The position numbers were made by a program, and so were the translations under genes. From Verrucomicrobiales bacterium (GTDB lineage: Bacteria; Verrucomicrobiota; Verrucomicrobiia; Verrucomicrobiales; DEV007): a DNA stretch of 64,000 nucleotides. Location of the stretch: NCBI GenBank assembly GCA_029213005.1, contig JARGPI010000030.1:3984-67983 (forward strand), read 5' to 3'. The notes beneath the pieces were generated by a model. The model saw only the letters and a list, made by a program, of their open reading frames with translations. It did no database searches and was not told where the DNA came from. This document shows positions 1-64,000 of the stretch, piece by piece (within the stretch, counting starts at the first letter, position 1; each line of letters opens with the position of its first letter).

Positions 1-822
1 AATGACGTCGCCGTCGAGGTAGCTGAAAATTTCCTTATCGCCCTCGGCCCGGGTCGGCTTGCTCAACTTCTCGCCCTGGTATCCCATTTGCCTGGCCCAG
101 AGAAAAATCGATTCCTCAGCATCGAGAAAAGGGAGCTTGCCGCCTTTGGCAGGGATGACTCGCGACGGGCCTCCGTTGTAGGGCACGAGGCGATCCTCAA
201 CTCCGGAGATATTCAGAATTCGTTTACCCTTTAGCGGACTGACTTTCTTCCCGTAGTCGTTTTCCGCCCCTTTGGCTTTGAAACCCGTCCCGTCGTGCTG
301 GAAACCGTTTAACTGGCTGACTGCAGTGATGTAATTTAGAATCCGGGGATTCTTACTTTCGATCGCAATCTGATTGACCAGAGCCGCGCCGTTGGAGGAT
401 CCCATCACGCTGAAATTACCGGGATCGACGTTGTCGAACGTCGCCAGGGTTTCGATAATCTCTTCGATAAACCCGAGATCATTGGCCCGGGAACGTTCCG
501 ATATGATGTTCCAGCTTTTCTGATAACCCTGAGGAAATACGAGAATGTACGACTCCGCCATCCGGGGATGTCGGCGCAGAAATCCCATCATCGCCGCTCT
601 CGCGTTGCCGCCGTTCCCATGGAGAAATAGAAATACCGGCAGTTTCTGACCCGGTTCCGCGTTTTGCGGCAAGTTCACCAACCACAACCGATCAAAATCG
701 GTTTCCTGCGACCAACTCTGCTGCGTGAAAAATTCACCGCTTTTCAGCTCATCGCCAGTTGACCAAAACGGGATCGCCACCGTCAGGGCGATCAGATAAA
801 AGTGGATTCGGAAACCTGTCAT
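1..822 (-). CDS. Alpha/beta-hydrolase, PHB-depolymerase/LpqC-like esterase (3' end truncated by window edge; start 822 or 840)
   Basis: Hand-translated, as it is absent from the ORF track because it runs off the edge: MTGFRIHFYLIALTVAIPF (signal-like) ... LPVFLFLHGNGG ... VFPQGYQKSWN ... NDLGFIEEII ... VMGSSNGAALV (GxSxG nucleophile) ... ISGVEDRLVPYNGG; frame is open to position 1. Confidence 0.8.
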   Translation of the reverse strand, partial: MTGFRIHFYLIALTVAIPFWSTGDELKSGEFFTQQSWSQETDFDRLWLVNLPQNAEPGQKLPVFLFLHGNGGNARAAMMGFLRRHPRMAESYILVFPQGYQKSWNIISERSRANDLGFIEEIIETLATFDNVDPGNFSVMGSSNGAALVNQIAIESKNPRILNYITAVSQLNGFQHDGTGFKAKGAENDYGKKVSPLKGKRILNISGVEDRLVPYNGGPSRVIPAKGGKLPFLDAEESIFLWARQMGYQGEKLSKPTRAEGDKEIFSYLDGDVI

Positions 823-1038
823 CACCACGAATACTTCCATTTTTAGCGGATGCGCAAATCTTTCCAAATTTTTCGGGTGGAGCGGAACTGTCTAAGGTAC
901 TGATTCGCAGTGAAAGCTGCATTTTTCCCGCTTTCCGGCCCCGCTTGACTCCCGATATTTGCTTGTTTTTTACGAAGGTTAGTCCATTAACTTCGCGGAG
1001 CAGGCCTCAAGGCTATCGGAGCATTATCTCTCTATTCG

Positions 1039-2472
1039 ATGAAAACCAAGTCTGTATTACTGGCTACTTTTGTGGCGCTGCAAACCGTGTTTGGAGCGCT
1101 CCCGGCACGTACGGAGGAGGATAAATCACCCCTTGGCCCCTGGACCGGCAGTCTCGATCTGGGCGGTAATTATCTGGAAGGAAACAGCGACCTGCTGCAT
1201 CTCTACGGCGGAGCCAAAGCCGAACGGAAATGGGACGAAAAGACGCTCCAGCTTGAGCTCGATGGGGCTTACGGCAAAAATAACGGCATTCAGGATAAAA
1301 AGTGGATCAGCGGATCGACTCAGTATAACTACGATTTCAACCATCCCTTCTACGGAGGTCTCTTCGCGGACGCGCTGCACGATGAAATCGCGGACCTGCG
1401 ATATCGGGTCACAGTTTCCCCGCTGCTCGGTATTTACCTCATCAAAACAGACCGCACCACCCTCGCTTTTGAAGCCGGTCCCTCCTATATTTTCGAAGAG
1501 CAGAATGACGTCACTGACGGCTACTTTGCTTACCGGTTTGCGCAGCGCTTCGAGCACTACCTGAGCGACTGCACCAAACTATGGCAAAGTCTCGAGTATC
1601 GTCCTGAAGCGAGCGATTTCGCGAACTATCAATTGATCGGCGAAGCCGGAATTCAGAGCTGGCTTTCCAATCGGATTTCGGCCAAAGCCTTTCTCCAGAA
1701 CCGGTATGACAATGAGCCGGGCGCGGGACAGGATTTGAACGATCTGGGAGTGTATTTCGCGCTCTCCTACGGCTCGACGAAATATAGACCCGGCATCGCT
1801 AAGCCCGCTCACTCACCCAAAGATTCCGGTGACTGGAAATTCACCGGAACCGCCGGAGGCTCAATCCTCAGCGGAAATACCGAATCAAGCGTGTATAATG
1901 CGGCTTTTACCGGAGCAAAACGCTCTGACCAGGTGGAGACAGGCTTCGGACTGAGCGGTGGATATGGAAAAGAAGCCACCGCCGTTACCGCCCAGCAATT
2001 CAGTTCCCATGCCTTCCAGAACTACGACCTCGCAAATCGATGGTATATCGGGGGACGCACCGACTTCTCGCACGACCGGGTCGCTCAACTCGACTACCGG
2101 GTCGCTTCGGGGGCCACCCTCGGTTATCGCCTGATCGATAAACCGGACTGCACCAGCCTCAAACTGGAAGGTGGCCCCGGCTATATTTTTGAAAAACAAA
2201 ACGGCACCAGCAGCTACGCCTCCCTCCGGTTTGGCGAATACTTCGAACACGCTCTGAGCCCCAGTGTAAAACTTTTTCAATCCACAGAGTATCAGGCCGC
2301 TCTGGAAGATTTCGAAGACTACCTCTTGATCAATAAAGGCGGGGTCGATTTCTGTATCAGCAAAAACTGGACGTGGACAAACGCGGTTGTCCATACTTAC
2401 GACAACACTCCGGCTCCGGGGCTGGAGGAAAGCGACGTCTCCGTTCTCAGCGGCATTAAGTGGACTTTTTAG
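1039..2472 (+). CDS. Outer-membrane beta-barrel protein with two tandem DUF481 (YdiY-like) domains
   Basis: Signal peptide, then two homologous halves (WTGSLDLGGNYLEGNSD ... YDNEP / WKFTGTAGGSILSGNTE ... YDNTP), both with LEAGPSY/LEGGPGY motifs; C-terminal WTF OMP signal. Confidence 0.8.
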   Translation: MKTKSVLLATFVALQTVFGALPARTEEDKSPLGPWTGSLDLGGNYLEGNSDLLHLYGGAKAERKWDEKTLQLELDGAYGKNNGIQDKKWISGSTQYNYDFNHPFYGGLFADALHDEIADLRYRVTVSPLLGIYLIKTDRTTLAFEAGPSYIFEEQNDVTDGYFAYRFAQRFEHYLSDCTKLWQSLEYRPEASDFANYQLIGEAGIQSWLSNRISAKAFLQNRYDNEPGAGQDLNDLGVYFALSYGSTKYRPGIAKPAHSPKDSGDWKFTGTAGGSILSGNTESSVYNAAFTGAKRSDQVETGFGLSGGYGKEATAVTAQQFSSHAFQNYDLANRWYIGGRTDFSHDRVAQLDYRVASGATLGYRLIDKPDCTSLKLEGGPGYIFEKQNGTSSYASLRFGEYFEHALSPSVKLFQSTEYQAALEDFEDYLLINKGGVDFCISKNWTWTNAVVHTYDNTPAPGLEESDVSVLSGIKWTF

Positions 2473-5248
2473 TCGACGCCAAAACCTCTACGTGAGCGAC
2501 AACACTCGCGGCCAGTGCCGAAGGATCGTAGCCGCCTTCCAGTAGAGAAATCAATCTCCCCTCGCAAACCCGATCGGCCACATCTCTCGCCATCTGACTC
2601 ACGGTCGCAAATCCATCCATCGTGATTTGGAGATCTGCCATCGGGTCTTCAATCGCTGCGTCGAATCCGGCTGACACGATCAGGCACTCTGGAGAAAAGG
2701 CCTCTACCTTAACGAGGGCTTTCTCCCACGCCTCAATAAAAGGGACATCACCAGCCCCCAGAGGGAGCGGTAGATTGAGAGTCGTTCCGACCCCATCACC
2801 GGCACCGGTTTCCTCAGCCAATCCGGTATAGGGAAAAATCCCCTCCTGATGAGTTGATACATAGAAAACATCCGGCGATTCATAGAAAATGTCCTGAGTC
2901 CCATTTCCATGATGGACATCCCAATCAAGAATCGCAACACGGCCTACACCGTGCTTTTTCTGAAGGTAGCGAGTCAATACCGCAACGTGATTGAAAATAC
3001 AGAATCCCATTCCGCGGTCAGCCGTGGCGTGGTGTCCCGGAGGCCGCACCGCACAGAAAGCACGATTAACGCTGCCCGACATCACTTCATCGCCGGCCTG
3101 CAACACGCCGCCGAGCGCTTCCATCACCACATCGTAGGAATCTTCGCAAACTGCGGTGTCTCCAGTTCGGAGACAATCCCGGAATTCTTCGATATCGATC
3201 CTGACCAGATCGTGGTAGTGCGCAGTGTGAACCAGCAAAACCTCATCCACAGTCGCTTTGCGATCAGGAATGCGTTTCACATTCCCTATGGATTCCAGAG
3301 CGTCCAGAACCGCGCGGTAACGCTCCGCTGATTCCGGGTGATCTTTACCTGTCTCGTGCTTCAGTAAATTTTCCGATAGATAAATACCCAGAACCGGATC
3401 CAGCCCATCGCTCTTCAAGTCGAGGAGCTTTTCGGTATCCATCCAGAATTCGTTACTGTCTTCACCGGGAAGATTCTCTTTCCGCGCCCCGAAGTTGGCA
3501 AACAGGCGCGCCATCGGCACATTTCTCTTGAGAACGCTGGCCCAGAATTGCTTGATCCCCCGCTCCCGCGCGATCACCGCCATTTCCCGAAGTAAATATT
3601 GTGCGATACCTTTCCGCCTTGTTCTCTCATGAACCAGAAATGCAATTTCCGCAGTTGTCTCCGTCGAATCGACATAGAAGCGACCAACCGCGCGCAGATC
3701 TTCGCGAAGGTGGTTCCGATAGAAAACCCCCAGCGCCAAATCCTTTGATTGATCGACCGAAGACATGCGGTACGCAGTTTGCTCATCCAGCTTCGGCATC
3801 GCATAGCCGTAGCGAAGCCGGATCGTCTCTTCGTCCTGAGCATAGAAAAATTCCTGGAGCGATCTCATGTCACTGGGGTGCAGCGGTCGAACAACATATT
3901 GGATCCCCGAAAAATTGACCTTTTTGATTTCGATCTCATCATCGTCCGCCCGCGATTTCCCGGTGGTCGCCCCGAAAGTTTTCGGTATCCATCCCTGCCC
4001 CCGGGCACCTTCCAGCAGCGCCTCCTGAAACCGGGGATGAGCAATCTCTACTAATCGAAGCACCCGTTGACGGATACTTTGACCTACCAGGTTCGCGACG
4101 CCGAACTCCGTAACAACGTAGTGAACATCGCCACGCGAGGTGCAGACCCCGCTACCCGCCGACAGACCGGGAACAATCCGCGAAGCGCGCCCTCCGTTCC
4201 GGGTCGCGGTTAGTACAATAATGGGTCGCCCCGCCTTACTCCCTGCCGCACCGCGAATAAAGTCCTGCGTTGCCCCAATGCCCCCGTAAAAGCGGTGCCC
4301 CCTTGAATCGCGGACCACCTGACCGGTCAGATCAACCTCCCGGGCTCCATTGATGGCTACCATATTCGGATGTTTCCCGATACGATGTGGGGCATTGGCC
4401 CATTCCGAGCTATGCATTTCGATCTCCCGGTTCCCGTCGACAAAATCATATAGTTCCTGAGTTCCCAGACAATGAGTTGCTACCGTGACACCGTTCTGAT
4501 ACTCCTTTTTACGATTGGTGACGACTCCCGATTTGACGAGATCCATCATCGCATCGGTAAAACAACCGGTATGGATTCCCAAATCACGATGCCCGTGCTT
4601 CAGTGCCTCCAACACCGTCTGAGGACAGTCACCCAGACTCGCCTGAATCGTGGAACCATTGTCAATCAACTGTGCGGCGTACTCCGCGATTTTGCGATGG
4701 CGTTCACTGTGGAGTTTGGGCTCCATTGTCATCAGCGGCGTATCGAGTTCCACCGAGTAATGAATCGCGTCCATCGGAATGACGGAATCCCCGAAAGTAG
4801 TGGGAATGTGTTTGTTGATCTGCGCGACCACAGTCCGGGCATTTCGAATCGCCGAACATAGCACATCGGCACTGACTCCCAGCGAAACCATACCGTTGGC
4901 ATCGGGCGGGCTCACCTGGATCAGCGCGACATCCAGCTTGATCACCCCTTTATCAAAAAGCCGGGGGATGTCCGACATCGGACAGGGCGTATAGTCCGCG
5001 TAACCTTCATTTACCGCCTCCCACATCGTCCGGGTCAGGAAAAAGGTGTTGGTCCGGAAATGCCCTCGATACCGGGGCTCCAGCCAGGGCAGCTCTCCCA
5101 GGGTATGAATATGCATCCACTCCACGTCCTGAAATGAGTCGGCCTTTTTCAACAACTGATCGACGAGGCCGTATGGGACGCTGGCTCCACCACCCAGAAA
5201 GAGGCGGCCACCGTTCGGGAGAATTTTCTGCCAGGGAATATTCATCAT
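2456..5248 (-). CDS. Triple fusion: acetyl-CoA hydrolase/transferase-like domain + GNAT acetyltransferase + histone deacetylase-family (AcuC/HDAC) domain
   Basis: aa ~1-425: ALIQVSPPDANGMVSLGVS, AINGAREVDLTGQV, TSRGDVHYVVTEFGVANL, LVEIAHPRFQ. aa ~445-610: VRPLHPSD ... AEIAFLVHERTRRKGIA ... NVPMARLF. aa ~620-925: HPESAER, RPPGHHA, GFCIFN, LDWDVHHGNGTQ, SAGFD, LEGGY. Confidence 0.9.
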   Translation of the reverse strand: MMNIPWQKILPNGGRLFLGGGASVPYGLVDQLLKKADSFQDVEWMHIHTLGELPWLEPRYRGHFRTNTFFLTRTMWEAVNEGYADYTPCPMSDIPRLFDKGVIKLDVALIQVSPPDANGMVSLGVSADVLCSAIRNARTVVAQINKHIPTTFGDSVIPMDAIHYSVELDTPLMTMEPKLHSERHRKIAEYAAQLIDNGSTIQASLGDCPQTVLEALKHGHRDLGIHTGCFTDAMMDLVKSGVVTNRKKEYQNGVTVATHCLGTQELYDFVDGNREIEMHSSEWANAPHRIGKHPNMVAINGAREVDLTGQVVRDSRGHRFYGGIGATQDFIRGAAGSKAGRPIIVLTATRNGGRASRIVPGLSAGSGVCTSRGDVHYVVTEFGVANLVGQSIRQRVLRLVEIAHPRFQEALLEGARGQGWIPKTFGATTGKSRADDDEIEIKKVNFSGIQYVVRPLHPSDMRSLQEFFYAQDEETIRLRYGYAMPKLDEQTAYRMSSVDQSKDLALGVFYRNHLREDLRAVGRFYVDSTETTAEIAFLVHERTRRKGIAQYLLREMAVIARERGIKQFWASVLKRNVPMARLFANFGARKENLPGEDSNEFWMDTEKLLDLKSDGLDPVLGIYLSENLLKHETGKDHPESAERYRAVLDALESIGNVKRIPDRKATVDEVLLVHTAHYHDLVRIDIEEFRDCLRTGDTAVCEDSYDVVMEALGGVLQAGDEVMSGSVNRAFCAVRPPGHHATADRGMGFCIFNHVAVLTRYLQKKHGVGRVAILDWDVHHGNGTQDIFYESPDVFYVSTHQEGIFPYTGLAEETGAGDGVGTTLNLPLPLGAGDVPFIEAWEKALVKVEAFSPECLIVSAGFDAAIEDPMADLQITMDGFATVSQMARDVADRVCEGRLISLLEGGYDPSALAASVVAHVEVLASTKKST

Positions 5249-5350
5249 TACCGCTACTATCGGTCGGATGCCCCTGCCTTCAAGGAAACCCCACTGAAAA
5301 AGCGCGCCATCACGAATCCCGCTCTCCCTGTAGCAGGTGAATGATAAATG

Positions 5351-5968
5351 CTACAACTTCCTCCGGATCGCTAAAAAACCAGTCACCGCTTTCAAACCCA
5401 GAAGCAAAGTCGCGCCCCAAAGCAAATAATTGATCGTCCCCGGCCATAGAAAGACCTCCACCGCAATCCAGCCGAACACAAGAAAACGTGGCCGAAACAA
5501 CCAGGAATACGGCACCTTGATCGCATTTCGAATCATAGCGAAGGTGACGACTATGGTATAGAGAAACAGATAACATCCTCCCGGCCAGGCACCAACCATT
5601 CCGGTATACACCATTGCGATCGTGACGGCGGAAACCACGACTTGATCAGACGCCGTATCGGTAAACGAACCGCGGGCTCCATCCCGGCCCAAATAGCGAG
5701 CCAACGGCCCATCCAATCCGTCGAGCAGGACATGAAGCAATAGAAAAACCAGAGCAACGACGGGATACCCCGCGATAAAGAAAGGACAGAAAACAAGGCC
5801 ACAGAGCAGCGATAGAAAGGTGACGTGGCCGGCTCTGACCCCATTTCCTCCCAGCATTTCAAGAAGTGGACCTAACATTCGCGCCCTCAGCCTCTGTCCC
5901 CATGCCATAAACGCCCCCTCCCCTTTTGAGTAGCAATTCACAGCAAGGCGAGGTTCTTTATCGATCAT
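5351..5968 (-). CDS. CDP-alcohol phosphatidyltransferase family membrane protein (start may be ATG at 5908)
   Basis: Signature DGLDGPLARYLGRDGARGSFTDTASD (DG-x2-AR-x7-8-G-x3-D-x3-D); several hydrophobic helices. Confidence 0.9.
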   Translation of the reverse strand: MIDKEPRLAVNCYSKGEGAFMAWGQRLRARMLGPLLEMLGGNGVRAGHVTFLSLLCGLVFCPFFIAGYPVVALVFLLLHVLLDGLDGPLARYLGRDGARGSFTDTASDQVVVSAVTIAMVYTGMVGAWPGGCYLFLYTIVVTFAMIRNAIKVPYSWLFRPRFLVFGWIAVEVFLWPGTINYLLWGATLLLGLKAVTGFLAIRRKL

Positions 5969-5982
5969 AACAGAGAGCAGGT

Positions 5983-6684
5983 TTAGTAGGTAAAATGGTG
6001 TGGCGTGAAATACATTCCCCGAATCGCAGATCCGGTATTAAAGAAACGAACACCGTCCTTTTCGTATCCGTGGACCGGCATATGAGTGTGACCGAAGTAA
6101 CAATGATCAATTTCATCCCGCCAACCCGGAGCAGCATCTTCGAGATGATATTCGATCCGTCGAACCGCAACATTACCCCGAAACCATAGATGGTGTGTCA
6201 ACTCACTGAGCTTCAGAGAATCTGATAAATCGTAAAGACGAGCCTGCGACTTTCGGCTCGGTCGATCATTCTCCCACGCGGCACGAAATTTTCTGAATCC
6301 ATTCTGATCCATCGGATAACTGGCCGCATCGCCATGGAGGAACAGGTTTCGTCCCAGAAAACAGAGATGAGGATGCAAGGTGATCCCGTCCAACGCTTTC
6401 ACAGCATCAACAAAAGCCGGAATACAATCGTGATTCCCCGGAATAAAATGAATCTCGAGATGCGGATGTCTGTCCCGCAGCGATTCCAGCCAGCCGATCG
6501 CTTCCGGCACGGTTTCGGAGTGCGGCCGGATCGCCCAGCGGAAGTCGAAAATATCGCCGTTTAACACCAACGCCTGAACTTCGCGAAGCTGCCCCGCGAG
6601 GTCTTCAAAATGGTCATCGCCATCCGAGCGCCACGATAATAAATGAAGATCTGAGACCACGATTCCTTGATTCATATTCACCAA
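5983..6684 (-). CDS. Calcineurin-like metallophosphoesterase (LpxH/YbbF-like)
   Basis: Motifs SDLH, GDIFD, GNHD, HGD, GHTH in canonical order. Confidence 0.85.
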   Translation of the reverse strand: MVNMNQGIVVSDLHLLSWRSDGDDHFEDLAGQLREVQALVLNGDIFDFRWAIRPHSETVPEAIGWLESLRDRHPHLEIHFIPGNHDCIPAFVDAVKALDGITLHPHLCFLGRNLFLHGDAASYPMDQNGFRKFRAAWENDRPSRKSQARLYDLSDSLKLSELTHHLWFRGNVAVRRIEYHLEDAAPGWRDEIDHCYFGHTHMPVHGYEKDGVRFFNTGSAIRGMYFTPHHFTY

Positions 6685-6879
6685 ATTGACTTCAAAAGAC
6701 TAAAACGAATCGCCGCTCACGAAAATTGAAAAAAGTGAGCCGGGCATCGATTTGAGTGATGAAGGAAATTCACATCTTGCCCGTGATTTCTTTGGGTGAA
6801 GAGGTTTATCCGCCCTTCCCGCTAAACATTGATTCGAAACCCGCTGGAAGCCTCAACCTTTATCAGCTAGACTTCGGGA

Positions 6880-9800
6880 ATGAAGCAGGTGCTTTTTGCC
6901 TTTTTTCTGATTTATTGTGTATTAGGACAGTCCGCTGAGGTGGTTACAGTGGTGCAGGAGCCGTTTCCTGTGTTCGAATCTAAGTCCGATTTCGATACCC
7001 CGGCTTTCATCGATATTTCAGAGGATGAACAGAGACTCGTTCTCGGAACTCAACGGGAATTGCACGTCTATGACTTATCATCCCGCTGTTTACTGATCCG
7101 GGTTCCCCACCCTGCCTCGAGCTTTTTCGCAGGAGCGGCTTTGGCCCCGGAGGGCCGCAATCTCATCTTTCATCGCACTGTTCCACCCAACTACCCGAAG
7201 ATTCCGTGCCTGCTCAATATCGAATCCGGCGAGATCGAGGACCTCGAATTGGAAGAACCATTTCCCACTGAAAATTGGATCATCACTGCCGGTGAAGAAA
7301 CCGTGACTTTCAAACCCGCCACTCGCGGCAAATCGATTACCCGCCCACTGAGATCTGGATCTCCCCTGCTGTATTCAGGCCTTCCGATGGCAGATGGGTC
7401 CCGGCTCGTCTGGCACGGAGGCGACCACATTCAGTTGCGAAGTAAAAACGGCAACACCACTTCGATCAATTTGATCACCAATCCGGAACTTCGTTTCACA
7501 GCCTTTCCCGAGGTTAGCTTTTCTACGAAAAATCAGCCCGTCATTGCGACACAGGAGCGCGGTCAAATTCACGTGATCGATATCGTAACTGACGACCTAA
7601 TCGCCACTTTTCCAGGCAGTCGACCTCAAATGGACGAAAAAGGCGAGACGATTGCTTTAGTTTCACCGGGGGGATCGATAGAAATATATAACATACCTTC
7701 CGCCACCCGGACAGCCACCTATACCAGTAGTGAACCCTATCCGAAATTCTCGTTAAGCGCGAACGGATTGCGTCTCGCTATCTGGCAGAAATCGACAAAA
7801 TCGGTGCAGGACATTTCACTGTCGACCCGACAATCTCAGTCATTTGATTGGCCTTTTGCACAAGACTGGGAAGCCCCGGTTCATCTGACCTATAGCCCCG
7901 ACGGTTCACAACTGGCTATCGCTCCGAGCGGAGTGATCGACGAAGAATCTCTTCGACTCGCCAACACCGCGAGCGGTCAAATCATAGAAATCCCCGGGGC
8001 TTCCAAACCCGCCTTTGACCGGACCGGCCGCCTGTTAGCCTTCACTAAGTTTCGAGGTCGAGGCACTGGCTCCGTGAGCGTCTATGATATATCGAAAGAA
8101 GCTATCGTTTACGAATCTCCCGATTTTGATCTCGCTGGGTTTGGGCCCGACAGTTTGTCTTTCTCACCTGACTCACAAAGCATCTACATCCCGAACGGAA
8201 TCGAAGGCATCCTTCAACTAAATCTGGTTCACGATGCTGAAAAGGGTCCGAACCTCGTCTGTCAGGGCGACTACACTTTCCGAACGTTCCCTCAGTCAGG
8301 CACTCATCTCTGGGCGATTCGGGCGACTGGTGAATTAGCCCTTGTCGACCTACCATCAGGAACCGAAGCCCTTCGAGTGCTTCCCTTCAGTAACGGGCAC
8401 GTCATATCTATCAAACCCGATCATCACTACTCAGGACGCCCTGAAACGCTTGATGCAATTGCCTTCAAAAAAGGACTGCACGCCTGGCCGGTTGAGCAAT
8501 TTGACCTGGCTCTGAACCGGCCTCACGAGATCCTGGAAATTCTGGATGCGCCATCGGAACAGGTCGACTTATTTCGCAGTGCCTTTGAAAGACGGCAGCG
8601 ACGTTTCGGTTACAAATCCGAACCATTCCAATTTGGCCTCCCGGAAATTGAAATCACCAACCAAAAAGATATACCGATTGCTACCGAACAGGAATCGATC
8701 AATCTAAGTTACCGGGCAACTCCGTCCGCAGCTCCGCTAAAGCAAGTTCAGCTCTACATAAACGAAGTCCCTGTCGAGACCTTTACCCCGGATAGTGGAA
8801 CCGCATCGGCTGAACTTGAGCCCGGCTCCAACAAAATCCAGCTATCCGTGATTGATACCACCGGGGCAGAGTCACTTCGCGAGACCTTGTTTGTGAATCG
8901 TCAAACCACTGAAACGCAGCTCCCGGATCTATACCTTTTCGCTGTAGGAGTATCCAAATACAAACATGCAAATGATCTGGACGTCGCAGCCAAAGACGCT
9001 ACCGATTTAGTAAACCTACTCGCCAGAGGCGAAGGTAGTCGTTTCCGGAAAGTCCATTCACAGATCCTACTGGATGAACTGGCAACCCGTGAGAACATCC
9101 TGGAAAAAGGGCGATTTCTGGAACAGAGCAAAGTGGGAGATCAAATCATCATCTTTATAGCCGGACACGGTCTGCAGGACCGGAACTACGACTATTGGTT
9201 TGCCACCCACGATATCGATCCGGAGACTCCATCGCAGCGGGGACTAAGCTATGATGAACTGGAAGGCTTATTCCCCCCCGCCCCGGCCAGAAAACGGCTT
9301 CTCATCATGGACACCTGCTTCGCCGGCGAGGTCGACCGCGAGGATCTCGCTCTCGCTGCCGGAAAAAAAGTGCTCCCGCCCGGTGTCAGAGTCCGGGTCG
9401 TAAAAAGAAGCGGCCCCTCTGCGGAAAACATACCACTCAGTGAAACCGGACGGGTCCTCACCAACCGGTTCGCCGATTTTAGAAGACGAACCGGTGCGAC
9501 GGTACTAACCGCATCCAGCGGTATGGAATTTGTTTTTGCTCTGGAGAACGAAGCGCTGGGAAACGGAGTTTTCACCCATTCCCTGATGGAAGGAATCACA
9601 ACCGGAGAGGCTGATACCAACGATGATGGGAAAATTCAGGTCTCAGAGTGGCAACGATTCGGTATCGACCGGGTGATCGCGTTAACCGGAGGAGAGCAGC
9701 GCCCCACCGGAAGGCAGCTGAATCGCGAGTTGGACTTTGATATCGCTGATGTCGGGCCGCCCCTGCTTTTTCCCAAAGAGTGGTCAATCACTGAACAAAC

Positions 9801-10119
9801 CAACGCAGCTAACGGAAACTGGAAAATCGAATGGGACTGCGCGCTCGATAAAGTCGGCAAGCGGATCTCAGGCGAAGGGAGAAAAGTCAGAGTCAACGAC
9901 AAACCGGCATCCCGCGGCGAACGGAAGACCATCTTTCGCTTCGAAGCCAACCTCAATGGAAAAAATGCATCAGGCCGGTCAGAAGAGGTCGCAGCCAACG
10001 GTAAAAGAATCCCCGGAATCGTGACTCTCTATTTCAGCAAAGACCTCCAAACCCTGAGCGGAACGCTAAACGATATGGAAGGGAATCACATCAGCGATCT
10101 ATCGGGCGTCGCGAAGTGA
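6880..10119 (+). CDS. Exported WD40/beta-propeller + Ig-like + caspase (peptidase C14) multidomain protein
   Basis: Signal peptide; repeated propeller blades (LTYSPDGSQLAI, AFDRTGRLLAF, LSFSPDSQSIYI); caspase region LYLFAVGVSKY, FIAGHG (His), IMDTCFAG (Cys), GNGVFTHSL. Confidence 0.85.
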   Translation: MKQVLFAFFLIYCVLGQSAEVVTVVQEPFPVFESKSDFDTPAFIDISEDEQRLVLGTQRELHVYDLSSRCLLIRVPHPASSFFAGAALAPEGRNLIFHRTVPPNYPKIPCLLNIESGEIEDLELEEPFPTENWIITAGEETVTFKPATRGKSITRPLRSGSPLLYSGLPMADGSRLVWHGGDHIQLRSKNGNTTSINLITNPELRFTAFPEVSFSTKNQPVIATQERGQIHVIDIVTDDLIATFPGSRPQMDEKGETIALVSPGGSIEIYNIPSATRTATYTSSEPYPKFSLSANGLRLAIWQKSTKSVQDISLSTRQSQSFDWPFAQDWEAPVHLTYSPDGSQLAIAPSGVIDEESLRLANTASGQIIEIPGASKPAFDRTGRLLAFTKFRGRGTGSVSVYDISKEAIVYESPDFDLAGFGPDSLSFSPDSQSIYIPNGIEGILQLNLVHDAEKGPNLVCQGDYTFRTFPQSGTHLWAIRATGELALVDLPSGTEALRVLPFSNGHVISIKPDHHYSGRPETLDAIAFKKGLHAWPVEQFDLALNRPHEILEILDAPSEQVDLFRSAFERRQRRFGYKSEPFQFGLPEIEITNQKDIPIATEQESINLSYRATPSAAPLKQVQLYINEVPVETFTPDSGTASAELEPGSNKIQLSVIDTTGAESLRETLFVNRQTTETQLPDLYLFAVGVSKYKHANDLDVAAKDATDLVNLLARGEGSRFRKVHSQILLDELATRENILEKGRFLEQSKVGDQIIIFIAGHGLQDRNYDYWFATHDIDPETPSQRGLSYDELEGLFPPAPARKRLLIMDTCFAGEVDREDLALAAGKKVLPPGVRVRVVKRSGPSAENIPLSETGRVLTNRFADFRRRTGATVLTASSGMEFVFALENEALGNGVFTHSLMEGITTGEADTNDDGKIQVSEWQRFGIDRVIALTGGEQRPTGRQLNRELDFDIADVGPPLLFPKEWSITEQTNAANGNWKIEWDCALDKVGKRISGEGRKVRVNDKPASRGERKTIFRFEANLNGKNASGRSEEVAANGKRIPGIVTLYFSKDLQTLSGTLNDMEGNHISDLSGVAK

Positions 10120-10141
10120 AGAACATTTTATTTTGCGGGCC

Positions 10142-10330
10142 TCACCCATCCAACCAATCTTCAAGGCGCGACTTCATCTCGCGATTGTCAATTAATCTCC
10201 CCTCTTTGATATCGTCTTCAGCTTCTGAAACAGCAGCGAGCAGCGCAATTTCTTCATTTACGTCGCGAAAATCAGCATCATCCGGCAAGCGCTGGACGAC
10301 CTGCAAAACTTGTTCTTTCACAGTCGGCAT
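10142..10330 (-). CDS. Small antitoxin-like protein (62 aa) with no intact toxin gene next to it
   Basis: MPTVKEQVLQVVQRLPDDADFRDVNEEIALLAAVSEAEDDIKEGRLIDNREMKSRL resembles the small antitoxins usually paired with RelE/ParE toxins (LPDDA ... D..EGR....EE); ATG at 10330. Confidence 0.6.
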   Translation of the reverse strand: MPTVKEQVLQVVQRLPDDADFRDVNEEIALLAAVSEAEDDIKEGRLIDNREMKSRLEDWLDG

Positions 10331-10438
10331 TAGAAGAGTATCCCCCATCAAAGGAAAGTTTACAGGTTTAGATTTGAGACTGATCCCCGCCTCGCAGCTT
10401 GCCAAATGTCACGATCGCGTGATCTTTCGCGGCGACCT

Positions 10439-11308
10439 ATGCGACTCAACCCACAACCAACTCCCGACACCAATGCCTGGCGGATCCATCACGATGCGGA
10501 TGCCGGGGTGTGGATCGATCATTTTGATGGGCGCTGGCTGGTGCAGACGCGATCGGGACGGTTTCCGGATGGGGTGGAAGCCCTCGCTGACGGAATTGCG
10601 ACTTCGATTTATTGGCGCCCACGGGATCTGGATGCCGCGACGGAACCTACCCACCGCTGGGGAGAGGTCATCACCGAGCCATTTCAGGTCGAGGAAAACG
10701 GCGCGCGTTTTGAAATCGACTTTTCGGCAGGATATTCGCCGGGGATCTTTCTCGACCAACGGGAAAACCGGCTTCTGGTCAGGGAGAAATCCCGGAGCGG
10801 AACCAAAGTGCTCAACGCCTTCGCCTACACTGGCGCCTTTTCAGTGATGGCTGCGCTCGGCGGCGCGGAAACCTCGACCCTGGATTTGTCGAAAACTTAC
10901 CTCGACTGGACCTGGCGAAACTTTGCGCTGAACCGCTTGAATCGGGAGGACCACCACGGATGCAAAGGCGATGCTTTTGAATGGCTCGCCACTTTTGCCC
11001 GGCAGGGACGGGAATTCGATGGTGTGATCCTTGATCCGCCGACCTTTTCCCGACACAAAAAGAAAACCTTTAAAACCGATCGCGATTACGCGAGCCTCGC
11101 CGAGCTGGCCGCAAAGCTGACCAAGCCCGGCGGCTGGATGCTCTGCTGCGCCAATACCCACAAACTTTACCCCGGCGAATACCAACGCCAGGTCGAAGAG
11201 GGCATCCGCGCTGCAGGTCGAAACGTTCTCAATCTCAAAAAAAAGCCGATGCCAACCGAGTTTAACGGAGACGATTATTTGAAATCGCTCTGGGTTGATG
11301 TTGGTTAG
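10439..11308 (+). CDS. Class I SAM-dependent methyltransferase, RlmI/RlmK-like but short
   Basis: GIFLDQRENR, VLNAFAYTGAFSV, LDLSKTYLDW, FDGVILDPPTF; track ORF begins at 10406, start at 10439 preferred. Confidence 0.85.
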   Translation: MRLNPQPTPDTNAWRIHHDADAGVWIDHFDGRWLVQTRSGRFPDGVEALADGIATSIYWRPRDLDAATEPTHRWGEVITEPFQVEENGARFEIDFSAGYSPGIFLDQRENRLLVREKSRSGTKVLNAFAYTGAFSVMAALGGAETSTLDLSKTYLDWTWRNFALNRLNREDHHGCKGDAFEWLATFARQGREFDGVILDPPTFSRHKKKTFKTDRDYASLAELAAKLTKPGGWMLCCANTHKLYPGEYQRQVEEGIRAAGRNVLNLKKKPMPTEFNGDDYLKSLWVDVG

Positions 11309-11320
11309 GCGCCTCATATC

Positions 11321-12613
11321 ATGCGACTCATTCGTTACACTCAGGAAAATTTCGCTTCGGCGATCAAAGAACTCGACCGCCGCTCGGCTCCGCCCGAAGG
11401 GGTCGAGAAAATTGTTAATGAGGTGATTGCTGAGGTCCATTCGCGGGGTGACGCGGCGATCCTCGAATTGTCTAAAAAATTCGACAAAGCAGATTTCGAA
11501 AACGGCGAGGCCCTCCGGGTCACGGACGCGGAACTCGCCGCTTCGGACGATCTTGTCGATCAAACCACGAAAGACGCTATCGCTGCGTCGCGGAGAAATG
11601 TGATCGATTTTGCGAAGAAAAGTCTCCGTCAGGACTGGATGGGAACCAACGAGCAGGGAGCTGAAGTCGGCGAGATTTATCAACCTTTTGAGCGGGTCGG
11701 CATTTACGTTCCGGGCGGATCAGCCCCACTGGTTTCGACCTCAAATATGACGGTTTGCCTGGCGAAAGCCGCGGGCTGTCCGGAGATCGTGGTGATGACT
11801 CCTCCGGGCCCTGATGGCACGGTAAACCCCGCTTTGCTCTATGCTTTGAAAGAGGCGGGAGCGACCGAAGTCTACAAGATCGGCGGTGCTCAAGCGGTTG
11901 CAGCGATGGCACTGGGAACCGAGACGATCCCTCCGGTTCTGAAAATTTACGGCCCGGGAAATTCCTATGTCGTCGAGGCTAAACGCCAGCTTTTCGGCGT
12001 GGTGGCCGTCGATTTGCTGCCCGGACCCAGCGAAGTCGTGGTCTTGAGCGATGAGTCAGGGAAAGCCGCCTACATTGCTGCCGATTTGCTGGCTCAGGCG
12101 GAGCACGGCGGTGACAGTGGTATGGGATTTATCACCGACTCCGAAACGCTTTTTGACGAAGTTCAGAAAGAGATCGGGGAACAGGTCAAAACCTTGAGTC
12201 GTCAGGCCCAGCTCACCAAGTCGTTGCAGGACGGTTGTTGGATGATCCTGGTCGAAAATCTCGAGGACGGCGTGAAAATCGTGAACGGCTACGCTCCCGA
12301 ACACCTTTCACTTGTGACGAGCCGGGAAAAAGAGATTTTGCCGCAGATCAAAACCTCCGGCGCGATTTTCCTCGGAAACATGTCTCCGGTGGCAGTGGGC
12401 GACTTCCTCGCCGGTCCGAGCCATGAGTTGCCGACCGGTGGAGCTGGAAAATCATTTCCGGGACTCACGGTGGATCAATTTCAGCGCCGCACCAGCATTG
12501 TCCGGCTCGATCAGGATTCGATCGCAAAATCCGCACCGATTGTGGAAGCTTTCGCGAAAGTAGAGGGCCTCGACGCCCACGGTCGATCCGCTACGATCCG
12601 AACCGAACGCTAG
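11321..12613 (+). CDS. hisD: Histidinol dehydrogenase
   Basis: GIYVPGG, GGAQAVAAMALGTE, GPGNSYV, GPSE, DLLAQAEH, APEHL, GPSHELPT. Confidence 0.97.
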   Translation: MRLIRYTQENFASAIKELDRRSAPPEGVEKIVNEVIAEVHSRGDAAILELSKKFDKADFENGEALRVTDAELAASDDLVDQTTKDAIAASRRNVIDFAKKSLRQDWMGTNEQGAEVGEIYQPFERVGIYVPGGSAPLVSTSNMTVCLAKAAGCPEIVVMTPPGPDGTVNPALLYALKEAGATEVYKIGGAQAVAAMALGTETIPPVLKIYGPGNSYVVEAKRQLFGVVAVDLLPGPSEVVVLSDESGKAAYIAADLLAQAEHGGDSGMGFITDSETLFDEVQKEIGEQVKTLSRQAQLTKSLQDGCWMILVENLEDGVKIVNGYAPEHLSLVTSREKEILPQIKTSGAIFLGNMSPVAVGDFLAGPSHELPTGGAGKSFPGLTVDQFQRRTSIVRLDQDSIAKSAPIVEAFAKVEGLDAHGRSATIRTER

Positions 12614-12633
12614 GCCCCAATCTCCCGAATCTG

Positions 12634-12742
12634 GCTCTTGTTCTCATTCCTGCTCTTGATCTTGCTCGTGCATCAGGCCCGATGAGACTGGAACAGGAAA
12701 AAGATTAAGAGCAAGAGCAAGAGCAAGAGCAAGAGCAAGGAT
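12634..12742. repeat. Inverted pair of hexamer arrays: degenerate (GCTCTT)n at 12634-12671 and (AAGAGC)x5 at 12707-12736
   Basis: Read directly in the hisD-aroC spacer; the two arrays are reverse complements and can pair as a hairpin. Confidence 0.85.
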
Positions 12743-12787
12743 GGGGACTAACGCCTCTGAGTTATATTTTTTATGAAAGTTCTGAAT

Positions 12788-12844
12788 TGTACAGGGTACA
12801 GTCTGAAAGTGTACCCTGTACAGTCGCTGATCGTACCCGGTACA
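12788..12844. repeat. TGTAC-N3-GTACA doublet repeat, locus 1 (plus a degenerate third unit)
   Basis: TGTACAGGGTACA 12788-12800, 9-nt spacer, TGTACCCTGTACA 12810-12822, then CGTACCCGGTACA 12832-12844. Confidence 0.9.
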
Positions 12845-12903
12845 ACGCAACTTTTCATTAACTCGGTTGACTCCTCGACCGTGTAGAGTAGGAAGCAGAC
12901 ATT

Positions 12904-13989
12904 ATGGGATCAATTTTCGGCGAACTTTTCCGTATCTCGACGTGGGGCGAATCTCACGGCGGTGGTGTCGGTGTGGTCGTGGACGGCTGTCCACCTCTTA
13001 TTTCGTTAACAGAGAAAGACATACAAATCGATCTGGACCGACGTCGTCCCGGTCAGAGTGAAATCACAACTCCCCGGAACGAAGCCGATCAGGCGGAGAT
13101 CCTGTCGGGCACTTTTGAGGAGCAAACGCTGGGAACTCCAATCGCGATCCTGGTGCGGAATAAAGATGCCCGCCCCGAAGCCTACTCGGAAATGTCGGAA
13201 AAATTCCGCCCCTCCCATGCTGACTACACTTATCAGGCCAAGTATGGCACCCGTAACTGGCAGGGCGGAGGTCGCTCCAGTGCCCGCGAAACGATTGGCC
13301 GGGTCGCCGCGGCAGCGATCGCAAAAAAGGTCCTGAAAGAGAAATTTGCGCCGGATCTCGAGATCATCGCCTACGTTAAATCGATTCGCGATATCGAGGC
13401 CGATGTCGATCCCAACACCGTTGATTTCGAGACGGTGGAATCAAACATCGTCCGGACAGGCGATCCCAATGCTGTGGAGCCGATGGTCAACCTGGTGAAG
13501 GAAATGCGCGGCGAAGGAAATTCCGTCGGCGGAGTCGTCGAATGCGTGATTCGCAATTGCCCGGTTGGTTTTGGAGCCCCGGTTTTTGATCGTCTCGAAG
13601 CGGATCTCGCCAAAGCGATGCTCAGTTTGCCGGCCACCAAAGGATTTGAAATCGGCTCAGGCTTCGAGGGAACCAAATTAACCGGTCGCGAACACAATGA
13701 CCCTTTCCGGATGGAAGACGGCAAAGTCCGCACCACCAGCAATCGCTCCGGCGGCGTGCAGGGCGGGATCAGCAACGGGGAAAACATCATCTTCCGCGTC
13801 GCTTTCAAACCGACGGCAACCATCATGACTTCGCAGGACACCGTAACCACGCAACTCGAAGACACTGAGCTGAAAGGGCGCGGTCGACACGATCCCTGTG
13901 TGCTGCCCCGGGCGGTTCCGATTGTTGAAGCAATGGCCGCTTTAGTTTTGTGCGATCATGGCTTGCGACAAAAAGCTCAAAATGGTTAA
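12904..13989 (+). CDS. aroC: Chorismate synthase
   Basis: [47 protein letters not shown]. Confidence 0.98.
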
Positions 13990-14024
13990 ATCCCACGTCT
14001 GAACCAAAGTATACAGTAAACTAA

Positions 14025-14882
14025 ATGGCACCGATAATTGCAGTAATTTTAATCACTCTCCTCTATTTCATCTATGCGATGAAGTGGGGTGCGGTTCGCC
14101 TTCTCTCCAGCTCGATCGCTGTCGCTATCGGGATGGCCGTATTTTTCGCCGGAGTCAATCTGGGCCCTCCCTTTGTGGAAAACATGCTCGGTCTCGATCT
14201 GACCTGGGAATTTATTCTCGCCGGATCGGGGATTTTTGCTGTTATCGCCTACTTTATCTCCTGGGCGATCTTCGGATTTATCCTGAAGTTCCTGTTTAAC
14301 CCGGACAGTTTTCTCCATCCGCTCGTCGACGGGGTCCCCGGCGGTATCCTCTCGCTTTTCGCCTCCTTTGTGATGGCCTTCGTCATTTTTACCGGAACCC
14401 GGGTCGCCGGAACCCTCTTTGAGCTCAACTACGTCGCTTCGATCGCGCAACCCGCCATCAGCGATGCCGATCTCTCGAAACTGCCGGAAATGTCGAAGTT
14501 CACCAAATGGAGAAATACCGTCGAGCAAATCCCGATGGTCGCCGATCTGCTCGACAAAATCGACCCCTTCAGCCGTCGCGAAAACCGGAATATCGGCGCT
14601 GTCACGCTTTTTGCCGCGACTCAACCCGCCCGCGAATTCTCCGAAGGCAGCCAGCAAATGGCCAGTATTTTGTCCAATCAGAGAGTCCAGGACCTCATCA
14701 ACAGTGATGAAATGGCCAATCAGTTACGGCTCAAAGATCGCGTCGGCCACATTCTGAGTCCCGATGCAATTGAAGTCGCTGCCGATCCGGAGTTGAAAAA
14801 TCGACTAAAGAACCTGAAAATCGACCGTCACGTCGATGAGTTCATTCAATGGCTCAAGACGAATAAGACACCGAATTTTTAG
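14025..14882 (+). CDS. Membrane protein, possibly CvpA-like
   Basis: Four N-terminal hydrophobic helices with a DxxxGGILSL-type motif, then a soluble C-terminal part; directly upstream of gatB. Confidence 0.5.
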   Translation: MAPIIAVILITLLYFIYAMKWGAVRLLSSSIAVAIGMAVFFAGVNLGPPFVENMLGLDLTWEFILAGSGIFAVIAYFISWAIFGFILKFLFNPDSFLHPLVDGVPGGILSLFASFVMAFVIFTGTRVAGTLFELNYVASIAQPAISDADLSKLPEMSKFTKWRNTVEQIPMVADLLDKIDPFSRRENRNIGAVTLFAATQPAREFSEGSQQMASILSNQRVQDLINSDEMANQLRLKDRVGHILSPDAIEVAADPELKNRLKNLKIDRHVDEFIQWLKTNKTPNF

Positions 14883-14891
14883 AAACTCAGG

Positions 14892-16358
14892 ATGGCCGCG
14901 CCAAAGTATATCGTCAGCATTGGACTGGAAGTACATGTCCAGCTCAAAACCAAAAGTAAAATGTTCTGCGGATGTCCCGTCGCTTTCGGGAACGATCCGA
15001 ACACTCAGACCTGCCCGACCTGTCTGGGATTGCCCGGTGCTCTGCCGGTGCTGAACAAAGGGGCCATCGAGCGCACTATTTTAGCCGGGCAACTCCTCGG
15101 CTGCACCACGCCACCTGTCGTGAAATGGGACCGGAAGAATTACTTCTATCCCGATATGCCGAAAAACTATCAGATCTCGCAGTTCGACCTGCCGCTCTGT
15201 CTCGGCGGAGGCGTTCCGCTCTATGAACTGGCCTACCCGAAAGATCATCAGAAAGATATCGTTTCACCCGGAAAAGTCGTCGGACTGACTCGGATTCACC
15301 TCGAGGAAGACGTCGCAAAATCGACCCACCATCGCGGTGGTTACACCACAATCGACTTCAACCGCGCCGGCACACCTCTAATGGAAATCGTCTCCGAGCC
15401 GGAGATCGACTCCGCAGAAGAAGCCGTCGCCTACCTCAATTCCCTGCGCCAGATCCTCGTCTACAGCGGCGTTTCCGATGCCGACATGGAGAAAGGTCAG
15501 ATGCGGTGCGATGTGAATATTTCCGTTCGTAAAAAGAAGGAAGACCCGCTCGGCACAAAGATCGAACTAAAGAATTTGAACTCCGTATCCGTAGTGCGGA
15601 AGTCTCTTCACTACGAAATCGATCGCCAGATCAGCGAGTATGAAAAGGGAAACAGCCTCATTCAGGCAACCTGGCGCTGGAACGACGAAGTCGGCCAGAC
15701 CGAGCTGATGCGGACCAAGGAAAACGCCGACGACTATCGCTATTTCCCCGACCCCGATCTCCTGCCCGTTAAGACTGAGAAAATGGTCGCGGAAGTTCAG
15801 GCGCATCTTCCGGAACTCCCGCATGAAAAAGTCGAGCGCTTCGAAACCAATTACGAAATCACTCACTACGACGCCTCCGTTCTCGCCAGTGAGATCGAGC
15901 TCGCCAACTACTTTGAGAAAGCCGCTGAAGGCGCCAAAGTGCCCAAGAAAGTCGCCAACTGGGTAATCAATAACCTGCTCGGCGAACTGAAAGAAAACGA
16001 TCTCAACATTTCGGAGTGCCCTATCGCTCCGGAGAAAATCGGTCAGCTTGTCGGCCTTGTTGAAGCGGGGACGATTTCGAATAATCAGGCGAAAGAAGTC
16101 TTCTCCGAGCTGTTTGCCAATCCAGACAAGGAGCCTGCCAAGATCGCAAAAGAGAAAGGATTTGAACCTGCTGATAACAGCGAGATCGAAGGATTTATCG
16201 ACGAAGTTATCGCTGCCAATCCCGGTCCGGCCGGAGAGGTTGCTGAAGGCAACTCGAAAGCGGCCAACTTCCTTACCGGACAGGTCATGAAGATGTCGAG
16301 AGGCAAAGCTAATCCGAAGATGGTCACCGAAACCATTATCGGAAAACTGCAAAGCTAA
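14892..16358 (+). CDS. gatB: Asp/Glu-tRNA amidotransferase subunit B
   Basis: IGLEVHVQL, RKNYFYPD, RIHLEEDVAK, DFNRAGTPLMEIVSEP, MRCDVNIS, DYRYFPDPDL, GQVMKMSRGKANP. Confidence 0.98.
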   Translation: MAAPKYIVSIGLEVHVQLKTKSKMFCGCPVAFGNDPNTQTCPTCLGLPGALPVLNKGAIERTILAGQLLGCTTPPVVKWDRKNYFYPDMPKNYQISQFDLPLCLGGGVPLYELAYPKDHQKDIVSPGKVVGLTRIHLEEDVAKSTHHRGGYTTIDFNRAGTPLMEIVSEPEIDSAEEAVAYLNSLRQILVYSGVSDADMEKGQMRCDVNISVRKKKEDPLGTKIELKNLNSVSVVRKSLHYEIDRQISEYEKGNSLIQATWRWNDEVGQTELMRTKENADDYRYFPDPDLLPVKTEKMVAEVQAHLPELPHEKVERFETNYEITHYDASVLASEIELANYFEKAAEGAKVPKKVANWVINNLLGELKENDLNISECPIAPEKIGQLVGLVEAGTISNNQAKEVFSELFANPDKEPAKIAKEKGFEPADNSEIEGFIDEVIAANPGPAGEVAEGNSKAANFLTGQVMKMSRGKANPKMVTETIIGKLQS

Positions 16359-16374
16359 CCCCGCTGGCAGTGCG

Positions 16375-17109
16375 ATGCCGGATTCACTGAAAAAACGGGG
16401 CAAACACCCACAGGATCCGGCATCATTTCACTCTGATCAAATCCCCCTGCTCCTCGCCGCATCGAAAGACCTCGCCTGGCTGAAGTCACGGGGCTATGCC
16501 GATCCCTCGTCCCTGAAACTCGTGGGTGATCGCTACCGACTGAACGCCCGGCAACGTAGCGCCGTCGCCCGGAGCACATGTAGCGACCGGGAGCTGGAGG
16601 AACGACAGTCGAGGCTCATTCCGGTTGAACAAATCGGTGGGAGAACGGTTCATATCGACGGTTTTAATCTTCTCACCAGTATCGAAGCCGCCCTCGGAGG
16701 CGGAGTCCTCCTGATCGGTCGTGATCATTGTCTCCGCGATATGTCCAGTATGCACGGGAACTACCGGATCCTAGACGATACCGATGTCGCGATCGACCTC
16801 ACTTATCAGTTCCTTGCGAACCTCGCTCCGAAAGCAATCCACTGGTTGCTCGACAAACCGGTATCAAACAGCGGCAGGTTGAAAGCGAAAATCCTCGATC
16901 TGGCCACGAAATTCGAAAACCTTTCCTGCGACGTCGAACTCGTCCCCGACCCGGATCCGGTACTGAAAGCCATCCCGATTTCCAGTGAAGATGTCATCGT
17001 CACCGCCGACAGCGATATCCTCGACCATTGCGGTCACTGGGCGAATGTCTCCAGAGAAATCATTTCCTCGATCCACACTCCCGATCAAATCCTCATCGAT
17101 TTTTCCTGA
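16375..17109 (+). CDS. DUF434 domain protein with PIN/NYN-like C-terminal domain
   Basis: DLAWLKSRGY ... LKLVGDRYRL..RQR, HIDGFNLL, LLDKPVSNSG, VTADSDILD. Confidence 0.75.
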   Translation: MPDSLKKRGKHPQDPASFHSDQIPLLLAASKDLAWLKSRGYADPSSLKLVGDRYRLNARQRSAVARSTCSDRELEERQSRLIPVEQIGGRTVHIDGFNLLTSIEAALGGGVLLIGRDHCLRDMSSMHGNYRILDDTDVAIDLTYQFLANLAPKAIHWLLDKPVSNSGRLKAKILDLATKFENLSCDVELVPDPDPVLKAIPISSEDVIVTADSDILDHCGHWANVSREIISSIHTPDQILIDFS

Positions 17110-17120
17110 GCCAAACCGGG

Positions 17121-20100
17121 CTATTCCGTGATTTTTTCGTGCGATAGATCATCGACCGTCACCGCGCATCCGGGAGGGCAGTATACCCAAGCCGAGTAAG
17201 ACGCGGCTCCTGCAGGTACTTCCCCCACCACATTGAAATAGGTATAGTCCGACGCATTTGAGAGAACAATCGCTTCATCTCCCAGCCAGGCTCCATTTGC
17301 ATCCCAGAATGAGAAACCGAGTTCCGGCTGATTCCCCGGCTCCGGATTGTCTGCTTTATAATACCCGGAAAATTCGACTAACTCTCCCTCACTTCCTCCG
17401 AAGCTTTGGACCAGAAACGACTCCGCATTCACGAGCGCCGCTCCCGACCCGCTCCTTGCATCAGTAGAATACACCGCGTTGCTACCACCATTGTCCCATC
17501 CCTGAAGATCGCCGGTTTCGAAGTCGCCATTGGAGAAAAGATTAATCCCCGGGTCACCGACCTGAATCACTTGCAAATTGTCGGCGATGAGAGATCCTGA
17601 CTCGCCACCATTCCAAATCCAGACACTGACCCGTACGGCCCCATCCGGAATCACGGTTTCCACGGTAAAATCGGTATAGTCAGTCGCAGCGTCGAACTGC
17701 AAATACCGGTCAGTGATCCAGTCTCCATTGGCATCCCAAAAGCTGAATCCTGCTTCGATATCTGTTACCGCTCCGGTAGAGAAATAATCTCCGGTAAGTC
17801 TTAAGGTCTCCCCTTCTGTCACCAGCAAATCCTGGACGGCGAAAGATTGACCTTTGACTTCAGCAGCCTGGGTCCCACTGCTGGAAGCGCTGGTGAGTAC
17901 CGTCTGGTTGACCGCATCCCAACCCGACAGACCGGCTTCAAAATCGCCGTTGGTCAACAGATTAGGTTCATCACCGCCACCTCCATCGCCGCCGTCGCCA
18001 TTGCCTCCTGCGATTAACTCCAGATCATCGACAATGATGGGACCATCGGAGGTGAAGACCCACAGCGACACCGACGCAGCGCCCAGCGGCACCGTGATTT
18101 CCATACTGAAAAGATCATAACTTTGCCCGGGAGTTATCGTGACAATCCGGTCACTGATCCAAACGCCATTGGCATCCCAAAACGTCAAGCCGGCTTCGAC
18201 CGGCAAGCCCGAACCGGCTGACGTAAATCGCCCCGAATAGATATAGTTTCCCTGTGCGGTGATCGCAAAAGACTGCACAACAAACGAATTCGCACCGATC
18301 CGAACCGCGTTACTACCGGTATAGGCATTACTACTCAGGGAAATATCGCCCTGAGCGTCCCAGTCACTCAATCCGCCTTCGAAACTGCCATTGGTTAACA
18401 GATTGTCAGAGTTCCCGTTAAACTGGTAGTCGAAAGTTAGCGGCACCGGTAGAGCCGGGTTCGCATTTCCATTTAGATCCGTCACTTTGTCCGAAGCGAA
18501 CGAAACACTACCCGAACCATTTTGCGAGGGAACCACTTCGAGAACCCAATTTTCGCCGATGCCCGAAATCGATGCTATCGTTCCGTTTTCCACCGAGACA
18601 TCGGAAAAGCTCAAACCCTCGATCGGTTCCGAAGCCGTTAGAGATACATCGAAGGAGCCGCTCACCACGGAACTGCCACTGGCGAACGAAAGTGAGATCT
18701 CCGGAGCGATATGATCCCTCGGAGCCGGACCAAAAACAGGTCCCTGAGGCGATGAATCGGGATCCAAGCTGTTAATCCAGTCCGCCAGCAGGCTTAACGC
18801 AGAGTTATCCAATCGATTTTTGGCGATCGGAGGCATCGCGACCGCTTCCTGTAGTGAGCCGACGCGATGATGGAGCAATGACAGCGAAAGATCAGCCGGC
18901 GTAATGATACGGGCATTACTGTTCCCGAAGTTGTTATTTGGAACCACATTCACAAGGTTTTGATACCAGAGCGGCACTTCCATTCGCGCATCGAAATTGG
19001 CCTGAGTCGGCGCAGCCGGTTGGTGACACTGTGAGCAGTTGATATCGATATATGACCGGGCCCGCCTTTCCAGAGTTGCAGAATTGTCTGCTATCGACTT
19101 CGCCGTCAGCATATCACCGAGGATCGATTCATCGACTGCTGGAGAAAAGAATCCCAGTTGATTTAAAGTCACGATCTGATTCGCCAGCCGCCCCGTTTCA
19201 CTATAGTTAATCGAGGAGTTCAAGTGTCTCGATTTTACGCCGAGCACGGTTCCCGCCGCCTGAGTGTGGCAGCTCGCACATTCGTTCCGACCCGGATAAT
19301 GCCAGGTAAACGTCTCTCCATCTGCCGTGATGGTTTCGTGAACCGGTTCGCCCGGCAGTAATACGGCATCGGTCCCCTGCTCATTCCATTTGTAGGAAAA
19401 TCCATACCACGCTGAATTTTCTCCCCGGACGAAAAACCGTGTCTCCAATCTCTGCCCCGGGAATTCGAAATGTTTGATCAACACGGTTCCGATCGGGAAA
19501 GACCAGTGACCTTCCTCCGACCAGCCGATTTGCTCGTCGGAAGTGTTCGGCGTTCCATCATTCGGGATAGATATCCAGCGCTGTTTGTCAGCTCCATCGG
19601 ACCAGAGCGGCTGAATCACATCGTAGGGAATTACCCCGGCGGCAGGGATCAGGTTTTCGACATCGGAGAACGCGGTCGTTTGCGAAAGCAGCTGCGGTGG
19701 CTCGGGAATCCCGACGGTCGATTTATCGAGGCGATAGATGCGCCCGCCATCGAGGTCAGTCCCCGCGAGGCTCAAAATATATATCTCACCCGAAGCATCG
19801 TAACCAAAGGCTCCCAGTCCATTTTTAGGACCGGGACCGTGCCGACTCAAAGTCAGTAACTGGTTTACCACCGCTCCACCCTGCGAATCATCGAGGCTCC
19901 AGATCCGGCTGGACCCATGGTCGCCAAATAGGTATTGCCCCTGTAACTCGGGGTGGAGACTCCCCCGATAGACAAACCCACCGATCACGCAGGTTCCGAT
20001 ACTTCTTCCATAACTGTAAGCGGGAGGCTGATCGGTCCCGATCAGGGAGGTCGGTTTCGATTTCGGGCCGTTGATCGCCCCCTCTTTGTAGGGCCATTGG

Positions 20101-21074
20101 AGATTCGCGCCTTTGACTACTGTACTGACTTCCTCCCGGGAGTTTTGCCCGACATCTCCAACCCAGATTTTGCCGGTAGGCCGGTCGATCGTCATTCGGT
20201 GAGGACTCCGCAAACCGATTGCATAGAATTCTTCGAGAGTGCTGCCCCCGCTGTTCAACCAGGGATTATCATTGGGAATGTAATAGCCCTGAGTATACGA
20301 ATCAGGCCATCCCGAGGGAGGAGTGGCGGGATTCAACGGCTGCCGCCGGATGGGATGACTCCGCGACGCATCCTGATCCACATCGATCCGCAAAACCCCG
20401 GCAAGCAGACTCTGATTGATTTCCTGACCGGAATTGTATTGATCGTTCGAGCCTCCTTCATCACCGATCGAGACGTAGAGAAATCCGTCATTTCCGAAGA
20501 AGATCCCGCCACCGTTGTGCCAGTTATGCCGGTCGTATTGGTTGATCAGGACCAACTCACTGGAGGTCGCGATCGCATCGGTCCCGGGATCCCAGGTGAA
20601 GCGGGACAACCGGCAGTATGCCTTGTTCCGCTCAGACGGGTTCGGGGTATACCGGTAGTAGATGTAAAGGTAATGGCGGTTCGGTGAATTGGGATTCCCG
20701 AATTCCGGATGAAAAGCGAGCCCCACCATCCCACTGTCGTGGGAGGACTCCACCTGGCCCCGGATATCGAAAAGGACCGTTTTTTCATCGGCCTCTTCAT
20801 TGTTCTCAAACACGGAAAGCCGCCCCACTTTCTCCAGAACCACCAGTCGATTGGAATAGGGCACCGGCTGCATTTCCACCGGATCGATGAAAGTGAGATC
20901 GGGAAAAGCATTCACCAATTGATAACTGCCCGTCGCCGGTCGCGGTTCCTGTGGCGGCAACGCACCATTCAAAAACCTCCCGATCGGAGCGGCTTCATCC
21001 AGCCCGCCCTGCCCGAAAAGTGGACTGAAACCTGAAACAATTGCCAGAACACCTGAAAAAACTGCGAATTTCAT
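17121..21074 (-). CDS. Exported PQQ-dependent sugar dehydrogenase (GSDH-type) + diheme cytochrome c region + Ig-like domain + three carbohydrate-binding-like repeats
   Basis: HNGGGIFFGNDGFLY.SIGDEG, GLRSPHR, GDVGQ, NLQWP (GSDH); CASCH and CSQCH heme motifs; three repeats NL(L/F)xNGxFE ... G(L/F)xFWDANGxW. Confidence 0.85.
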   Translation of the reverse strand: MKFAVFSGVLAIVSGFSPLFGQGGLDEAAPIGRFLNGALPPQEPRPATGSYQLVNAFPDLTFIDPVEMQPVPYSNRLVVLEKVGRLSVFENNEEADEKTVLFDIRGQVESSHDSGMVGLAFHPEFGNPNSPNRHYLYIYYRYTPNPSERNKAYCRLSRFTWDPGTDAIATSSELVLINQYDRHNWHNGGGIFFGNDGFLYVSIGDEGGSNDQYNSGQEINQSLLAGVLRIDVDQDASRSHPIRRQPLNPATPPSGWPDSYTQGYYIPNDNPWLNSGGSTLEEFYAIGLRSPHRMTIDRPTGKIWVGDVGQNSREEVSTVVKGANLQWPYKEGAINGPKSKPTSLIGTDQPPAYSYGRSIGTCVIGGFVYRGSLHPELQGQYLFGDHGSSRIWSLDDSQGGAVVNQLLTLSRHGPGPKNGLGAFGYDASGEIYILSLAGTDLDGGRIYRLDKSTVGIPEPPQLLSQTTAFSDVENLIPAAGVIPYDVIQPLWSDGADKQRWISIPNDGTPNTSDEQIGWSEEGHWSFPIGTVLIKHFEFPGQRLETRFFVRGENSAWYGFSYKWNEQGTDAVLLPGEPVHETITADGETFTWHYPGRNECASCHTQAAGTVLGVKSRHLNSSINYSETGRLANQIVTLNQLGFFSPAVDESILGDMLTAKSIADNSATLERRARSYIDINCSQCHQPAAPTQANFDARMEVPLWYQNLVNVVPNNNFGNSNARIITPADLSLSLLHHRVGSLQEAVAMPPIAKNRLDNSALSLLADWINSLDPDSSPQGPVFGPAPRDHIAPEISLSFASGSSVVSGSFDVSLTASEPIEGLSFSDVSVENGTIASISGIGENWVLEVVPSQNGSGSVSFASDKVTDLNGNANPALPVPLTFDYQFNGNSDNLLTNGSFEGGLSDWDAQGDISLSSNAYTGSNAVRIGANSFVVQSFAITAQGNYIYSGRFTSAGSGLPVEAGLTFWDANGVWISDRIVTITPGQSYDLFSMEITVPLGAASVSLWVFTSDGPIIVDDLELIAGGNGDGGDGGGGDEPNLLTNGDFEAGLSGWDAVNQTVLTSASSSGTQAAEVKGQSFAVQDLLVTEGETLRLTGDYFSTGAVTDIEAGFSFWDANGDWITDRYLQFDAATDYTDFTVETVIPDGAVRVSVWIWNGGESGSLIADNLQVIQVGDPGINLFSNGDFETGDLQGWDNGGSNAVYSTDARSGSGAALVNAESFLVQSFGGSEGELVEFSGYYKADNPEPGNQPELGFSFWDANGAWLGDEAIVLSNASDYTYFNVVGEVPAGAASYSAWVYCPPGCAVTVDDLSHEKITE

Positions 21075-21277
21075 CGAGAGCCATCCTAGAAAATATTATC
21101 CATTTTAAAAGTCATTTTTGAGATTTTTTACACCTTCCATAAAATCCATCTAGTTCAATTTGCTTAGTTTTATCAGTTTTAAGAAAAACCGGATTCAGGA
21201 GGTCGCCGTCGGTGAGGATTTTTTCACTGGCGCGAACCTCACTTGACCGGAAGGAAGTCCGCCGCTTAATTGCCGCA

Positions 21278-21850
21278 ATGATTCTGGCAAGCGCTTTGGA
21301 TGAACAGTTACTACGAAACCTTGCATGGGCTTTTACAGTCCTCTCGGCTGTCGTCAGTATCGGACTGAGTATTCACCGCTTCGGCCTGTCCCCTGCAAAA
21401 CGGATTATGGCGATTGTCGGCGTCCTCCTTCTCGGCGTCGCCGCAGCCGTTTTGTTCATCTCGGATTTATCACCTTTCAACAGCTTCGATTTCATTACCA
21501 AAGACCAGGAGGAGCAGCTTAAGACCGCTCACGGCAAAGACGGCAATCGAAGCACCGGTTACGAGATTACCAAGGACGGCGTTACCGAAAAATCAGCGAG
21601 TGATGAGGTTAACCGGGTCTCGGAATACATTTACGCCGTGATCCATCCTAACGGAAATATCACCGCAGTGTATAACGGCGGATTTTTCGAAGCGGAAGTG
21701 AAGGGTCGGAAAATCACCTGCGAATTGATCGATGTCGGTGACGGCCGGGTTCTTGTCATCAGCGGCGATAATCTGGAAACTGTCAAATTGGGTTCTGATC
21801 AGGCGGAAAACACGTTTAAAATTCAGAAAGTGCCGGTCCAGAACCCGTGA
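21278..21850 (+). CDS. Hypothetical membrane protein (two N-terminal TM helices, beta-rich C-terminal domain)
   Basis: Long ORF with two hydrophobic segments; track start is GTG 21212, ATG 21278 preferred. Confidence 0.55.
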   Translation: MILASALDEQLLRNLAWAFTVLSAVVSIGLSIHRFGLSPAKRIMAIVGVLLLGVAAAVLFISDLSPFNSFDFITKDQEEQLKTAHGKDGNRSTGYEITKDGVTEKSASDEVNRVSEYIYAVIHPNGNITAVYNGGFFEAEVKGRKITCELIDVGDGRVLVISGDNLETVKLGSDQAENTFKIQKVPVQNP

Positions 21851-21948
21851 GTCGTTCTTTCTGAATTACAAAGCCGGGCCCCGCACAACCGGAGCCGATA
21901 TAACCGGGTATTTGCTATGACTTACCCGGGCAAAGGAGTTTAAGAGGA

Positions 21949-22629
21949 ATGAAATCACTGTTTCTATACGAGGAGATTATGCTCCTGGCCCTCCGGGATG
22001 AGGAAGGGACTTTCTCCGGTGGATTTGTCGAGCTGGCCGTGGCCGGAGCGGTTATGGCTGAATTACTGCTCGAAAACCACGTCTACGTCGCTGAACCGCG
22101 CCGGAAACTGATCGACCACAACGACCCTCCCCCTACCGGCGATCCCATTATCGACGAATGTCTGGAGAAGATCACTTCGGCGAAGCGCCGGGCGGCGCTC
22201 TCCAACTGGGTGCCTCGCCTCTCCCGCATTCCGAAGCTACGGAAAAAGGTCGCCCAGCGTCTCTGCGAACGCGGCATCGTGAAATCGGACGAAGACAAGG
22301 TGTTGTTTGTGTTTCCCCGAACCATTTATCCCGAGATCGACCCCGAGCCTGAGGAGGAGATCATGTCGCGTATCAAAAGTGCCATTTTCGGTAATGACAC
22401 CGATCTCGATCCACGAACCGTGATCCTGATTTCTCTCGCGCACCGGACCGACCTGTTGAGGCACAATCTCGACGACAAAGAGCTGCGCAAACACAAAAAA
22501 CGGATCGAACAGATCATCGAAGGTGAAGCGATGGGGAAGGCCGCTCGCGACATCATCGATGCCTTCGACTCCGCGGCCACCGTAACCGCCTTAATTCCCG
22601 CTCTGATCGCCACGACCGCAGGCTCCTGA
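21949..22629 (+). CDS. GOLPH3/Vps74 (GPP34) family protein
   Basis: LYEEIMLLALRDEEG ... AGAVMAELLL ... PTGDPIIDE ... LCERGIV ... VLFVFP...YP; RBS GGAG/GAGG upstream. Confidence 0.8.
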   Translation: MKSLFLYEEIMLLALRDEEGTFSGGFVELAVAGAVMAELLLENHVYVAEPRRKLIDHNDPPPTGDPIIDECLEKITSAKRRAALSNWVPRLSRIPKLRKKVAQRLCERGIVKSDEDKVLFVFPRTIYPEIDPEPEEEIMSRIKSAIFGNDTDLDPRTVILISLAHRTDLLRHNLDDKELRKHKKRIEQIIEGEAMGKAARDIIDAFDSAATVTALIPALIATTAGS

Positions 22630-22637
22630 TTTCAGAT

Positions 22638-22672
22638 TGTACAGGGTACAATCCGGGACTGTACCCTGTACA
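22638..22672. repeat. TGTAC-N3-GTACA doublet repeat, locus 2
   Basis: TGTACAGGGTACA-atccgggac-TGTACCCTGTACA between two convergent genes. Confidence 0.92.
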
Positions 22673-22753
22673 GAAAAGCGGGAGAAATGATAACCATTCC
22701 TCCCGCTGATGTTGCTGGACTTTAAATTAACCAGCTAGCTCTGCCAATATCAC

Positions 22754-23566
22754 TTACTGGGTAGATGCGGTTTTCGTTGCATTGTTAAGTTCAGCTTCGG
22801 TTTTACTGAGTTCACCAGTCCAGAAAGAATTGGTCTCATTCAGTGAAGCGTCATTGTTCCGGAGGAAAGTGGTTCCCGAATCAAAAGCGGGAGCTTTCTC
22901 CAAACGTTCCTTGTTAACGTCGAGGTAGATTCTCAGGGCAAACTGATCATCGGCATCAACTTCGTTTCTGGCATAAGCATCGGTCTTGTCAGCCTCTTCA
23001 GCATCGATGTCAGATTCCTTCGGCTCAGTTACCTGATTTTTCGTAGCAGCCTCTGCTTCAGCACCAGCTTCGGCGAGTTCTGCATCCGTGTCGTCAACGA
23101 TTGCTTTGGCTTCAGATTCCTCTGCTACCAAGTCAGCATCCTCGTTTTCGGCATCGGTAACTTCATTCTCGATGTCGGTTTCAGTCCGGGTTTCCATAAC
23201 AGGATCAGGCTGATTGTTTTCCTTAACCTTTTTCACTTCGAACTGCTCCCATGGCACTGCCACGTGGCGATCTCCGATTCCAAGGAATCCTCCAACACTT
23301 ACGATGGTGTATTTCACCTGGCCGGTTGCCGGATCAAGCAGTAAGCGATCGACATTCCCGACCTTTTCTTCCGCTTTGTTGTAAACATCGGCCGAGAGCA
23401 GTTTGTTCGAATTGATCATTCCATCAACTGGAGCTCTCACCATTTCGGCGACTGCTTTTTTGTCGGCTTCATACTGTTCAGCATTCTCAGCGGCATCTTG
23501 TCCCTGGACGCTCAATGCGAGTCCGCCCAGTGCTATCATTGTTGTAATGTACTTGTTCATTTTCAT
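22754..23566 (-). CDS. Exported PRC-barrel domain protein with a long acidic insertion
   Basis: Signal peptide; LLSADVYNKAEEKVGNVDRLLLD ... VSVGGFLGIGDRHVAVPW ... LDVNKERLEKAPAF. Confidence 0.85.
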   Translation of the reverse strand: MKMNKYITTMIALGGLALSVQGQDAAENAEQYEADKKAVAEMVRAPVDGMINSNKLLSADVYNKAEEKVGNVDRLLLDPATGQVKYTIVSVGGFLGIGDRHVAVPWEQFEVKKVKENNQPDPVMETRTETDIENEVTDAENEDADLVAEESEAKAIVDDTDAELAEAGAEAEAATKNQVTEPKESDIDAEEADKTDAYARNEVDADDQFALRIYLDVNKERLEKAPAFDSGTTFLRNNDASLNETNSFWTGELSKTEAELNNATKTASTQ

Positions 23567-24025
23567 AATTTAATTGGGTTTTTGTTTCCTCTTTATAATG
23601 GAGCAGCCCTGATACCAAGGGGTATAAAAGCACGTAACCATCTCATTATGAACCAACTAACATTTTCACCCCATTTAAATTAGGCGATGTAGTGTTGCAG
23701 AATGGAGAACTGAACTTGCAGGACGCAAAGCCAATGAAAAGTATGGCATCGGCGATATCGATAAAGTGTCCCGAAAAGGCCCAGAGGATCGACACTCAGA
23801 TCATCGTCCCGAAAAAGAATGACGTTTTCTGGATCGGGACCTGATCCGGACGAGGCTCGTTCTTCTCTTCAAATCATGCCCCAAGTTCCAACGTTGGACA
23901 CCGTAATTGCGCGCCGTGAACAGCCTCGAAGCCGGAACGCGTAAACCTCCCGAAACGCGACATTTTACGGACTTTCGTGCTGTCCCATTTGGAAGATTTG
24001 TGGAATTGTCAGAGTCTCCTTCTCT

Positions 24026-25597
24026 ATGAATCACGCCGAAACGTCAGCCCATTCAGACTCGACCTTATGGATACCCACCTCTAACTGGTGTGGACGGCTT
24101 ATACTTCCGGAAGAATCGGACCGGAAAGACGATGGGAGTATCTTTGTTGAGTTACTTCAAGTTCCCGGGACTCACCATTCACTCAAGGGTGAGACTTTTC
24201 GGCTCAGGCTTGACGCCGAGTGGACGGATCGGGTTTCGGTTTCGATAAAATTTGGCCCAATCACAAGGAGCAGCATGAAAACGGGAACCGTTCACCCTGA
24301 GCGGCTGGATGGTTGGGATCGAGTTTCCCCTCTCGAATCACTTATCGGGGCGCATCCGGAGAATGACGTCCTCGTTGAGTTGGTCGATCCTGTCGAAGAA
24401 GGCGATTACCTGGTGATTCAGAAAGAGCCGGTCCAAATATCCGGGAGCCAGAGAACTCTCGCCCGGTTTGTGAATCAAAATCCGGATGGAAAATGGACGA
24501 TCCAACACTGGAACCGGAACGAAAATGAGTTCACAGGCCCTACGGAAATTGTTGCCGTCACAGGTCGGGAAACCCTCGATCCGACCGGAGGAGAAAAATT
24601 AAACGCTGAGGGTTGGTATCTCTATTCCGACACCGATGAATCCGGCACCCGGGTGGTTCGCGGAATCGAACCCCGGAGCCTCTTTCGGATCAAACCGGAT
24701 CTCCTCTTTGTTGACGAAGACACCTCCCTGGGATTTCTCAAGTATCGCAACTGGAGAAAAGACAAATCGATCAAAGGGGAAACCAGTCAAATTCATCTTT
24801 ACCCATCTGAGAGGGCCAACAACTTTCAACCTAAACCGGGAGACAAAGCGCTGCTACTTCATCTGTTTGGCGGAGTTGCCGGCAAGATAGGGCGAAAGGG
24901 TGGTCACTTCTCTTTCGGAATGGCAGAAGTCGTTACCGATCCATTCACCGGCGAACTACGACTACAGATTGAATACAAACAAATCTACGTTAACAACGTG
25001 GACGGACTCATCCCCGGGAGTTCACAATGGCATTGTTATATGGGCGATACCACAATCGGTAAATTGGAGATTCGTCCCGTTTGTGACTATCTCATATTTA
25101 TTCCCGAATTATTCGATGAAACACTCGGCGAATCCGCCTACACCATATTGGAGAGGAAACTCGCCGAAATGACAGCACGCTACCGAACCGGAGAAGGTGA
25201 CGGTCTCTCCCTGGTAAGCTCCGCCCAGAACTGTAGTCAGGATTCCAGCCAGGCATTGTATGCAGCGATTCGTGATTGGGAAGTTGCCTTAAAAGCCGGC
25301 GAACTTCCATCAGAGATCAAACCACTCTGTGTCAGATTGAGAGAGCACATCACCCCACTTTTCGGGTTGGTCCCCTGGGCGTGGAAACGAACCGCCAAAC
25401 GTCAACCGGCGCGCCCCCCGTTTTTCCGAATTCTTCCAGCTATCAAATCCTGGAAGACGATTGTTCCCAGATCCAATTCCGACGGACTGGCTGAAACCTT
25501 TGTCAGGTCCGGCCGACCCATGATTCTCCTGAGAAGCGAAATGGTCGGCTCCACCGACAAAGACCTCAATCCCGCGCCACCGATGCGCCCCTGGTAG
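24026..25597 (+). CDS. Hypothetical protein resembling, from memory, the soluble domain of cyanobacterial CAAX/'Abi' proteins
   Basis: WCGRLILP, HPERLDGWDRVSPLESLIG, LLHLFGGVAG, GHFSFGMAEVVTDPFTGEL, YRTGEGDG, NCSQDSSQALY; no CAAX membrane domain present. Confidence 0.55.
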   Translation: MNHAETSAHSDSTLWIPTSNWCGRLILPEESDRKDDGSIFVELLQVPGTHHSLKGETFRLRLDAEWTDRVSVSIKFGPITRSSMKTGTVHPERLDGWDRVSPLESLIGAHPENDVLVELVDPVEEGDYLVIQKEPVQISGSQRTLARFVNQNPDGKWTIQHWNRNENEFTGPTEIVAVTGRETLDPTGGEKLNAEGWYLYSDTDESGTRVVRGIEPRSLFRIKPDLLFVDEDTSLGFLKYRNWRKDKSIKGETSQIHLYPSERANNFQPKPGDKALLLHLFGGVAGKIGRKGGHFSFGMAEVVTDPFTGELRLQIEYKQIYVNNVDGLIPGSSQWHCYMGDTTIGKLEIRPVCDYLIFIPELFDETLGESAYTILERKLAEMTARYRTGEGDGLSLVSSAQNCSQDSSQALYAAIRDWEVALKAGELPSEIKPLCVRLREHITPLFGLVPWAWKRTAKRQPARPPFFRILPAIKSWKTIVPRSNSDGLAETFVRSGRPMILLRSEMVGSTDKDLNPAPPMRPW

Positions 25598-25652
25598 AAG
25601 GAATCTAAGTTGCCATTTTTCGAAGTTCTAATTTTTCTGACAACACTAATAC

Positions 25653-27494
25653 TTATCTCAAACCGTCTCCTAGAGTTTTTATCATTCGGCCAAGAATAAT
25701 TTCAGTCTCTTCATGAGACACCAATACATTTGATTCAGATAGAAGGTTCCGATGGTAGAATGACCAATTACTAAATTCTTGAGCAGCCCTAAGATCCGAC
25801 ATTTGTTGCCGGGTCGACACCAAAAACCGTCCATAAGTCCGCATTGCTTCTCTACCGCCGTTAGCAGAACCTGAATCCTTCAGCATTTTATTCAGTTTGA
25901 AAATATTTTTGACAATTATGTGCTCTTTGTATTCATCCAAAATATCCCCTACTACGTATTCTCCCTTAACCGAAAGGTCTCTATCAAAGTAAACCCCATC
26001 TATTTTTACTTCCAAAAACTTCATGAGGTGAATTAACCTAACGTTTGCCTTCATATCTCTGAAAACCTCTGCTTCTGCCATAAAGTTGCGAACATCGATT
26101 CGATCCCAATTCCGAATTGCTCTGGGCCGCAAACCAAACCGTCTCACTTTGTCAAAGCCAGTTCCTTTCGACCAGATATCATCCCTGCCTCGCTTCGCAA
26201 ACGTTGACACGCCAACGACCGTAAAAGTTTCGGCATGGACTATAGGCCCTCCACTGTTGCCTTGAACAATTCCCGACGAAATCTCTAACCGATCTGGACC
26301 CAAACCCGTTACCTCCCCATCGAGGATCTTAATTACCCCTGCTCCATGACTGTTTCCGATGGCTGAAATTTTTTCGCCGTCTGCTATATTAATCGTTCCT
26401 TCGTCCAAGATGAGTCCTTTTTTACGCCTATGCTTGAGCTTAAATCTAAGGATGTCACCATCAGCAAATCCTTCACCAGCTAATTCGGTGGTTTCGACGT
26501 CAAAAAATTCGTCGCCATGCCGGTTTACCATCTTCAATTGTTTGTTTCCCGCCACCACATGCGCATTTGTATAAATATACGATTTATCTGAACTTGAAAC
26601 GAGAAATCCCGTCCCACTCCCAGCGTCGCCTTCTATTAAAACTACACAATCAGCGGCGTCATCCATAGAAGAAGGCTTCCACACCGTATCTCCCTCAACA
26701 AATTTCGATGAAATCACGTTTTTATCATGAGCAAGAAAAACGCCGTCCTGATTGACCGAAATCACAGCATTGCTCTGACTGAGAATTGGAGCAGTGCTAC
26801 CACGCGCGGGTGAACTCGGAGCCATTATCTGATATTTGGTTCTCAAGTTTTGATCCAACTCGGTGAATGGTATCGTCCTTACACCAGAAGAATATCGAAT
26901 GACAATTCCGTTGTGAACAACATTAACAACCTTAGCTTTCGGATACAAGTTGCCTTTCAAATCAACAATATCAGTCCCCTCTACACCAGTAGATTCAGTC
27001 TTCGAAAGCAGATCAAAATCGGTTTTAGGAATCCACTGAGAGTTATAACGAACATATCCGTTAGCCAACATCTGGCTTGCTGATAAATATTTTCCCTTGA
27101 TTGATTCCAGATTAGTTTTTGCTCCGGGATATTTGTCTATCAAGCTCTGAAGATTCCTCAGTTCCGTTTTGAGAACCTCGTGATCTCTCTGGCTTGCCAG
27201 ATCTCCATGAGGAGCGGCAAAATATTGCACAGCCTTCACAAGATTAGATTTTATGACTCGGCTGCCACCTGTATTGGGGAAAACAGTGACCGTAACACTG
27301 AACTTCTGAAGATTTCGAAACGGAATAGCTTCGGCGAATTGGTCACTTAGGTTACCTGGAACAAAGATCAACACCCCCTTAGGGAATTCTTCTGCTCTCC
27401 CTAATTCCAACAGGAAAAAGAGCCACACAAAAACTAACCATTTATTTCTAAGGACGAAACACTCATAACGATCCAACAACCGTAACACTCTCAT
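25653..27494 (-). CDS. Exported trypsin-like (S1) serine protease
   Basis: GSGTGFL, YTNAHVV (His), GDIL (Asp), GNSGGP (Ser); N-terminal hydrophobic segment; visibly AT-richer than neighbours. Confidence 0.85.
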   Translation of the reverse strand: MRVLRLLDRYECFVLRNKWLVFVWLFFLLELGRAEEFPKGVLIFVPGNLSDQFAEAIPFRNLQKFSVTVTVFPNTGGSRVIKSNLVKAVQYFAAPHGDLASQRDHEVLKTELRNLQSLIDKYPGAKTNLESIKGKYLSASQMLANGYVRYNSQWIPKTDFDLLSKTESTGVEGTDIVDLKGNLYPKAKVVNVVHNGIVIRYSSGVRTIPFTELDQNLRTKYQIMAPSSPARGSTAPILSQSNAVISVNQDGVFLAHDKNVISSKFVEGDTVWKPSSMDDAADCVVLIEGDAGSGTGFLVSSSDKSYIYTNAHVVAGNKQLKMVNRHGDEFFDVETTELAGEGFADGDILRFKLKHRRKKGLILDEGTINIADGEKISAIGNSHGAGVIKILDGEVTGLGPDRLEISSGIVQGNSGGPIVHAETFTVVGVSTFAKRGRDDIWSKGTGFDKVRRFGLRPRAIRNWDRIDVRNFMAEAEVFRDMKANVRLIHLMKFLEVKIDGVYFDRDLSVKGEYVVGDILDEYKEHIIVKNIFKLNKMLKDSGSANGGREAMRTYGRFLVSTRQQMSDLRAAQEFSNWSFYHRNLLSESNVLVSHEETEIILGRMIKTLGDGLR

Positions 27495-27711
27495 TGTAAG
27501 CTTGTATAATACTGTTCAACAAAATATCAAATTAATTTGACCACCTGTTGACTAAATTCCTCCTCCCCCGGAATTGACCAAGTGACAATTCCTCAAACAG
27601 ATCATCCGTGTCAATTCATCGACAAAATACTATCACTGATTTGTAAAAGTTCGGCATGATGCGAACGAAGGAATCCCTTTAAATCATTACCGTTTCATCT
27701 AGCTTCCGGTC

Positions 27712-28383
27712 ATGGATTTATTGGAAGCGATCAAGGGCCGGGCTTCGACTCGGGCTTTCTTAGACAGGCCGGTAGCGAAAGAAACGATTCACGAGGTGTT
27801 AGAGGCGGCCCGGTGGGCCCCTTCAGGAACGAATACTCAGCCCTGGCAGGTTGCTGTTGTTGCCGGGGAAATTAAAGAGCAGATTTCCAACAAGATCGTA
27901 GAAAAGTTTACTGCCGGAGAGGAATCTGCAAAAGACTATCAATACTACCCGGAAACGTTCACCGAGCCCTACCGCTCCCGGCGTGTCGCCTGTGGAAAAG
28001 CGCTCTACGGTGCCCTTGGCATCGAACGAAAAGATCGCGAACGCAGAAAGCAGCAGTGGGTAGCGAATTATCACGGGTTCGGCGCTCCCGTTGAATTGTT
28101 TATCTTTATCGATGGCGGACTCGAAAAGGGATCCTGGGTCGATATGGGTATGTTTATTCAGAACATCATGCTGGCAGCCCGGGCCTTCGATCTCGAAACC
28201 TGCGCTCAGGCGGCGATGGCCGAGTATCCTGACATTGTTCGAAACGCACTGGACATTCCCGATTCCCTGAAACTGATCTGTGGAATCGCGATAGGCTATC
28301 CCGACCGGGACGATCCGGTTAACCAATACCGCACCGAGCGCGAAGAGGTGGATCGCTTCACAAACTGGTACGGATTGGAGTAG
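27712..28383 (+). CDS. Nitroreductase family protein
   Basis: AIKGRASTRAF, ARWAPSGTNTQPW, DMGMFIQNIMLAA, IAIGYPD. Confidence 0.93.
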   Translation: MDLLEAIKGRASTRAFLDRPVAKETIHEVLEAARWAPSGTNTQPWQVAVVAGEIKEQISNKIVEKFTAGEESAKDYQYYPETFTEPYRSRRVACGKALYGALGIERKDRERRKQQWVANYHGFGAPVELFIFIDGGLEKGSWVDMGMFIQNIMLAARAFDLETCAQAAMAEYPDIVRNALDIPDSLKLICGIAIGYPDRDDPVNQYRTEREEVDRFTNWYGLE

Positions 28384-28415
28384 CGCTTTCAGACAAAACA
28401 GAGTATCAGCGTTGA

Positions 28416-29405
28416 ATGAACGACCGCTCGCTAGGCAATTCAGGACTGAACGTAACGCCCATCGGCCTCGGGCTCGCCGCTCTGGGGCGGCCCGGATATA
28501 TCAATCTGGGCCACGGGGATGATTTGGAATCTGACTACCAACTGGATTCCATGGAGGCGAGAGCTCACCGGGTTCTCGATGCGGCATGGGAAACGGGAAT
28601 TCGCTACTTCGACGCAGCCCGGTCCTATGGCCGTGCCGAGGCGTTTCTTTCCAGCTGGTTACAAACCCGCCAACACCCTGACCTCACCATCAGTTCAAAA
28701 TGGGGCTACACCTACACTGCCGACTGGCAAATCGAAGCGGAAGCCCACGAAGTGAAAGAGCATTCGCTGAAAGTTCTCAACGAACAAATCAAACAAAGTA
28801 GGGAACAACTCGGCGAACAGCTCCATCTCTATCAAATTCACTCCGCAACGCTGGAAAGTGGCGTGCTCGATAACCAACCGGTGTTGGAACGGCTTGGCGA
28901 ATTAAAATCGGAAGGCCTCCGGATCGGTTTATCAGTCAGCGGCGCCGGACAATCCGATGTGATTCGAAAAGCTCTCTCCACCCTGATCAACGGAAGCCCT
29001 CTCTTCGACACCTGTCAGGCGACCTGGAATCTCCTCGAAACGTCGGCAACGGCCGCCCTGTCGGAAGCCCGTCAGAGTGGGATGGGAATCATCATCAAAG
29101 AAGGCCTCGCCAACGGGCGCCTCACCTGTAGAAATACCACGGAATCCTTTCGGAGAAAAAGGGAAGTGCTGGAGACATTGGCGAAACGGTGCGACACCAC
29201 GATCGATGCCCTGTGTTTGGCTGCGGTTCTCGCCCAACCCTGGGTCGATACGGTCCTCAGTGGAGCCGCGACCCCGGAGCACCTCCAGTCAAATCAACTC
29301 GCCGTTTCCCTGCAAATCCCCGACGATGTCCTCTCGACACTAAGCTCCTTGACCGAAGCTCCCGAAACTTATTGGAAAACCCGGTCGGCACTGGCCTGGA
29401 ATTAA
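28416..29405 (+). CDS. Aldo/keto reductase
   Basis: IGLGLAALGRP, YFDAARSYG, SSKWGY, LYQIHS, KEGLANG, VLSGAAT..HL. Confidence 0.9.
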   Translation: MNDRSLGNSGLNVTPIGLGLAALGRPGYINLGHGDDLESDYQLDSMEARAHRVLDAAWETGIRYFDAARSYGRAEAFLSSWLQTRQHPDLTISSKWGYTYTADWQIEAEAHEVKEHSLKVLNEQIKQSREQLGEQLHLYQIHSATLESGVLDNQPVLERLGELKSEGLRIGLSVSGAGQSDVIRKALSTLINGSPLFDTCQATWNLLETSATAALSEARQSGMGIIIKEGLANGRLTCRNTTESFRRKREVLETLAKRCDTTIDALCLAAVLAQPWVDTVLSGAATPEHLQSNQLAVSLQIPDDVLSTLSSLTEAPETYWKTRSALAWN

Positions 29406-29485
29406 CCCGCGAAAATGACTAGGAAGCCTGCCGGAACCGTCCATATTATTTAAGGTTTCACCTCATTCTACGACTGAATCCTCCC

Positions 29486-31348
29486 ATGAAAATTACCAAA
29501 GAACACATCGAACACGTCGCCGGAGACATGGAAGTCTCCTACGAGGAACTGGAGAAATTTGCTGCTTTGGGAGAAGAAAAAGTTTTCGCGAAAGGTGACT
29601 ATCTGTTTCACGAATCCGCTCCGCGGAAATGGTTCGGTATTGTTCTGATCGGTAAAATCAATCTGCAGCGGGGACTCGCGGGACGCAGCGTTACGATCGC
29701 CTGCCTTGGCGAAGGCGCGGTCATCGGGGAATCCCTTTTCATCGATGATTTGGACCACAGCGTTTCGGGCCTCGCTCTGGAGGAATCTCATATCTGGACG
29801 ATTTCGAAAGAGAATATCGAGAACTTCCGCCGCGAAAAACCGGAAATTTACTATCATATCGTGCGTCGGGCCGCCCGGCGAACCAGCGCCCGGCTCAGAG
29901 AGACCACTGAGATGTTGCTTCATTCTGAGCATCAGAGAAGTGACATCACCGACTACCGGCGGGAACACGATTCCCTTGGCGATCGCGAAGTTTCGAACGC
30001 TCACTACTACGGGGTGCAGACCACCCGGGCGATGGAGAACTTCACTTTCTCCGGAGTGAAACTCTCTCATTTCCAACATCTTGTGAACGCCTTCGCCTAC
30101 GTCAAAAAGGGCGCGGCGATTGCGAACTCCATCCTCGGGGTTCTCGACCCGAAAATATCCGATGCGATTTGCGCTGCCTGCGACCGGATTCTCGCCGGGG
30201 AATTTCATGAACATTTTGCGGTCGATATGGTGCAGGGCGGAGCCGGAACCTCGTCGAACATGAATGCGAATGAGGTCATCGCCAATATCGCACTCGAGAT
30301 CATGGGGCACCGGAAGGGGGAATACCGCTACTGCCACCCGAATGACCACGTCAATTGTTCACAGTCAACCAACGACGCTTATCCCACCGCCGTAAAAATA
30401 GCGGTAGTCGCTTCGACTCACGAAACGGTTTCGGCGTTGAAAGTCCTCCGAAAATCATTTCAGGCAAAAGCCGAGGAATTTTCCGACGTCATCAAAATGG
30501 GACGGACCGAGAACCAGGACGCCGTCCCGATGACTCTGGGACAGGAATTTGCCGCTTACGGCGTGATGGTAAATGATGGAATTCGTCGTCTCGAACGGAT
30601 CTCCGAAGAATTGCTCATCGTGAATATGGGCGCAACCGCGATCGGGACCGGCCTTAACAGTCCGCAGGGATACGCCGCGCTCTGCACCCGGAAAATCAAT
30701 GAACTGAGCGGGCTTCACGTCAAACTCGCCCATGACCTGGTCGAAGCGACCCAGGATGCCGGGGACTTTGCGGAAATGAGCAGTGCTCTAAAGGTCACGG
30801 CGATTCAGATTTCAAAAATCTGCAATGACCTCCGCTGGGGATCTTCCGGCCCCCGATGTGGACTGGGCGAGATCAATCTCCCGCCGATGCAACCGGGCTC
30901 CTCGATCATGCCCGGGAAAGTGAATCCAGTGATCCCCGAGGTGGTGAACCAGATTTGTTATCAGATCATCGGGTCTGACCTGACCGTATCGATGGCCGCC
31001 GAAGCCAGTGAGTTCGAATTGAACATGGCCGAGCCAATCATGACCTACAATTTGCTGAGCAGTCTCATGCTTTTGAAAAACGCGGCGATCGTTCTCTCGA
31101 CCCGCTGCGTCAACGGGATCACTGCGAACCGGGAAAAGTGCGCCAACTACGTCAAGAACTCGATTGGGATCGTGACCGCGCTCAATCCGGTTCTGGGTTA
31201 CGAGAAGTCCGCATCGATCGCCAAAGAAGCGCTCGCCACCGACCGCAGCGTCTATGAACTGGTTCTGGAAAAAGGCTGGATCACCAAGAAGCGTCTCGAT
31301 GAACTGCTCAAGCCCGAGAAGATGGCGAATCCATTGCTCAGCGAGTGA
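29486..31348 (+). CDS. aspA: Aspartate ammonia-lyase with an N-terminal cyclic-nucleotide-binding-like domain
   Basis: AspA part from ~aa 150: REHDSLG, YYGVQT.RA.ENF, QGGAGTSSNMNANEVIAN, HPNDHVN, GSSIMPGKVNPV; aa 1-145 CAP/cNMP fold (FAKGDYLFHE, GEGAVIGE). Confidence 0.9.
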   Translation: MKITKEHIEHVAGDMEVSYEELEKFAALGEEKVFAKGDYLFHESAPRKWFGIVLIGKINLQRGLAGRSVTIACLGEGAVIGESLFIDDLDHSVSGLALEESHIWTISKENIENFRREKPEIYYHIVRRAARRTSARLRETTEMLLHSEHQRSDITDYRREHDSLGDREVSNAHYYGVQTTRAMENFTFSGVKLSHFQHLVNAFAYVKKGAAIANSILGVLDPKISDAICAACDRILAGEFHEHFAVDMVQGGAGTSSNMNANEVIANIALEIMGHRKGEYRYCHPNDHVNCSQSTNDAYPTAVKIAVVASTHETVSALKVLRKSFQAKAEEFSDVIKMGRTENQDAVPMTLGQEFAAYGVMVNDGIRRLERISEELLIVNMGATAIGTGLNSPQGYAALCTRKINELSGLHVKLAHDLVEATQDAGDFAEMSSALKVTAIQISKICNDLRWGSSGPRCGLGEINLPPMQPGSSIMPGKVNPVIPEVVNQICYQIIGSDLTVSMAAEASEFELNMAEPIMTYNLLSSLMLLKNAAIVLSTRCVNGITANREKCANYVKNSIGIVTALNPVLGYEKSASIAKEALATDRSVYELVLEKGWITKKRLDELLKPEKMANPLLSE

Positions 31349-31366
31349 TTTCAGCGAGCGTCGTAA

Positions 31367-31494
31367 TCGTAGACACGTCCTTTGGACGTTTGCGATGCGG
31401 GAGCCCGGGGCTTGATGGGAACCTCCAAAGGAGGTTGCTACTGGCTTCGCAAACCTCGTAGACACGTCCTTTGGACGTTTACGATGCAGGAGCC
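31367..31494. repeat. BIME-like cluster of three GTAG-tagged REP-type palindromes
   Basis: 39-bp direct repeats at 31367-31405 and 31456-31494 (2 mismatches), each GTAG-AC-ACGTCC-TTT-GGACGT; inverted variant GTAG-C-AACCTCC-TTT-GGAGGTT at 31420-31441 on the minus strand; between convergent genes. Confidence 0.85.
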
Positions 31495-31560
31495 ACATAT
31501 CTCCCGTCGCATGCCCACCTGGCAACTCCCTCCCAACCGCGAGGGCGCGCTCCCCCCGCA

Positions 31561-32790
31561 CTACGCCTCTACGGTTTCCTTCAACACATCCATCATCCGC
31601 TTCATCCGGGCGTCGGCTACCGCTTTGCCTGCTGCGGCTTTGGCACGGGCGGCCTTCTGATCGGTAGCAATGGCGAGAACTGCAGGGGTGAGCCCTTTCT
31701 CCGCCTCGTCAAAATCGTGATTGAAGAGCCACTCGGAGAGTCCGATATCTTTCCACATAAACCCTTTACTGGTCTGCTCTTTGTAGCGACACACGATGGC
31801 CGGAATCCCATGTCCGATACAGAGAATCGGGCTGTGTTGCTCGTTACCAAAAAGACCGGCACTGCGAGTGTAAACACTGGTCGCAAAATCGGTGAGCCAG
31901 TAGTCCTCGCGCCACACCACTTTCTCTTTCACATCGGCAGGGAGCTTGTCGTAGATCATCTCCTTGTTCAATTTCATCTGGGTCGCATCTTCAGGACAAA
32001 GAAGGACTTTCATGTCGGTTTCTTTTACGAGAGCGATCACCGCGTCTCGCAGCGGGCTGATGTCGTGCTCTTTCATCTCCTCATTCCGGGCGTGCTTTTT
32101 CTCGTCGAATTTGTAGCCCTTTTTGACTTCCCAGTACGGAGTGTTTCTCAGCTTCGGGATACAACACATGAATTTACCTTCCTCGAGCCCCACCTCTTTA
32201 AGCCAGGCTTCAGCCGCCGCATCGGCAGTTAAATCACAGGCGAAAGTAGCGTCGGGTCCAAATTCCATAATTGGACAGGTGGCCCCTTTGTCTTTGGCAA
32301 GCTGCAGGGAAACGGAATCCCGGAAAAAGGTGAAATCAGCGCCGTTGATAACTTTGAGCCCTTCATCGGAGTAACTCCAGGTAACGCCGCCAATGCCGTA
32401 GGGCTTGCCGGTTTTCTCCGACCATTCGATGATCGACTTCTGGGCGACGATGCCGGGACCGGAACCGTGCAGGAGGAAATCGCAGTTTTCAAAAGCCTCC
32501 TTTTTAGCCTCACCGGTCCGCTCCATGATAGTGAGTTTCGGGAAACGCTTCCGAAGCATATCTTCAACCCCGTTTCCGACGTGGCTCGGCCAGAGTGTGA
32601 TGTCATACTCCGGCAGATGCCTTTCGAGCAATGTCAGCATTCCCGGGGTGTGGGCGATATCCCCGATGTTAACCGTCTGCCAGGATGAACGAAGCAGGAT
32701 TTTCTTTCGGGGACCGGCAGCCCGGACCGGAGTTAAGGCAGCCGCGGTGGTCGCAGCAAGAGTGGTTTCCAAAAAATGACGGCGTTGCAT
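31561..32790 (-). CDS. Tat-exported polysaccharide pyruvyl transferase family protein
   Basis: MQRRHFLE Tat signal (ATG 32790); SSWQTVNIGDIAH, HGSGP, FFRDSVS, FGPDATF. Confidence 0.8.
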   Translation of the reverse strand: MQRRHFLETTLAATTAAALTPVRAAGPRKKILLRSSWQTVNIGDIAHTPGMLTLLERHLPEYDITLWPSHVGNGVEDMLRKRFPKLTIMERTGEAKKEAFENCDFLLHGSGPGIVAQKSIIEWSEKTGKPYGIGGVTWSYSDEGLKVINGADFTFFRDSVSLQLAKDKGATCPIMEFGPDATFACDLTADAAAEAWLKEVGLEEGKFMCCIPKLRNTPYWEVKKGYKFDEKKHARNEEMKEHDISPLRDAVIALVKETDMKVLLCPEDATQMKLNKEMIYDKLPADVKEKVVWREDYWLTDFATSVYTRSAGLFGNEQHSPILCIGHGIPAIVCRYKEQTSKGFMWKDIGLSEWLFNHDFDEAEKGLTPAVLAIATDQKAARAKAAAGKAVADARMKRMMDVLKETVEA

Positions 32791-32895
32791 AGGCGGGACC
32801 CTATTTGCAGGCCTATGGCTTCGCAACCAGTTCCAAATCAGAACCACGTGCCTTTTCTCCAGATGGAAGGGAGCTAAAAAAGCGGTTTCGCTTTC

Positions 32896-33627
32896 CTATG
32901 CCTCCGGTGTTCTCTCTCTTCGGCGCGGGCCGCCTTCCGGACGACGTCTCCGGGTTTCTTGTTCCTCGGGAGTCGAGCCGATCACGATATCAAACTTCGC
33001 CGACAATTCTCCGGTTTCTGAGTTGGGGACCGGTTTGAAATCAGCCATCAGCAATCCGGCGGCTTCCCCGAGCCTGCGAATCAATCCGTCGGTTTCATTC
33101 TGCTTTTCCCCTTTGACGAAAGTTTGCGTGGTCAACATCCGTTCATTCCCCCGGTAAACCGCGACATGGATATGGGGAGTCCGTCCCGGATAGCGCACCG
33201 GCTTGATGGTTCGGAAATAATACTCACCGGAACGCGATGTCACAAAGCGCCCGAATCCCTGAAAATTATTGTCCCGCTTCGGACCGGTCAGGCCTCCGTC
33301 ACGACTGTGGATATAGGCGCCTTTTCCGTCGACCTGCCAGATCTCAACCCGGGCATTGGGAACCGGATTCCCTTTCAAATCGGTCACGGTGCCGTGCAGA
33401 TGGGTGATTTCTCCGATCGCGGGCGTGATACCGTCGTTAATCACCAACAGGTCGTTATCCGTATCGAGAGGCAAGTGATCGGGATAAAAGGGCCCTTCCG
33501 TCATCCGGGGGGTTTTGCTGAGCGCTTCCGCAAAGGCTCCGCCAGTCGTGAAAAAAGCAGCAGACCCGGCCGCAGCCTTCAAAAGAAAATCGCGCCGATG
33601 ACATTCCGGACAAAAGTAGGGCTTCAT
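32896..33627 (-). CDS. Tat-exported intradiol ring-cleavage dioxygenase-like protein
   Basis: RRDFL Tat motif; EGPFYP, VEIWQVDGKGAY, YPGRTPHIHV (Tyr/Tyr/His/His iron ligands), LTTQ. Confidence 0.88.
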   Translation of the reverse strand: MKPYFCPECHRRDFLLKAAAGSAAFFTTGGAFAEALSKTPRMTEGPFYPDHLPLDTDNDLLVINDGITPAIGEITHLHGTVTDLKGNPVPNARVEIWQVDGKGAYIHSRDGGLTGPKRDNNFQGFGRFVTSRSGEYYFRTIKPVRYPGRTPHIHVAVYRGNERMLTTQTFVKGEKQNETDGLIRRLGEAAGLLMADFKPVPNSETGELSAKFDIVIGSTPEEQETRRRRPEGGPRRRERTPEA

Positions 33628-33685
33628 AAGTAATTTAAACCACCCGGACCGGAAATAGTTACGGAGGAACCACCGAAATACCGGT

Positions 33686-34678
33686 TCAACTTCGCAGCGA
33701 AATCAGCACCCGGGTTCCGGACTCGGTCGGGAATGCCTCCACGTCATCAACGTATTTCAGCAACCATTCTCTGCCGACGCTTTCGGTAAGCGTCGTGTCC
33801 GCCGGTTTGGGCTGGAGATGCTCGCAGATGTTAAAATCCTCCCTCGGGATGTCGAAAGCGACGCGAAATCCCGGGCTGAGGCTGTCGATCTCCATCGCGA
33901 AGCTCTCGTCCGCCCCCAGTTCCTTGACCATCGTTCGGCACAACTCCTGAACCGCGACATTCAGCTTCACGAGGCCTTCCGACGGAAACTCCACGAGGGC
34001 ACCGATCGTTCCGAGCAGCTGAGACAAATTCTGAAACTGCTCGGCATCCGGCTGGATCGTCATTTTCACTGGCTCGAAGGCAACCCGGGCCGGCATGGGC
34101 TCACCCGTTTCCGGCGGACGTTCTTCGGCCGGAGCAGGCGACTTAAAGATCACCGTTTCCTGGAGAGAGGAATCTTTCTTAAAAATCTGGGTGCGCAGAA
34201 GCGTCGAATCCGGCTTTCTCGATTCCGGCGCTTTCTCTTCGGGCTCCGGTTCGCGCCCGAAACCGATAATGCGGCGCAACGCATTCAACCCCGAACCGCC
34301 CTCTCGAGACGTTCCCCCGGCCTGATTCCCATCACGGGAAAAACCGGTAACCGCTTCCTCCCGTGTGCCGAAGACACCACAGTCTTTGGCAAAACCGACC
34401 GTGGTGAACAGACGGCCAACCTCGGGAGTGAGACGGCAGAATTTCAAATCCCCATCCTGCTCCCGGGCAAATTTCATGATTCGCTGAAACGCCTTGAAAC
34501 CCGAGCTGGAGACAAATTCCACGCCCGATAGATCGCAAATCAACCGCGACGAACCGATCCGGATCAAAGAATTCAATTCCTCCTCAACACGATCCACCGT
34601 GTAGGAGTCGATCCGACCGTCAACCGCCACGCAGGTGACGTTGGAATTGCCAGGTAGAGGTTGAACGTCAATTTCCAT
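33686..34678 (-). CDS. STAS (anti-sigma antagonist) domain fused to a degenerate RsbW-like HATPase domain
   Basis: N-terminal VDGRIDSYT ... DLSGVEFVSSSG ... L...LFTTVGF; Pro/Glu-rich linker; C-terminal KLNVAVQELC ... GREWLLKYVDDVEAF..ESGTRV with N- and G-boxes eroded. Confidence 0.75.
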   Translation of the reverse strand: MEIDVQPLPGNSNVTCVAVDGRIDSYTVDRVEEELNSLIRIGSSRLICDLSGVEFVSSSGFKAFQRIMKFAREQDGDLKFCRLTPEVGRLFTTVGFAKDCGVFGTREEAVTGFSRDGNQAGGTSREGGSGLNALRRIIGFGREPEPEEKAPESRKPDSTLLRTQIFKKDSSLQETVIFKSPAPAEERPPETGEPMPARVAFEPVKMTIQPDAEQFQNLSQLLGTIGALVEFPSEGLVKLNVAVQELCRTMVKELGADESFAMEIDSLSPGFRVAFDIPREDFNICEHLQPKPADTTLTESVGREWLLKYVDDVEAFPTESGTRVLISLRS

Positions 34679-34725
34679 AGTTCGTTTCTCAGGTTAATCA
34701 AAGGGCGTCCTGACATCAAACAAAA

Positions 34726-37700
34726 TCAGCGTCTCCCCCTGTTCCAGCCCAGCGTGGAAATCCGGAAGGAGATCAGACCGAACAAATCGGTGAGATCATC
34801 CAGAAAACAATAAATCGCGGGGATAAAAACCAGGGTCAGAACCGTGGAAAAGGAAAGTCCGCATACCACCACCACTGCGAGCGGTCGATACAACTCGGCG
34901 CCGGTTCCGTATCCGAGAGCCAGAGGAAACATTCCCAGAACGGTGGTCAAAGTCGTCATCAAAATCGGCCTCAGCCGAGTCAACCCGGCATTGATGATTG
35001 CCTCGTTCCTCGGTTGGCCCCGCGCCCGGAGTATATTGATGTAGTCGATCAAAATAATCGCATTGTTTACCACGATCCCCGCCAGCATAATGATACCGAT
35101 CATCGCTGTCAGCGAAATCAACTCCCCACTTAAATTCAAGCCCAGCACCGCTCCGATCAGTGACAACGGAACGGAAAACATAATCGTAAAAGGATGTATC
35201 AAACTCTCAAACTGACTCGCCATAATCATATAGACCAAAACGATCGCGACAATGAAGGCGTACACGAGATACCCGAGCGATTCGTGCATCGCTGCGGAGG
35301 AACCACCGAGCACCGCGCGATAGCCGGATTCCCGATAGGGAGCCACAGCCCGGGCGACCGGTTCCGCGAGCCGAGCCTCCACTTCCTCCAGCGAAAGGTT
35401 GTCTTTATCAATAAAAATCGGCACCGTCATAATCCGCTCCCGTTCCTCACGGTTAATCAGTCCGGGGCCGGCCTGCGATTCCACCGTCGCGACATCTCTC
35501 AATTTCCAGACCTGCCCGGTTACCGGCGAAATGATATCGAGATTAAGTAGATCATTCTCGCTATTCACCTTCGCTGCTGAAGAGAGCATAATATCATAGG
35601 AGGTATTGTTGATTTCTATATCAGTCACCTGATTCCCTGCTACTGCAGCTTCAACCTGATCCGCAATATCACTTAACGTCAGTCCGCGATCCGCGGCTGC
35701 CTCCCGTTTCACTTTCAGGACCCGCTCCGGCATCCCTTTTGGAATTTGCCCCAAACTGGTGATTCCATAGTTAGCTCGTTTTTCCGAAAGCTCCCCCAAG
35801 AGCCCACCTTCCCCATCGGCTCCAGTCAGAATTTCCCGAATCGTTACCAGATCCGGGCCGGTTAATTTTAAAAGGATATCTCCCTGACTGGTTCCGAGCA
35901 GGTTCTGAATCGGGTTAAGGCTCTGAAGCTGGAAATCGAGAAACGTATCGCGCAACCCGGGATCGTTGGCGAGTGCATCCATCACCGGCGCCAGTTCTTT
36001 GACCGGCTGAACCTGACCATCCATCACCTCCGCTTTATCAAAACTGGCGATCACCCTGACCTCACGGGGCGACACCGAGACGCTGTAGTGACTTAAGGTC
36101 CCGATCCCCCCCAGTTTCGTTTCAATAGCGCGGGCCGAAAGATCTACGGCATCGAGAGTCTGCCCCGCCCTCGCCCGCAACGCCAACTGATAGCTCTCCA
36201 CTTTCGTCTCAGGGAAAAACTCAGCGGAGGGAAGCTGGTAGATCGTTACCACAAACGCGAGTGCCATAATCAGGATCAAAAGCACCCGCACTGCTACCGA
36301 TTCGATCACCGTTTTCAGAATGAGTCGATACCCGTTCGATACCGCTTTTGCGAACTGAACGAGGGGCCACAGCACAAATTGAATGGCGCGGTTGAGCCAA
36401 TCGAAGACCGCGAATTTCATACCCATCACTTTGAAAGTGAGCATTGGTATCAAGGTGAAAGCCACTACCATCGAAAAGATCAAAGTGTAGGTAATCACCC
36501 AGGAAAGATCGCGAAAAATCTGTCCGGCAATCCCGGGAACAAACACCACCGGCAAAAATACCGCGATCGTTGTCAGGGTGCTCGCCCAGACCGCAGGACC
36601 GATCTCTGCAATTGCCTCCATCACCGCTTTTTTGAACCTCCGTTCGTGCGACATCTTCTGGAAGATCGCTTCGGTCACCACAATCGCATTATCGACCACC
36701 ATGCCGACAGCGAGGGTCAAACCGGCCATCGAGAAAATATTGATACTGATCTTCCCCGCATAAAACAGGGAAAACGTCGCGATCACCGACACCGGCATCG
36801 CCAACACCACGATAAAGGTCGACTGGAACCGGCCCAGAAACACCAGTAGAATGATGCTGGCTAAAATCAGCCCCATCAATCCATTGGACCGCACCATATC
36901 GAGCGATTCCTTGATGAAAACCGACTCGTCGTAGGCAATGGTGATTTGCAGAGGTGGTGCCAGCTTGGTCAGCTCCTCTGCCGAAACATTCGGCGCATCG
37001 CGCCGGGTCAGATCAACGAGGACTTCGGCCTGCACCTCACGGGCGGAACTACAGATTTCAACCGAGTTTCCCCCACCCTTTTTATAAATCGAAACCTCGA
37101 CTGATGACGTCGCAAGGTCTGCGGCACGGGTCTTCAACCGGGCGTAACTCGCCGCACTTTTTTCAACCTCGCGGGAGCTAACCTGCGCCACCTCGCCAAG
37201 CCGCCGAATTTCACTACCCGGCGGACTGACAATAAGCAGGGACAGATTCTCGATCGATACTGCGCCCACAGTCCGAATGAGAAAAAGACTGTCACCTTCC
37301 TGTAGTTTCCCGCCCCGTTGAGACAGGTTTTCCCGTCCCAGCGCATCCCGCACCGCAAGTATAGAAAGACCCACAGCGCGTAACTTATCAGGATCGGCCC
37401 GGACCTGAACTTCATATTCTTTCCCGCCCTGCACCTCAACCGCCGCCACTCCGTTGAGCCGTTCCAGGCGGGGCTTAATGGTACGCAGTACGACATCTCT
37501 CAATTCATCGGGATGAACCGGATTCGACGCAGCGGGGTTCGATGCGATATTTAACACCATCACCGCACCGGAGGAGGAGGCACCTTTGAGAACGATCGGC
37601 TCCTCAGCTTCCTCCGGCAGATCGCTTCGAACCTCATCCAGCTTGGCCCTCACATCCATCGCGGCGAGATCCATATTGGTTCCCCATTGAAACGTCAGAT

Positions 37701-37968
37701 TGATCCGGCTGCGCTCATCTCCCGATGTCGAAACCATCGAAGTCGCCCCCTTCACCGTGCCCAGCTTTTCTTCAATCTTCCGGGTCACATTTTGTTCGAT
37801 TTCACTACTGGCCGCGCCCTCGTATTGTGTTTCGATCATCAGCTCCGGCTGGCTGACATCGGGGAACAAATCCTGAGGAAGTCGCTGATAGGCCGCTCCG
37901 CCAAACAATATCATCAGAAGCGTCAACATAAGGACGCTTACCGGACGATTGACGGAAAATTCTTTCAT
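34726..37968 (-). CDS. RND efflux permease (AcrB/MdtB-like), subunit B
   Basis: FSVNRPV, DLFPDVSQP, GMVVDNAIVV, GIVVNNAIILID, RLRPILMTTLTT; ATG at 37968 preferred over track start 38055. Confidence 0.95.
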   Translation of the reverse strand: MKEFSVNRPVSVLMLTLLMILFGGAAYQRLPQDLFPDVSQPELMIETQYEGAASSEIEQNVTRKIEEKLGTVKGATSMVSTSGDERSRINLTFQWGTNMDLAAMDVRAKLDEVRSDLPEEAEEPIVLKGASSSGAVMVLNIASNPAASNPVHPDELRDVVLRTIKPRLERLNGVAAVEVQGGKEYEVQVRADPDKLRAVGLSILAVRDALGRENLSQRGGKLQEGDSLFLIRTVGAVSIENLSLLIVSPPGSEIRRLGEVAQVSSREVEKSAASYARLKTRAADLATSSVEVSIYKKGGGNSVEICSSAREVQAEVLVDLTRRDAPNVSAEELTKLAPPLQITIAYDESVFIKESLDMVRSNGLMGLILASIILLVFLGRFQSTFIVVLAMPVSVIATFSLFYAGKISINIFSMAGLTLAVGMVVDNAIVVTEAIFQKMSHERRFKKAVMEAIAEIGPAVWASTLTTIAVFLPVVFVPGIAGQIFRDLSWVITYTLIFSMVVAFTLIPMLTFKVMGMKFAVFDWLNRAIQFVLWPLVQFAKAVSNGYRLILKTVIESVAVRVLLILIMALAFVVTIYQLPSAEFFPETKVESYQLALRARAGQTLDAVDLSARAIETKLGGIGTLSHYSVSVSPREVRVIASFDKAEVMDGQVQPVKELAPVMDALANDPGLRDTFLDFQLQSLNPIQNLLGTSQGDILLKLTGPDLVTIREILTGADGEGGLLGELSEKRANYGITSLGQIPKGMPERVLKVKREAAADRGLTLSDIADQVEAAVAGNQVTDIEINNTSYDIMLSSAAKVNSENDLLNLDIISPVTGQVWKLRDVATVESQAGPGLINREERERIMTVPIFIDKDNLSLEEVEARLAEPVARAVAPYRESGYRAVLGGSSAAMHESLGYLVYAFIVAIVLVYMIMASQFESLIHPFTIMFSVPLSLIGAVLGLNLSGELISLTAMIGIIMLAGIVVNNAIILIDYINILRARGQPRNEAIINAGLTRLRPILMTTLTTVLGMFPLALGYGTGAELYRPLAVVVVCGLSFSTVLTLVFIPAIYCFLDDLTDLFGLISFRISTLGWNRGRR

Positions 37969-37989
37969 AAAATCAGCGAGATAAAGGGA

Positions 37990-38335
37990 CGAAAGTTCGA
38001 GACGGTACAGGGTCAAACATTTCGCACCTGTGATTCCAGAGATCAAAAAGCCCAAAGGGCTGATTCAGTCTAGCCCGGGGCAGCGCCCCGGGTTTGGATA
38101 CTAATAAATTTTCAGCGCTGAAGGCGCGATTCAAGCTGGCCACCACGATGGGGCGTACAAACAAATTTGGATTTCGTATCACCCTCTTTACCGCTGTTTG
38201 AATCGCACTTTCAGCGCTTTTTCTGAGGGGCGTCCGAATTCCCGGGGCGCTGCCCCGGGCTGGTTTGAATCGCGCCTTTAGCGCTGCGAAAGTTCGAGAC
38301 TGTACAGGGTACAGTCCAAAAGTGTACAGGGTACA
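37990..38335. repeat. Composite palindromic element (A-B-A ... A'-B'-A', 38049-38285) bracketed by 24-bp direct repeats, followed by TGTAC-N3-GTACA doublet locus 3
   Basis: B unit AGCCCGGGGCAGCGCCCCGGG at 38072-38092 and its exact inverse at 38241-38261; A units AGCGCTGAAGGCGCGATTCAA-like at 38049, 38114, 38198(-), 38265(-); CGAAAGTTCGAGAC(G/T)GTACAGGGT at 37990-38013 and 38287-38310; TGTACAGGGTACA at 38301 and 38323. Confidence 0.88.
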
Positions 38336-38352
38336 ATCGGTAAAACTCATCA

Positions 38353-38652
38353 CTAAAAGAAGTCGTCGACCTGCGATACCACGCAGCGCGTTGCCGGATC
38401 CCGCCCCATCCGTTTGGTTACATCCTGAAACCGTCGTACGGCGGCGACGACCCGCCCGGCAGCCTCTTCATCGATAATTGTAACAATCACATTATTGATC
38501 CCCGGCCCGATAGCATTGTTCAGCTTTTCACCGGATTCACCTTTTCCGGTGACGCCGTGAAAGCGGGTGTAGTTATCTACCTTGGCCTGTCGGAGAATCA
38601 TCATGATCTCATTCTCATTTGATTCCTCGAATATTATTTCCACACGCTTCAT
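38353..38652 (-). CDS. PII-like protein (PG0541-type, transporter-associated)
   Basis: MKRVEII ... YTRFHGVTGKGESG ... GPGINNVIVTII ... V.AVRRF; PII-like size (99 aa); start overlaps the RND-A stop (ATGA). Confidence 0.75.
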   Translation of the reverse strand: MKRVEIIFEESNENEIMMILRQAKVDNYTRFHGVTGKGESGEKLNNAIGPGINNVIVTIIDEEAAGRVVAAVRRFQDVTKRMGRDPATRCVVSQVDDFF

Positions 38653-41600
38653 ATATTTCCCCCCAGCATTCGATCTTTAGCGACTGAAAAACGAAATCCC
38701 AGTGACGATGAAAATTCGGCCAACTCATCCAGCAATGAATAGAGAATCGGCAAGGCGAGCAGCGTCAATGGAGTCGACGCGATAAGACCGCCCACCACAA
38801 CCGCCGCCACACCCCGGTAAAGTTCCGTTCCTTCGCCCACTCCGAAAATCAAGGGCACCATCCCGAGAATCGATGTCGTGCTGGTAATCAGAATGCTGCG
38901 CAGCTTCCGTACCGAACCCTGGATAATGGCATCGTCCCGCTCCACACCACGCTGCCGGAGAATATTGATATATTCGACGAGGATAATTCCGTTATTCACC
39001 ACCACCCCGCAAAGAATTACCGCCCCCACGAAGGCCCCGAGGCTGAAAAGTTCGCCGGTGAGATTCAGCATCAAAACCGAACCCGCCGCGGCCAGTGGAA
39101 CCGTTACCATGATCGCGAGCGGATCGAGAAATTTTTCGAACTGGCTGCACATAATCATATAGATCAAAGCCACCGAAATCAAAAAGGCGAAAAACGCATC
39201 TGAAAATGATTCTTTAGTATCTTTGGCCTCACTTTCGATTTGATAGCCAAAGGAATCGTTAAATCCGGGGATGAGTGAAAGCGCCTTTTCAATTTGGGCG
39301 GTCACATCCCCAATTGTCTCACCCGTAACATCATAGGGCGCATAGTGACATTCCAGATTAACGGTCGGTTTCCGGTTGGTCCGCTCCAAAACAATACTGC
39401 CCTCTCCCGGTGAGGGATTCACCACCGCAACTTCCCTGATTTCGTGAAGCAAACCGGTGGAAGCGGAGCGAACCCGGAGGCTCTCCAGCGATTCCGGGGT
39501 GAAATTGCCTTTCGACTCTCCATTACTGTCCTCCAGAAACACCGTGACATCCGTCTCGCCCCCGTTCTCCAAAACCGTTGCGGCCTTCACTCCATAAACC
39601 GACGCTCTGACCGTGTCTGATATTTGCCGGGTGGTTAACCCTTTCTCATTCAGCTCCACCCGTTTCGGCAGTGTAGAGATTTCGATCTCTTTTGGCGTTT
39701 CGTTGATCCGGATTCGCTGATAGATCGCACTGGGTATCGTTTTGAAGACAGGTAGAATCCGTTCCTCCACCTCGGTCTGGAGCGCTTTGAGCTGGCTCGA
39801 TTCATCAAGATCCGACCACGGTTTCCGGGAATACACTTTAAACACAATCGGAGCTGTGGTACCTCCGCGAATTTTGTCTACCAGCGAGACGAAGTTTTTG
39901 CCTTTCAAATCCGGTGTAGAATCGCAACCCTCGCGAATCTGCTGTACACATCTTGATAGAGAGGACCATTGCTGAGGGCGCATTTTCGGTCCTCCTTCAA
40001 TTTCCCGGTTAGGGTAAAGCCTCACGAATAATTTACCTTCGTCATTTCGAATATCTGCTGAGATCGATTTTACAAAATCACGATAGGGAGCGGTTTGCAG
40101 TAATTCTTCGACGCGCTTTAAGCGTTCATCCACGTAGTCGAGCGTCACTCCTGCCGGGGCCTCAAACCGGATCCACAGTTCATCGACATTACCCTGAGGA
40201 AGAAAGCCCCGACCGGGCAAAAATTTCAATGAGAGCAAGGATATCCCGATGAGAAAAACCAATATACCGATTTTGAGAGGCCGCCCCCGAAGCAAAAGCT
40301 TCAAAAGATCGGAGAGTGAATTCTCACTGAATCGATCCCATCGGCACATCGCTTTCTCTATTTTCTGAAAAGGTCGCAACACCACTCCGAGCCATCCGGT
40401 CGCCACCTTTTGGTCCGCCGACTTGGGAGAAAGAATCCGGGCACTGACCATGGGGATAAAGACAATTCCCACTACCATACTCATCAAAACCGACCAGATA
40501 ATGGCGTGGGCGAGACTTTTGAATACCTCCTGCATCAACCCCGGTATAAACAGGATCGGCAGAAACACCGCGACGCTCGTCATTGTCGAGCTGAAGATCC
40601 CCATCGCCACTTCCGAAGCTCCCCGGATCGCCGCCTCTTTCGGGTTTTGACCGAGGCTCAGTTGTTTATAGATCGATTCGATTAACACGATGGAACTGTC
40701 GAGCGTTAAACCGACAGCCAGCCCCAGCCCGCCAAGGGTCAGAATATTCCGACTGATATCAAATCCGTTCAAAAAGATCGCGGCAGACATCATACTAATC
40801 GGCGTTGCCAGCACAACGATAACCGCCGCCCGGAGATCGCGAAGGAACAGAAACAACAGCAACCCTGCGAGGCCGCCCCCCTGCACGATCGAACTGATCA
40901 CAAGTGACTGGGAACTGATCACATACTCGGAATCGTCCTGAGCGATCTGGACTTTGATACCACGTTTTTCCAATACGGGGCTCAATCGTTCCAACTCTTT
41001 CTTAATGCGTTCAACTACCGTAACGACCGACGCGTCCGACGATTTCTTTATCGATAAACCAACCGAAGGCGCGCCATCGATCCGGGCATAGCTCCGTGTT
41101 TCTTTATTAGTCCGGATTACCTCTGCCACATCGCGAATCCTGATTGGACTTTGACCCGGAGGATTTGCCACAATCAAATTTTCGAGATCAGCTTCGGTAT
41201 TGGCTTTCCCCAGAATCCGAAGGGACGCCACCTTTCCATCTTCGATCTCTATTGTGCCACCTTTCCGGTTTTTCGATTCGATCGAGACGGCGCGGATCAA
41301 ACTGAGAACGGTTAATTGATACTGAGCGAGTTTATCCCGGTCACCGACTACCCGGTATTCCGGATCGGTTCCCCCGACGACTTCGACTTCGCCAACCCCG
41401 GCGAGTCTTTCCAGCCCGGGTTTTATCATATCATCAGCCAGCCCCCGCAGGTCCTCAGTCGATAGACCACCACCGACGATATCGAACCGGAAAACCGGAG
41501 CACTCGACGGATCGAACTTCTTGATTAAGGGGCGTGACGCGGCATCGGGGAGATTCAGAGCATTCACCAGCTCCCTCACTTCGATCTCTGCGGCCCGGAC

Positions 41601-41900
41601 ATCGGTTCCCCAATCCAACTGTAGAATGAGGCGGCTCTCCCCCTCCAGCGAAATCGAATTCAATGAGACCAGATTACTGACTCCATTGAGACTTTCCTCG
41701 AGAGGCAGGGTCACTTCTTTATGAACCTTTTCGGGTGAGGTCTTCGGAACTTCCGTTAGCACTACGAGAGTCGGTATAGAAATACTGGGAAGTAACTCCA
41801 CTTCCATCCGGTTGAGTGAAAAGATCCCTCCCATGACCAGAGCCAGCATCAACATGCAGGTCGTCACCGGATGATTAACACTGAACCGAATGATATTCAT
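38649..41900 (-). CDS. RND efflux permease (AcrB/MdtC-like), subunit A
   Basis: FSVNHPV, ELLPSISIP, GLTLDSSIVLIE, GVVVNNGIILVE, KLRSILITSTT. Confidence 0.95.
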   Translation of the reverse strand: MNIIRFSVNHPVTTCMLMLALVMGGIFSLNRMEVELLPSISIPTLVVLTEVPKTSPEKVHKEVTLPLEESLNGVSNLVSLNSISLEGESRLILQLDWGTDVRAAEIEVRELVNALNLPDAASRPLIKKFDPSSAPVFRFDIVGGGLSTEDLRGLADDMIKPGLERLAGVGEVEVVGGTDPEYRVVGDRDKLAQYQLTVLSLIRAVSIESKNRKGGTIEIEDGKVASLRILGKANTEADLENLIVANPPGQSPIRIRDVAEVIRTNKETRSYARIDGAPSVGLSIKKSSDASVVTVVERIKKELERLSPVLEKRGIKVQIAQDDSEYVISSQSLVISSIVQGGGLAGLLLFLFLRDLRAAVIVVLATPISMMSAAIFLNGFDISRNILTLGGLGLAVGLTLDSSIVLIESIYKQLSLGQNPKEAAIRGASEVAMGIFSSTMTSVAVFLPILFIPGLMQEVFKSLAHAIIWSVLMSMVVGIVFIPMVSARILSPKSADQKVATGWLGVVLRPFQKIEKAMCRWDRFSENSLSDLLKLLLRGRPLKIGILVFLIGISLLSLKFLPGRGFLPQGNVDELWIRFEAPAGVTLDYVDERLKRVEELLQTAPYRDFVKSISADIRNDEGKLFVRLYPNREIEGGPKMRPQQWSSLSRCVQQIREGCDSTPDLKGKNFVSLVDKIRGGTTAPIVFKVYSRKPWSDLDESSQLKALQTEVEERILPVFKTIPSAIYQRIRINETPKEIEISTLPKRVELNEKGLTTRQISDTVRASVYGVKAATVLENGGETDVTVFLEDSNGESKGNFTPESLESLRVRSASTGLLHEIREVAVVNPSPGEGSIVLERTNRKPTVNLECHYAPYDVTGETIGDVTAQIEKALSLIPGFNDSFGYQIESEAKDTKESFSDAFFAFLISVALIYMIMCSQFEKFLDPLAIMVTVPLAAAGSVLMLNLTGELFSLGAFVGAVILCGVVVNNGIILVEYINILRQRGVERDDAIIQGSVRKLRSILITSTTSILGMVPLIFGVGEGTELYRGVAAVVVGGLIASTPLTLLALPILYSLLDELAEFSSSLGFRFSVAKDRMLGGNI

Positions 41901-43879
41901 TCCGGAAGCCCGACTGACTCATCCGGATTCAGGATCACCACTTTCAGTCCGTGCTTCACCGCCTTATTCCCTTTAATTACAATCAGATCGTCAGCCGAGA
42001 GCTTTTTCGAATCTTCAATCGGCAACGTCTCAATATACTTTTTGCCGAGATGCTCTACCTCCTGACCGCGCCGGACCGGCACCAGATTAGCGACACTTTC
42101 CCCCGGATCGATCGTAAAAACATGATAGCCAGACTGGTTGTTGGTGTCGAGAGCGGAAAGCGGGATCAGCACAGAGCCCTCGCGAGTCCGGGTAATAAAC
42201 CGTACCGAAACCTGCTGCCCGGGCCGAAAATGATAGTCCCGGTTCGGCACTGAAATCTCTACATCATAAGTCCGGTTCAAAGCGGTGGGAGGGATGTAGC
42301 TTACCTTTCCCCGAAAGACCTGCTCCGGAGCCCGCGACAGCCAGACCTCCGCCTCCATATTTTTACGGATTGATATGATATCGTCCTCCGATACCGAAAC
42401 GGTCACTTTCACCTCGCTCTCATACTCGATCAACTCCATCGAGGAATTGATAGCGGTCACTGTATACCCCTCTTTCAAATCGAGCCGGTTCACGACGCCT
42501 GCGGAATTGGCGGTGATCGTCAGATCATCGATCATCACATCGACATCACCGAGCTCGGTTTGGACCTGAAAGACCTTCTCTTTCGCCTGCACAATGGTTC
42601 GCTCCGCCTGCTCTTTCTCCTCTGCCCGCAACTTCACCGCCGTGCGAGCCTCAGCCAGCTTCACGAGGATTTCGTCCCATTCTTTTTGAAGTAGATTTCC
42701 ATTCCGGTAAACGCGGTAGCTGCGGTCGTGTGTATTCTGGATGATGGAGAGATTTTCGCGGGCATTCCCCAGGACCGCGATGGCTTTGGCCACTTCCGAT
42801 TCCGTTTTCGCGACATCTTCCCGGGCCTGATTCAACCCCGCCACCGCCTGTTTCCGGGCGGAACGCAACTCTTCGGTCAATTCAAACGTGACCAGAGGCT
42901 CACCCTTCCGGACCCGGTCGCCGTTTTTGACATGCACCGTCTCGACTTTCCGCCCCGGCGGGAATGGAATGATATCCTGCCGCGCCAGCTGAACATTTCC
43001 GGTTTTCTCCAGCGTCACCGGAACATCCGCCACGACAGGATGCCCGACCAGCACCGGCACCACTTCCTGAGCCCCGGGCTGAGTCGCCTCCGAAGCGACA
43101 GATTCGGGATTATCTCCCCGCCCCGACATATAGAGAAATACCAATACTCCCGAAATGATCGCCGAAATCAGCCCAAAGGCAGCCGTGTTGCACCCCGAAG
43201 CAAAGCGGGATTCTTTTTCATCCGTCATCTGAGCTGCCGCAGCCTCTTCATCAACCTCGGCAAAAGAAAACATGAAGCGATGCGTTCCTACTTGTATTAC
43301 ATCGCCGGATCGCAATACTTCTTTCTTTACCGGCCGATTGTTTAGCAGCGTCCCGTTTGAAGAACCCAGATCCCTGAGAAAATACCGGGAATTTTCCAAG
43401 ACGATTTCGGTATTGATGCGACTCGAACCGGGGTCATCGATCTGAATCCGACAGATGGGCAGCCGACCTATCAACGTCGGCTCCTCACCAAGTATAAAAA
43501 CCGAGCCCTGACCTGCGCCGGATTTCTGAGTGAGAACACCGCTCTTCCCACCCGGGGCCAAATCGGTAAGGATTTCCGAGGCACTACCGGTTTTGGCTAG
43601 CTGAAGTTGATACTCCCCGATCTCAATGACATCGCCTTCCTTGATTTCCACCCTGGTTTTCGGCGGAATCGAGACACTGCTGATTACCGTGCCATTACCC
43701 GTCCCCAGATCTTCGAAAAAGAATAGTCCATCCCTTGCCGTGAGGCGACCATGACGGCGCGAAGCTTTAGGGTCATCAATAGAAATATCGCTGTCCGGAT
43801 GCCTTCCAACGCTCCAGTTCCCCGCCGATTTCAGAGGGAAATGAGTGGTCGACGATTTTGAGAGTATCACTAATTCCAT
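41897..43879 (-). CDS. RND periplasmic adaptor (MFP) with two N-terminal FHA domains
   Basis: FHA1 WSVGRHPDSDI.IDDPKASRRH ... DLGTGNGT; FHA2 LIGRLPICRI.IDDPGSSRIN ... DLGSSNGT; one TM helix; then lipoyl/hairpin/beta-barrel MFP (VHVKNGDRVRKGEPL, ITANSAGVV, FRGKVSYI, FRPGQ, LIPLSAL). Confidence 0.9.
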   Translation of the reverse strand: MELVILSKSSTTHFPLKSAGNWSVGRHPDSDISIDDPKASRRHGRLTARDGLFFFEDLGTGNGTVISSVSIPPKTRVEIKEGDVIEIGEYQLQLAKTGSASEILTDLAPGGKSGVLTQKSGAGQGSVFILGEEPTLIGRLPICRIQIDDPGSSRINTEIVLENSRYFLRDLGSSNGTLLNNRPVKKEVLRSGDVIQVGTHRFMFSFAEVDEEAAAAQMTDEKESRFASGCNTAAFGLISAIISGVLVFLYMSGRGDNPESVASEATQPGAQEVVPVLVGHPVVADVPVTLEKTGNVQLARQDIIPFPPGRKVETVHVKNGDRVRKGEPLVTFELTEELRSARKQAVAGLNQAREDVAKTESEVAKAIAVLGNARENLSIIQNTHDRSYRVYRNGNLLQKEWDEILVKLAEARTAVKLRAEEKEQAERTIVQAKEKVFQVQTELGDVDVMIDDLTITANSAGVVNRLDLKEGYTVTAINSSMELIEYESEVKVTVSVSEDDIISIRKNMEAEVWLSRAPEQVFRGKVSYIPPTALNRTYDVEISVPNRDYHFRPGQQVSVRFITRTREGSVLIPLSALDTNNQSGYHVFTIDPGESVANLVPVRRGQEVEHLGKKYIETLPIEDSKKLSADDLIVIKGNKAVKHGLKVVILNPDESVGLPE

Positions 43880-43912
43880 AGCTCCCTCCGGGCCACGAGC
43901 AGACCGTATTAA

Positions 43913-45445
43913 CTACGGATTAATCATCCCCGCTTCCCGGTCGAGATGGGCCTGAGCCTCTTTCACGTCATACATAGCCTTGAGAACTCCGACTTTCGCT
44001 TCGTTGAATTCATTCTCAGCTTTGGCTACATCTGCCCGGGTTGCGTTTTTGATCAATGCCAGTTCCTTTCTTAACTTTAGATTTTCAGTAGCAGCTGCTG
44101 CATTCTTCTTTGCTACAGTAACACTATTAAGAGCTTCTTCGACTCTATTTTGTGCCTCTTTAATCCTCAGTTGTAGAGAACCGTTCAGAGTCGCCGCATC
44201 AGCAGCGAGCTGGATCTGCCTGGCATAGGCTTCATTCAACTTGGCATTTGCCGCGACTCGCTGACGTCCGACCGGCACACTGACATAGGCACCGACCTGA
44301 TAGTTTGATCCATCGGGCAATAGATTCGTCGTCCCGATAGTCTCCTGCGAATTCGATTCCTCGACATGCCCCCGCAACACCACTTTAGGGAGTCGTCCCG
44401 CCCGGGCGGCCCGCTCCGCTGAAGAGGCCGCCATTTCCGCCGCCCGCACCCGCTGCATTTCAGGGTGACATTCCACATCCACCAGATCGATGCCGGGGCG
44501 TCTTGATACCGATAAACGCTCATTCACCGTAACGCAGTCATTTCGATCCCGACCTATATAGAACAACAACTGCGCCGCGGAGAGATCGTAGCCATTTTTC
44601 GCCTTCAACAGTTCCTGCTCTGCCTGAGCCACGCCGGCATCTACCAGAAGCAACTCAGCATTCCGGGCCTCGCGGGCCTTGACCCGATCCAGCACCGCTG
44701 CCTTTTCTCTCCGTTTTGCGGCAAGTGCCGATTCCCGCAGAGCGACCACTTCTTTGAAAAAGACCAATCTCCAATAGACCTCCGTCACGTGATAAACTGT
44801 CTCCAATTCTTTGACCTTCGCGTGCCAGAAATGCGACTTGGCCTGCGACCTTTCCATTTGAATCTTCCCCCGGGTTTCCCCCCAGTCGAGCAGAGCCTGC
44901 TCGGCCATCAGGCCATAGGCATCCCGCTTGCTTTCACCTCCGCCAATCCGACCGGGCACCCCGAATGTTGCCCCGGGCTGCGAATCGTGAGTGCCATAAG
45001 CGGCGATCAGGGGAAAAGCGTCTTTACCCGTAAATTCACTCTGTGCCAGCTTGATAATTTGATCCTGGCGAACGGAAAGCAGCTCTGGATTGCGCTGCAG
45101 AGCTTCCTCAATCAAACTCGACAAAGCGTCCGATCGGCTCTTTTTCGCAACGGGGATCTCCTGCGGTGCTACCGGAACCGCCACATATCGCGGTTTTTCT
45201 TCGGGTGGTGCCGGTTCCTTCTTTTCAGGCCCTTTCAGCCTTTTGAACAAACCGGGGCCTTTCCGAAATTTCTTCGCTTTCACCTCGGCCTCCACCGGTG
45301 TCGCGATCAATGGCTCATCGGCCCTTGAATCGATCATGAAAAGCATCAAAACGAGTAACACACCACAGCAAAACGCCCCGTGAACGCTTCTCAAAGAAGC
45401 CCGCCCACTTTTCGTTGTTCTGGTTTCCTGCTCTCTCATGACCAC
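43913..45445 (-). CDS. TolC-family outer-membrane efflux protein
   Basis: LIEEALQRNPEL, LLDWGETRG, YHVTEVYWRL, RAARAGRLPKV, GAYVSVPV; helical-barrel repeats. Confidence 0.9.
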   Translation of the reverse strand: MVMREQETRTTKSGRASLRSVHGAFCCGVLLVLMLFMIDSRADEPLIATPVEAEVKAKKFRKGPGLFKRLKGPEKKEPAPPEEKPRYVAVPVAPQEIPVAKKSRSDALSSLIEEALQRNPELLSVRQDQIIKLAQSEFTGKDAFPLIAAYGTHDSQPGATFGVPGRIGGGESKRDAYGLMAEQALLDWGETRGKIQMERSQAKSHFWHAKVKELETVYHVTEVYWRLVFFKEVVALRESALAAKRREKAAVLDRVKAREARNAELLLVDAGVAQAEQELLKAKNGYDLSAAQLLFYIGRDRNDCVTVNERLSVSRRPGIDLVDVECHPEMQRVRAAEMAASSAERAARAGRLPKVVLRGHVEESNSQETIGTTNLLPDGSNYQVGAYVSVPVGRQRVAANAKLNEAYARQIQLAADAATLNGSLQLRIKEAQNRVEEALNSVTVAKKNAAAATENLKLRKELALIKNATRADVAKAENEFNEAKVGVLKAMYDVKEAQAHLDREAGMINP

Positions 45446-45619
45446 GCGCTATCCCCCAACCGAACCCTAGAAAGGGAAAGCAGAAAGTCAAAGCAATCTT
45501 AATATCTAAGAAACCTTAATAATTGGGTGATTCGACCCGTTTCCAGCGCGAAAATTCGGGACGCCGGGGCTTGAAAATCGAGTCAGGAAGCCTATTGAGT
45601 CGGAACGACATCTAGTTTC

Positions 45620-46129
45620 ATGGTTCACTCAGAATTATTTTCATCGGTAAAAGCCGCTTTTGATCGCGAAGGCTGGGCCTTCACGGAGGTCGAGGGACGG
45701 GAGGTTCTGACCTGTGGTTTCGAAGCTCATCACACCCGGGTGAACCTGCATGTCCAGACTTTCCAGCAAATGAGAGCGGTTTCCGTGGTTTCAGAATCCG
45801 CCCTCCGGACTTCCAACCCGCTGCAGCGGGACCGCCTCGCCGAATTGGTGATGCGAGTCAATCACACCCTCACGGTCGGAGCGTTTGAATTGCAATGGGA
45901 TATCGGCCAGATCATCTTCCGGATCACTAATCTGTTCCCGACTCCGCAGGGCGATATCGATATCATCGCTGGACTGGTTCACAATGTCGTCGCCGAGATG
46001 GACAGAATCAGCCCGATGGAAACCTTGCTCCACCGGGCTGAGGGTCCGGAACTGGCCGGAATTGACATTCTGGAATTAATCAACCGTGAAGACCTCCTGC
46101 CAGAGGTCCCGGTTCCTCAGGGAGAGTGA
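45620..46129 (+). CDS. YbjN / type III chaperone-like domain protein
   Basis: FDREGW.F ... LAELVMRVNHTLTVGAFELQWDIGQIIFR, typical of the YbjN family. Confidence 0.75.
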   Translation: MVHSELFSSVKAAFDREGWAFTEVEGREVLTCGFEAHHTRVNLHVQTFQQMRAVSVVSESALRTSNPLQRDRLAELVMRVNHTLTVGAFELQWDIGQIIFRITNLFPTPQGDIDIIAGLVHNVVAEMDRISPMETLLHRAEGPELAGIDILELINREDLLPEVPVPQGE

Positions 46130-46130
46130 A

Positions 46131-48092
46131 TCAGTCCCGGATCCGGCGAAAGCCGGCGTCGACGATTCGTTTCAGCATTCCCTGGTAATCACAATTTTCC
46201 ATTGCTGCCATTTTGGCCAGATGCCCGTCCCAACACCACCCCGGATTGGGGTTGGCTTCAAGGAGGCGGGGCGTTCCGTTTGAGTCAAGACGCCAGTCAA
46301 AGCGGGCATAATCCCGACATTCGAGGCGCTCGAACAATCGACGACACGAGGAGATCAAAAAGCTTTCCACTTCGACGTCCAAATCAGCCGGAATCGCCTT
46401 TAAATTCCAGTATGGCGATGTCGGATCCCACTTTGCCTCATATCCGCAGATTTTAGGCAGGTCATCAGGCAGGCAACTGTAGTCTTCCTGAATAATCGGT
46501 AGTGGAATCAAATCGTTCGGCATATTGCCGATAAATCCGACACTAATATCTTTACCAGTCAAAAATTCCTCAACCAGAATGGTCTGATTGTAGCCGAATT
46601 TTTCCCGGATTTCGCTGATCGCTTTTTCCAGCTCAAGAATATCGCGACAAACTGAATTTTGGGTGATCCCCACGCTGGAATCGCCAAAGTTCGGCTTAAC
46701 CATCACCGGAAAGGCAATCGTCAACTCATGGAAAGTCGTCGCATCCGGTTCGATCACAAATGCCTCAGGCACAGGGATTTCCATTTCTTTGGCAATTCCC
46801 CGGACCAGTGATTTGTCGAAACAGAAAGCGAGGCACTGAGGTGTACCGCCAGTGTATTCCACGCCCATGATCTCGAAAAGCGCCGGGACATGCAATTCGT
46901 AGCGGGCCCGGTTATCAAAACCCTCGTCGCACAAGTTGAATACCAGGTCACTATTTGCGTTTATCTCCGCGAGATCCGCAATAAGAGTGTCGTGGTTATC
47001 GTAGTAGGTAAATTGATAGCCCTCGAGCTCGTCGATCGCTTCACGCAGTTTATTTAATACCGCAAAATCATCCTCATCAAAAGAACCGTTCGGCTTTACG
47101 GTGTCGGTCCGTCGAGGATCTCCGAGGACAACGGCTACCTTCCGAACCGCTTCACTGGTTTTATCCTGAAGCGCCCATTCTTTATCGGGAGTTCCGATAT
47201 AGAGAATTCGCTGGGCCATCATCCCAAGGTCCTGATTTCTCTGGCTCACGGTAACAAACGGCTCGTGAGCGTTAACATCTTTAAAACCCTGATCCGTTAA
47301 AAACTGAATCATCTGCGGCTCGGAGTAAAGTCGCTCAGCATAGAACTGGTCCGATACCACACCCTTCCGGGTATGAGTGATCACTTCGCGGGAAATCAAA
47401 CGGCTCCCATCATCCGAGAGGCAACGCTCCCGGCAAACCAGGTAGTTTTTATCAATCCATTCCCAACTTCTCGGTTCATACTTCGAGCGCATATACTCGC
47501 CGTCGGTCAGATCAAGGAGCACTTTTCCATCCGGTTTCAGAATGCGATGAATCTCGCTGAGCACCGCCTCGTCTTCCTGAGACGAATCGAAATACCCGAA
47601 ACTGTTTCCGGGAACCATCACAAAGTCGAAAGTGTCATCAGGGAACGGAAGGGTCCGCGCATCACCTTCACGGAAAGTGATACTGAGCCCTTCACGCTTC
47701 GAAGTGATCCGCGCACGGGAAATCAAATAGTGAGACCGGTCGAGACCCGTAACGTTCGCAAAACCCCGTCTCGCGAGAGCGATTGAGTGACGTCCCTGAC
47801 CACAGCAGAGATCGAGGAATTTTGCGTCGGGAGCCGGATTGAGCACATTGAGAAAAGCCGAGATTTCACTCTCGGTAATTTCCGGATCGTTTACGACATC
47901 CCCGTCAGTTCTGAGGTAGTTGGCGTTGAACACATCTCTCCACCAGTCCGCTTTGACATAGCTTTGTAAGTCATCAACCGGGCCGAGAATTTCCGGCTTC
48001 CGATTGTTCTTTTTTGGTTTCGATGGCTTACGCCGGGTGGTTTTGGGGGCCTTGGCCCGCTTAGGTGACTTTTCAGTTGTCGATATCTTCAT
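46131..48092 (-). CDS. SAM-dependent methyltransferase fused to a D-Ala-D-Ala-ligase-like ATP-grasp domain
   Basis: FLDLCCGQGRH, EGDARTLPF, GNSFGYF, LKPDGKVLLD; then VFNLCDEG, EYTGG, VKPNFGDSSVGI, EEFLTG, RDYARFDWR, LEANPNPG. Confidence 0.88.
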   Translation of the reverse strand: MKISTTEKSPKRAKAPKTTRRKPSKPKKNNRKPEILGPVDDLQSYVKADWWRDVFNANYLRTDGDVVNDPEITESEISAFLNVLNPAPDAKFLDLCCGQGRHSIALARRGFANVTGLDRSHYLISRARITSKREGLSITFREGDARTLPFPDDTFDFVMVPGNSFGYFDSSQEDEAVLSEIHRILKPDGKVLLDLTDGEYMRSKYEPRSWEWIDKNYLVCRERCLSDDGSRLISREVITHTRKGVVSDQFYAERLYSEPQMIQFLTDQGFKDVNAHEPFVTVSQRNQDLGMMAQRILYIGTPDKEWALQDKTSEAVRKVAVVLGDPRRTDTVKPNGSFDEDDFAVLNKLREAIDELEGYQFTYYDNHDTLIADLAEINANSDLVFNLCDEGFDNRARYELHVPALFEIMGVEYTGGTPQCLAFCFDKSLVRGIAKEMEIPVPEAFVIEPDATTFHELTIAFPVMVKPNFGDSSVGITQNSVCRDILELEKAISEIREKFGYNQTILVEEFLTGKDISVGFIGNMPNDLIPLPIIQEDYSCLPDDLPKICGYEAKWDPTSPYWNLKAIPADLDVEVESFLISSCRRLFERLECRDYARFDWRLDSNGTPRLLEANPNPGWCWDGHLAKMAAMENCDYQGMLKRIVDAGFRRIRD

Positions 48093-48385
48093 TGTATCAA
48101 AGGAAGAATCTCGACCGTTTTCGACATGACTTAGCGGGGATTCAACCTTCAGGGCGAGAGCGTAACAAGGTTTATTTTGATGTCAAACCATTTGATGTAA
48201 AAATAAATTCCCTTCGCTTCAATTTTCCGCTTGTTAGCGATTTAAAATCGATGAGATTCGGTTCGTTGCGCATCACGTCCGATGTCCCGTAAAACTGGTT
48301 TCCGAAGCTGAAAAGACCTCGCTCTGAAACTTCGCTATCCTGGATCCGTAGAAAACGCCGGTGGGATTGCCAACCCTTCTCCTTA

Positions 48386-48853
48386 TTGAAAATGAAACTG
48401 CTTTACTCTACTATTATTATGGCTTGTGCCCTGAACTTTTCGGCGGCGCAATCTCAGAAAAATGCGGCCATGGAAGAATACCGGACCGCTCAACGCAATG
48501 GCGAAATGATCCGCGAAATCCAGTGGGGCGGAAGTCCCGGGCCGACTCCTACGGCAGAGACCGGAGGCAAGGTTCAAGTCGACCTCAGCGAGACGAATAC
48601 GGAGTATCAAATCTCGATCGACCTGGAAGAAGGAAAGACCGAAAAAGACTATAAGATTTCCTGCAACGAGTGCTACGTCAACGTGAGGCGGATCGACCGC
48701 TCCGCCACCGCTGTCGAGAGCGTCGACATCGCCAGCTTAAAACTGCCTTCGCCACCGGCGACCGGGGCGGTCTCTCAGGTCATGCGGGATGGAAAATTAG
48801 TCTTCAGCCTGCCGAAAACCGCCTTTAAGCCGCTAGTGGTGTCCAGTCAGTAA
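48386..48853 (+). CDS. Signal-peptide-bearing protein with a divergent Hsp20/alpha-crystallin-like domain
   Basis: MKMKLLYSTIIMACALNFSAA signal; VDLSETNTEYQISIDLE.GKTEKDYKIS ... LKLP ... MRDGKLVFSLPK follows the alpha-crystallin strand pattern. Confidence 0.6.
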   Translation: MKMKLLYSTIIMACALNFSAAQSQKNAAMEEYRTAQRNGEMIREIQWGGSPGPTPTAETGGKVQVDLSETNTEYQISIDLEEGKTEKDYKISCNECYVNVRRIDRSATAVESVDIASLKLPSPPATGAVSQVMRDGKLVFSLPKTAFKPLVVSSQ

Positions 48854-48882
48854 AATTGCGAGCCGGCAACGGGTAAAACTTT

Positions 48883-48965
48883 GTGCGACAGGTTCTCTCA
48901 GGAAATACAAAAATACCCCGTGTTTCTACTATCAAAGGCGGAGATTGAGAGGATCTGTCTCGCAC
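48883..48965 (+). promoter_or_regulatory. Putative structured leader RNA upstream of the Ca2+/Na+ antiporter
   Basis: GTGCGACAGGTTCTCTCA (48883-48900) pairs with TGAGAGGATCTGTCTCGCAC (48946-48965), using G-U pairs and a 2-nt bulge; inner GAAATAC/GTGTTTC stem; ends 7 nt before the ATG. Confidence 0.4.
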
Positions 48966-48972
48966 TCACTTA

Positions 48973-49899
48973 ATGATCGAAAGTTTCCTTTTAGTTCTCG
49001 GACTTATCGTCCTGACCCTGGGTGCCGACCTGCTGGTCCGGGGCGCCTCAAATATCGCTTTACGCCTTGGTCTCAGCGCCCTGCTGGTGGGCCTGACGGT
49101 GGTCGCTTTTGGAACCAGCGCTCCGGAGCTGGCCGTGTCGCTGAAAGCCGCTCTCAATGGAAATGGTGGCATCGCGGTCGGAAATATCGTCGGTTCGAAT
49201 ATCTTCAACGTGGCCGCCATCCTCGGTATATCAGCCCTGATCTGCCCGCTCGTGGTAAACCCGAATATCGTGCGCCGCGATATGCCGGTAATGTTGGGAG
49301 CCTCGCTGCTTTTTGTGATCTTTCTCAGCACCGGAAGCGGGATTTCCCGAATCGAAGGTATCCTCCTTTTCGCCTGCCTGATTATTTACATGGCATTGTC
49401 AGTCCGGGACGGGATTAAAAATCAGGAAGAGAGTGCCGAGTCCTCGACCAAACCCACTCCACTTTACCTAAATATAGGTTTTGTCGTGATCGGGCTAACT
49501 ATGTTGATTTTCGGAGCCGGCATGTTTGTCGACAACGCCGTCCTTATCGCGCGCGCTCTCGGCTTGAGTGAAGCCCTGATCGGTTTGACGATCGTCGCCG
49601 CCGGCACCTCCCTACCCGAGCTGGCCACTTCGGTAGTCGCAGCCCTGCGGCGCCAGACGGACATCGCTGTGGGTAACATCGTTGGTTCCAATATATTCAA
49701 CCTTCTCTGTATCGGCGGATTAACCGCTTCGGTACACCCTCTGAACCCTTCGGGTATCTCTTTACTGGAATTTGGTATTATGCTGGGAACCAGCCTGATT
49801 TTGCTTCCCCTGATGAGAACCGGCTTCCGCCTCACCAGACCCGAAGGCGGCATACTCTTCGCCTCGTTTTTACTATACCTCTGGATGATTCAACCGTGA
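48973..49899 (+). CDS. Calcium/sodium antiporter (YrbG / CaCA family)
   Basis: Alpha repeats VAFGTSAPE ... GNIVGSNIFN and VAAGTSLPE ... GNIVGSNIFN. Confidence 0.95.
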   Translation: MIESFLLVLGLIVLTLGADLLVRGASNIALRLGLSALLVGLTVVAFGTSAPELAVSLKAALNGNGGIAVGNIVGSNIFNVAAILGISALICPLVVNPNIVRRDMPVMLGASLLFVIFLSTGSGISRIEGILLFACLIIYMALSVRDGIKNQEESAESSTKPTPLYLNIGFVVIGLTMLIFGAGMFVDNAVLIARALGLSEALIGLTIVAAGTSLPELATSVVAALRRQTDIAVGNIVGSNIFNLLCIGGLTASVHPLNPSGISLLEFGIMLGTSLILLPLMRTGFRLTRPEGGILFASFLLYLWMIQP

Positions 49900-49921
49900 C
49901 CCGAATCAAAATAACGACCCA

Positions 49922-50881
49922 TTGAAACCAGCTAAAATACACCGTGGATTTGTTCCAATTTTAACAGGCTGCGACCTTTCCCGCCGTCGCATCCCCCGTC
50001 TTGAAATTGACGCTGGTGACGGGCCCTGCGTGTGGTTAACCGCCTGTGCCCACGGCGATGAAGTCGGCGGAATCGTCGCAGTGCATGATTTGTTTCATCA
50101 GCTTCGAAAATCGGGTTTAAAGAAAGGCCGGGTCTGCGCATTTCCTTTGATGAACCCTATCGGGTTCGATGTTTGCTCCCGTCATATCACGATCAGTGAG
50201 GAAGACTTGAACCGCTCTTTTCCGGGGAATCCGGAAGGCAGCCTCGCCGAAAGAATTGCCGACACTATTTTTCAGGCCATCCTGAAAACCAAACCCACAC
50301 TAGTGCTCGATCTCCACAACGACTGGACCCGCACAATTCCCTATACCCTGCTCGATACCAATTCGAAAAATCTCAATCCGTCTCATCCCGGGATGCGGAA
50401 GAAACTTCTCAAACTGGCAGCAGCGACCGACTTCCCTCTGATTGAGGAACCGGATCCGCTCCGGCGCACCCTCTCCCACACCTTGATTCAGTTTGGAATC
50501 CCTTCGCTCACAATCGAACTCGGTGAATCCCGAGTCGTGAACGAAACCAATGTCGCCCTCGGAGTCAAAGCGATCTGGGAAATGCTCGCAACTCTCGATA
50601 TGGTCGATTCGGCCCGGACGACGGAGCGGGGCAAAGTCACACCACCACTCATCTACTCTAGCGATCCTCTCTGCTCGACGAGTGGTATTTTGCGGTTTTT
50701 ATGTGAGCCCGGGCAGATTGTTAAACAGGGCCAGCCCCTCGCGCGGGTTCACGATGCCTTCGGCCGGATACTCGAAACGCTGAAAGCGGAATCCGACGCT
50801 CTGGTCCTCGGCATCGCCGATTCCTCAGCCACCTTCCCCGGTTCTCACGCTGTCGCTCTGGGACTCCTCCCCGAAAAGTAA
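49922..50881 (+). CDS. Succinylglutamate desuccinylase/aspartoacylase family (M14) metallo-amidohydrolase
   Basis: ACAHGDEVGG (H, E), DLNRSFPG, LDLHND (H), TIELG (catalytic E), C-terminal lipoyl-like hairpin. Confidence 0.9.
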   Translation: MKPAKIHRGFVPILTGCDLSRRRIPRLEIDAGDGPCVWLTACAHGDEVGGIVAVHDLFHQLRKSGLKKGRVCAFPLMNPIGFDVCSRHITISEEDLNRSFPGNPEGSLAERIADTIFQAILKTKPTLVLDLHNDWTRTIPYTLLDTNSKNLNPSHPGMRKKLLKLAAATDFPLIEEPDPLRRTLSHTLIQFGIPSLTIELGESRVVNETNVALGVKAIWEMLATLDMVDSARTTERGKVTPPLIYSSDPLCSTSGILRFLCEPGQIVKQGQPLARVHDAFGRILETLKAESDALVLGIADSSATFPGSHAVALGLLPEK

Positions 50882-52261
50882 CGACTCCAGCTTCGTCAGC
50901 GATGCGTGATCCGCGCCAATACCCTCACCGGGATTGTCCGCAGCCCCCCACTGCGAACCCTTTTCGCTGCGGGTATAGTTTTGAAAATTGGAAAAGGTGT
51001 CCGGAGTATAACTTGTCTGATCGACCCGGAGACTTTCCAGATCATAAATATTGCCAGCCCCCTGCCACATCGTATTAGCGAACAACAAAATCCCGGGCTC
51101 AAAATCCCCTTTACGAAAAAGGCACCTTTGGAAATTGATTGATCCCATCGGCGTTAACATGACACTGAGACCGTCGAAGCTACAGTTTTCGGCATAGAGA
51201 TATCCTCCTCTTCCAACGCGCAATTCCCCGGCCGGTTCCCCGTGACGTGTGATCGATACGTTCTTCATCATCAGTTGACAGATTTGCCCCTCACTCAAGC
51301 GTCCCCCATCGAGGAGAAATGATTTTGCAGCCCGACTTTCAATCACCGCATTTTCCAGTGAATGCTCTAATCCGATAAAATACAGATCAACGCCGACACA
51401 GTCCTTGATCCATACATTTCTATAGTAGGTCCGGCACGTTCCGGTATCGCATATTCCGGTGCCGTTTCCGATACTGACAAATCCGTCGATATGACAGTCG
51501 CCATCTTCGTGGGCGCTGAAACCGTCGTCTCCGCACTCGATGGCCGCTATATTTTCGAAGACCAAATTTCGCTGGGCACCGTGGATGTTGTATCCGTCGT
51601 TGTAGACGTGAGTCCCGGTTACATTCCTCACCGTCACCCACGAACCGGAGCCGCCAAAGGCCACTGCATTACTTCGCGCCGGATAGCGTATCTTCGCCTC
51701 GTCCAGTTTTTGGCCCGGATTCAATTTCAGATAAAAAGCATCGCCATCCTCCCGGACAAAGGTCCATTCCCCCGGTTCTAATTCCTCCGGCTTTTTGAGA
51801 GGCACATTGGAGCCTTTCAAACAACGGTTCATCCGTTGCATCTTCCCGTCCCAGAGAAGAAACCACCGACCTACAATGGCATCATCGGTATTGGGATAGA
51901 GCTTTTTCCGGCAATACAGATCCGGCCCTACCAAATCCCACTCCGCTTCGGTAACCGGCTCACTCCCGTCGAGAGTCGCGCCGTGCCCATCGAGAACAAT
52001 CGGCTTATCCACCTCACCATGTTTGCCATGGAAAATCGCGCTCTCATAGTAAACCGCTGGTTTCAGGCTGATCGTGTCCCCGGGCTGAGCGAGTTTGATA
52101 CCGCGGGCGATCGTTTTCACAGGAGCCGCCCTACCATCATTGGCATCGTCGCCGAGTTGCGGATCGACCTGAATATCAGTCAATTCCTCTGCAACGCTTA
52201 GCCCGCCAACAGAAATGAACATAGCAAAAAGCACTGCCAAAATACCTCGAACTGGAATCAT
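50825..52261 (-). CDS. Exported right-handed beta-helix protein (DUF1565 / pectin-lyase-like)
   Basis: Signal peptide; GDDANDG..APVKTIARG..LAQPGDTI.L..AVYYE; NDGYNIHG, CGDDGFSAHE turns; 3' end overlaps the convergent M14 gene by 57 nt. Confidence 0.75.
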   Translation of the reverse strand: MIPVRGILAVLFAMFISVGGLSVAEELTDIQVDPQLGDDANDGRAAPVKTIARGIKLAQPGDTISLKPAVYYESAIFHGKHGEVDKPIVLDGHGATLDGSEPVTEAEWDLVGPDLYCRKKLYPNTDDAIVGRWFLLWDGKMQRMNRCLKGSNVPLKKPEELEPGEWTFVREDGDAFYLKLNPGQKLDEAKIRYPARSNAVAFGGSGSWVTVRNVTGTHVYNDGYNIHGAQRNLVFENIAAIECGDDGFSAHEDGDCHIDGFVSIGNGTGICDTGTCRTYYRNVWIKDCVGVDLYFIGLEHSLENAVIESRAAKSFLLDGGRLSEGQICQLMMKNVSITRHGEPAGELRVGRGGYLYAENCSFDGLSVMLTPMGSINFQRCLFRKGDFEPGILLFANTMWQGAGNIYDLESLRVDQTSYTPDTFSNFQNYTRSEKGSQWGAADNPGEGIGADHASLTKLESLLFGEESQSDSVRTGEGG

Positions 52262-52398
52262 CCGGGGACCCTCACCCTGTCAGAGCTTTTTTCAAGATAC
52301 TCAAAGGGTCTCGACGAATTCAGGTAAGCCCACCGCAGTTCCTTGATTCCGCGTTTGCGGGAACTTGCCAGCCCCCGCTTTTCCTGTCTAGTGCACGG

Positions 52399-53346
52399 GT
52401 GAAATCCTTACTTTTCAATCTCACTCTCGGCACCTTCCTAACTTTAAGCCTGTTCTGCAGTAGCATCTGCGCCGGGGAATCGAAAACGGTTCGACTCCTC
52501 ACGATCGGCAACAGTTTCGCCGACAATGCGCTCACTTACCTCCCTGCCATCATCGAGTCCGATGGTCAGACCCTAATCGTTTCAAGAGCCAATCTGGGAG
52601 GCTGCACCATGGAACGACACTGGAAACATGTCGCGGCGTTCAAGGAAGACCCCGGGAGTAAAAATGGATCACCCTATCAAAACGGCAAAATCTCGCTCGA
52701 TTCTCTACTTCGGAAGGAACCCTGGGATTTCATCACGATCCAGCAAGTCAGCACAAAAAGTCATGACCTGGCCACCTACCGGCCTTTTGCCGACGACCTA
52801 CATCAGTATATCAAGGAGCGGGCACCCGACTCCCAAATCATGCTTCACCAGATTTGGGCCTACCGTGTCGATGACCCGAGGTTTGTCGCAAAGAATGAAG
52901 GCAAACTCCCTCATACCCACGAGATCATGTATCAGCAGGTGAGAAAAGCCTATCACACCCTCGCCGAAGAACTGAATACCGGCATCATACCCAGTGGAGA
53001 CGCGATGTATCTCGCCGATATTGATCCCAAGTGGGGATACCGCCCCGATACCGAATACGATTTTGCAAATCCGGTCTTCCCCAATTTGCCGAAGCAAACC
53101 CACTCGCTTCACACCGGTTGGCACTGGAGAAAGTCAGGCGAAAAAGCGCCCGTGCTGCGCATCGATGGCCACCACGCGAGCAACGCCGGCAAATACCTGC
53201 TCGGCTGCCTCTGGTACGAAATGCTTTTCGATCGAGACGTCACTGCCGTGGACTACATCCCCGAAGGTATCGACAAAGACTACGCCGCTCATCTCCGCAA
53301 AATCGCCCATCAGGCCGCGGAACCCTTCCGGAAAGCCGGAGAGTAG
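52399..53346 (+). CDS. Exported SGNH/GDSL-like protein (DUF4886)
   Basis: Signal peptide; LTIGNSFA, LGGCTMERH, WDFITIQQVS, IWAY, IIPSG, DGHHAS..GKYL. Confidence 0.8.
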   Translation: MKSLLFNLTLGTFLTLSLFCSSICAGESKTVRLLTIGNSFADNALTYLPAIIESDGQTLIVSRANLGGCTMERHWKHVAAFKEDPGSKNGSPYQNGKISLDSLLRKEPWDFITIQQVSTKSHDLATYRPFADDLHQYIKERAPDSQIMLHQIWAYRVDDPRFVAKNEGKLPHTHEIMYQQVRKAYHTLAEELNTGIIPSGDAMYLADIDPKWGYRPDTEYDFANPVFPNLPKQTHSLHTGWHWRKSGEKAPVLRIDGHHASNAGKYLLGCLWYEMLFDRDVTAVDYIPEGIDKDYAAHLRKIAHQAAEPFRKAGE

Positions 53347-53426
53347 CTATCGAAAAACCCGATTCCCTAAGTCTATTTAAATTATGACAATTATAACACT
53401 GCGTGGTATCGTGCCCGAGTTGATTT

Positions 53427-54206
53427 TTGCGCATGACCAAAGACACCTCACCATCCCGGCAAAACCCGATCGTGAATCTGGTTGGGTTTGCGATGATTCT
53501 ACTGTTCGCCTGGTTTCTGAAATGGGAATCGGCTGACTTGATCTGGAGTCTCTGGCTGGGCAGTCTGCTGATCGGATATTTCACCATCGTGGGGGCAGTC
53601 CTGTCCGGCCTCATTGTGGTCGGCAAAATCATTACCACCGATGCCGGGGAGGGGCTCGCGACGGGAAAGCAGCGGGCCCTTCTGGGGATTGGAGCGATTG
53701 GAGTCGGCCTGTTCTTTCTTGCCTTCTTCTCCTTTCACTTCTGTGCGTTTCACGCGGGTCACGCTATGTTTCTCAAGGAGTTTTTCCCTATCGATGGCAT
53801 CGATTTGGATTCGTCAGGTTTATCGAATGCCTTCATGAATCCGTTACTACTTTTGAAAATTGCGATTACCAAGATCGCTCCTTTCTATATCTGGTTTCTG
53901 ATTCCCGCCCTACTGCTCGATTGGAAAAAGGTAGCAGGACCGATATTAATCGCCACCAATTTTAAACCCGACGAATCCGGTAAAAAGATGGATCTGTCAG
54001 GGATGCCATCCGATCCGTTTTTCGGTCCCTACAAGAATGTGATCAAAATGCATATCCTGATCTTCTTTTTCGCCGGAGCCCTTTTCCTCAAACTGGATAA
54101 CTTCTTTGTCTACGCCATTGTTTATGCCGTTTATTTCTTTCCGTGGTCGACGCTGAAGCTTAAGAAGTCGAATAATACAGCCCCGACCGCCGAAGTTACG
54201 TCGTAG
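53427..54206 (+). CDS. Membrane protein, DUF6498-like
   Basis: W...DLIWSLW ... FFSFHFCAFHAGH ... PYKNVIKMHILIFF. Confidence 0.65.
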   Translation: MRMTKDTSPSRQNPIVNLVGFAMILLFAWFLKWESADLIWSLWLGSLLIGYFTIVGAVLSGLIVVGKIITTDAGEGLATGKQRALLGIGAIGVGLFFLAFFSFHFCAFHAGHAMFLKEFFPIDGIDLDSSGLSNAFMNPLLLLKIAITKIAPFYIWFLIPALLLDWKKVAGPILIATNFKPDESGKKMDLSGMPSDPFFGPYKNVIKMHILIFFFAGALFLKLDNFFVYAIVYAVYFFPWSTLKLKKSNNTAPTAEVTS

Positions 54207-54246
54207 CACCGCTTTTTCGGTTCAAACCGCGACGCCCAAACACGAC

Positions 54247-54281
54247 TGTACCCTGTACAATCCGGGACTGTACAGGGTACA
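54247..54281. repeat. TGTAC-N3-GTACA doublet repeat, locus 4
   Basis: TGTACCCTGTACA-atccgggac-TGTACAGGGTACA between convergent genes; spacer identical to locus 2 but both cores flipped. Confidence 0.92.
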
Positions 54282-54315
54282 AAATGGTATCGTTGACTGA
54301 ATTGACTACCTGAAA

Positions 54316-56730
<2,415 letters not shown>

Positions 56731-57147
56731 CTATTCCTCACGAAGACAATCCGGGCAGGTTCCCCAGTAGATCACTTCCGCTTCATCGATTCGATACCCC
56801 GAGTTATCCGCTGCGGTGAGACATGGTTTCTCGCCAACGGCACAATCAATATCGACCGTACTTCCGCAGCTTCGACAGATCAGGTGATGGTGATTATCCC
56901 CCACTCTATCTTCATACAGAGCTGGTGAGCCGGCGGGTTGAATACGCCGAATCAGCCCCTTCTCTACGAGTAACCCGAGCGAATCGTAAACCGCCTGTCG
57001 CGAGATTGTCCCAATTTCAGAGCGGACGACATCAGCAATCACCTCAGCTCTGGAATGGGGCCGGTTCGCGACGGCACGAAGCACGGCCAGACGCTGCGCT
57101 GTCACAGCAACCCCCAGTTTACGAAGCTTCTCGATTGGATCAGACAT
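56731..57147 (-). CDS. furA: Fur-family regulator, FurA-type
   Basis: [52 protein letters not shown]; directly upstream of katG; ATG at 57147. Confidence 0.9.
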
Positions 57148-57162
57148 AAGGCCAGACTTAAA

Positions 57163-57189
57163 CAAGTTTTGGACTCAGTCAAGAACTTG
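57163..57189 (-). promoter_or_regulatory. Putative FurA operator overlapping a TTGACT -35 element
   Basis: 27-bp imperfect palindrome CAAGTTTTGGACTCAGTCAAGAACTTG ending 15 bp upstream of the furA ATG; minus strand reads TCTTGACTGAGTCCAAA. Confidence 0.6.
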
Positions 57190-57396
57190 CACCAGTCTGA
57201 ACATCATTGCGTGATGCTTCAGCGGAAGCTTCAGAAAAGGGATCGCCGTCGGGAAAAGGCACATGATGAGAGGTAACTGTCTCACCCTTAGCCGCCCTCT
57301 ATCCGGATAAATCACTCAAGCTGAATAAAATTGACTTAGCTTCTGCCCCGAGGATAAAACCTGCGGAGTGTTGCACCCTTTACCCAAAACAAAAAC

Positions 57397-59175
57397 TTAG
57401 AGCCGGGTCCATTGTCTGGAATTCAAATCGAGTTGGTAGGAATACCGGTTAGTCGGCAACGAATCCTCCGCCTCGCAGGCGGGGTCATAGAGAGCGCCCC
57501 CGTCAATCTGAATGGTATCCGCTGAGATCAGAGTTGCGCGATGTTTTGATATCCAACCGGGCGGCTCGCCGCCGGTCTCAATCTTTTCTATTCGTAGGCT
57601 CGTGGTATCGAGCTGATAAACAGGCGTCACTCCGGGTTGTCGCTGATGAGGATACCCCAGACAACCGATCAGATAGATCGAACTACCGACTAAGGTGGCA
57701 CTATGGAAATCAGTAGGAGGAAAAACCGATTCCGGGTAGCCATAAATCGTAAAGCGGCCATCCCCCTGATGAACAACCACATCGTTATAGATACAAAAGT
57801 CGGGGTCGTAGCTGTCTTCATGCTCCCCGCCGATTTCGAAAACACGCCCGTCTGCGAGCTCGGTAAACGAATGACCGAATCTGGAGAAACACCAAACCGG
57901 CTCACCTTTTTCGAAACTGGAATCCCCAAATTTGGAGGAAGCAAAATAACCACTCTCCCCTGTGCGGACCATCTCCTTCCAGAAGGGGCGATCCATCACC
58001 TCAGGATTTTGTTTACCAAAGTGGCGGGTCCGGTCCTTCAGGAACTCCTTTTTGCTGCAATCGATTGTGTCGGTTTTCTGAAGGTTCACATATTGATGTC
58101 TCAGCTCCCGGGGCATCTCCCCGCCATCAAGCCCGGAGGCCAACAGTGCTTTGGCAACAGGTAGAGAATCGGCCGCCCAGAAGAGGCCTAAGTCGTATTT
58201 GTCCTTTTCGAAAATGTCTGCTCCAGCTTCCACCAATATCGAAATACATCGATCAGCCCCGATCTGCACCGCATGATGGATCGGACGATGATCAAACTCA
58301 TCTTTTTGGTCGATCCTCACCCCTTGTTCAATCAACCACTGGCAAAGTGATTCAGAATTTGGATTAATCGCACTGAACAAGATATTCTGTCCGAACCGTC
58401 CAGTCTCATGAAGATCTGCTCCCAATTCCACCACCACTTTCACCTTTTCAAGATCTCCGGTTGAAGCGGCGAAAAATAAGGGTGAGACCCCACGGAAATC
58501 ACAGGTTTTCAAAAAGCCGGAGTCCGATTGAGCCGCAGCCCGAACCTCACCGGAGTCACCGAATGCCAGTGCATGAAACAGAGCATTCCATTGCAACGGC
58601 CCAGGGTTCGCTCCCAACTCCAGCAGGAGCCCGGCTAATTTCCAATTCTCCTGTCGCACCGCAGTCGTGAGTGGCGTTTCTTTATAATCGGAAGCCACTT
58701 CCATATCCGCCCCGTACTGAATCAACAACTCGAAACGCTCTTTCGCTTTATCAAAAGGTAGAGATAAAGCCCCGTAGGTCGCATCGAGAAAACAGGAGTA
58801 GTTGGAAGACGAGGTAGCGGAAACGTCGGCCCCGCTTTCCAGAAGGATTCGAAGTTTTTCGTTCATCCCGCTCCGGCACGCAAAATGTAAGGGCGTGTGG
58901 AAGGACTTTCCCATCATCTCTGAATACTGTGTCATTTCAGGGGGGATCTCGATATCGAGTTCCTTCATTGCCTCAAGATGAACATCCCCCGATCTGTCCG
59001 GCCCAGTCGGCTGATTGATATCCGCCCCGAGTTTGATCAATTCCCGAACCGTTCCCGCAGGAATATCATCATTTTCCAAAGCTCGATGGAGAAGATTCTT
59101 TCCTTCATCATTACAGAGATTGATATCACTGAGTTCAGCTTCCGAAAAATAGGGAGACAGCAGATCCGATTGCAT
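57397..59175 (-). CDS. Ankyrin-repeat protein with a C-terminal kelch-like region
   Basis: Repeats GKNLLHRA, TPLHFAC, TPLTTAV, SPLFFAA, RPIHHAV; C-terminal RFGHSFTELADGR.F.IGGEHED, TDFHSATLVG; ATG 59175 preferred. Confidence 0.88.
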   Translation of the reverse strand: MQSDLLSPYFSEAELSDINLCNDEGKNLLHRALENDDIPAGTVRELIKLGADINQPTGPDRSGDVHLEAMKELDIEIPPEMTQYSEMMGKSFHTPLHFACRSGMNEKLRILLESGADVSATSSSNYSCFLDATYGALSLPFDKAKERFELLIQYGADMEVASDYKETPLTTAVRQENWKLAGLLLELGANPGPLQWNALFHALAFGDSGEVRAAAQSDSGFLKTCDFRGVSPLFFAASTGDLEKVKVVVELGADLHETGRFGQNILFSAINPNSESLCQWLIEQGVRIDQKDEFDHRPIHHAVQIGADRCISILVEAGADIFEKDKYDLGLFWAADSLPVAKALLASGLDGGEMPRELRHQYVNLQKTDTIDCSKKEFLKDRTRHFGKQNPEVMDRPFWKEMVRTGESGYFASSKFGDSSFEKGEPVWCFSRFGHSFTELADGRVFEIGGEHEDSYDPDFCIYNDVVVHQGDGRFTIYGYPESVFPPTDFHSATLVGSSIYLIGCLGYPHQRQPGVTPVYQLDTTSLRIEKIETGGEPPGWISKHRATLISADTIQIDGGALYDPACEAEDSLPTNRYSYQLDLNSRQWTRL

Positions 59176-59329
59176 ACCGCTATACTGATAGTTTTTTGAG
59201 AGGCTGTAAAGAAGCAGAGGTTCTCCCCTGACAAAACTTAACCCTTCATCCCGCGATCCCGTAGATCGCAAATTTTTGGGCCGATTTGGATGAAACCGGA
59301 GGTTAGAGTGTGTCCCTGAGCTATTTTTC

Positions 59330-59863
59330 ATGCCTCAATTTCTATCTAAATCAGATTTTGACCGGCTTTTCGTCCTGAACGAGAAGGCTTTCCGCTATTA
59401 TGCGCGGACTTTGCTTCCGCACTGGGATGCCGTTGATGAGGTGCTTCAGCTCTCAAGCCTCATCATGTGGAAAAAGATCGAACAGGTTGATTCGGATGAC
59501 GGATTCCGGGCCTGGGGTAAGTGTATCGTAAGGTTCGAAGCGCAGAAATACTGCCGGACCCGGGCTCGCGATCTCCATGTCTTCGACCCCGATTTGCTCG
59601 CGCTTCTGGAGAAACATCAAGATGAGGATTCACAGGAGCCGGACCTCGACCGGGATCTGGCGGCCCTCGAATCCTGCATGAAACGCCTCGGTGAAGCCAA
59701 TCGAAAATTGGTCCTCGCACCCTATCGCGGCCATGGTGTGCTCACCCAACTCGCGGAGGCCTCAGGCCGAACCCGTAACAGTCTCTACAAACAAATTCGC
59801 CGACTCAGAACCAAGCTGGAGTCGTGTGTCACAGTGGAATTATCAAGGACGAAAAAAAGTTAG
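59330..59863 (+). CDS. ECF sigma-70 factor (Rhodopirellula/Verrucomicrobia type)
   Basis: YARTLLP.WDAVDEVLQ ... MWKK ... FRAWGKCIVRF ... LYKQIRRLR..L..CV. Confidence 0.9.
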   Translation: MPQFLSKSDFDRLFVLNEKAFRYYARTLLPHWDAVDEVLQLSSLIMWKKIEQVDSDDGFRAWGKCIVRFEAQKYCRTRARDLHVFDPDLLALLEKHQDEDSQEPDLDRDLAALESCMKRLGEANRKLVLAPYRGHGVLTQLAEASGRTRNSLYKQIRRLRTKLESCVTVELSRTKKS

Positions 59864-59901
59864 GCCGATATTATTTCTTCCGGGAGTAAAGCTCAAAATC
59901 A

Positions 59902-61260
59902 ATGGAAAACGAATCTGACAGAAACGAGGAACTCATCTCAAAACATCTTGAGGAGACGATTTCTGATGACGAGTTTACGGAATTGAAAGGCGCGCTTCGC
60001 AACAGCGCCGCGACGCGCTCCCGGTATTTGGAACTGGTGAAGTGCGACACCCTGCTTCGGGAAATTGCCGGCACGCAAAGCGATGCTCCACTACCGAAAA
60101 AAAAGCGAAACCGCACTCCCTTACTGTTACTTTCCACTCTGGTTCCGGCGGTTGCCCTACTGCTGGTTTTTCTATTTGGAAAAAGCAAAGTTGCCGAGCT
60201 GAGCCTGGTTTCCTCCAATGCGCACTGGATCACTTCGCCCCTGATTGCGGGAGACGGACTTTTCAAAGGACAGAAACTGCAACTTGCCGCCGGATCGGCA
60301 GAAATCCTTTTCTCTACCGGGGCAACCACCCGGCTCCGGGCCCCGGCGCTGCTGGAAATCGTATCCAGCAATATGGCTCTGCTGCACCATGGCGAAGCCG
60401 TCAGCCGCGCCGATACCGAAACCTCGCGAGGGTTCACGATCCAGACCCATGCCGGAAATTTTGTCGACCGGGGAACCGAGTTTTTCACTTCGGCAAACAC
60501 CGATGGGTTCAGCCAGATGCACGTCGCTTCCGGATCGGTTGATGTCGTTGTGGATGGATTTGAACTACAGCGACTGAATCAGGGAAGCGGTCTCGGCATT
60601 GAGCCGGGAACCGCTCCGATCTGCATTCGCATCGAGCCGGGAGAAGCGACTCGCGATTTCATTTTCCCGACGATCCCACAACCTTCAGCCGTCGACTTCG
60701 CCACCAAAGCGGCCGTGCGGATCTATAAGAGTGGCAGTCGATGGGAGGAAATCAGCCCCCACGTCGAAAGCGGCAGCTCGAACCTCGTAACTGACGGCAA
60801 GGGCCAATCCGCTCAGGATCGTCCCGAGCAATCGCTCTTCCTTCCGAATGGTGCGGAGGGCTCCATTTTTATGGATCTCGGAACCGAGGTTTCGATCGAC
60901 CGAATCTATACCTACTCCTGGCACCTCAGCGAAGTCGACAAAGGAAAACGGCGCCGCGCCGTGCAGCGCTACACCCTCTGGGGATGTGGAGAAAACAAGC
61001 CGGACACACTACCCGGCAGTGGTAACCACCAGGGATGGACGAGGATCGCGCGCGTCGATACCGATACCTTTTTCGAAGTGGAATCCGATCCCGACCGCCC
61101 GGCCCAGCAAGCCTGCGCCCTTTTTGCTGGTGAGGAGCAGACCCTCGGCACCTACCGATTCCTCCTTTTCGACCTCGTGCCGACCCCCATGCAGAACGGC
61201 ACTCCGCCCCGCCATACCTTTTTCGGGGAAATCGACGTGTTCACCACTCCTCAAAACTGA
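59902..61260 (+). CDS. FecR-like anti-sigma / transmembrane sensor with a C-terminal beta-sandwich domain
   Basis: N-terminal LISKHLEE..SDDEF..L anti-sigma helix; TM segment; FecR region GF.IQTHAG.FVDRGTEF ... V.SGSV; C-terminal MDLG..VSIDRI.TYSWH (discoidin-like). Confidence 0.8.
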   Translation: MENESDRNEELISKHLEETISDDEFTELKGALRNSAATRSRYLELVKCDTLLREIAGTQSDAPLPKKKRNRTPLLLLSTLVPAVALLLVFLFGKSKVAELSLVSSNAHWITSPLIAGDGLFKGQKLQLAAGSAEILFSTGATTRLRAPALLEIVSSNMALLHHGEAVSRADTETSRGFTIQTHAGNFVDRGTEFFTSANTDGFSQMHVASGSVDVVVDGFELQRLNQGSGLGIEPGTAPICIRIEPGEATRDFIFPTIPQPSAVDFATKAAVRIYKSGSRWEEISPHVESGSSNLVTDGKGQSAQDRPEQSLFLPNGAEGSIFMDLGTEVSIDRIYTYSWHLSEVDKGKRRRAVQRYTLWGCGENKPDTLPGSGNHQGWTRIARVDTDTFFEVESDPDRPAQQACALFAGEEQTLGTYRFLLFDLVPTPMQNGTPPRHTFFGEIDVFTTPQN

Positions 61261-61275
61261 TTTTTCTAATTTTCT

Positions 61276-63075
61276 ATGCCTACTATTTCTATATCTGAAG
61301 CAAAGGACGACTACGATGTCGTCATCGTTGGGTCGGGCGCAGGCGGGGGCCAGATGGCCTATTCGCTGACACTGGCCGGATTAAAATGCGTCATGCTGGA
61401 GGCGGGACGTTCCTACAATCCCCAGACTGAAACACCCATGTTTCAGCGGGGCGATCAGGCGCCGCTGGGAGGTGCATCAACTCCCGACAAACCGTTTGGA
61501 TTCTTCGACGCCACGATCGACGGAGGTTGGCAGGTTCCCAACGAACCCTACACTCAGGCCAGTGACAAACCGGAAGAGCAGTTCATGTGGTGGAGAGCCC
61601 GCATGCTGGGCGGCCGAACCAACCATTGGGGGCGAATCTCCCTGCGAAATGGTCCCTACGATTTCAAACCCTATAGTCGAGACGGGCTCGGCTTCGACTG
61701 GCCGGTTTCCTACAATGACATCGCTCCATACTATACCAAAGTCGAACAATTGATCGGCGTTTACGGAACCAACGAAGGTATGGAAAATACACCGGATTCG
61801 CCCCCCGGAGTGCTGCAACCGCCTCCCAAAGGACGAATTGGAGACCTACTCACTCAGAAAGCCGGTAAAAAAGTCGGGGTTCCCGTGGTGCCGATTCACC
61901 GCGCGGTATTGACCAAACAGCAGGACGCTGATTCTCTCCCGGCGAAACTTCACCCTGGGAACAAAAAGGCTCAGAAAATCGTCGGCGACTCGATGCGCTC
62001 CCGCGCTGCCTGTTTCTGGGCAACGCCCTGTGGACGGGGTTGTAGCATCCGGGCCAATTACCAGAGCACCACGGTTCACCTACCACCGGCGCTCGCGACA
62101 GGGAATCTCGACATCATTCCCGATGCGCATGCCAGAGAGGTCATTATCGATAAAAACGGCAAAGCGAGCGGAGTCCTGTTTATCGACAAAACCACCGGTC
62201 AAGAAGAGCGGATCAAAGGGAAAGCGGTGATTCTTGCAGCCAGCAGCGGCGAGACGGTTCGGATTCTCCTGAACTCTAAAAACGGCCAATTCCCCGACGG
62301 GGTGGCCAATCGAAGCGGCCTCGTGGGAAAATATATCATGGACACAGTCGGGTCGGATATGAGAGGCCAGATCCCGGCGCTCGAAAATCTACCGCCGCAC
62401 AATGATGACGGTGCCGGAGGCAGTCATTTCTATAGTCCCTGGTGGCTCTACGGAGACCAGAAAGCAGGTAAAATGGATTTTGCCCGCGGGTATCATATCG
62501 AGATCGGAGGAACCCGGTCTATGCCGCGGGGTAACAGCCCGATTCCCGGCAAATACGTAAAAGGACTCTTTGGAACCAAATTAAAAGAGGAGGCAAGACG
62601 ATACTACGGCTCCTTCATTTCTTTGGCCTGTCGGGGTGAAATGATACCGAACGAAGATTCCTTCGCTGAACTGGATCCCGATGTGAAAGACAAATGGGGA
62701 ATCCCCGTTATGAAATGGCACTGGAAATGGAGTGACCACGAAATCAATATGTCGAACCACGCTCAACGAACTTTCGAAGAAATGATCGGTGCGATGGGCG
62801 GAACTCCGATTAACGGAGGTAACAAAACCGGGCGGGAAACGATTTTAAAAGGCGGTCAGGTCATTCACGAAGTGGGCGGCGCCATCATGGGAACCGATCC
62901 CGAAAAATCGGTCTGTAATCAATGGAACCAAACCTGGGATGTCGATAACCTGTTTCTTTGCGACGGCTCACCGTTCGCCTCAAACGCCGATAAGAACCCA
63001 ACCGAAACCATCATGGCTCTAGCGTGGCGCTGTGCCGATCACATCATCGCAGAAAGCAAGAAAGGAAATCTCTAG
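61276..63075 (+). CDS. GMC family oxidoreductase
   Basis: DVVIVGSGAGG FAD motif, RMLGGRTNHWG, IHEVGGAIMG, WDVDNLFLCDGS, NPTETIMALAWR. Confidence 0.93.
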   Translation: MPTISISEAKDDYDVVIVGSGAGGGQMAYSLTLAGLKCVMLEAGRSYNPQTETPMFQRGDQAPLGGASTPDKPFGFFDATIDGGWQVPNEPYTQASDKPEEQFMWWRARMLGGRTNHWGRISLRNGPYDFKPYSRDGLGFDWPVSYNDIAPYYTKVEQLIGVYGTNEGMENTPDSPPGVLQPPPKGRIGDLLTQKAGKKVGVPVVPIHRAVLTKQQDADSLPAKLHPGNKKAQKIVGDSMRSRAACFWATPCGRGCSIRANYQSTTVHLPPALATGNLDIIPDAHAREVIIDKNGKASGVLFIDKTTGQEERIKGKAVILAASSGETVRILLNSKNGQFPDGVANRSGLVGKYIMDTVGSDMRGQIPALENLPPHNDDGAGGSHFYSPWWLYGDQKAGKMDFARGYHIEIGGTRSMPRGNSPIPGKYVKGLFGTKLKEEARRYYGSFISLACRGEMIPNEDSFAELDPDVKDKWGIPVMKWHWKWSDHEINMSNHAQRTFEEMIGAMGGTPINGGNKTGRETILKGGQVIHEVGGAIMGTDPEKSVCNQWNQTWDVDNLFLCDGSPFASNADKNPTETIMALAWRCADHIIAESKKGNL

Positions 63076-63077
63076 TC

Positions 63078-63728
63078 ATGAACTCAACTGAAAACAAAAA
63101 CCGTCTTCCCCGCCGCCAGGTATTGCAGTGGATCGCCGCTGCTACCGCTACCGGAACCGTGGGAATCCCGGGCTTACCAGCTCTCGGCCAGACTCCCGGA
63201 ACCGAAGGCTACGGAACCGATCCCAACCTCGTCGCACCTCACGAGCCGGGCGGCTATTGGCCCCTGACCTTCTCTGAGCCGGATCAAAAAGCGGTAGCTG
63301 CACTGGCCGATGTGATTCTCCCCGCCGACGATCTGGGACCTGCCGCAAGCGCGGTCCGGGTGCCGGAATACATCGACGAATGGGTCAGCGCTCCCTATCC
63401 CGCTCAGAAAAATGATCGCAAAGTGTTTATCCCCGGGCTGGAAGCTCTTCACGCCTACACCGGAAAGAAATTTGGAAAGCGGTTTGAGGAATTGTCCGAC
63501 GCTGAAAAAATTGAGGTCTGCGAAAGTATCACAAAGCCCGAGCCGGATGCCAAAGCTCTGTCCGGTTTCTTCCACAAATTCACCAGTATTGCCATGGGCG
63601 CCTATTACTCCACTCAGGAAGGCTGGAAAGCGATCGGCTATCACGGGAATATACCTACGGTCACCTTCGACGGCCCACCACCTGAAGTTCTTGATCGAGT
63701 TGGAGTTGAGCAGACAGTTAACGACTAA
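63078..63728 (+). CDS. Gluconate 2-dehydrogenase subunit 3 family, Tat-exported partner of the GMC enzyme
   Basis: PRRQVL Tat-like motif; LADVILP, AVRVPEYIDEW, FEEL, AYYSTQEGW..IGY; ATG 63078. Confidence 0.88.
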   Translation: MNSTENKNRLPRRQVLQWIAAATATGTVGIPGLPALGQTPGTEGYGTDPNLVAPHEPGGYWPLTFSEPDQKAVAALADVILPADDLGPAASAVRVPEYIDEWVSAPYPAQKNDRKVFIPGLEALHAYTGKKFGKRFEELSDAEKIEVCESITKPEPDAKALSGFFHKFTSIAMGAYYSTQEGWKAIGYHGNIPTVTFDGPPPEVLDRVGVEQTVND

Positions 63729-63906
63729 AATAAGACAGCGGAATGACATTAAGCGGCGTCCCCGGTAGCAAATGACCGGGGATTCGCCCGTTTGATGCTG
63801 CAAACTGGATCGACACGTTTCTGCGCGTCTTGAAGAACTCCAATCCGCCCTTACAGAGTGGCCCGGCAGAGCATCCGGGAAGCGATAACCACACAAAAAC
63901 CGAAAT

Positions 63907-63941
63907 CGTACAGGGTACAAAGCGAAACGGTACCCTGTACA
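63907..63941. repeat. TGTAC-N3-GTACA doublet repeat, locus 5
   Basis: CGTACAGGGTACA-aagcgaaac-GGTACCCTGTACA. Confidence 0.85.
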
Positions 63942-63973
63942 ATCTAACTTTTTTATCTATTAACAGGCAAATT

Positions 63974-64000
63974 ATGAAAATCCATCTCACCCTCCTGCGA
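63974..64000 (+). CDS. Possible start of the next gene (MKIHLTLLR, truncated)
   Basis: ATG followed by signal-peptide-like MK plus hydrophobic residues at the window edge; only 9 codons visible. Confidence 0.4.

What the first reader, a model, noticed from the sequence alone, without database searches (positions are those of the whole stretch)
43130..43879. Tandem FHA domains on the cytoplasmic N-terminus of an RND adaptor
Seen: about 205 aa with two FHA repeats precede the single TM helix of the adaptor. FHA1 keeps the pThr-binding G-R, S-x-x-H and N-G-T residues. FHA2 keeps G-R, S and NGT but has Asn where His is expected (SRIN). Adaptors usually have only a short cytoplasmic tail. Inference: a phospho-reader linked through the membrane to the periplasmic adaptor, with one canonical and one divergent site.
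Basis: partly seen in the sequence, partly recalled or inferred. Interest (0 to 1): 0.8.

Follow-up and report, generated by a model that had tools for sequence, protein, structure and literature searches.

The report
RND pump adaptor carrying two FHA domains
A drug-pump adaptor protein of a Verrucomicrobia-like bacterium carries two intact phosphothreonine-reading (FHA) domains on its cytoplasmic end, a rare and apparently undescribed layout suggesting that protein phosphorylation controls this efflux pump.

Summary
Window 41897..43879 (-) encodes a 660-aa protein: FHA1 (aa 1-96), FHA2 (aa 112-208), one TM helix (aa 231-253) and a complete periplasmic RND adaptor.

- **Domain calls:** Pfam FHA E 2.8e-34 with two stretches. 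TIGR01730 RND_mfp scores above its curated cut-off. The AF2 model matches AcrA, MacA and MexA.
- **Binding residues:** FHA1 has G-R, S-R-R-H and N-G-T. FHA2 has G-R, S-R-I-N and N-G-T.
- **FHA2 is not a decaying copy:** it is the better conserved domain. Its Asn marks the RND-linked clade, and two close relatives have His.
- **Operon:** TolC-like OMF, FHA-FHA-adaptor, RND1, PII-like PG0541-family protein, RND2, then a STAS-linker-RsbW-like protein. The STAS gene follows RND2 in 6 of 6 loci. A Hanks Ser/Thr kinase with six predicted TM segments and a HAMP domain follows STAS in 2 of 6, but not in this window.
- **Candidate ligand:** the STAS protein's disordered linker has only two invariant residues, T163 and T175, in TQIF and TVIF motifs.
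- **Rarity:** about 15 of 1.84 billion cluster representatives have this architecture. I found no paper describing it.

Best reading: phosphothreonine-dependent, post-translational control of a tripartite RND pump through its adaptor. It works like the ABC exporter Rv1747 but is not a member of that family. Binding, ligand and topology are inferred, not shown.

The parts
43913..45445 (-). TolC-like outer-membrane factor, first gene of the operon. It lies 33 nt upstream of the adaptor gene.
   Evidence: Pfam OEP E 4.7e-26. The same gene sits upstream of the adaptor in L001-L004, L085, L089, L091, L092 and L095.
41897..43879 (-). FHA-FHA-TM-RND adaptor (membrane fusion protein), 660 aa
   Evidence: Its stop codon overlaps the RND1 start codon (ATGA).
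43592..43879 (-). FHA1 (aa 1-96), with all five canonical residues: G25-R26, S40, H43, N62-G63-T64
43256..43546 (-). FHA2 (aa 112-208): G138-R139, S153-R154, N156 in place of His, N175-G176-T177. These residues are invariant in the close family.
43121..43189 (-). Single transmembrane helix (aa 231-253)
   Evidence: Hydropathy maximum 2.24, the only such segment. AF2 predicts a helix at aa 231-252.
41900..43120 (-). Periplasmic adaptor part (aa 254-660): lipoyl-like region, long alpha-hairpin (helices 336-383 and 398-451), and beta-rich C-terminal part
38649..41900 (-). RND permease 1 (1083 aa)
   Evidence: Pfam ACR_tran E 2e-199
38353..38652 (-). 99-aa PII-like, PG0541-family transporter-associated protein. 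Its start overlaps the RND1 stop (ATGA).
   Evidence: NCBIfam NF045581 58.6 bits against cut-off 45. Pfam P-II. A 99-aa gene occupies the same position in all related loci that reach it; it carries a precomputed P-II hit in all but L089.
34726..37968 (-). RND permease 2 (1080 aa from the ATG at 37968), a paralogue of RND1 (29-38% identity)
33686..34678 (-). STAS (RsbV-like) - disordered linker - RsbW/SpoIIAB-like domain protein, 330 aa, 47 nt after RND2
   Evidence: Pfam STAS E 3.6e-18. AF2 model plus Foldseek. It follows RND2 in 6 of 6 loci.
34088..34333 (-). Predicted disordered linker of the STAS protein (aa 116-197), carrying T163 (34190..34192, TQIF) and T175 (34154..34156, TVIF)
   Evidence: pLDDT is about 30. 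T163 and T175 are the only invariant columns of the linker besides G139, in 8 sequences down to 30% identity.

Best explanation
**What it is (shown by sequence).** The gene encodes a membrane-anchored periplasmic adaptor of a tripartite RND efflux system. Its N-terminal 208 residues form two complete FHA domains, which are phosphothreonine-peptide readers.

**Where the FHA domains are (inferred).** The protein has no signal peptide and only one TM helix. The adaptor part must be periplasmic, so the FHA pair faces the cytoplasm.

**How it most likely works (inferred).** A Hanks-type Ser/Thr kinase phosphorylates threonines on a cytoplasmic partner. In relatives this kinase is encoded at the end of the operon and has six predicted TM segments and a HAMP domain. 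In this genome it must lie elsewhere. The tandem FHA module docks onto the phosphothreonines. Docking changes the assembly, clustering or activity of the OMF-adaptor-RND1/RND2 pump. The pump would then be controlled post-translationally rather than only through transcription.

**Most likely ligand (inferred, less certain).** The product of the last operon gene is a STAS-linker-RsbW-like protein. Its disordered linker keeps just two invariant threonines, T163 (TQIF) and T175 (TVIF), usually 12 residues apart. That is one motif per FHA domain.
For: **Architecture.**
- Two FHA HMM stretches, E 2.8e-34.
- RND_mfp above its curated cut-off.
- AF2 model and Foldseek hits to AcrA, MacA and MexA.
- One TM helix.

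**Competence for pThr binding.**
- G-R, S-R and N-G-T are kept in both domains.
- In FHA2 they are invariant across 9 close relatives and kept in the 13 more distant family members tabulated, apart from S-G/S-T in P0080/P0144 and N-K-T in P0096.

**Operon.**
- ATGA overlaps join adaptor to RND1 and RND1 to the PII-like gene.
- The OMF-adaptor-RND-PII-RND order is conserved down to 40% identity.

**Kinase link.** A Pkinase+HAMP gene lies directly after the STAS gene in L002 and L004.

**STAS link.**
- The STAS gene follows RND2 in 6 of 6 loci where that region is visible.
- The STAS family is as rare as the adaptor family, with 7 clusters.
- The linker is predicted disordered.
- T163 and T175 are, besides G139, the only invariant linker columns.
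- L095 carries seven copies of the motif.
- P0183 is a STAS-FHA fusion. Its FHA also has Asn at the His position and is most similar to FHA2.

**Precedents.**
- Rv1747 is an ABC exporter with two FHA domains. It is activated by PknF phosphorylation of two threonines (PMC3138270).
- GarA, the closest solved relative of FHA2, has its ETTS phosphorylation motif in an unstructured extension (PMC5448819).
Against: - No binding, phosphorylation or topology experiment exists.
- No kinase gene is present in this 64-kb window, and none follows STAS in L001 or L095.
- FHA2 has Asn where 94% of the sampled FHA domains have His. This could weaken the binding loops.
- The conserved hydrophobic position in the linker motifs is mainly +2 (I/V). 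The +3 position that the classical FHA rule stresses is less conserved.
- The two-Thr segment could instead be a docking motif for something else.
- The STAS alignments are shallow, at 6-8 sequences.
- RND permeases offer little cytoplasmic surface, so it is unclear how a cytoplasmic event would reach the pump.
Confidence: 0.55

Rival explanations
1. The FHA pair is still a phospho-reader, but the ligand differs. It would bind the autophosphorylated kinase (activation loop or juxtamembrane region) or another phosphoprotein. The result would be clustering or localisation of pumps, as proposed for Rv1747, rather than gating through the STAS protein.
For: - The operon kinase of L002 and L004 has a conserved NTQVGFGTPGY activation loop and a conserved T-G after the kinase domain.
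- Per its abstract, the FHA domains of Rv1747 are substrates of PknF (PMC8339232).
- The kinase is next to the operon in 2 of 6 loci.
Against: - The kinase is absent from 4 of 6 neighbourhoods, whereas STAS is in 6 of 6.
- The adaptor's own linkers hold no conserved Thr. The window has Ser where several relatives have Thr in GK(T/S)GVL. Rv1747-style self-binding is therefore unlikely.
Confidence: 0.2
2. The FHA folds act as a phospho-independent scaffold, as in T3SS YscD/PrgH or T7SS EssC (from general knowledge). They would form a cytoplasmic ring or oligomerisation platform under the adaptor hexamer.
For: - Pfam Yop-YscD_cpl also matches both domains, at 93.8 bits.
- The topology is the same as in YscD: an N-terminal FHA fold, one TM helix, then a periplasmic ring-forming part.
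Against: - The pThr-contacting residues are conserved in both domains and are near-invariant in FHA2 across the family. From general knowledge, phospho-independent FHA folds lack them.
- The Yop-YscD_cpl hit overlaps the stronger FHA hit.
- A Hanks kinase lies in the operon of relatives.
Confidence: 0.12
3. The FHA pair recognises cargo. It would capture a phosphorylated cytoplasmic substrate or substrate-carrier for export, in the way the cytoplasmic N-terminus of HlyD senses substrate in type I secretion (from general knowledge).
For: - The adaptor fold also matches HlyD/EmrA/MacA-type adaptors.
- Distant FHA-FHA-adaptor proteins occur without an adjacent RND gene, for example L087 next to FtsW/RodA.
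Against: - In this family the partners are two RND permeases. From established knowledge of AcrB-type pumps, these take substrate from the periplasm or the outer leaflet, not from the cytoplasm.
- No ABC or MFS partner lies in the operon.
Confidence: 0.06
4. The fusion is an artefact: a misassembly, a frameshift joining two genes, or a decaying pseudogene.
For: None found.
Against: - The same uninterrupted architecture occurs in 14 close and 10 distant proteins, about 15 clusters at 50% identity, from independent assemblies.
- The functional residues are conserved.
Confidence: 0.01

Closest known systems
Rv1747 of Mycobacterium tuberculosis (ABC exporter with two N-terminal FHA domains, regulated by PknF)
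   Same: - A tandem cytoplasmic FHA module is fused to an export machine.
- A Hanks kinase is encoded next to it (here only in relatives L002 and L004).
- Two threonine motifs serve as ligands. This is shown for Rv1747 (PMC3138270) and proposed here.
   Different: - The carrier is the periplasmic adaptor of a proton-driven RND pump in a diderm bacterium, not the ATPase-permease chain itself.
- The inter-FHA linker is short, about 15-20 aa, and has no conserved Thr.
- The candidate phospho-sites therefore sit on a separate protein.
- No Rv1747 chain appears among the PDB sequence hits at E <= 0.001.
TM-anchored adaptors MacA, EmrA and HlyD
   Same: - Single N-terminal TM helix.
- Long alpha-hairpin and beta-rich domains.
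- Foldseek E 1e-15 to 6e-20.
   Different: From general knowledge, those adaptors have cytoplasmic tails of a few to about 60 residues and no recognised signalling domain. This one has 230 residues with two FHA domains.
FHA-fold components of secretion and motility machines: T3SS YscD/PrgH, T6SS Fha/TagH with PpkA, Myxococcus GltG
   Same: - N-terminal FHA, one TM helix, then a periplasmic part (YscD, GltG).
- Kinase-FHA control of an envelope-spanning machine (T6SS).
- Weak NCBIfam similarity to TagH and GltG.
   Different: - No T3SS, T6SS or gliding genes are nearby.
- All scores lie far below those families' cut-offs.
- The periplasmic part is an RND adaptor.
GarA/OdhI FHA regulators of Actinobacteria
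   Same: - They are the closest solved relatives of FHA2, at E 4e-15.
- GarA's phosphorylation sites lie in an E-T-T-S motif in an unstructured segment (PMC5448819). This resembles the E-T-V-I-F motif in the STAS linker.
   Different: - GarA is a soluble one-domain protein that binds its own tail and metabolic enzymes.
- The score is far below the OdhI equivalog cut-off: 98 against 200 bits.
RsbV-RsbW / SpoIIAA-SpoIIAB partner-switching pairs (for the last operon gene)
   Same: The N-domain superposes on SpoIIAA/RsbV (TMt 0.8-0.9). The C-domain superposes on RsbW/SpoIIAB/UsfX (TMt 0.65-0.84).
   Different: - Both halves are fused in one chain through an 80-aa disordered linker.
- By inspection, the N-box Asn and the DxGxG box of the kinase are not conserved.
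- By my recalled alignment with SpoIIAA, position 58 is the canonical phospho-Ser. It is Gly in P0180.
- No sigma factor is adjacent.
P. gingivalis PG0538-PG0541 and E. coli MdtABC-type operons
   Same: - A PG0541-family PII-like gene lies directly after an RND permease (PMC12094164).
- There are two RND paralogues with one adaptor, as in MdtABC (general knowledge).
   Different: Neither of those systems has FHA domains on the adaptor, a STAS gene or a kinase.

Membership tests
FHA domain (Pfam PF00498) | HMM match above the gathering score | tested here: met
   117.8 bits against 20.7, in two stretches
FHA domain (Pfam PF00498) | The five signature residues: G-R, S-x-x-H, N-G-T | tested here: met
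   FHA1 has 5 of 5. FHA2 has 4 of 5, with Asn156 in place of His. In a census of 549 FHA domains that position is H 517 times and N 17 times.
FHA domain (Pfam PF00498) | Phosphothreonine-specific peptide binding | not testable with these tools
   This needs ITC or fluorescence polarisation with phosphopeptides.
RND periplasmic adaptor (TIGR01730 RND_mfp) | HMM match above the curated cut-off | tested here: met
   98.7 bits against 94.9
RND periplasmic adaptor (TIGR01730 RND_mfp) | Adaptor fold: hairpin, lipoyl, beta-barrel and membrane-proximal domains | tested here: met
   The AF2 model has pLDDT 77. Foldseek finds AcrA, MacA and MexA, prob 1.0, E down to 3e-21. The individual domains were not assigned one by one.
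RND periplasmic adaptor (TIGR01730 RND_mfp) | Encoded with an RND permease and an outer-membrane factor | tested here: met
   OEP lies upstream and two ACR_tran genes downstream, with overlapping stop/start codons.
Rv1747-type FHA-regulated exporter | Two N-terminal cytoplasmic FHA domains on the transporter chain | tested here: not met
   The two FHA domains are present, but on the adaptor of an RND pump. There is no ABC domain.
Rv1747-type FHA-regulated exporter | Phospho-acceptor threonines in a long inter-FHA linker | tested here: not met
   The linker is about 15-20 aa and has no conserved Thr.
Rv1747-type FHA-regulated exporter | Cognate Hanks kinase in the same operon | tested here: inconclusive
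   A kinase is present in L002 and L004. It is absent from the window and from L001 and L095.
T3SS YscD/PrgH cytoplasmic domain (PF16697) | HMM match plus T3SS gene context | tested here: not met
   The HMM match (93.8 bits) overlaps the stronger FHA match. No T3SS genes are in the window.
RsbV/RsbW partner-switching module (last operon gene) | STAS domain and GHKL anti-sigma kinase fold | tested here: met
   Pfam STAS E 3.6e-18. Foldseek matches both partners.
RsbV/RsbW partner-switching module (last operon gene) | Catalytic N-box Asn and G1 box in the kinase half; conserved phospho-Ser in STAS | tested here: not met
   By inspection of alignments A6 and A8, the N-box position is T/S/N/I/A and there is no DxGxG. 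Position 58, which I take from a recalled alignment with SpoIIAA to be the phospho-Ser, is Gly in P0180.
PG0541-family transporter-associated protein (NF045581) | HMM match above the cut-off, encoded after an RND permease | tested here: met
   58.6 bits against 45. It has the same position as in P. gingivalis PG0538-0541.

The most novel reading that the evidence does not exclude
A complete phosphothreonine circuit may be built into an RND efflux operon. A membrane Hanks kinase with a HAMP domain senses an envelope signal. It phosphorylates two threonine motifs in the disordered linker of a STAS-pseudoRsbW protein. The tandem FHA domains of the adaptor capture these two motifs bivalently. This switches assembly or activity of a heteromeric RND1/RND2 pump. 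If true, it would be the first case I know of where a Gram-negative-type tripartite RND pump is gated post-translationally by Ser/Thr phosphorylation through its adaptor.
Probability: 0.3. Interest if true: 0.8.

Novelty: new variant of a known kind. Interest (0 to 1): 0.6.

Why it matters
From general knowledge, tripartite RND pumps are regulated almost entirely through transcription. Known protein-level modulators are few and small. The adaptor is treated as a purely periplasmic part with at most a membrane anchor.

An adaptor that carries two intact phosphothreonine readers into the cytoplasm would be different. It sits in an operon with a STAS/RsbW-like protein, a PII-like protein and, in relatives, a Hanks kinase. 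This would give a direct route from Ser/Thr signalling to efflux.

It would also extend the 'FHA on an exporter' principle, known from the mycobacterial ABC transporter Rv1747, to a different transporter class and a different envelope type.

The predictions are sharp. Two Arg residues, one Asn/His position and two threonines can each be mutated.

The limits are that the family is small and known only from uncultured Verrucomicrobia-like bacteria. The substrate of the pump is unknown.

Tried and rejected
1. **Species scan.** I scanned the GTDB species genomes with the family alignment. The most conserved pattern was the FHA NGT loop. The scan says nothing about the species distribution.
2. **Positive-inside rule.** I counted K+R in the 15 residues on each side of the TM helix for 19 of 21 family members (no hydrophobic segment reached the threshold in two). 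The totals were 36 and 37, which is uninformative.
3. **Conserved Thr in the adaptor's own linkers.** This tested for Rv1747-style self-binding. None was found, and the window has Ser at the only semi-conserved position.
4. **Invariant Thr in cytoplasmic parts of OMF, RND1, the PII-like protein and RND2**. All were in TM helices, periplasmic domains or generic RND motifs, apart from two in the cytoplasmic PII-like protein (T29, T88) that I did not pursue. I saw no convincing candidate.
5. **Kinase in the window.** A motif scan of all ORFs of 150 aa or more and a tblastn search with the L002 and L004 kinases found nothing. There is no second FHA protein in the window either.
6. **Literature.** Three full-text searches combined FHA with membrane fusion protein, HlyD or periplasmic adaptor. 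No title, abstract or hit count pointed to a description of this architecture; the hits themselves were not read.
7. **Structure prediction of the STAS protein.** I repeated it with database homologues.
8. **Rfam.** The window has nothing at gathering threshold.
Full report
**1. The observation**

The finding lies in ORF 41897..43879 on the minus strand, 660 aa.
- Pfam finds the FHA domain twice (E 2.8e-34, 117.8 bits, cut-off 20.7). It also finds the HlyD_D23 and HlyD_3 adaptor domains.
- NCBIfam places the C-terminal part in TIGR01730, the RND periplasmic adaptor subfamily, at 98.7 bits against a cut-off of 94.9.
- Hydropathy shows one membrane segment at aa 231-253 and no N-terminal signal peptide. 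The first residues already form the first strand of FHA1.

- FHA1: G25-R26, S40-R41-R42-H43, N62-G63-T64.
- FHA2: G138-R139, S153-R154-I155-N156, N175-G176-T177.

An AlphaFold2 model built on nine family sequences has mean pLDDT 77. It gives two beta-sandwich domains (aa 1-95 and 112-208) and a helix at aa 231-252. It also gives a long alpha-hairpin (helices 336-383 and 398-451) and beta-rich C-terminal domains. Foldseek matches the model to AcrA, MacA, MexA and EmrA with probability 1.0.

By sequence, the closest solved relative of FHA2 is GarA/OdhI, at E 4e-15. The His of GarA's SRRH aligns with Asn156.

**2. The two FHA domains compared**

- The 'His' position is His in 517 domains and Asn in 17.
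- Almost all of the Asn cases are FHA2 of this very family.
- The Asn is kept in the RND-linked clade down to 25-28% identity (P0034, P0036, P0048).
- Two close relatives (P0006, P0007) and the distant clade (P0042, P0045, P0054, P0096, P0080, P0086, P0144) have His.

G-R, S-R and N-G-T of FHA2 are invariant in the close family. In the distant members only P0080/P0144 (S-G, S-T) and P0096 (N-K-T) depart from them. FHA1 is more variable. Its N-G-T becomes S/T-G-T in some members, and the domain is degenerate in P0045 (GANEQH..GEV).

So the membrane-proximal FHA2 is the constant element, and the Asn is a tolerated clade signature. From general knowledge of FHA structures, the His braces the binding loops rather than touching the phosphate. 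I therefore rate both domains as probably able to bind phosphothreonine. This is an inference.

**3. The surroundings**

The gene is the second of six co-directional genes.

| Order | Gene | Coordinates (-) | Evidence |
|---|---|---|---|
| 1 | TolC-like outer-membrane factor | 43913..45445 | |
| 2 | FHA-FHA adaptor | 41897..43879 | |
| 3 | RND permease 1 | 38649..41900 | |
| 4 | 99-aa PII-like, PG0541-family transporter-associated protein | 38353..38652 | NF045581, 58.6 bits against 45 |
| 5 | RND permease 2 (29-38% identical to RND1) | 34726..37968 | |
| 6 | 330-aa STAS protein | 33686..34678 | |

The adaptor/RND1 and RND1/PII junctions are ATGA overlaps.

The order OMF, adaptor, RND, PII-like, RND recurs in relatives that are 40-62% identical in the adaptor (L001, L002, L003, L004, L089, L095) and in L092, whose adaptor I did not compare. 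The STAS gene follows RND2 in all six loci where that region is on the contig. These are the window, L001, L002, L004, L092 and L095.

In L002 and L004 the next gene encodes a protein of 607-613 aa. It has an N-terminal Hanks kinase domain (HRDIKPGN, DFG), six predicted TM segments and a C-terminal HAMP domain. In L004 its start overlaps the STAS stop.

The window has no such kinase and no other FHA protein.

**4. The STAS protein**

An AF2 model from six sequences shows three parts:
- a STAS domain (aa 1-113);
- a linker of about 80 residues with pLDDT near 30 (aa 116-197);
- a C-terminal alpha/beta domain (aa 204-328).

Foldseek matches the first domain to SpoIIAA/RsbV and the last to the anti-sigma kinases RsbW, SpoIIAB and UsfX. 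A profile search of PDB sequences gives the same two partners.

By inspection, the kinase-like half has lost the N-box Asn and the DxGxG box. By my recalled alignment with SpoIIAA, position 58 is the canonical phospho-Ser of the STAS half, and it is Gly in P0180. The protein is therefore probably not a working RsbV/RsbW pair.

The striking feature is in the linker. Across eight sequences down to 30% identity, its only invariant columns besides G139 are T163 and T175.
- They sit in TQIF and ETVIF in the window, and in T-[QVL]-[IVL]-x motifs elsewhere.
- They are 12 residues apart in six of eight sequences.
- The L095 orthologue carries seven such motifs, five of them of the form [MF][QE]T[LM][VI]xG.

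One short homologue, P0183, has a STAS domain followed directly by an FHA domain. That FHA also has Asn at the His position and is most similar to FHA2.

**5. How common the architecture is**

- A word-indexed search of 5.8e9 proteins found ten full-length or fragmentary relatives, one of them from a Verrucomicrobiales MAG.
- An exhaustive HMMER search of 1.84e9 cluster representatives used the family profile. It listed five close clusters plus ten more distant proteins in which an HMM of the adaptor part also matches. Pfam confirms FHA plus HlyD_D23 in 14 of the 16 proteins I tested.
- This is a lower bound, because only the best 150 hits are listed. Against 172,042 proteins that match either half, the fusion is very rare.
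- Distant members sit in other contexts. L085 has an OMF upstream, and L087 is next to FtsW/RodA with no RND gene.
- Three full-text searches turned up no paper whose title, abstract or hit counts pointed to this architecture; I did not read the hits. The only source name I saw for the adaptor (P0002) is 'FHA domain-containing protein'.

**6. Mechanism**

*Shown by sequence:*
- a bona fide RND adaptor with two FHA domains that keep the phosphothreonine-binding residues;
- a conserved operon with a STAS/RsbW-like protein and a PII-like protein;
- a Hanks kinase at the operon end in two relatives.

*Inferred:*
- the FHA pair is cytoplasmic, because there is one TM helix and the adaptor must be periplasmic;
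- it reads phosphothreonine written by a Hanks kinase;
- this controls assembly, clustering or activity of the pump.

*More speculative:* the ligand is the pair of threonine motifs in the STAS linker, one per FHA domain.

The nearest functional precedent is Rv1747. Two FHA domains on that ABC exporter bind two phosphothreonines written by the operon kinase PknF, and phosphorylation activates the transporter (PMC3138270). In GarA, the closest solved relative of FHA2, the phosphorylation sites lie in an ETTS motif in an unstructured extension (PMC5448819).

The differences from Rv1747 are clear.
- The transporter class differs.
- The FHA module is on the adaptor rather than the pump.
- The inter-FHA linker is short and lacks a conserved Thr.

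So this system works like Rv1747 but is not a member of that family.

**7. Weak points**

- No experiment exists.
- The positive-inside rule is silent on topology.
- The kinase is absent from four of six neighbourhoods.
- The best-conserved hydrophobic position after the threonines is +2, not the classical +3.
- The STAS alignments are shallow.
- It is unclear how a cytoplasmic event would reach a pump whose working parts are periplasmic and intramembrane.

**8. Rivals**

- The ligand is another phosphoprotein, such as the kinase itself, and the effect is pump clustering.
- The FHA folds are a phospho-independent scaffold of the YscD/EssC kind. The conserved binding residues argue against this.
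- The FHA pair recognises cytoplasmic cargo. The RND partners argue against this.
- The fusion is an assembly artefact. Its recurrence in independent assemblies excludes this.

**9. Verdict**

I class it as a new variant of a known kind: known parts in an apparently undescribed combination, with a conserved and unusual regulatory gene set around it. Interest is 0.6.

Noticed in passing
window 37969..38352: The gap between the PII-like gene and RND2 is about 385 bp here, against 18-86 bp in L001, L002 and L004. It holds a 24-nt direct repeat (37990-38013 and 38287-38310, 297 bp apart), nested inverted repeats with CCCGGGGC..GCCCCGGG hairpins, and a sub-threshold Rfam hit to Acido-Lenti-1 (38241-38285 +, 34.1 bits against 37). 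It looks like a small repeat element inserted inside the operon. Its core motif occurs nowhere else in the window.
   Followed up: partly
P0183 (219 aa, 1-kb metagenome contig): This protein has a STAS domain related to the operon's STAS protein, fused directly to an FHA domain. That FHA has S-G-K-N (Asn at the His position) and is most similar to FHA2 of the adaptor. It is a possible Rosetta-stone link between the two proteins.
   Followed up: partly
L095:12642-13814: In the orthologous STAS protein of a relative whose adaptor is 41% identical, the linker carries seven threonine motifs, five of them of the form [MF][QE]T[LM][VI]xG, instead of the two or three found in the others. In the same locus RND2 is split into two ORFs.
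   Followed up: partly
L092:10001-12226: In this copy of the operon the STAS gene is cut short at 255 aa. An IS element (HTH_Tnp_1 plus rve transposase genes) lies directly behind it.
   Followed up: no
L087:2304-5387: A distant FHA-FHA-TM-adaptor protein (P0045, with a degenerate FHA1) lies next to an FtsW/RodA-family gene and has no RND permease nearby. The architecture is therefore not tied to RND pumps everywhere.
   Followed up: no
window 29486..31348 (+): A 620-aa protein combines an N-terminal cyclic-nucleotide-binding domain with a class II fumarase/aspartase-type lyase (Lyase_1 plus FumaraseC_C). I did not check how common this fusion is.
   Followed up: no
window 46131..48092 (-): A 653-aa protein combines a SAM-dependent methyltransferase domain with a D-Ala-D-Ala-ligase-like ATP-grasp domain, behind a Lys/Pro-rich N-terminus. 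A weak YbjN-like gene lies next to it at 45620..46129.
   Followed up: no
window 43913..45445 (-): In the outer-membrane factor the Pfam OEP match starts only at residue 108. The first ~100 residues contain a hydrophobic segment and a Lys/Pro/Glu-rich stretch of unknown role.
   Followed up: no
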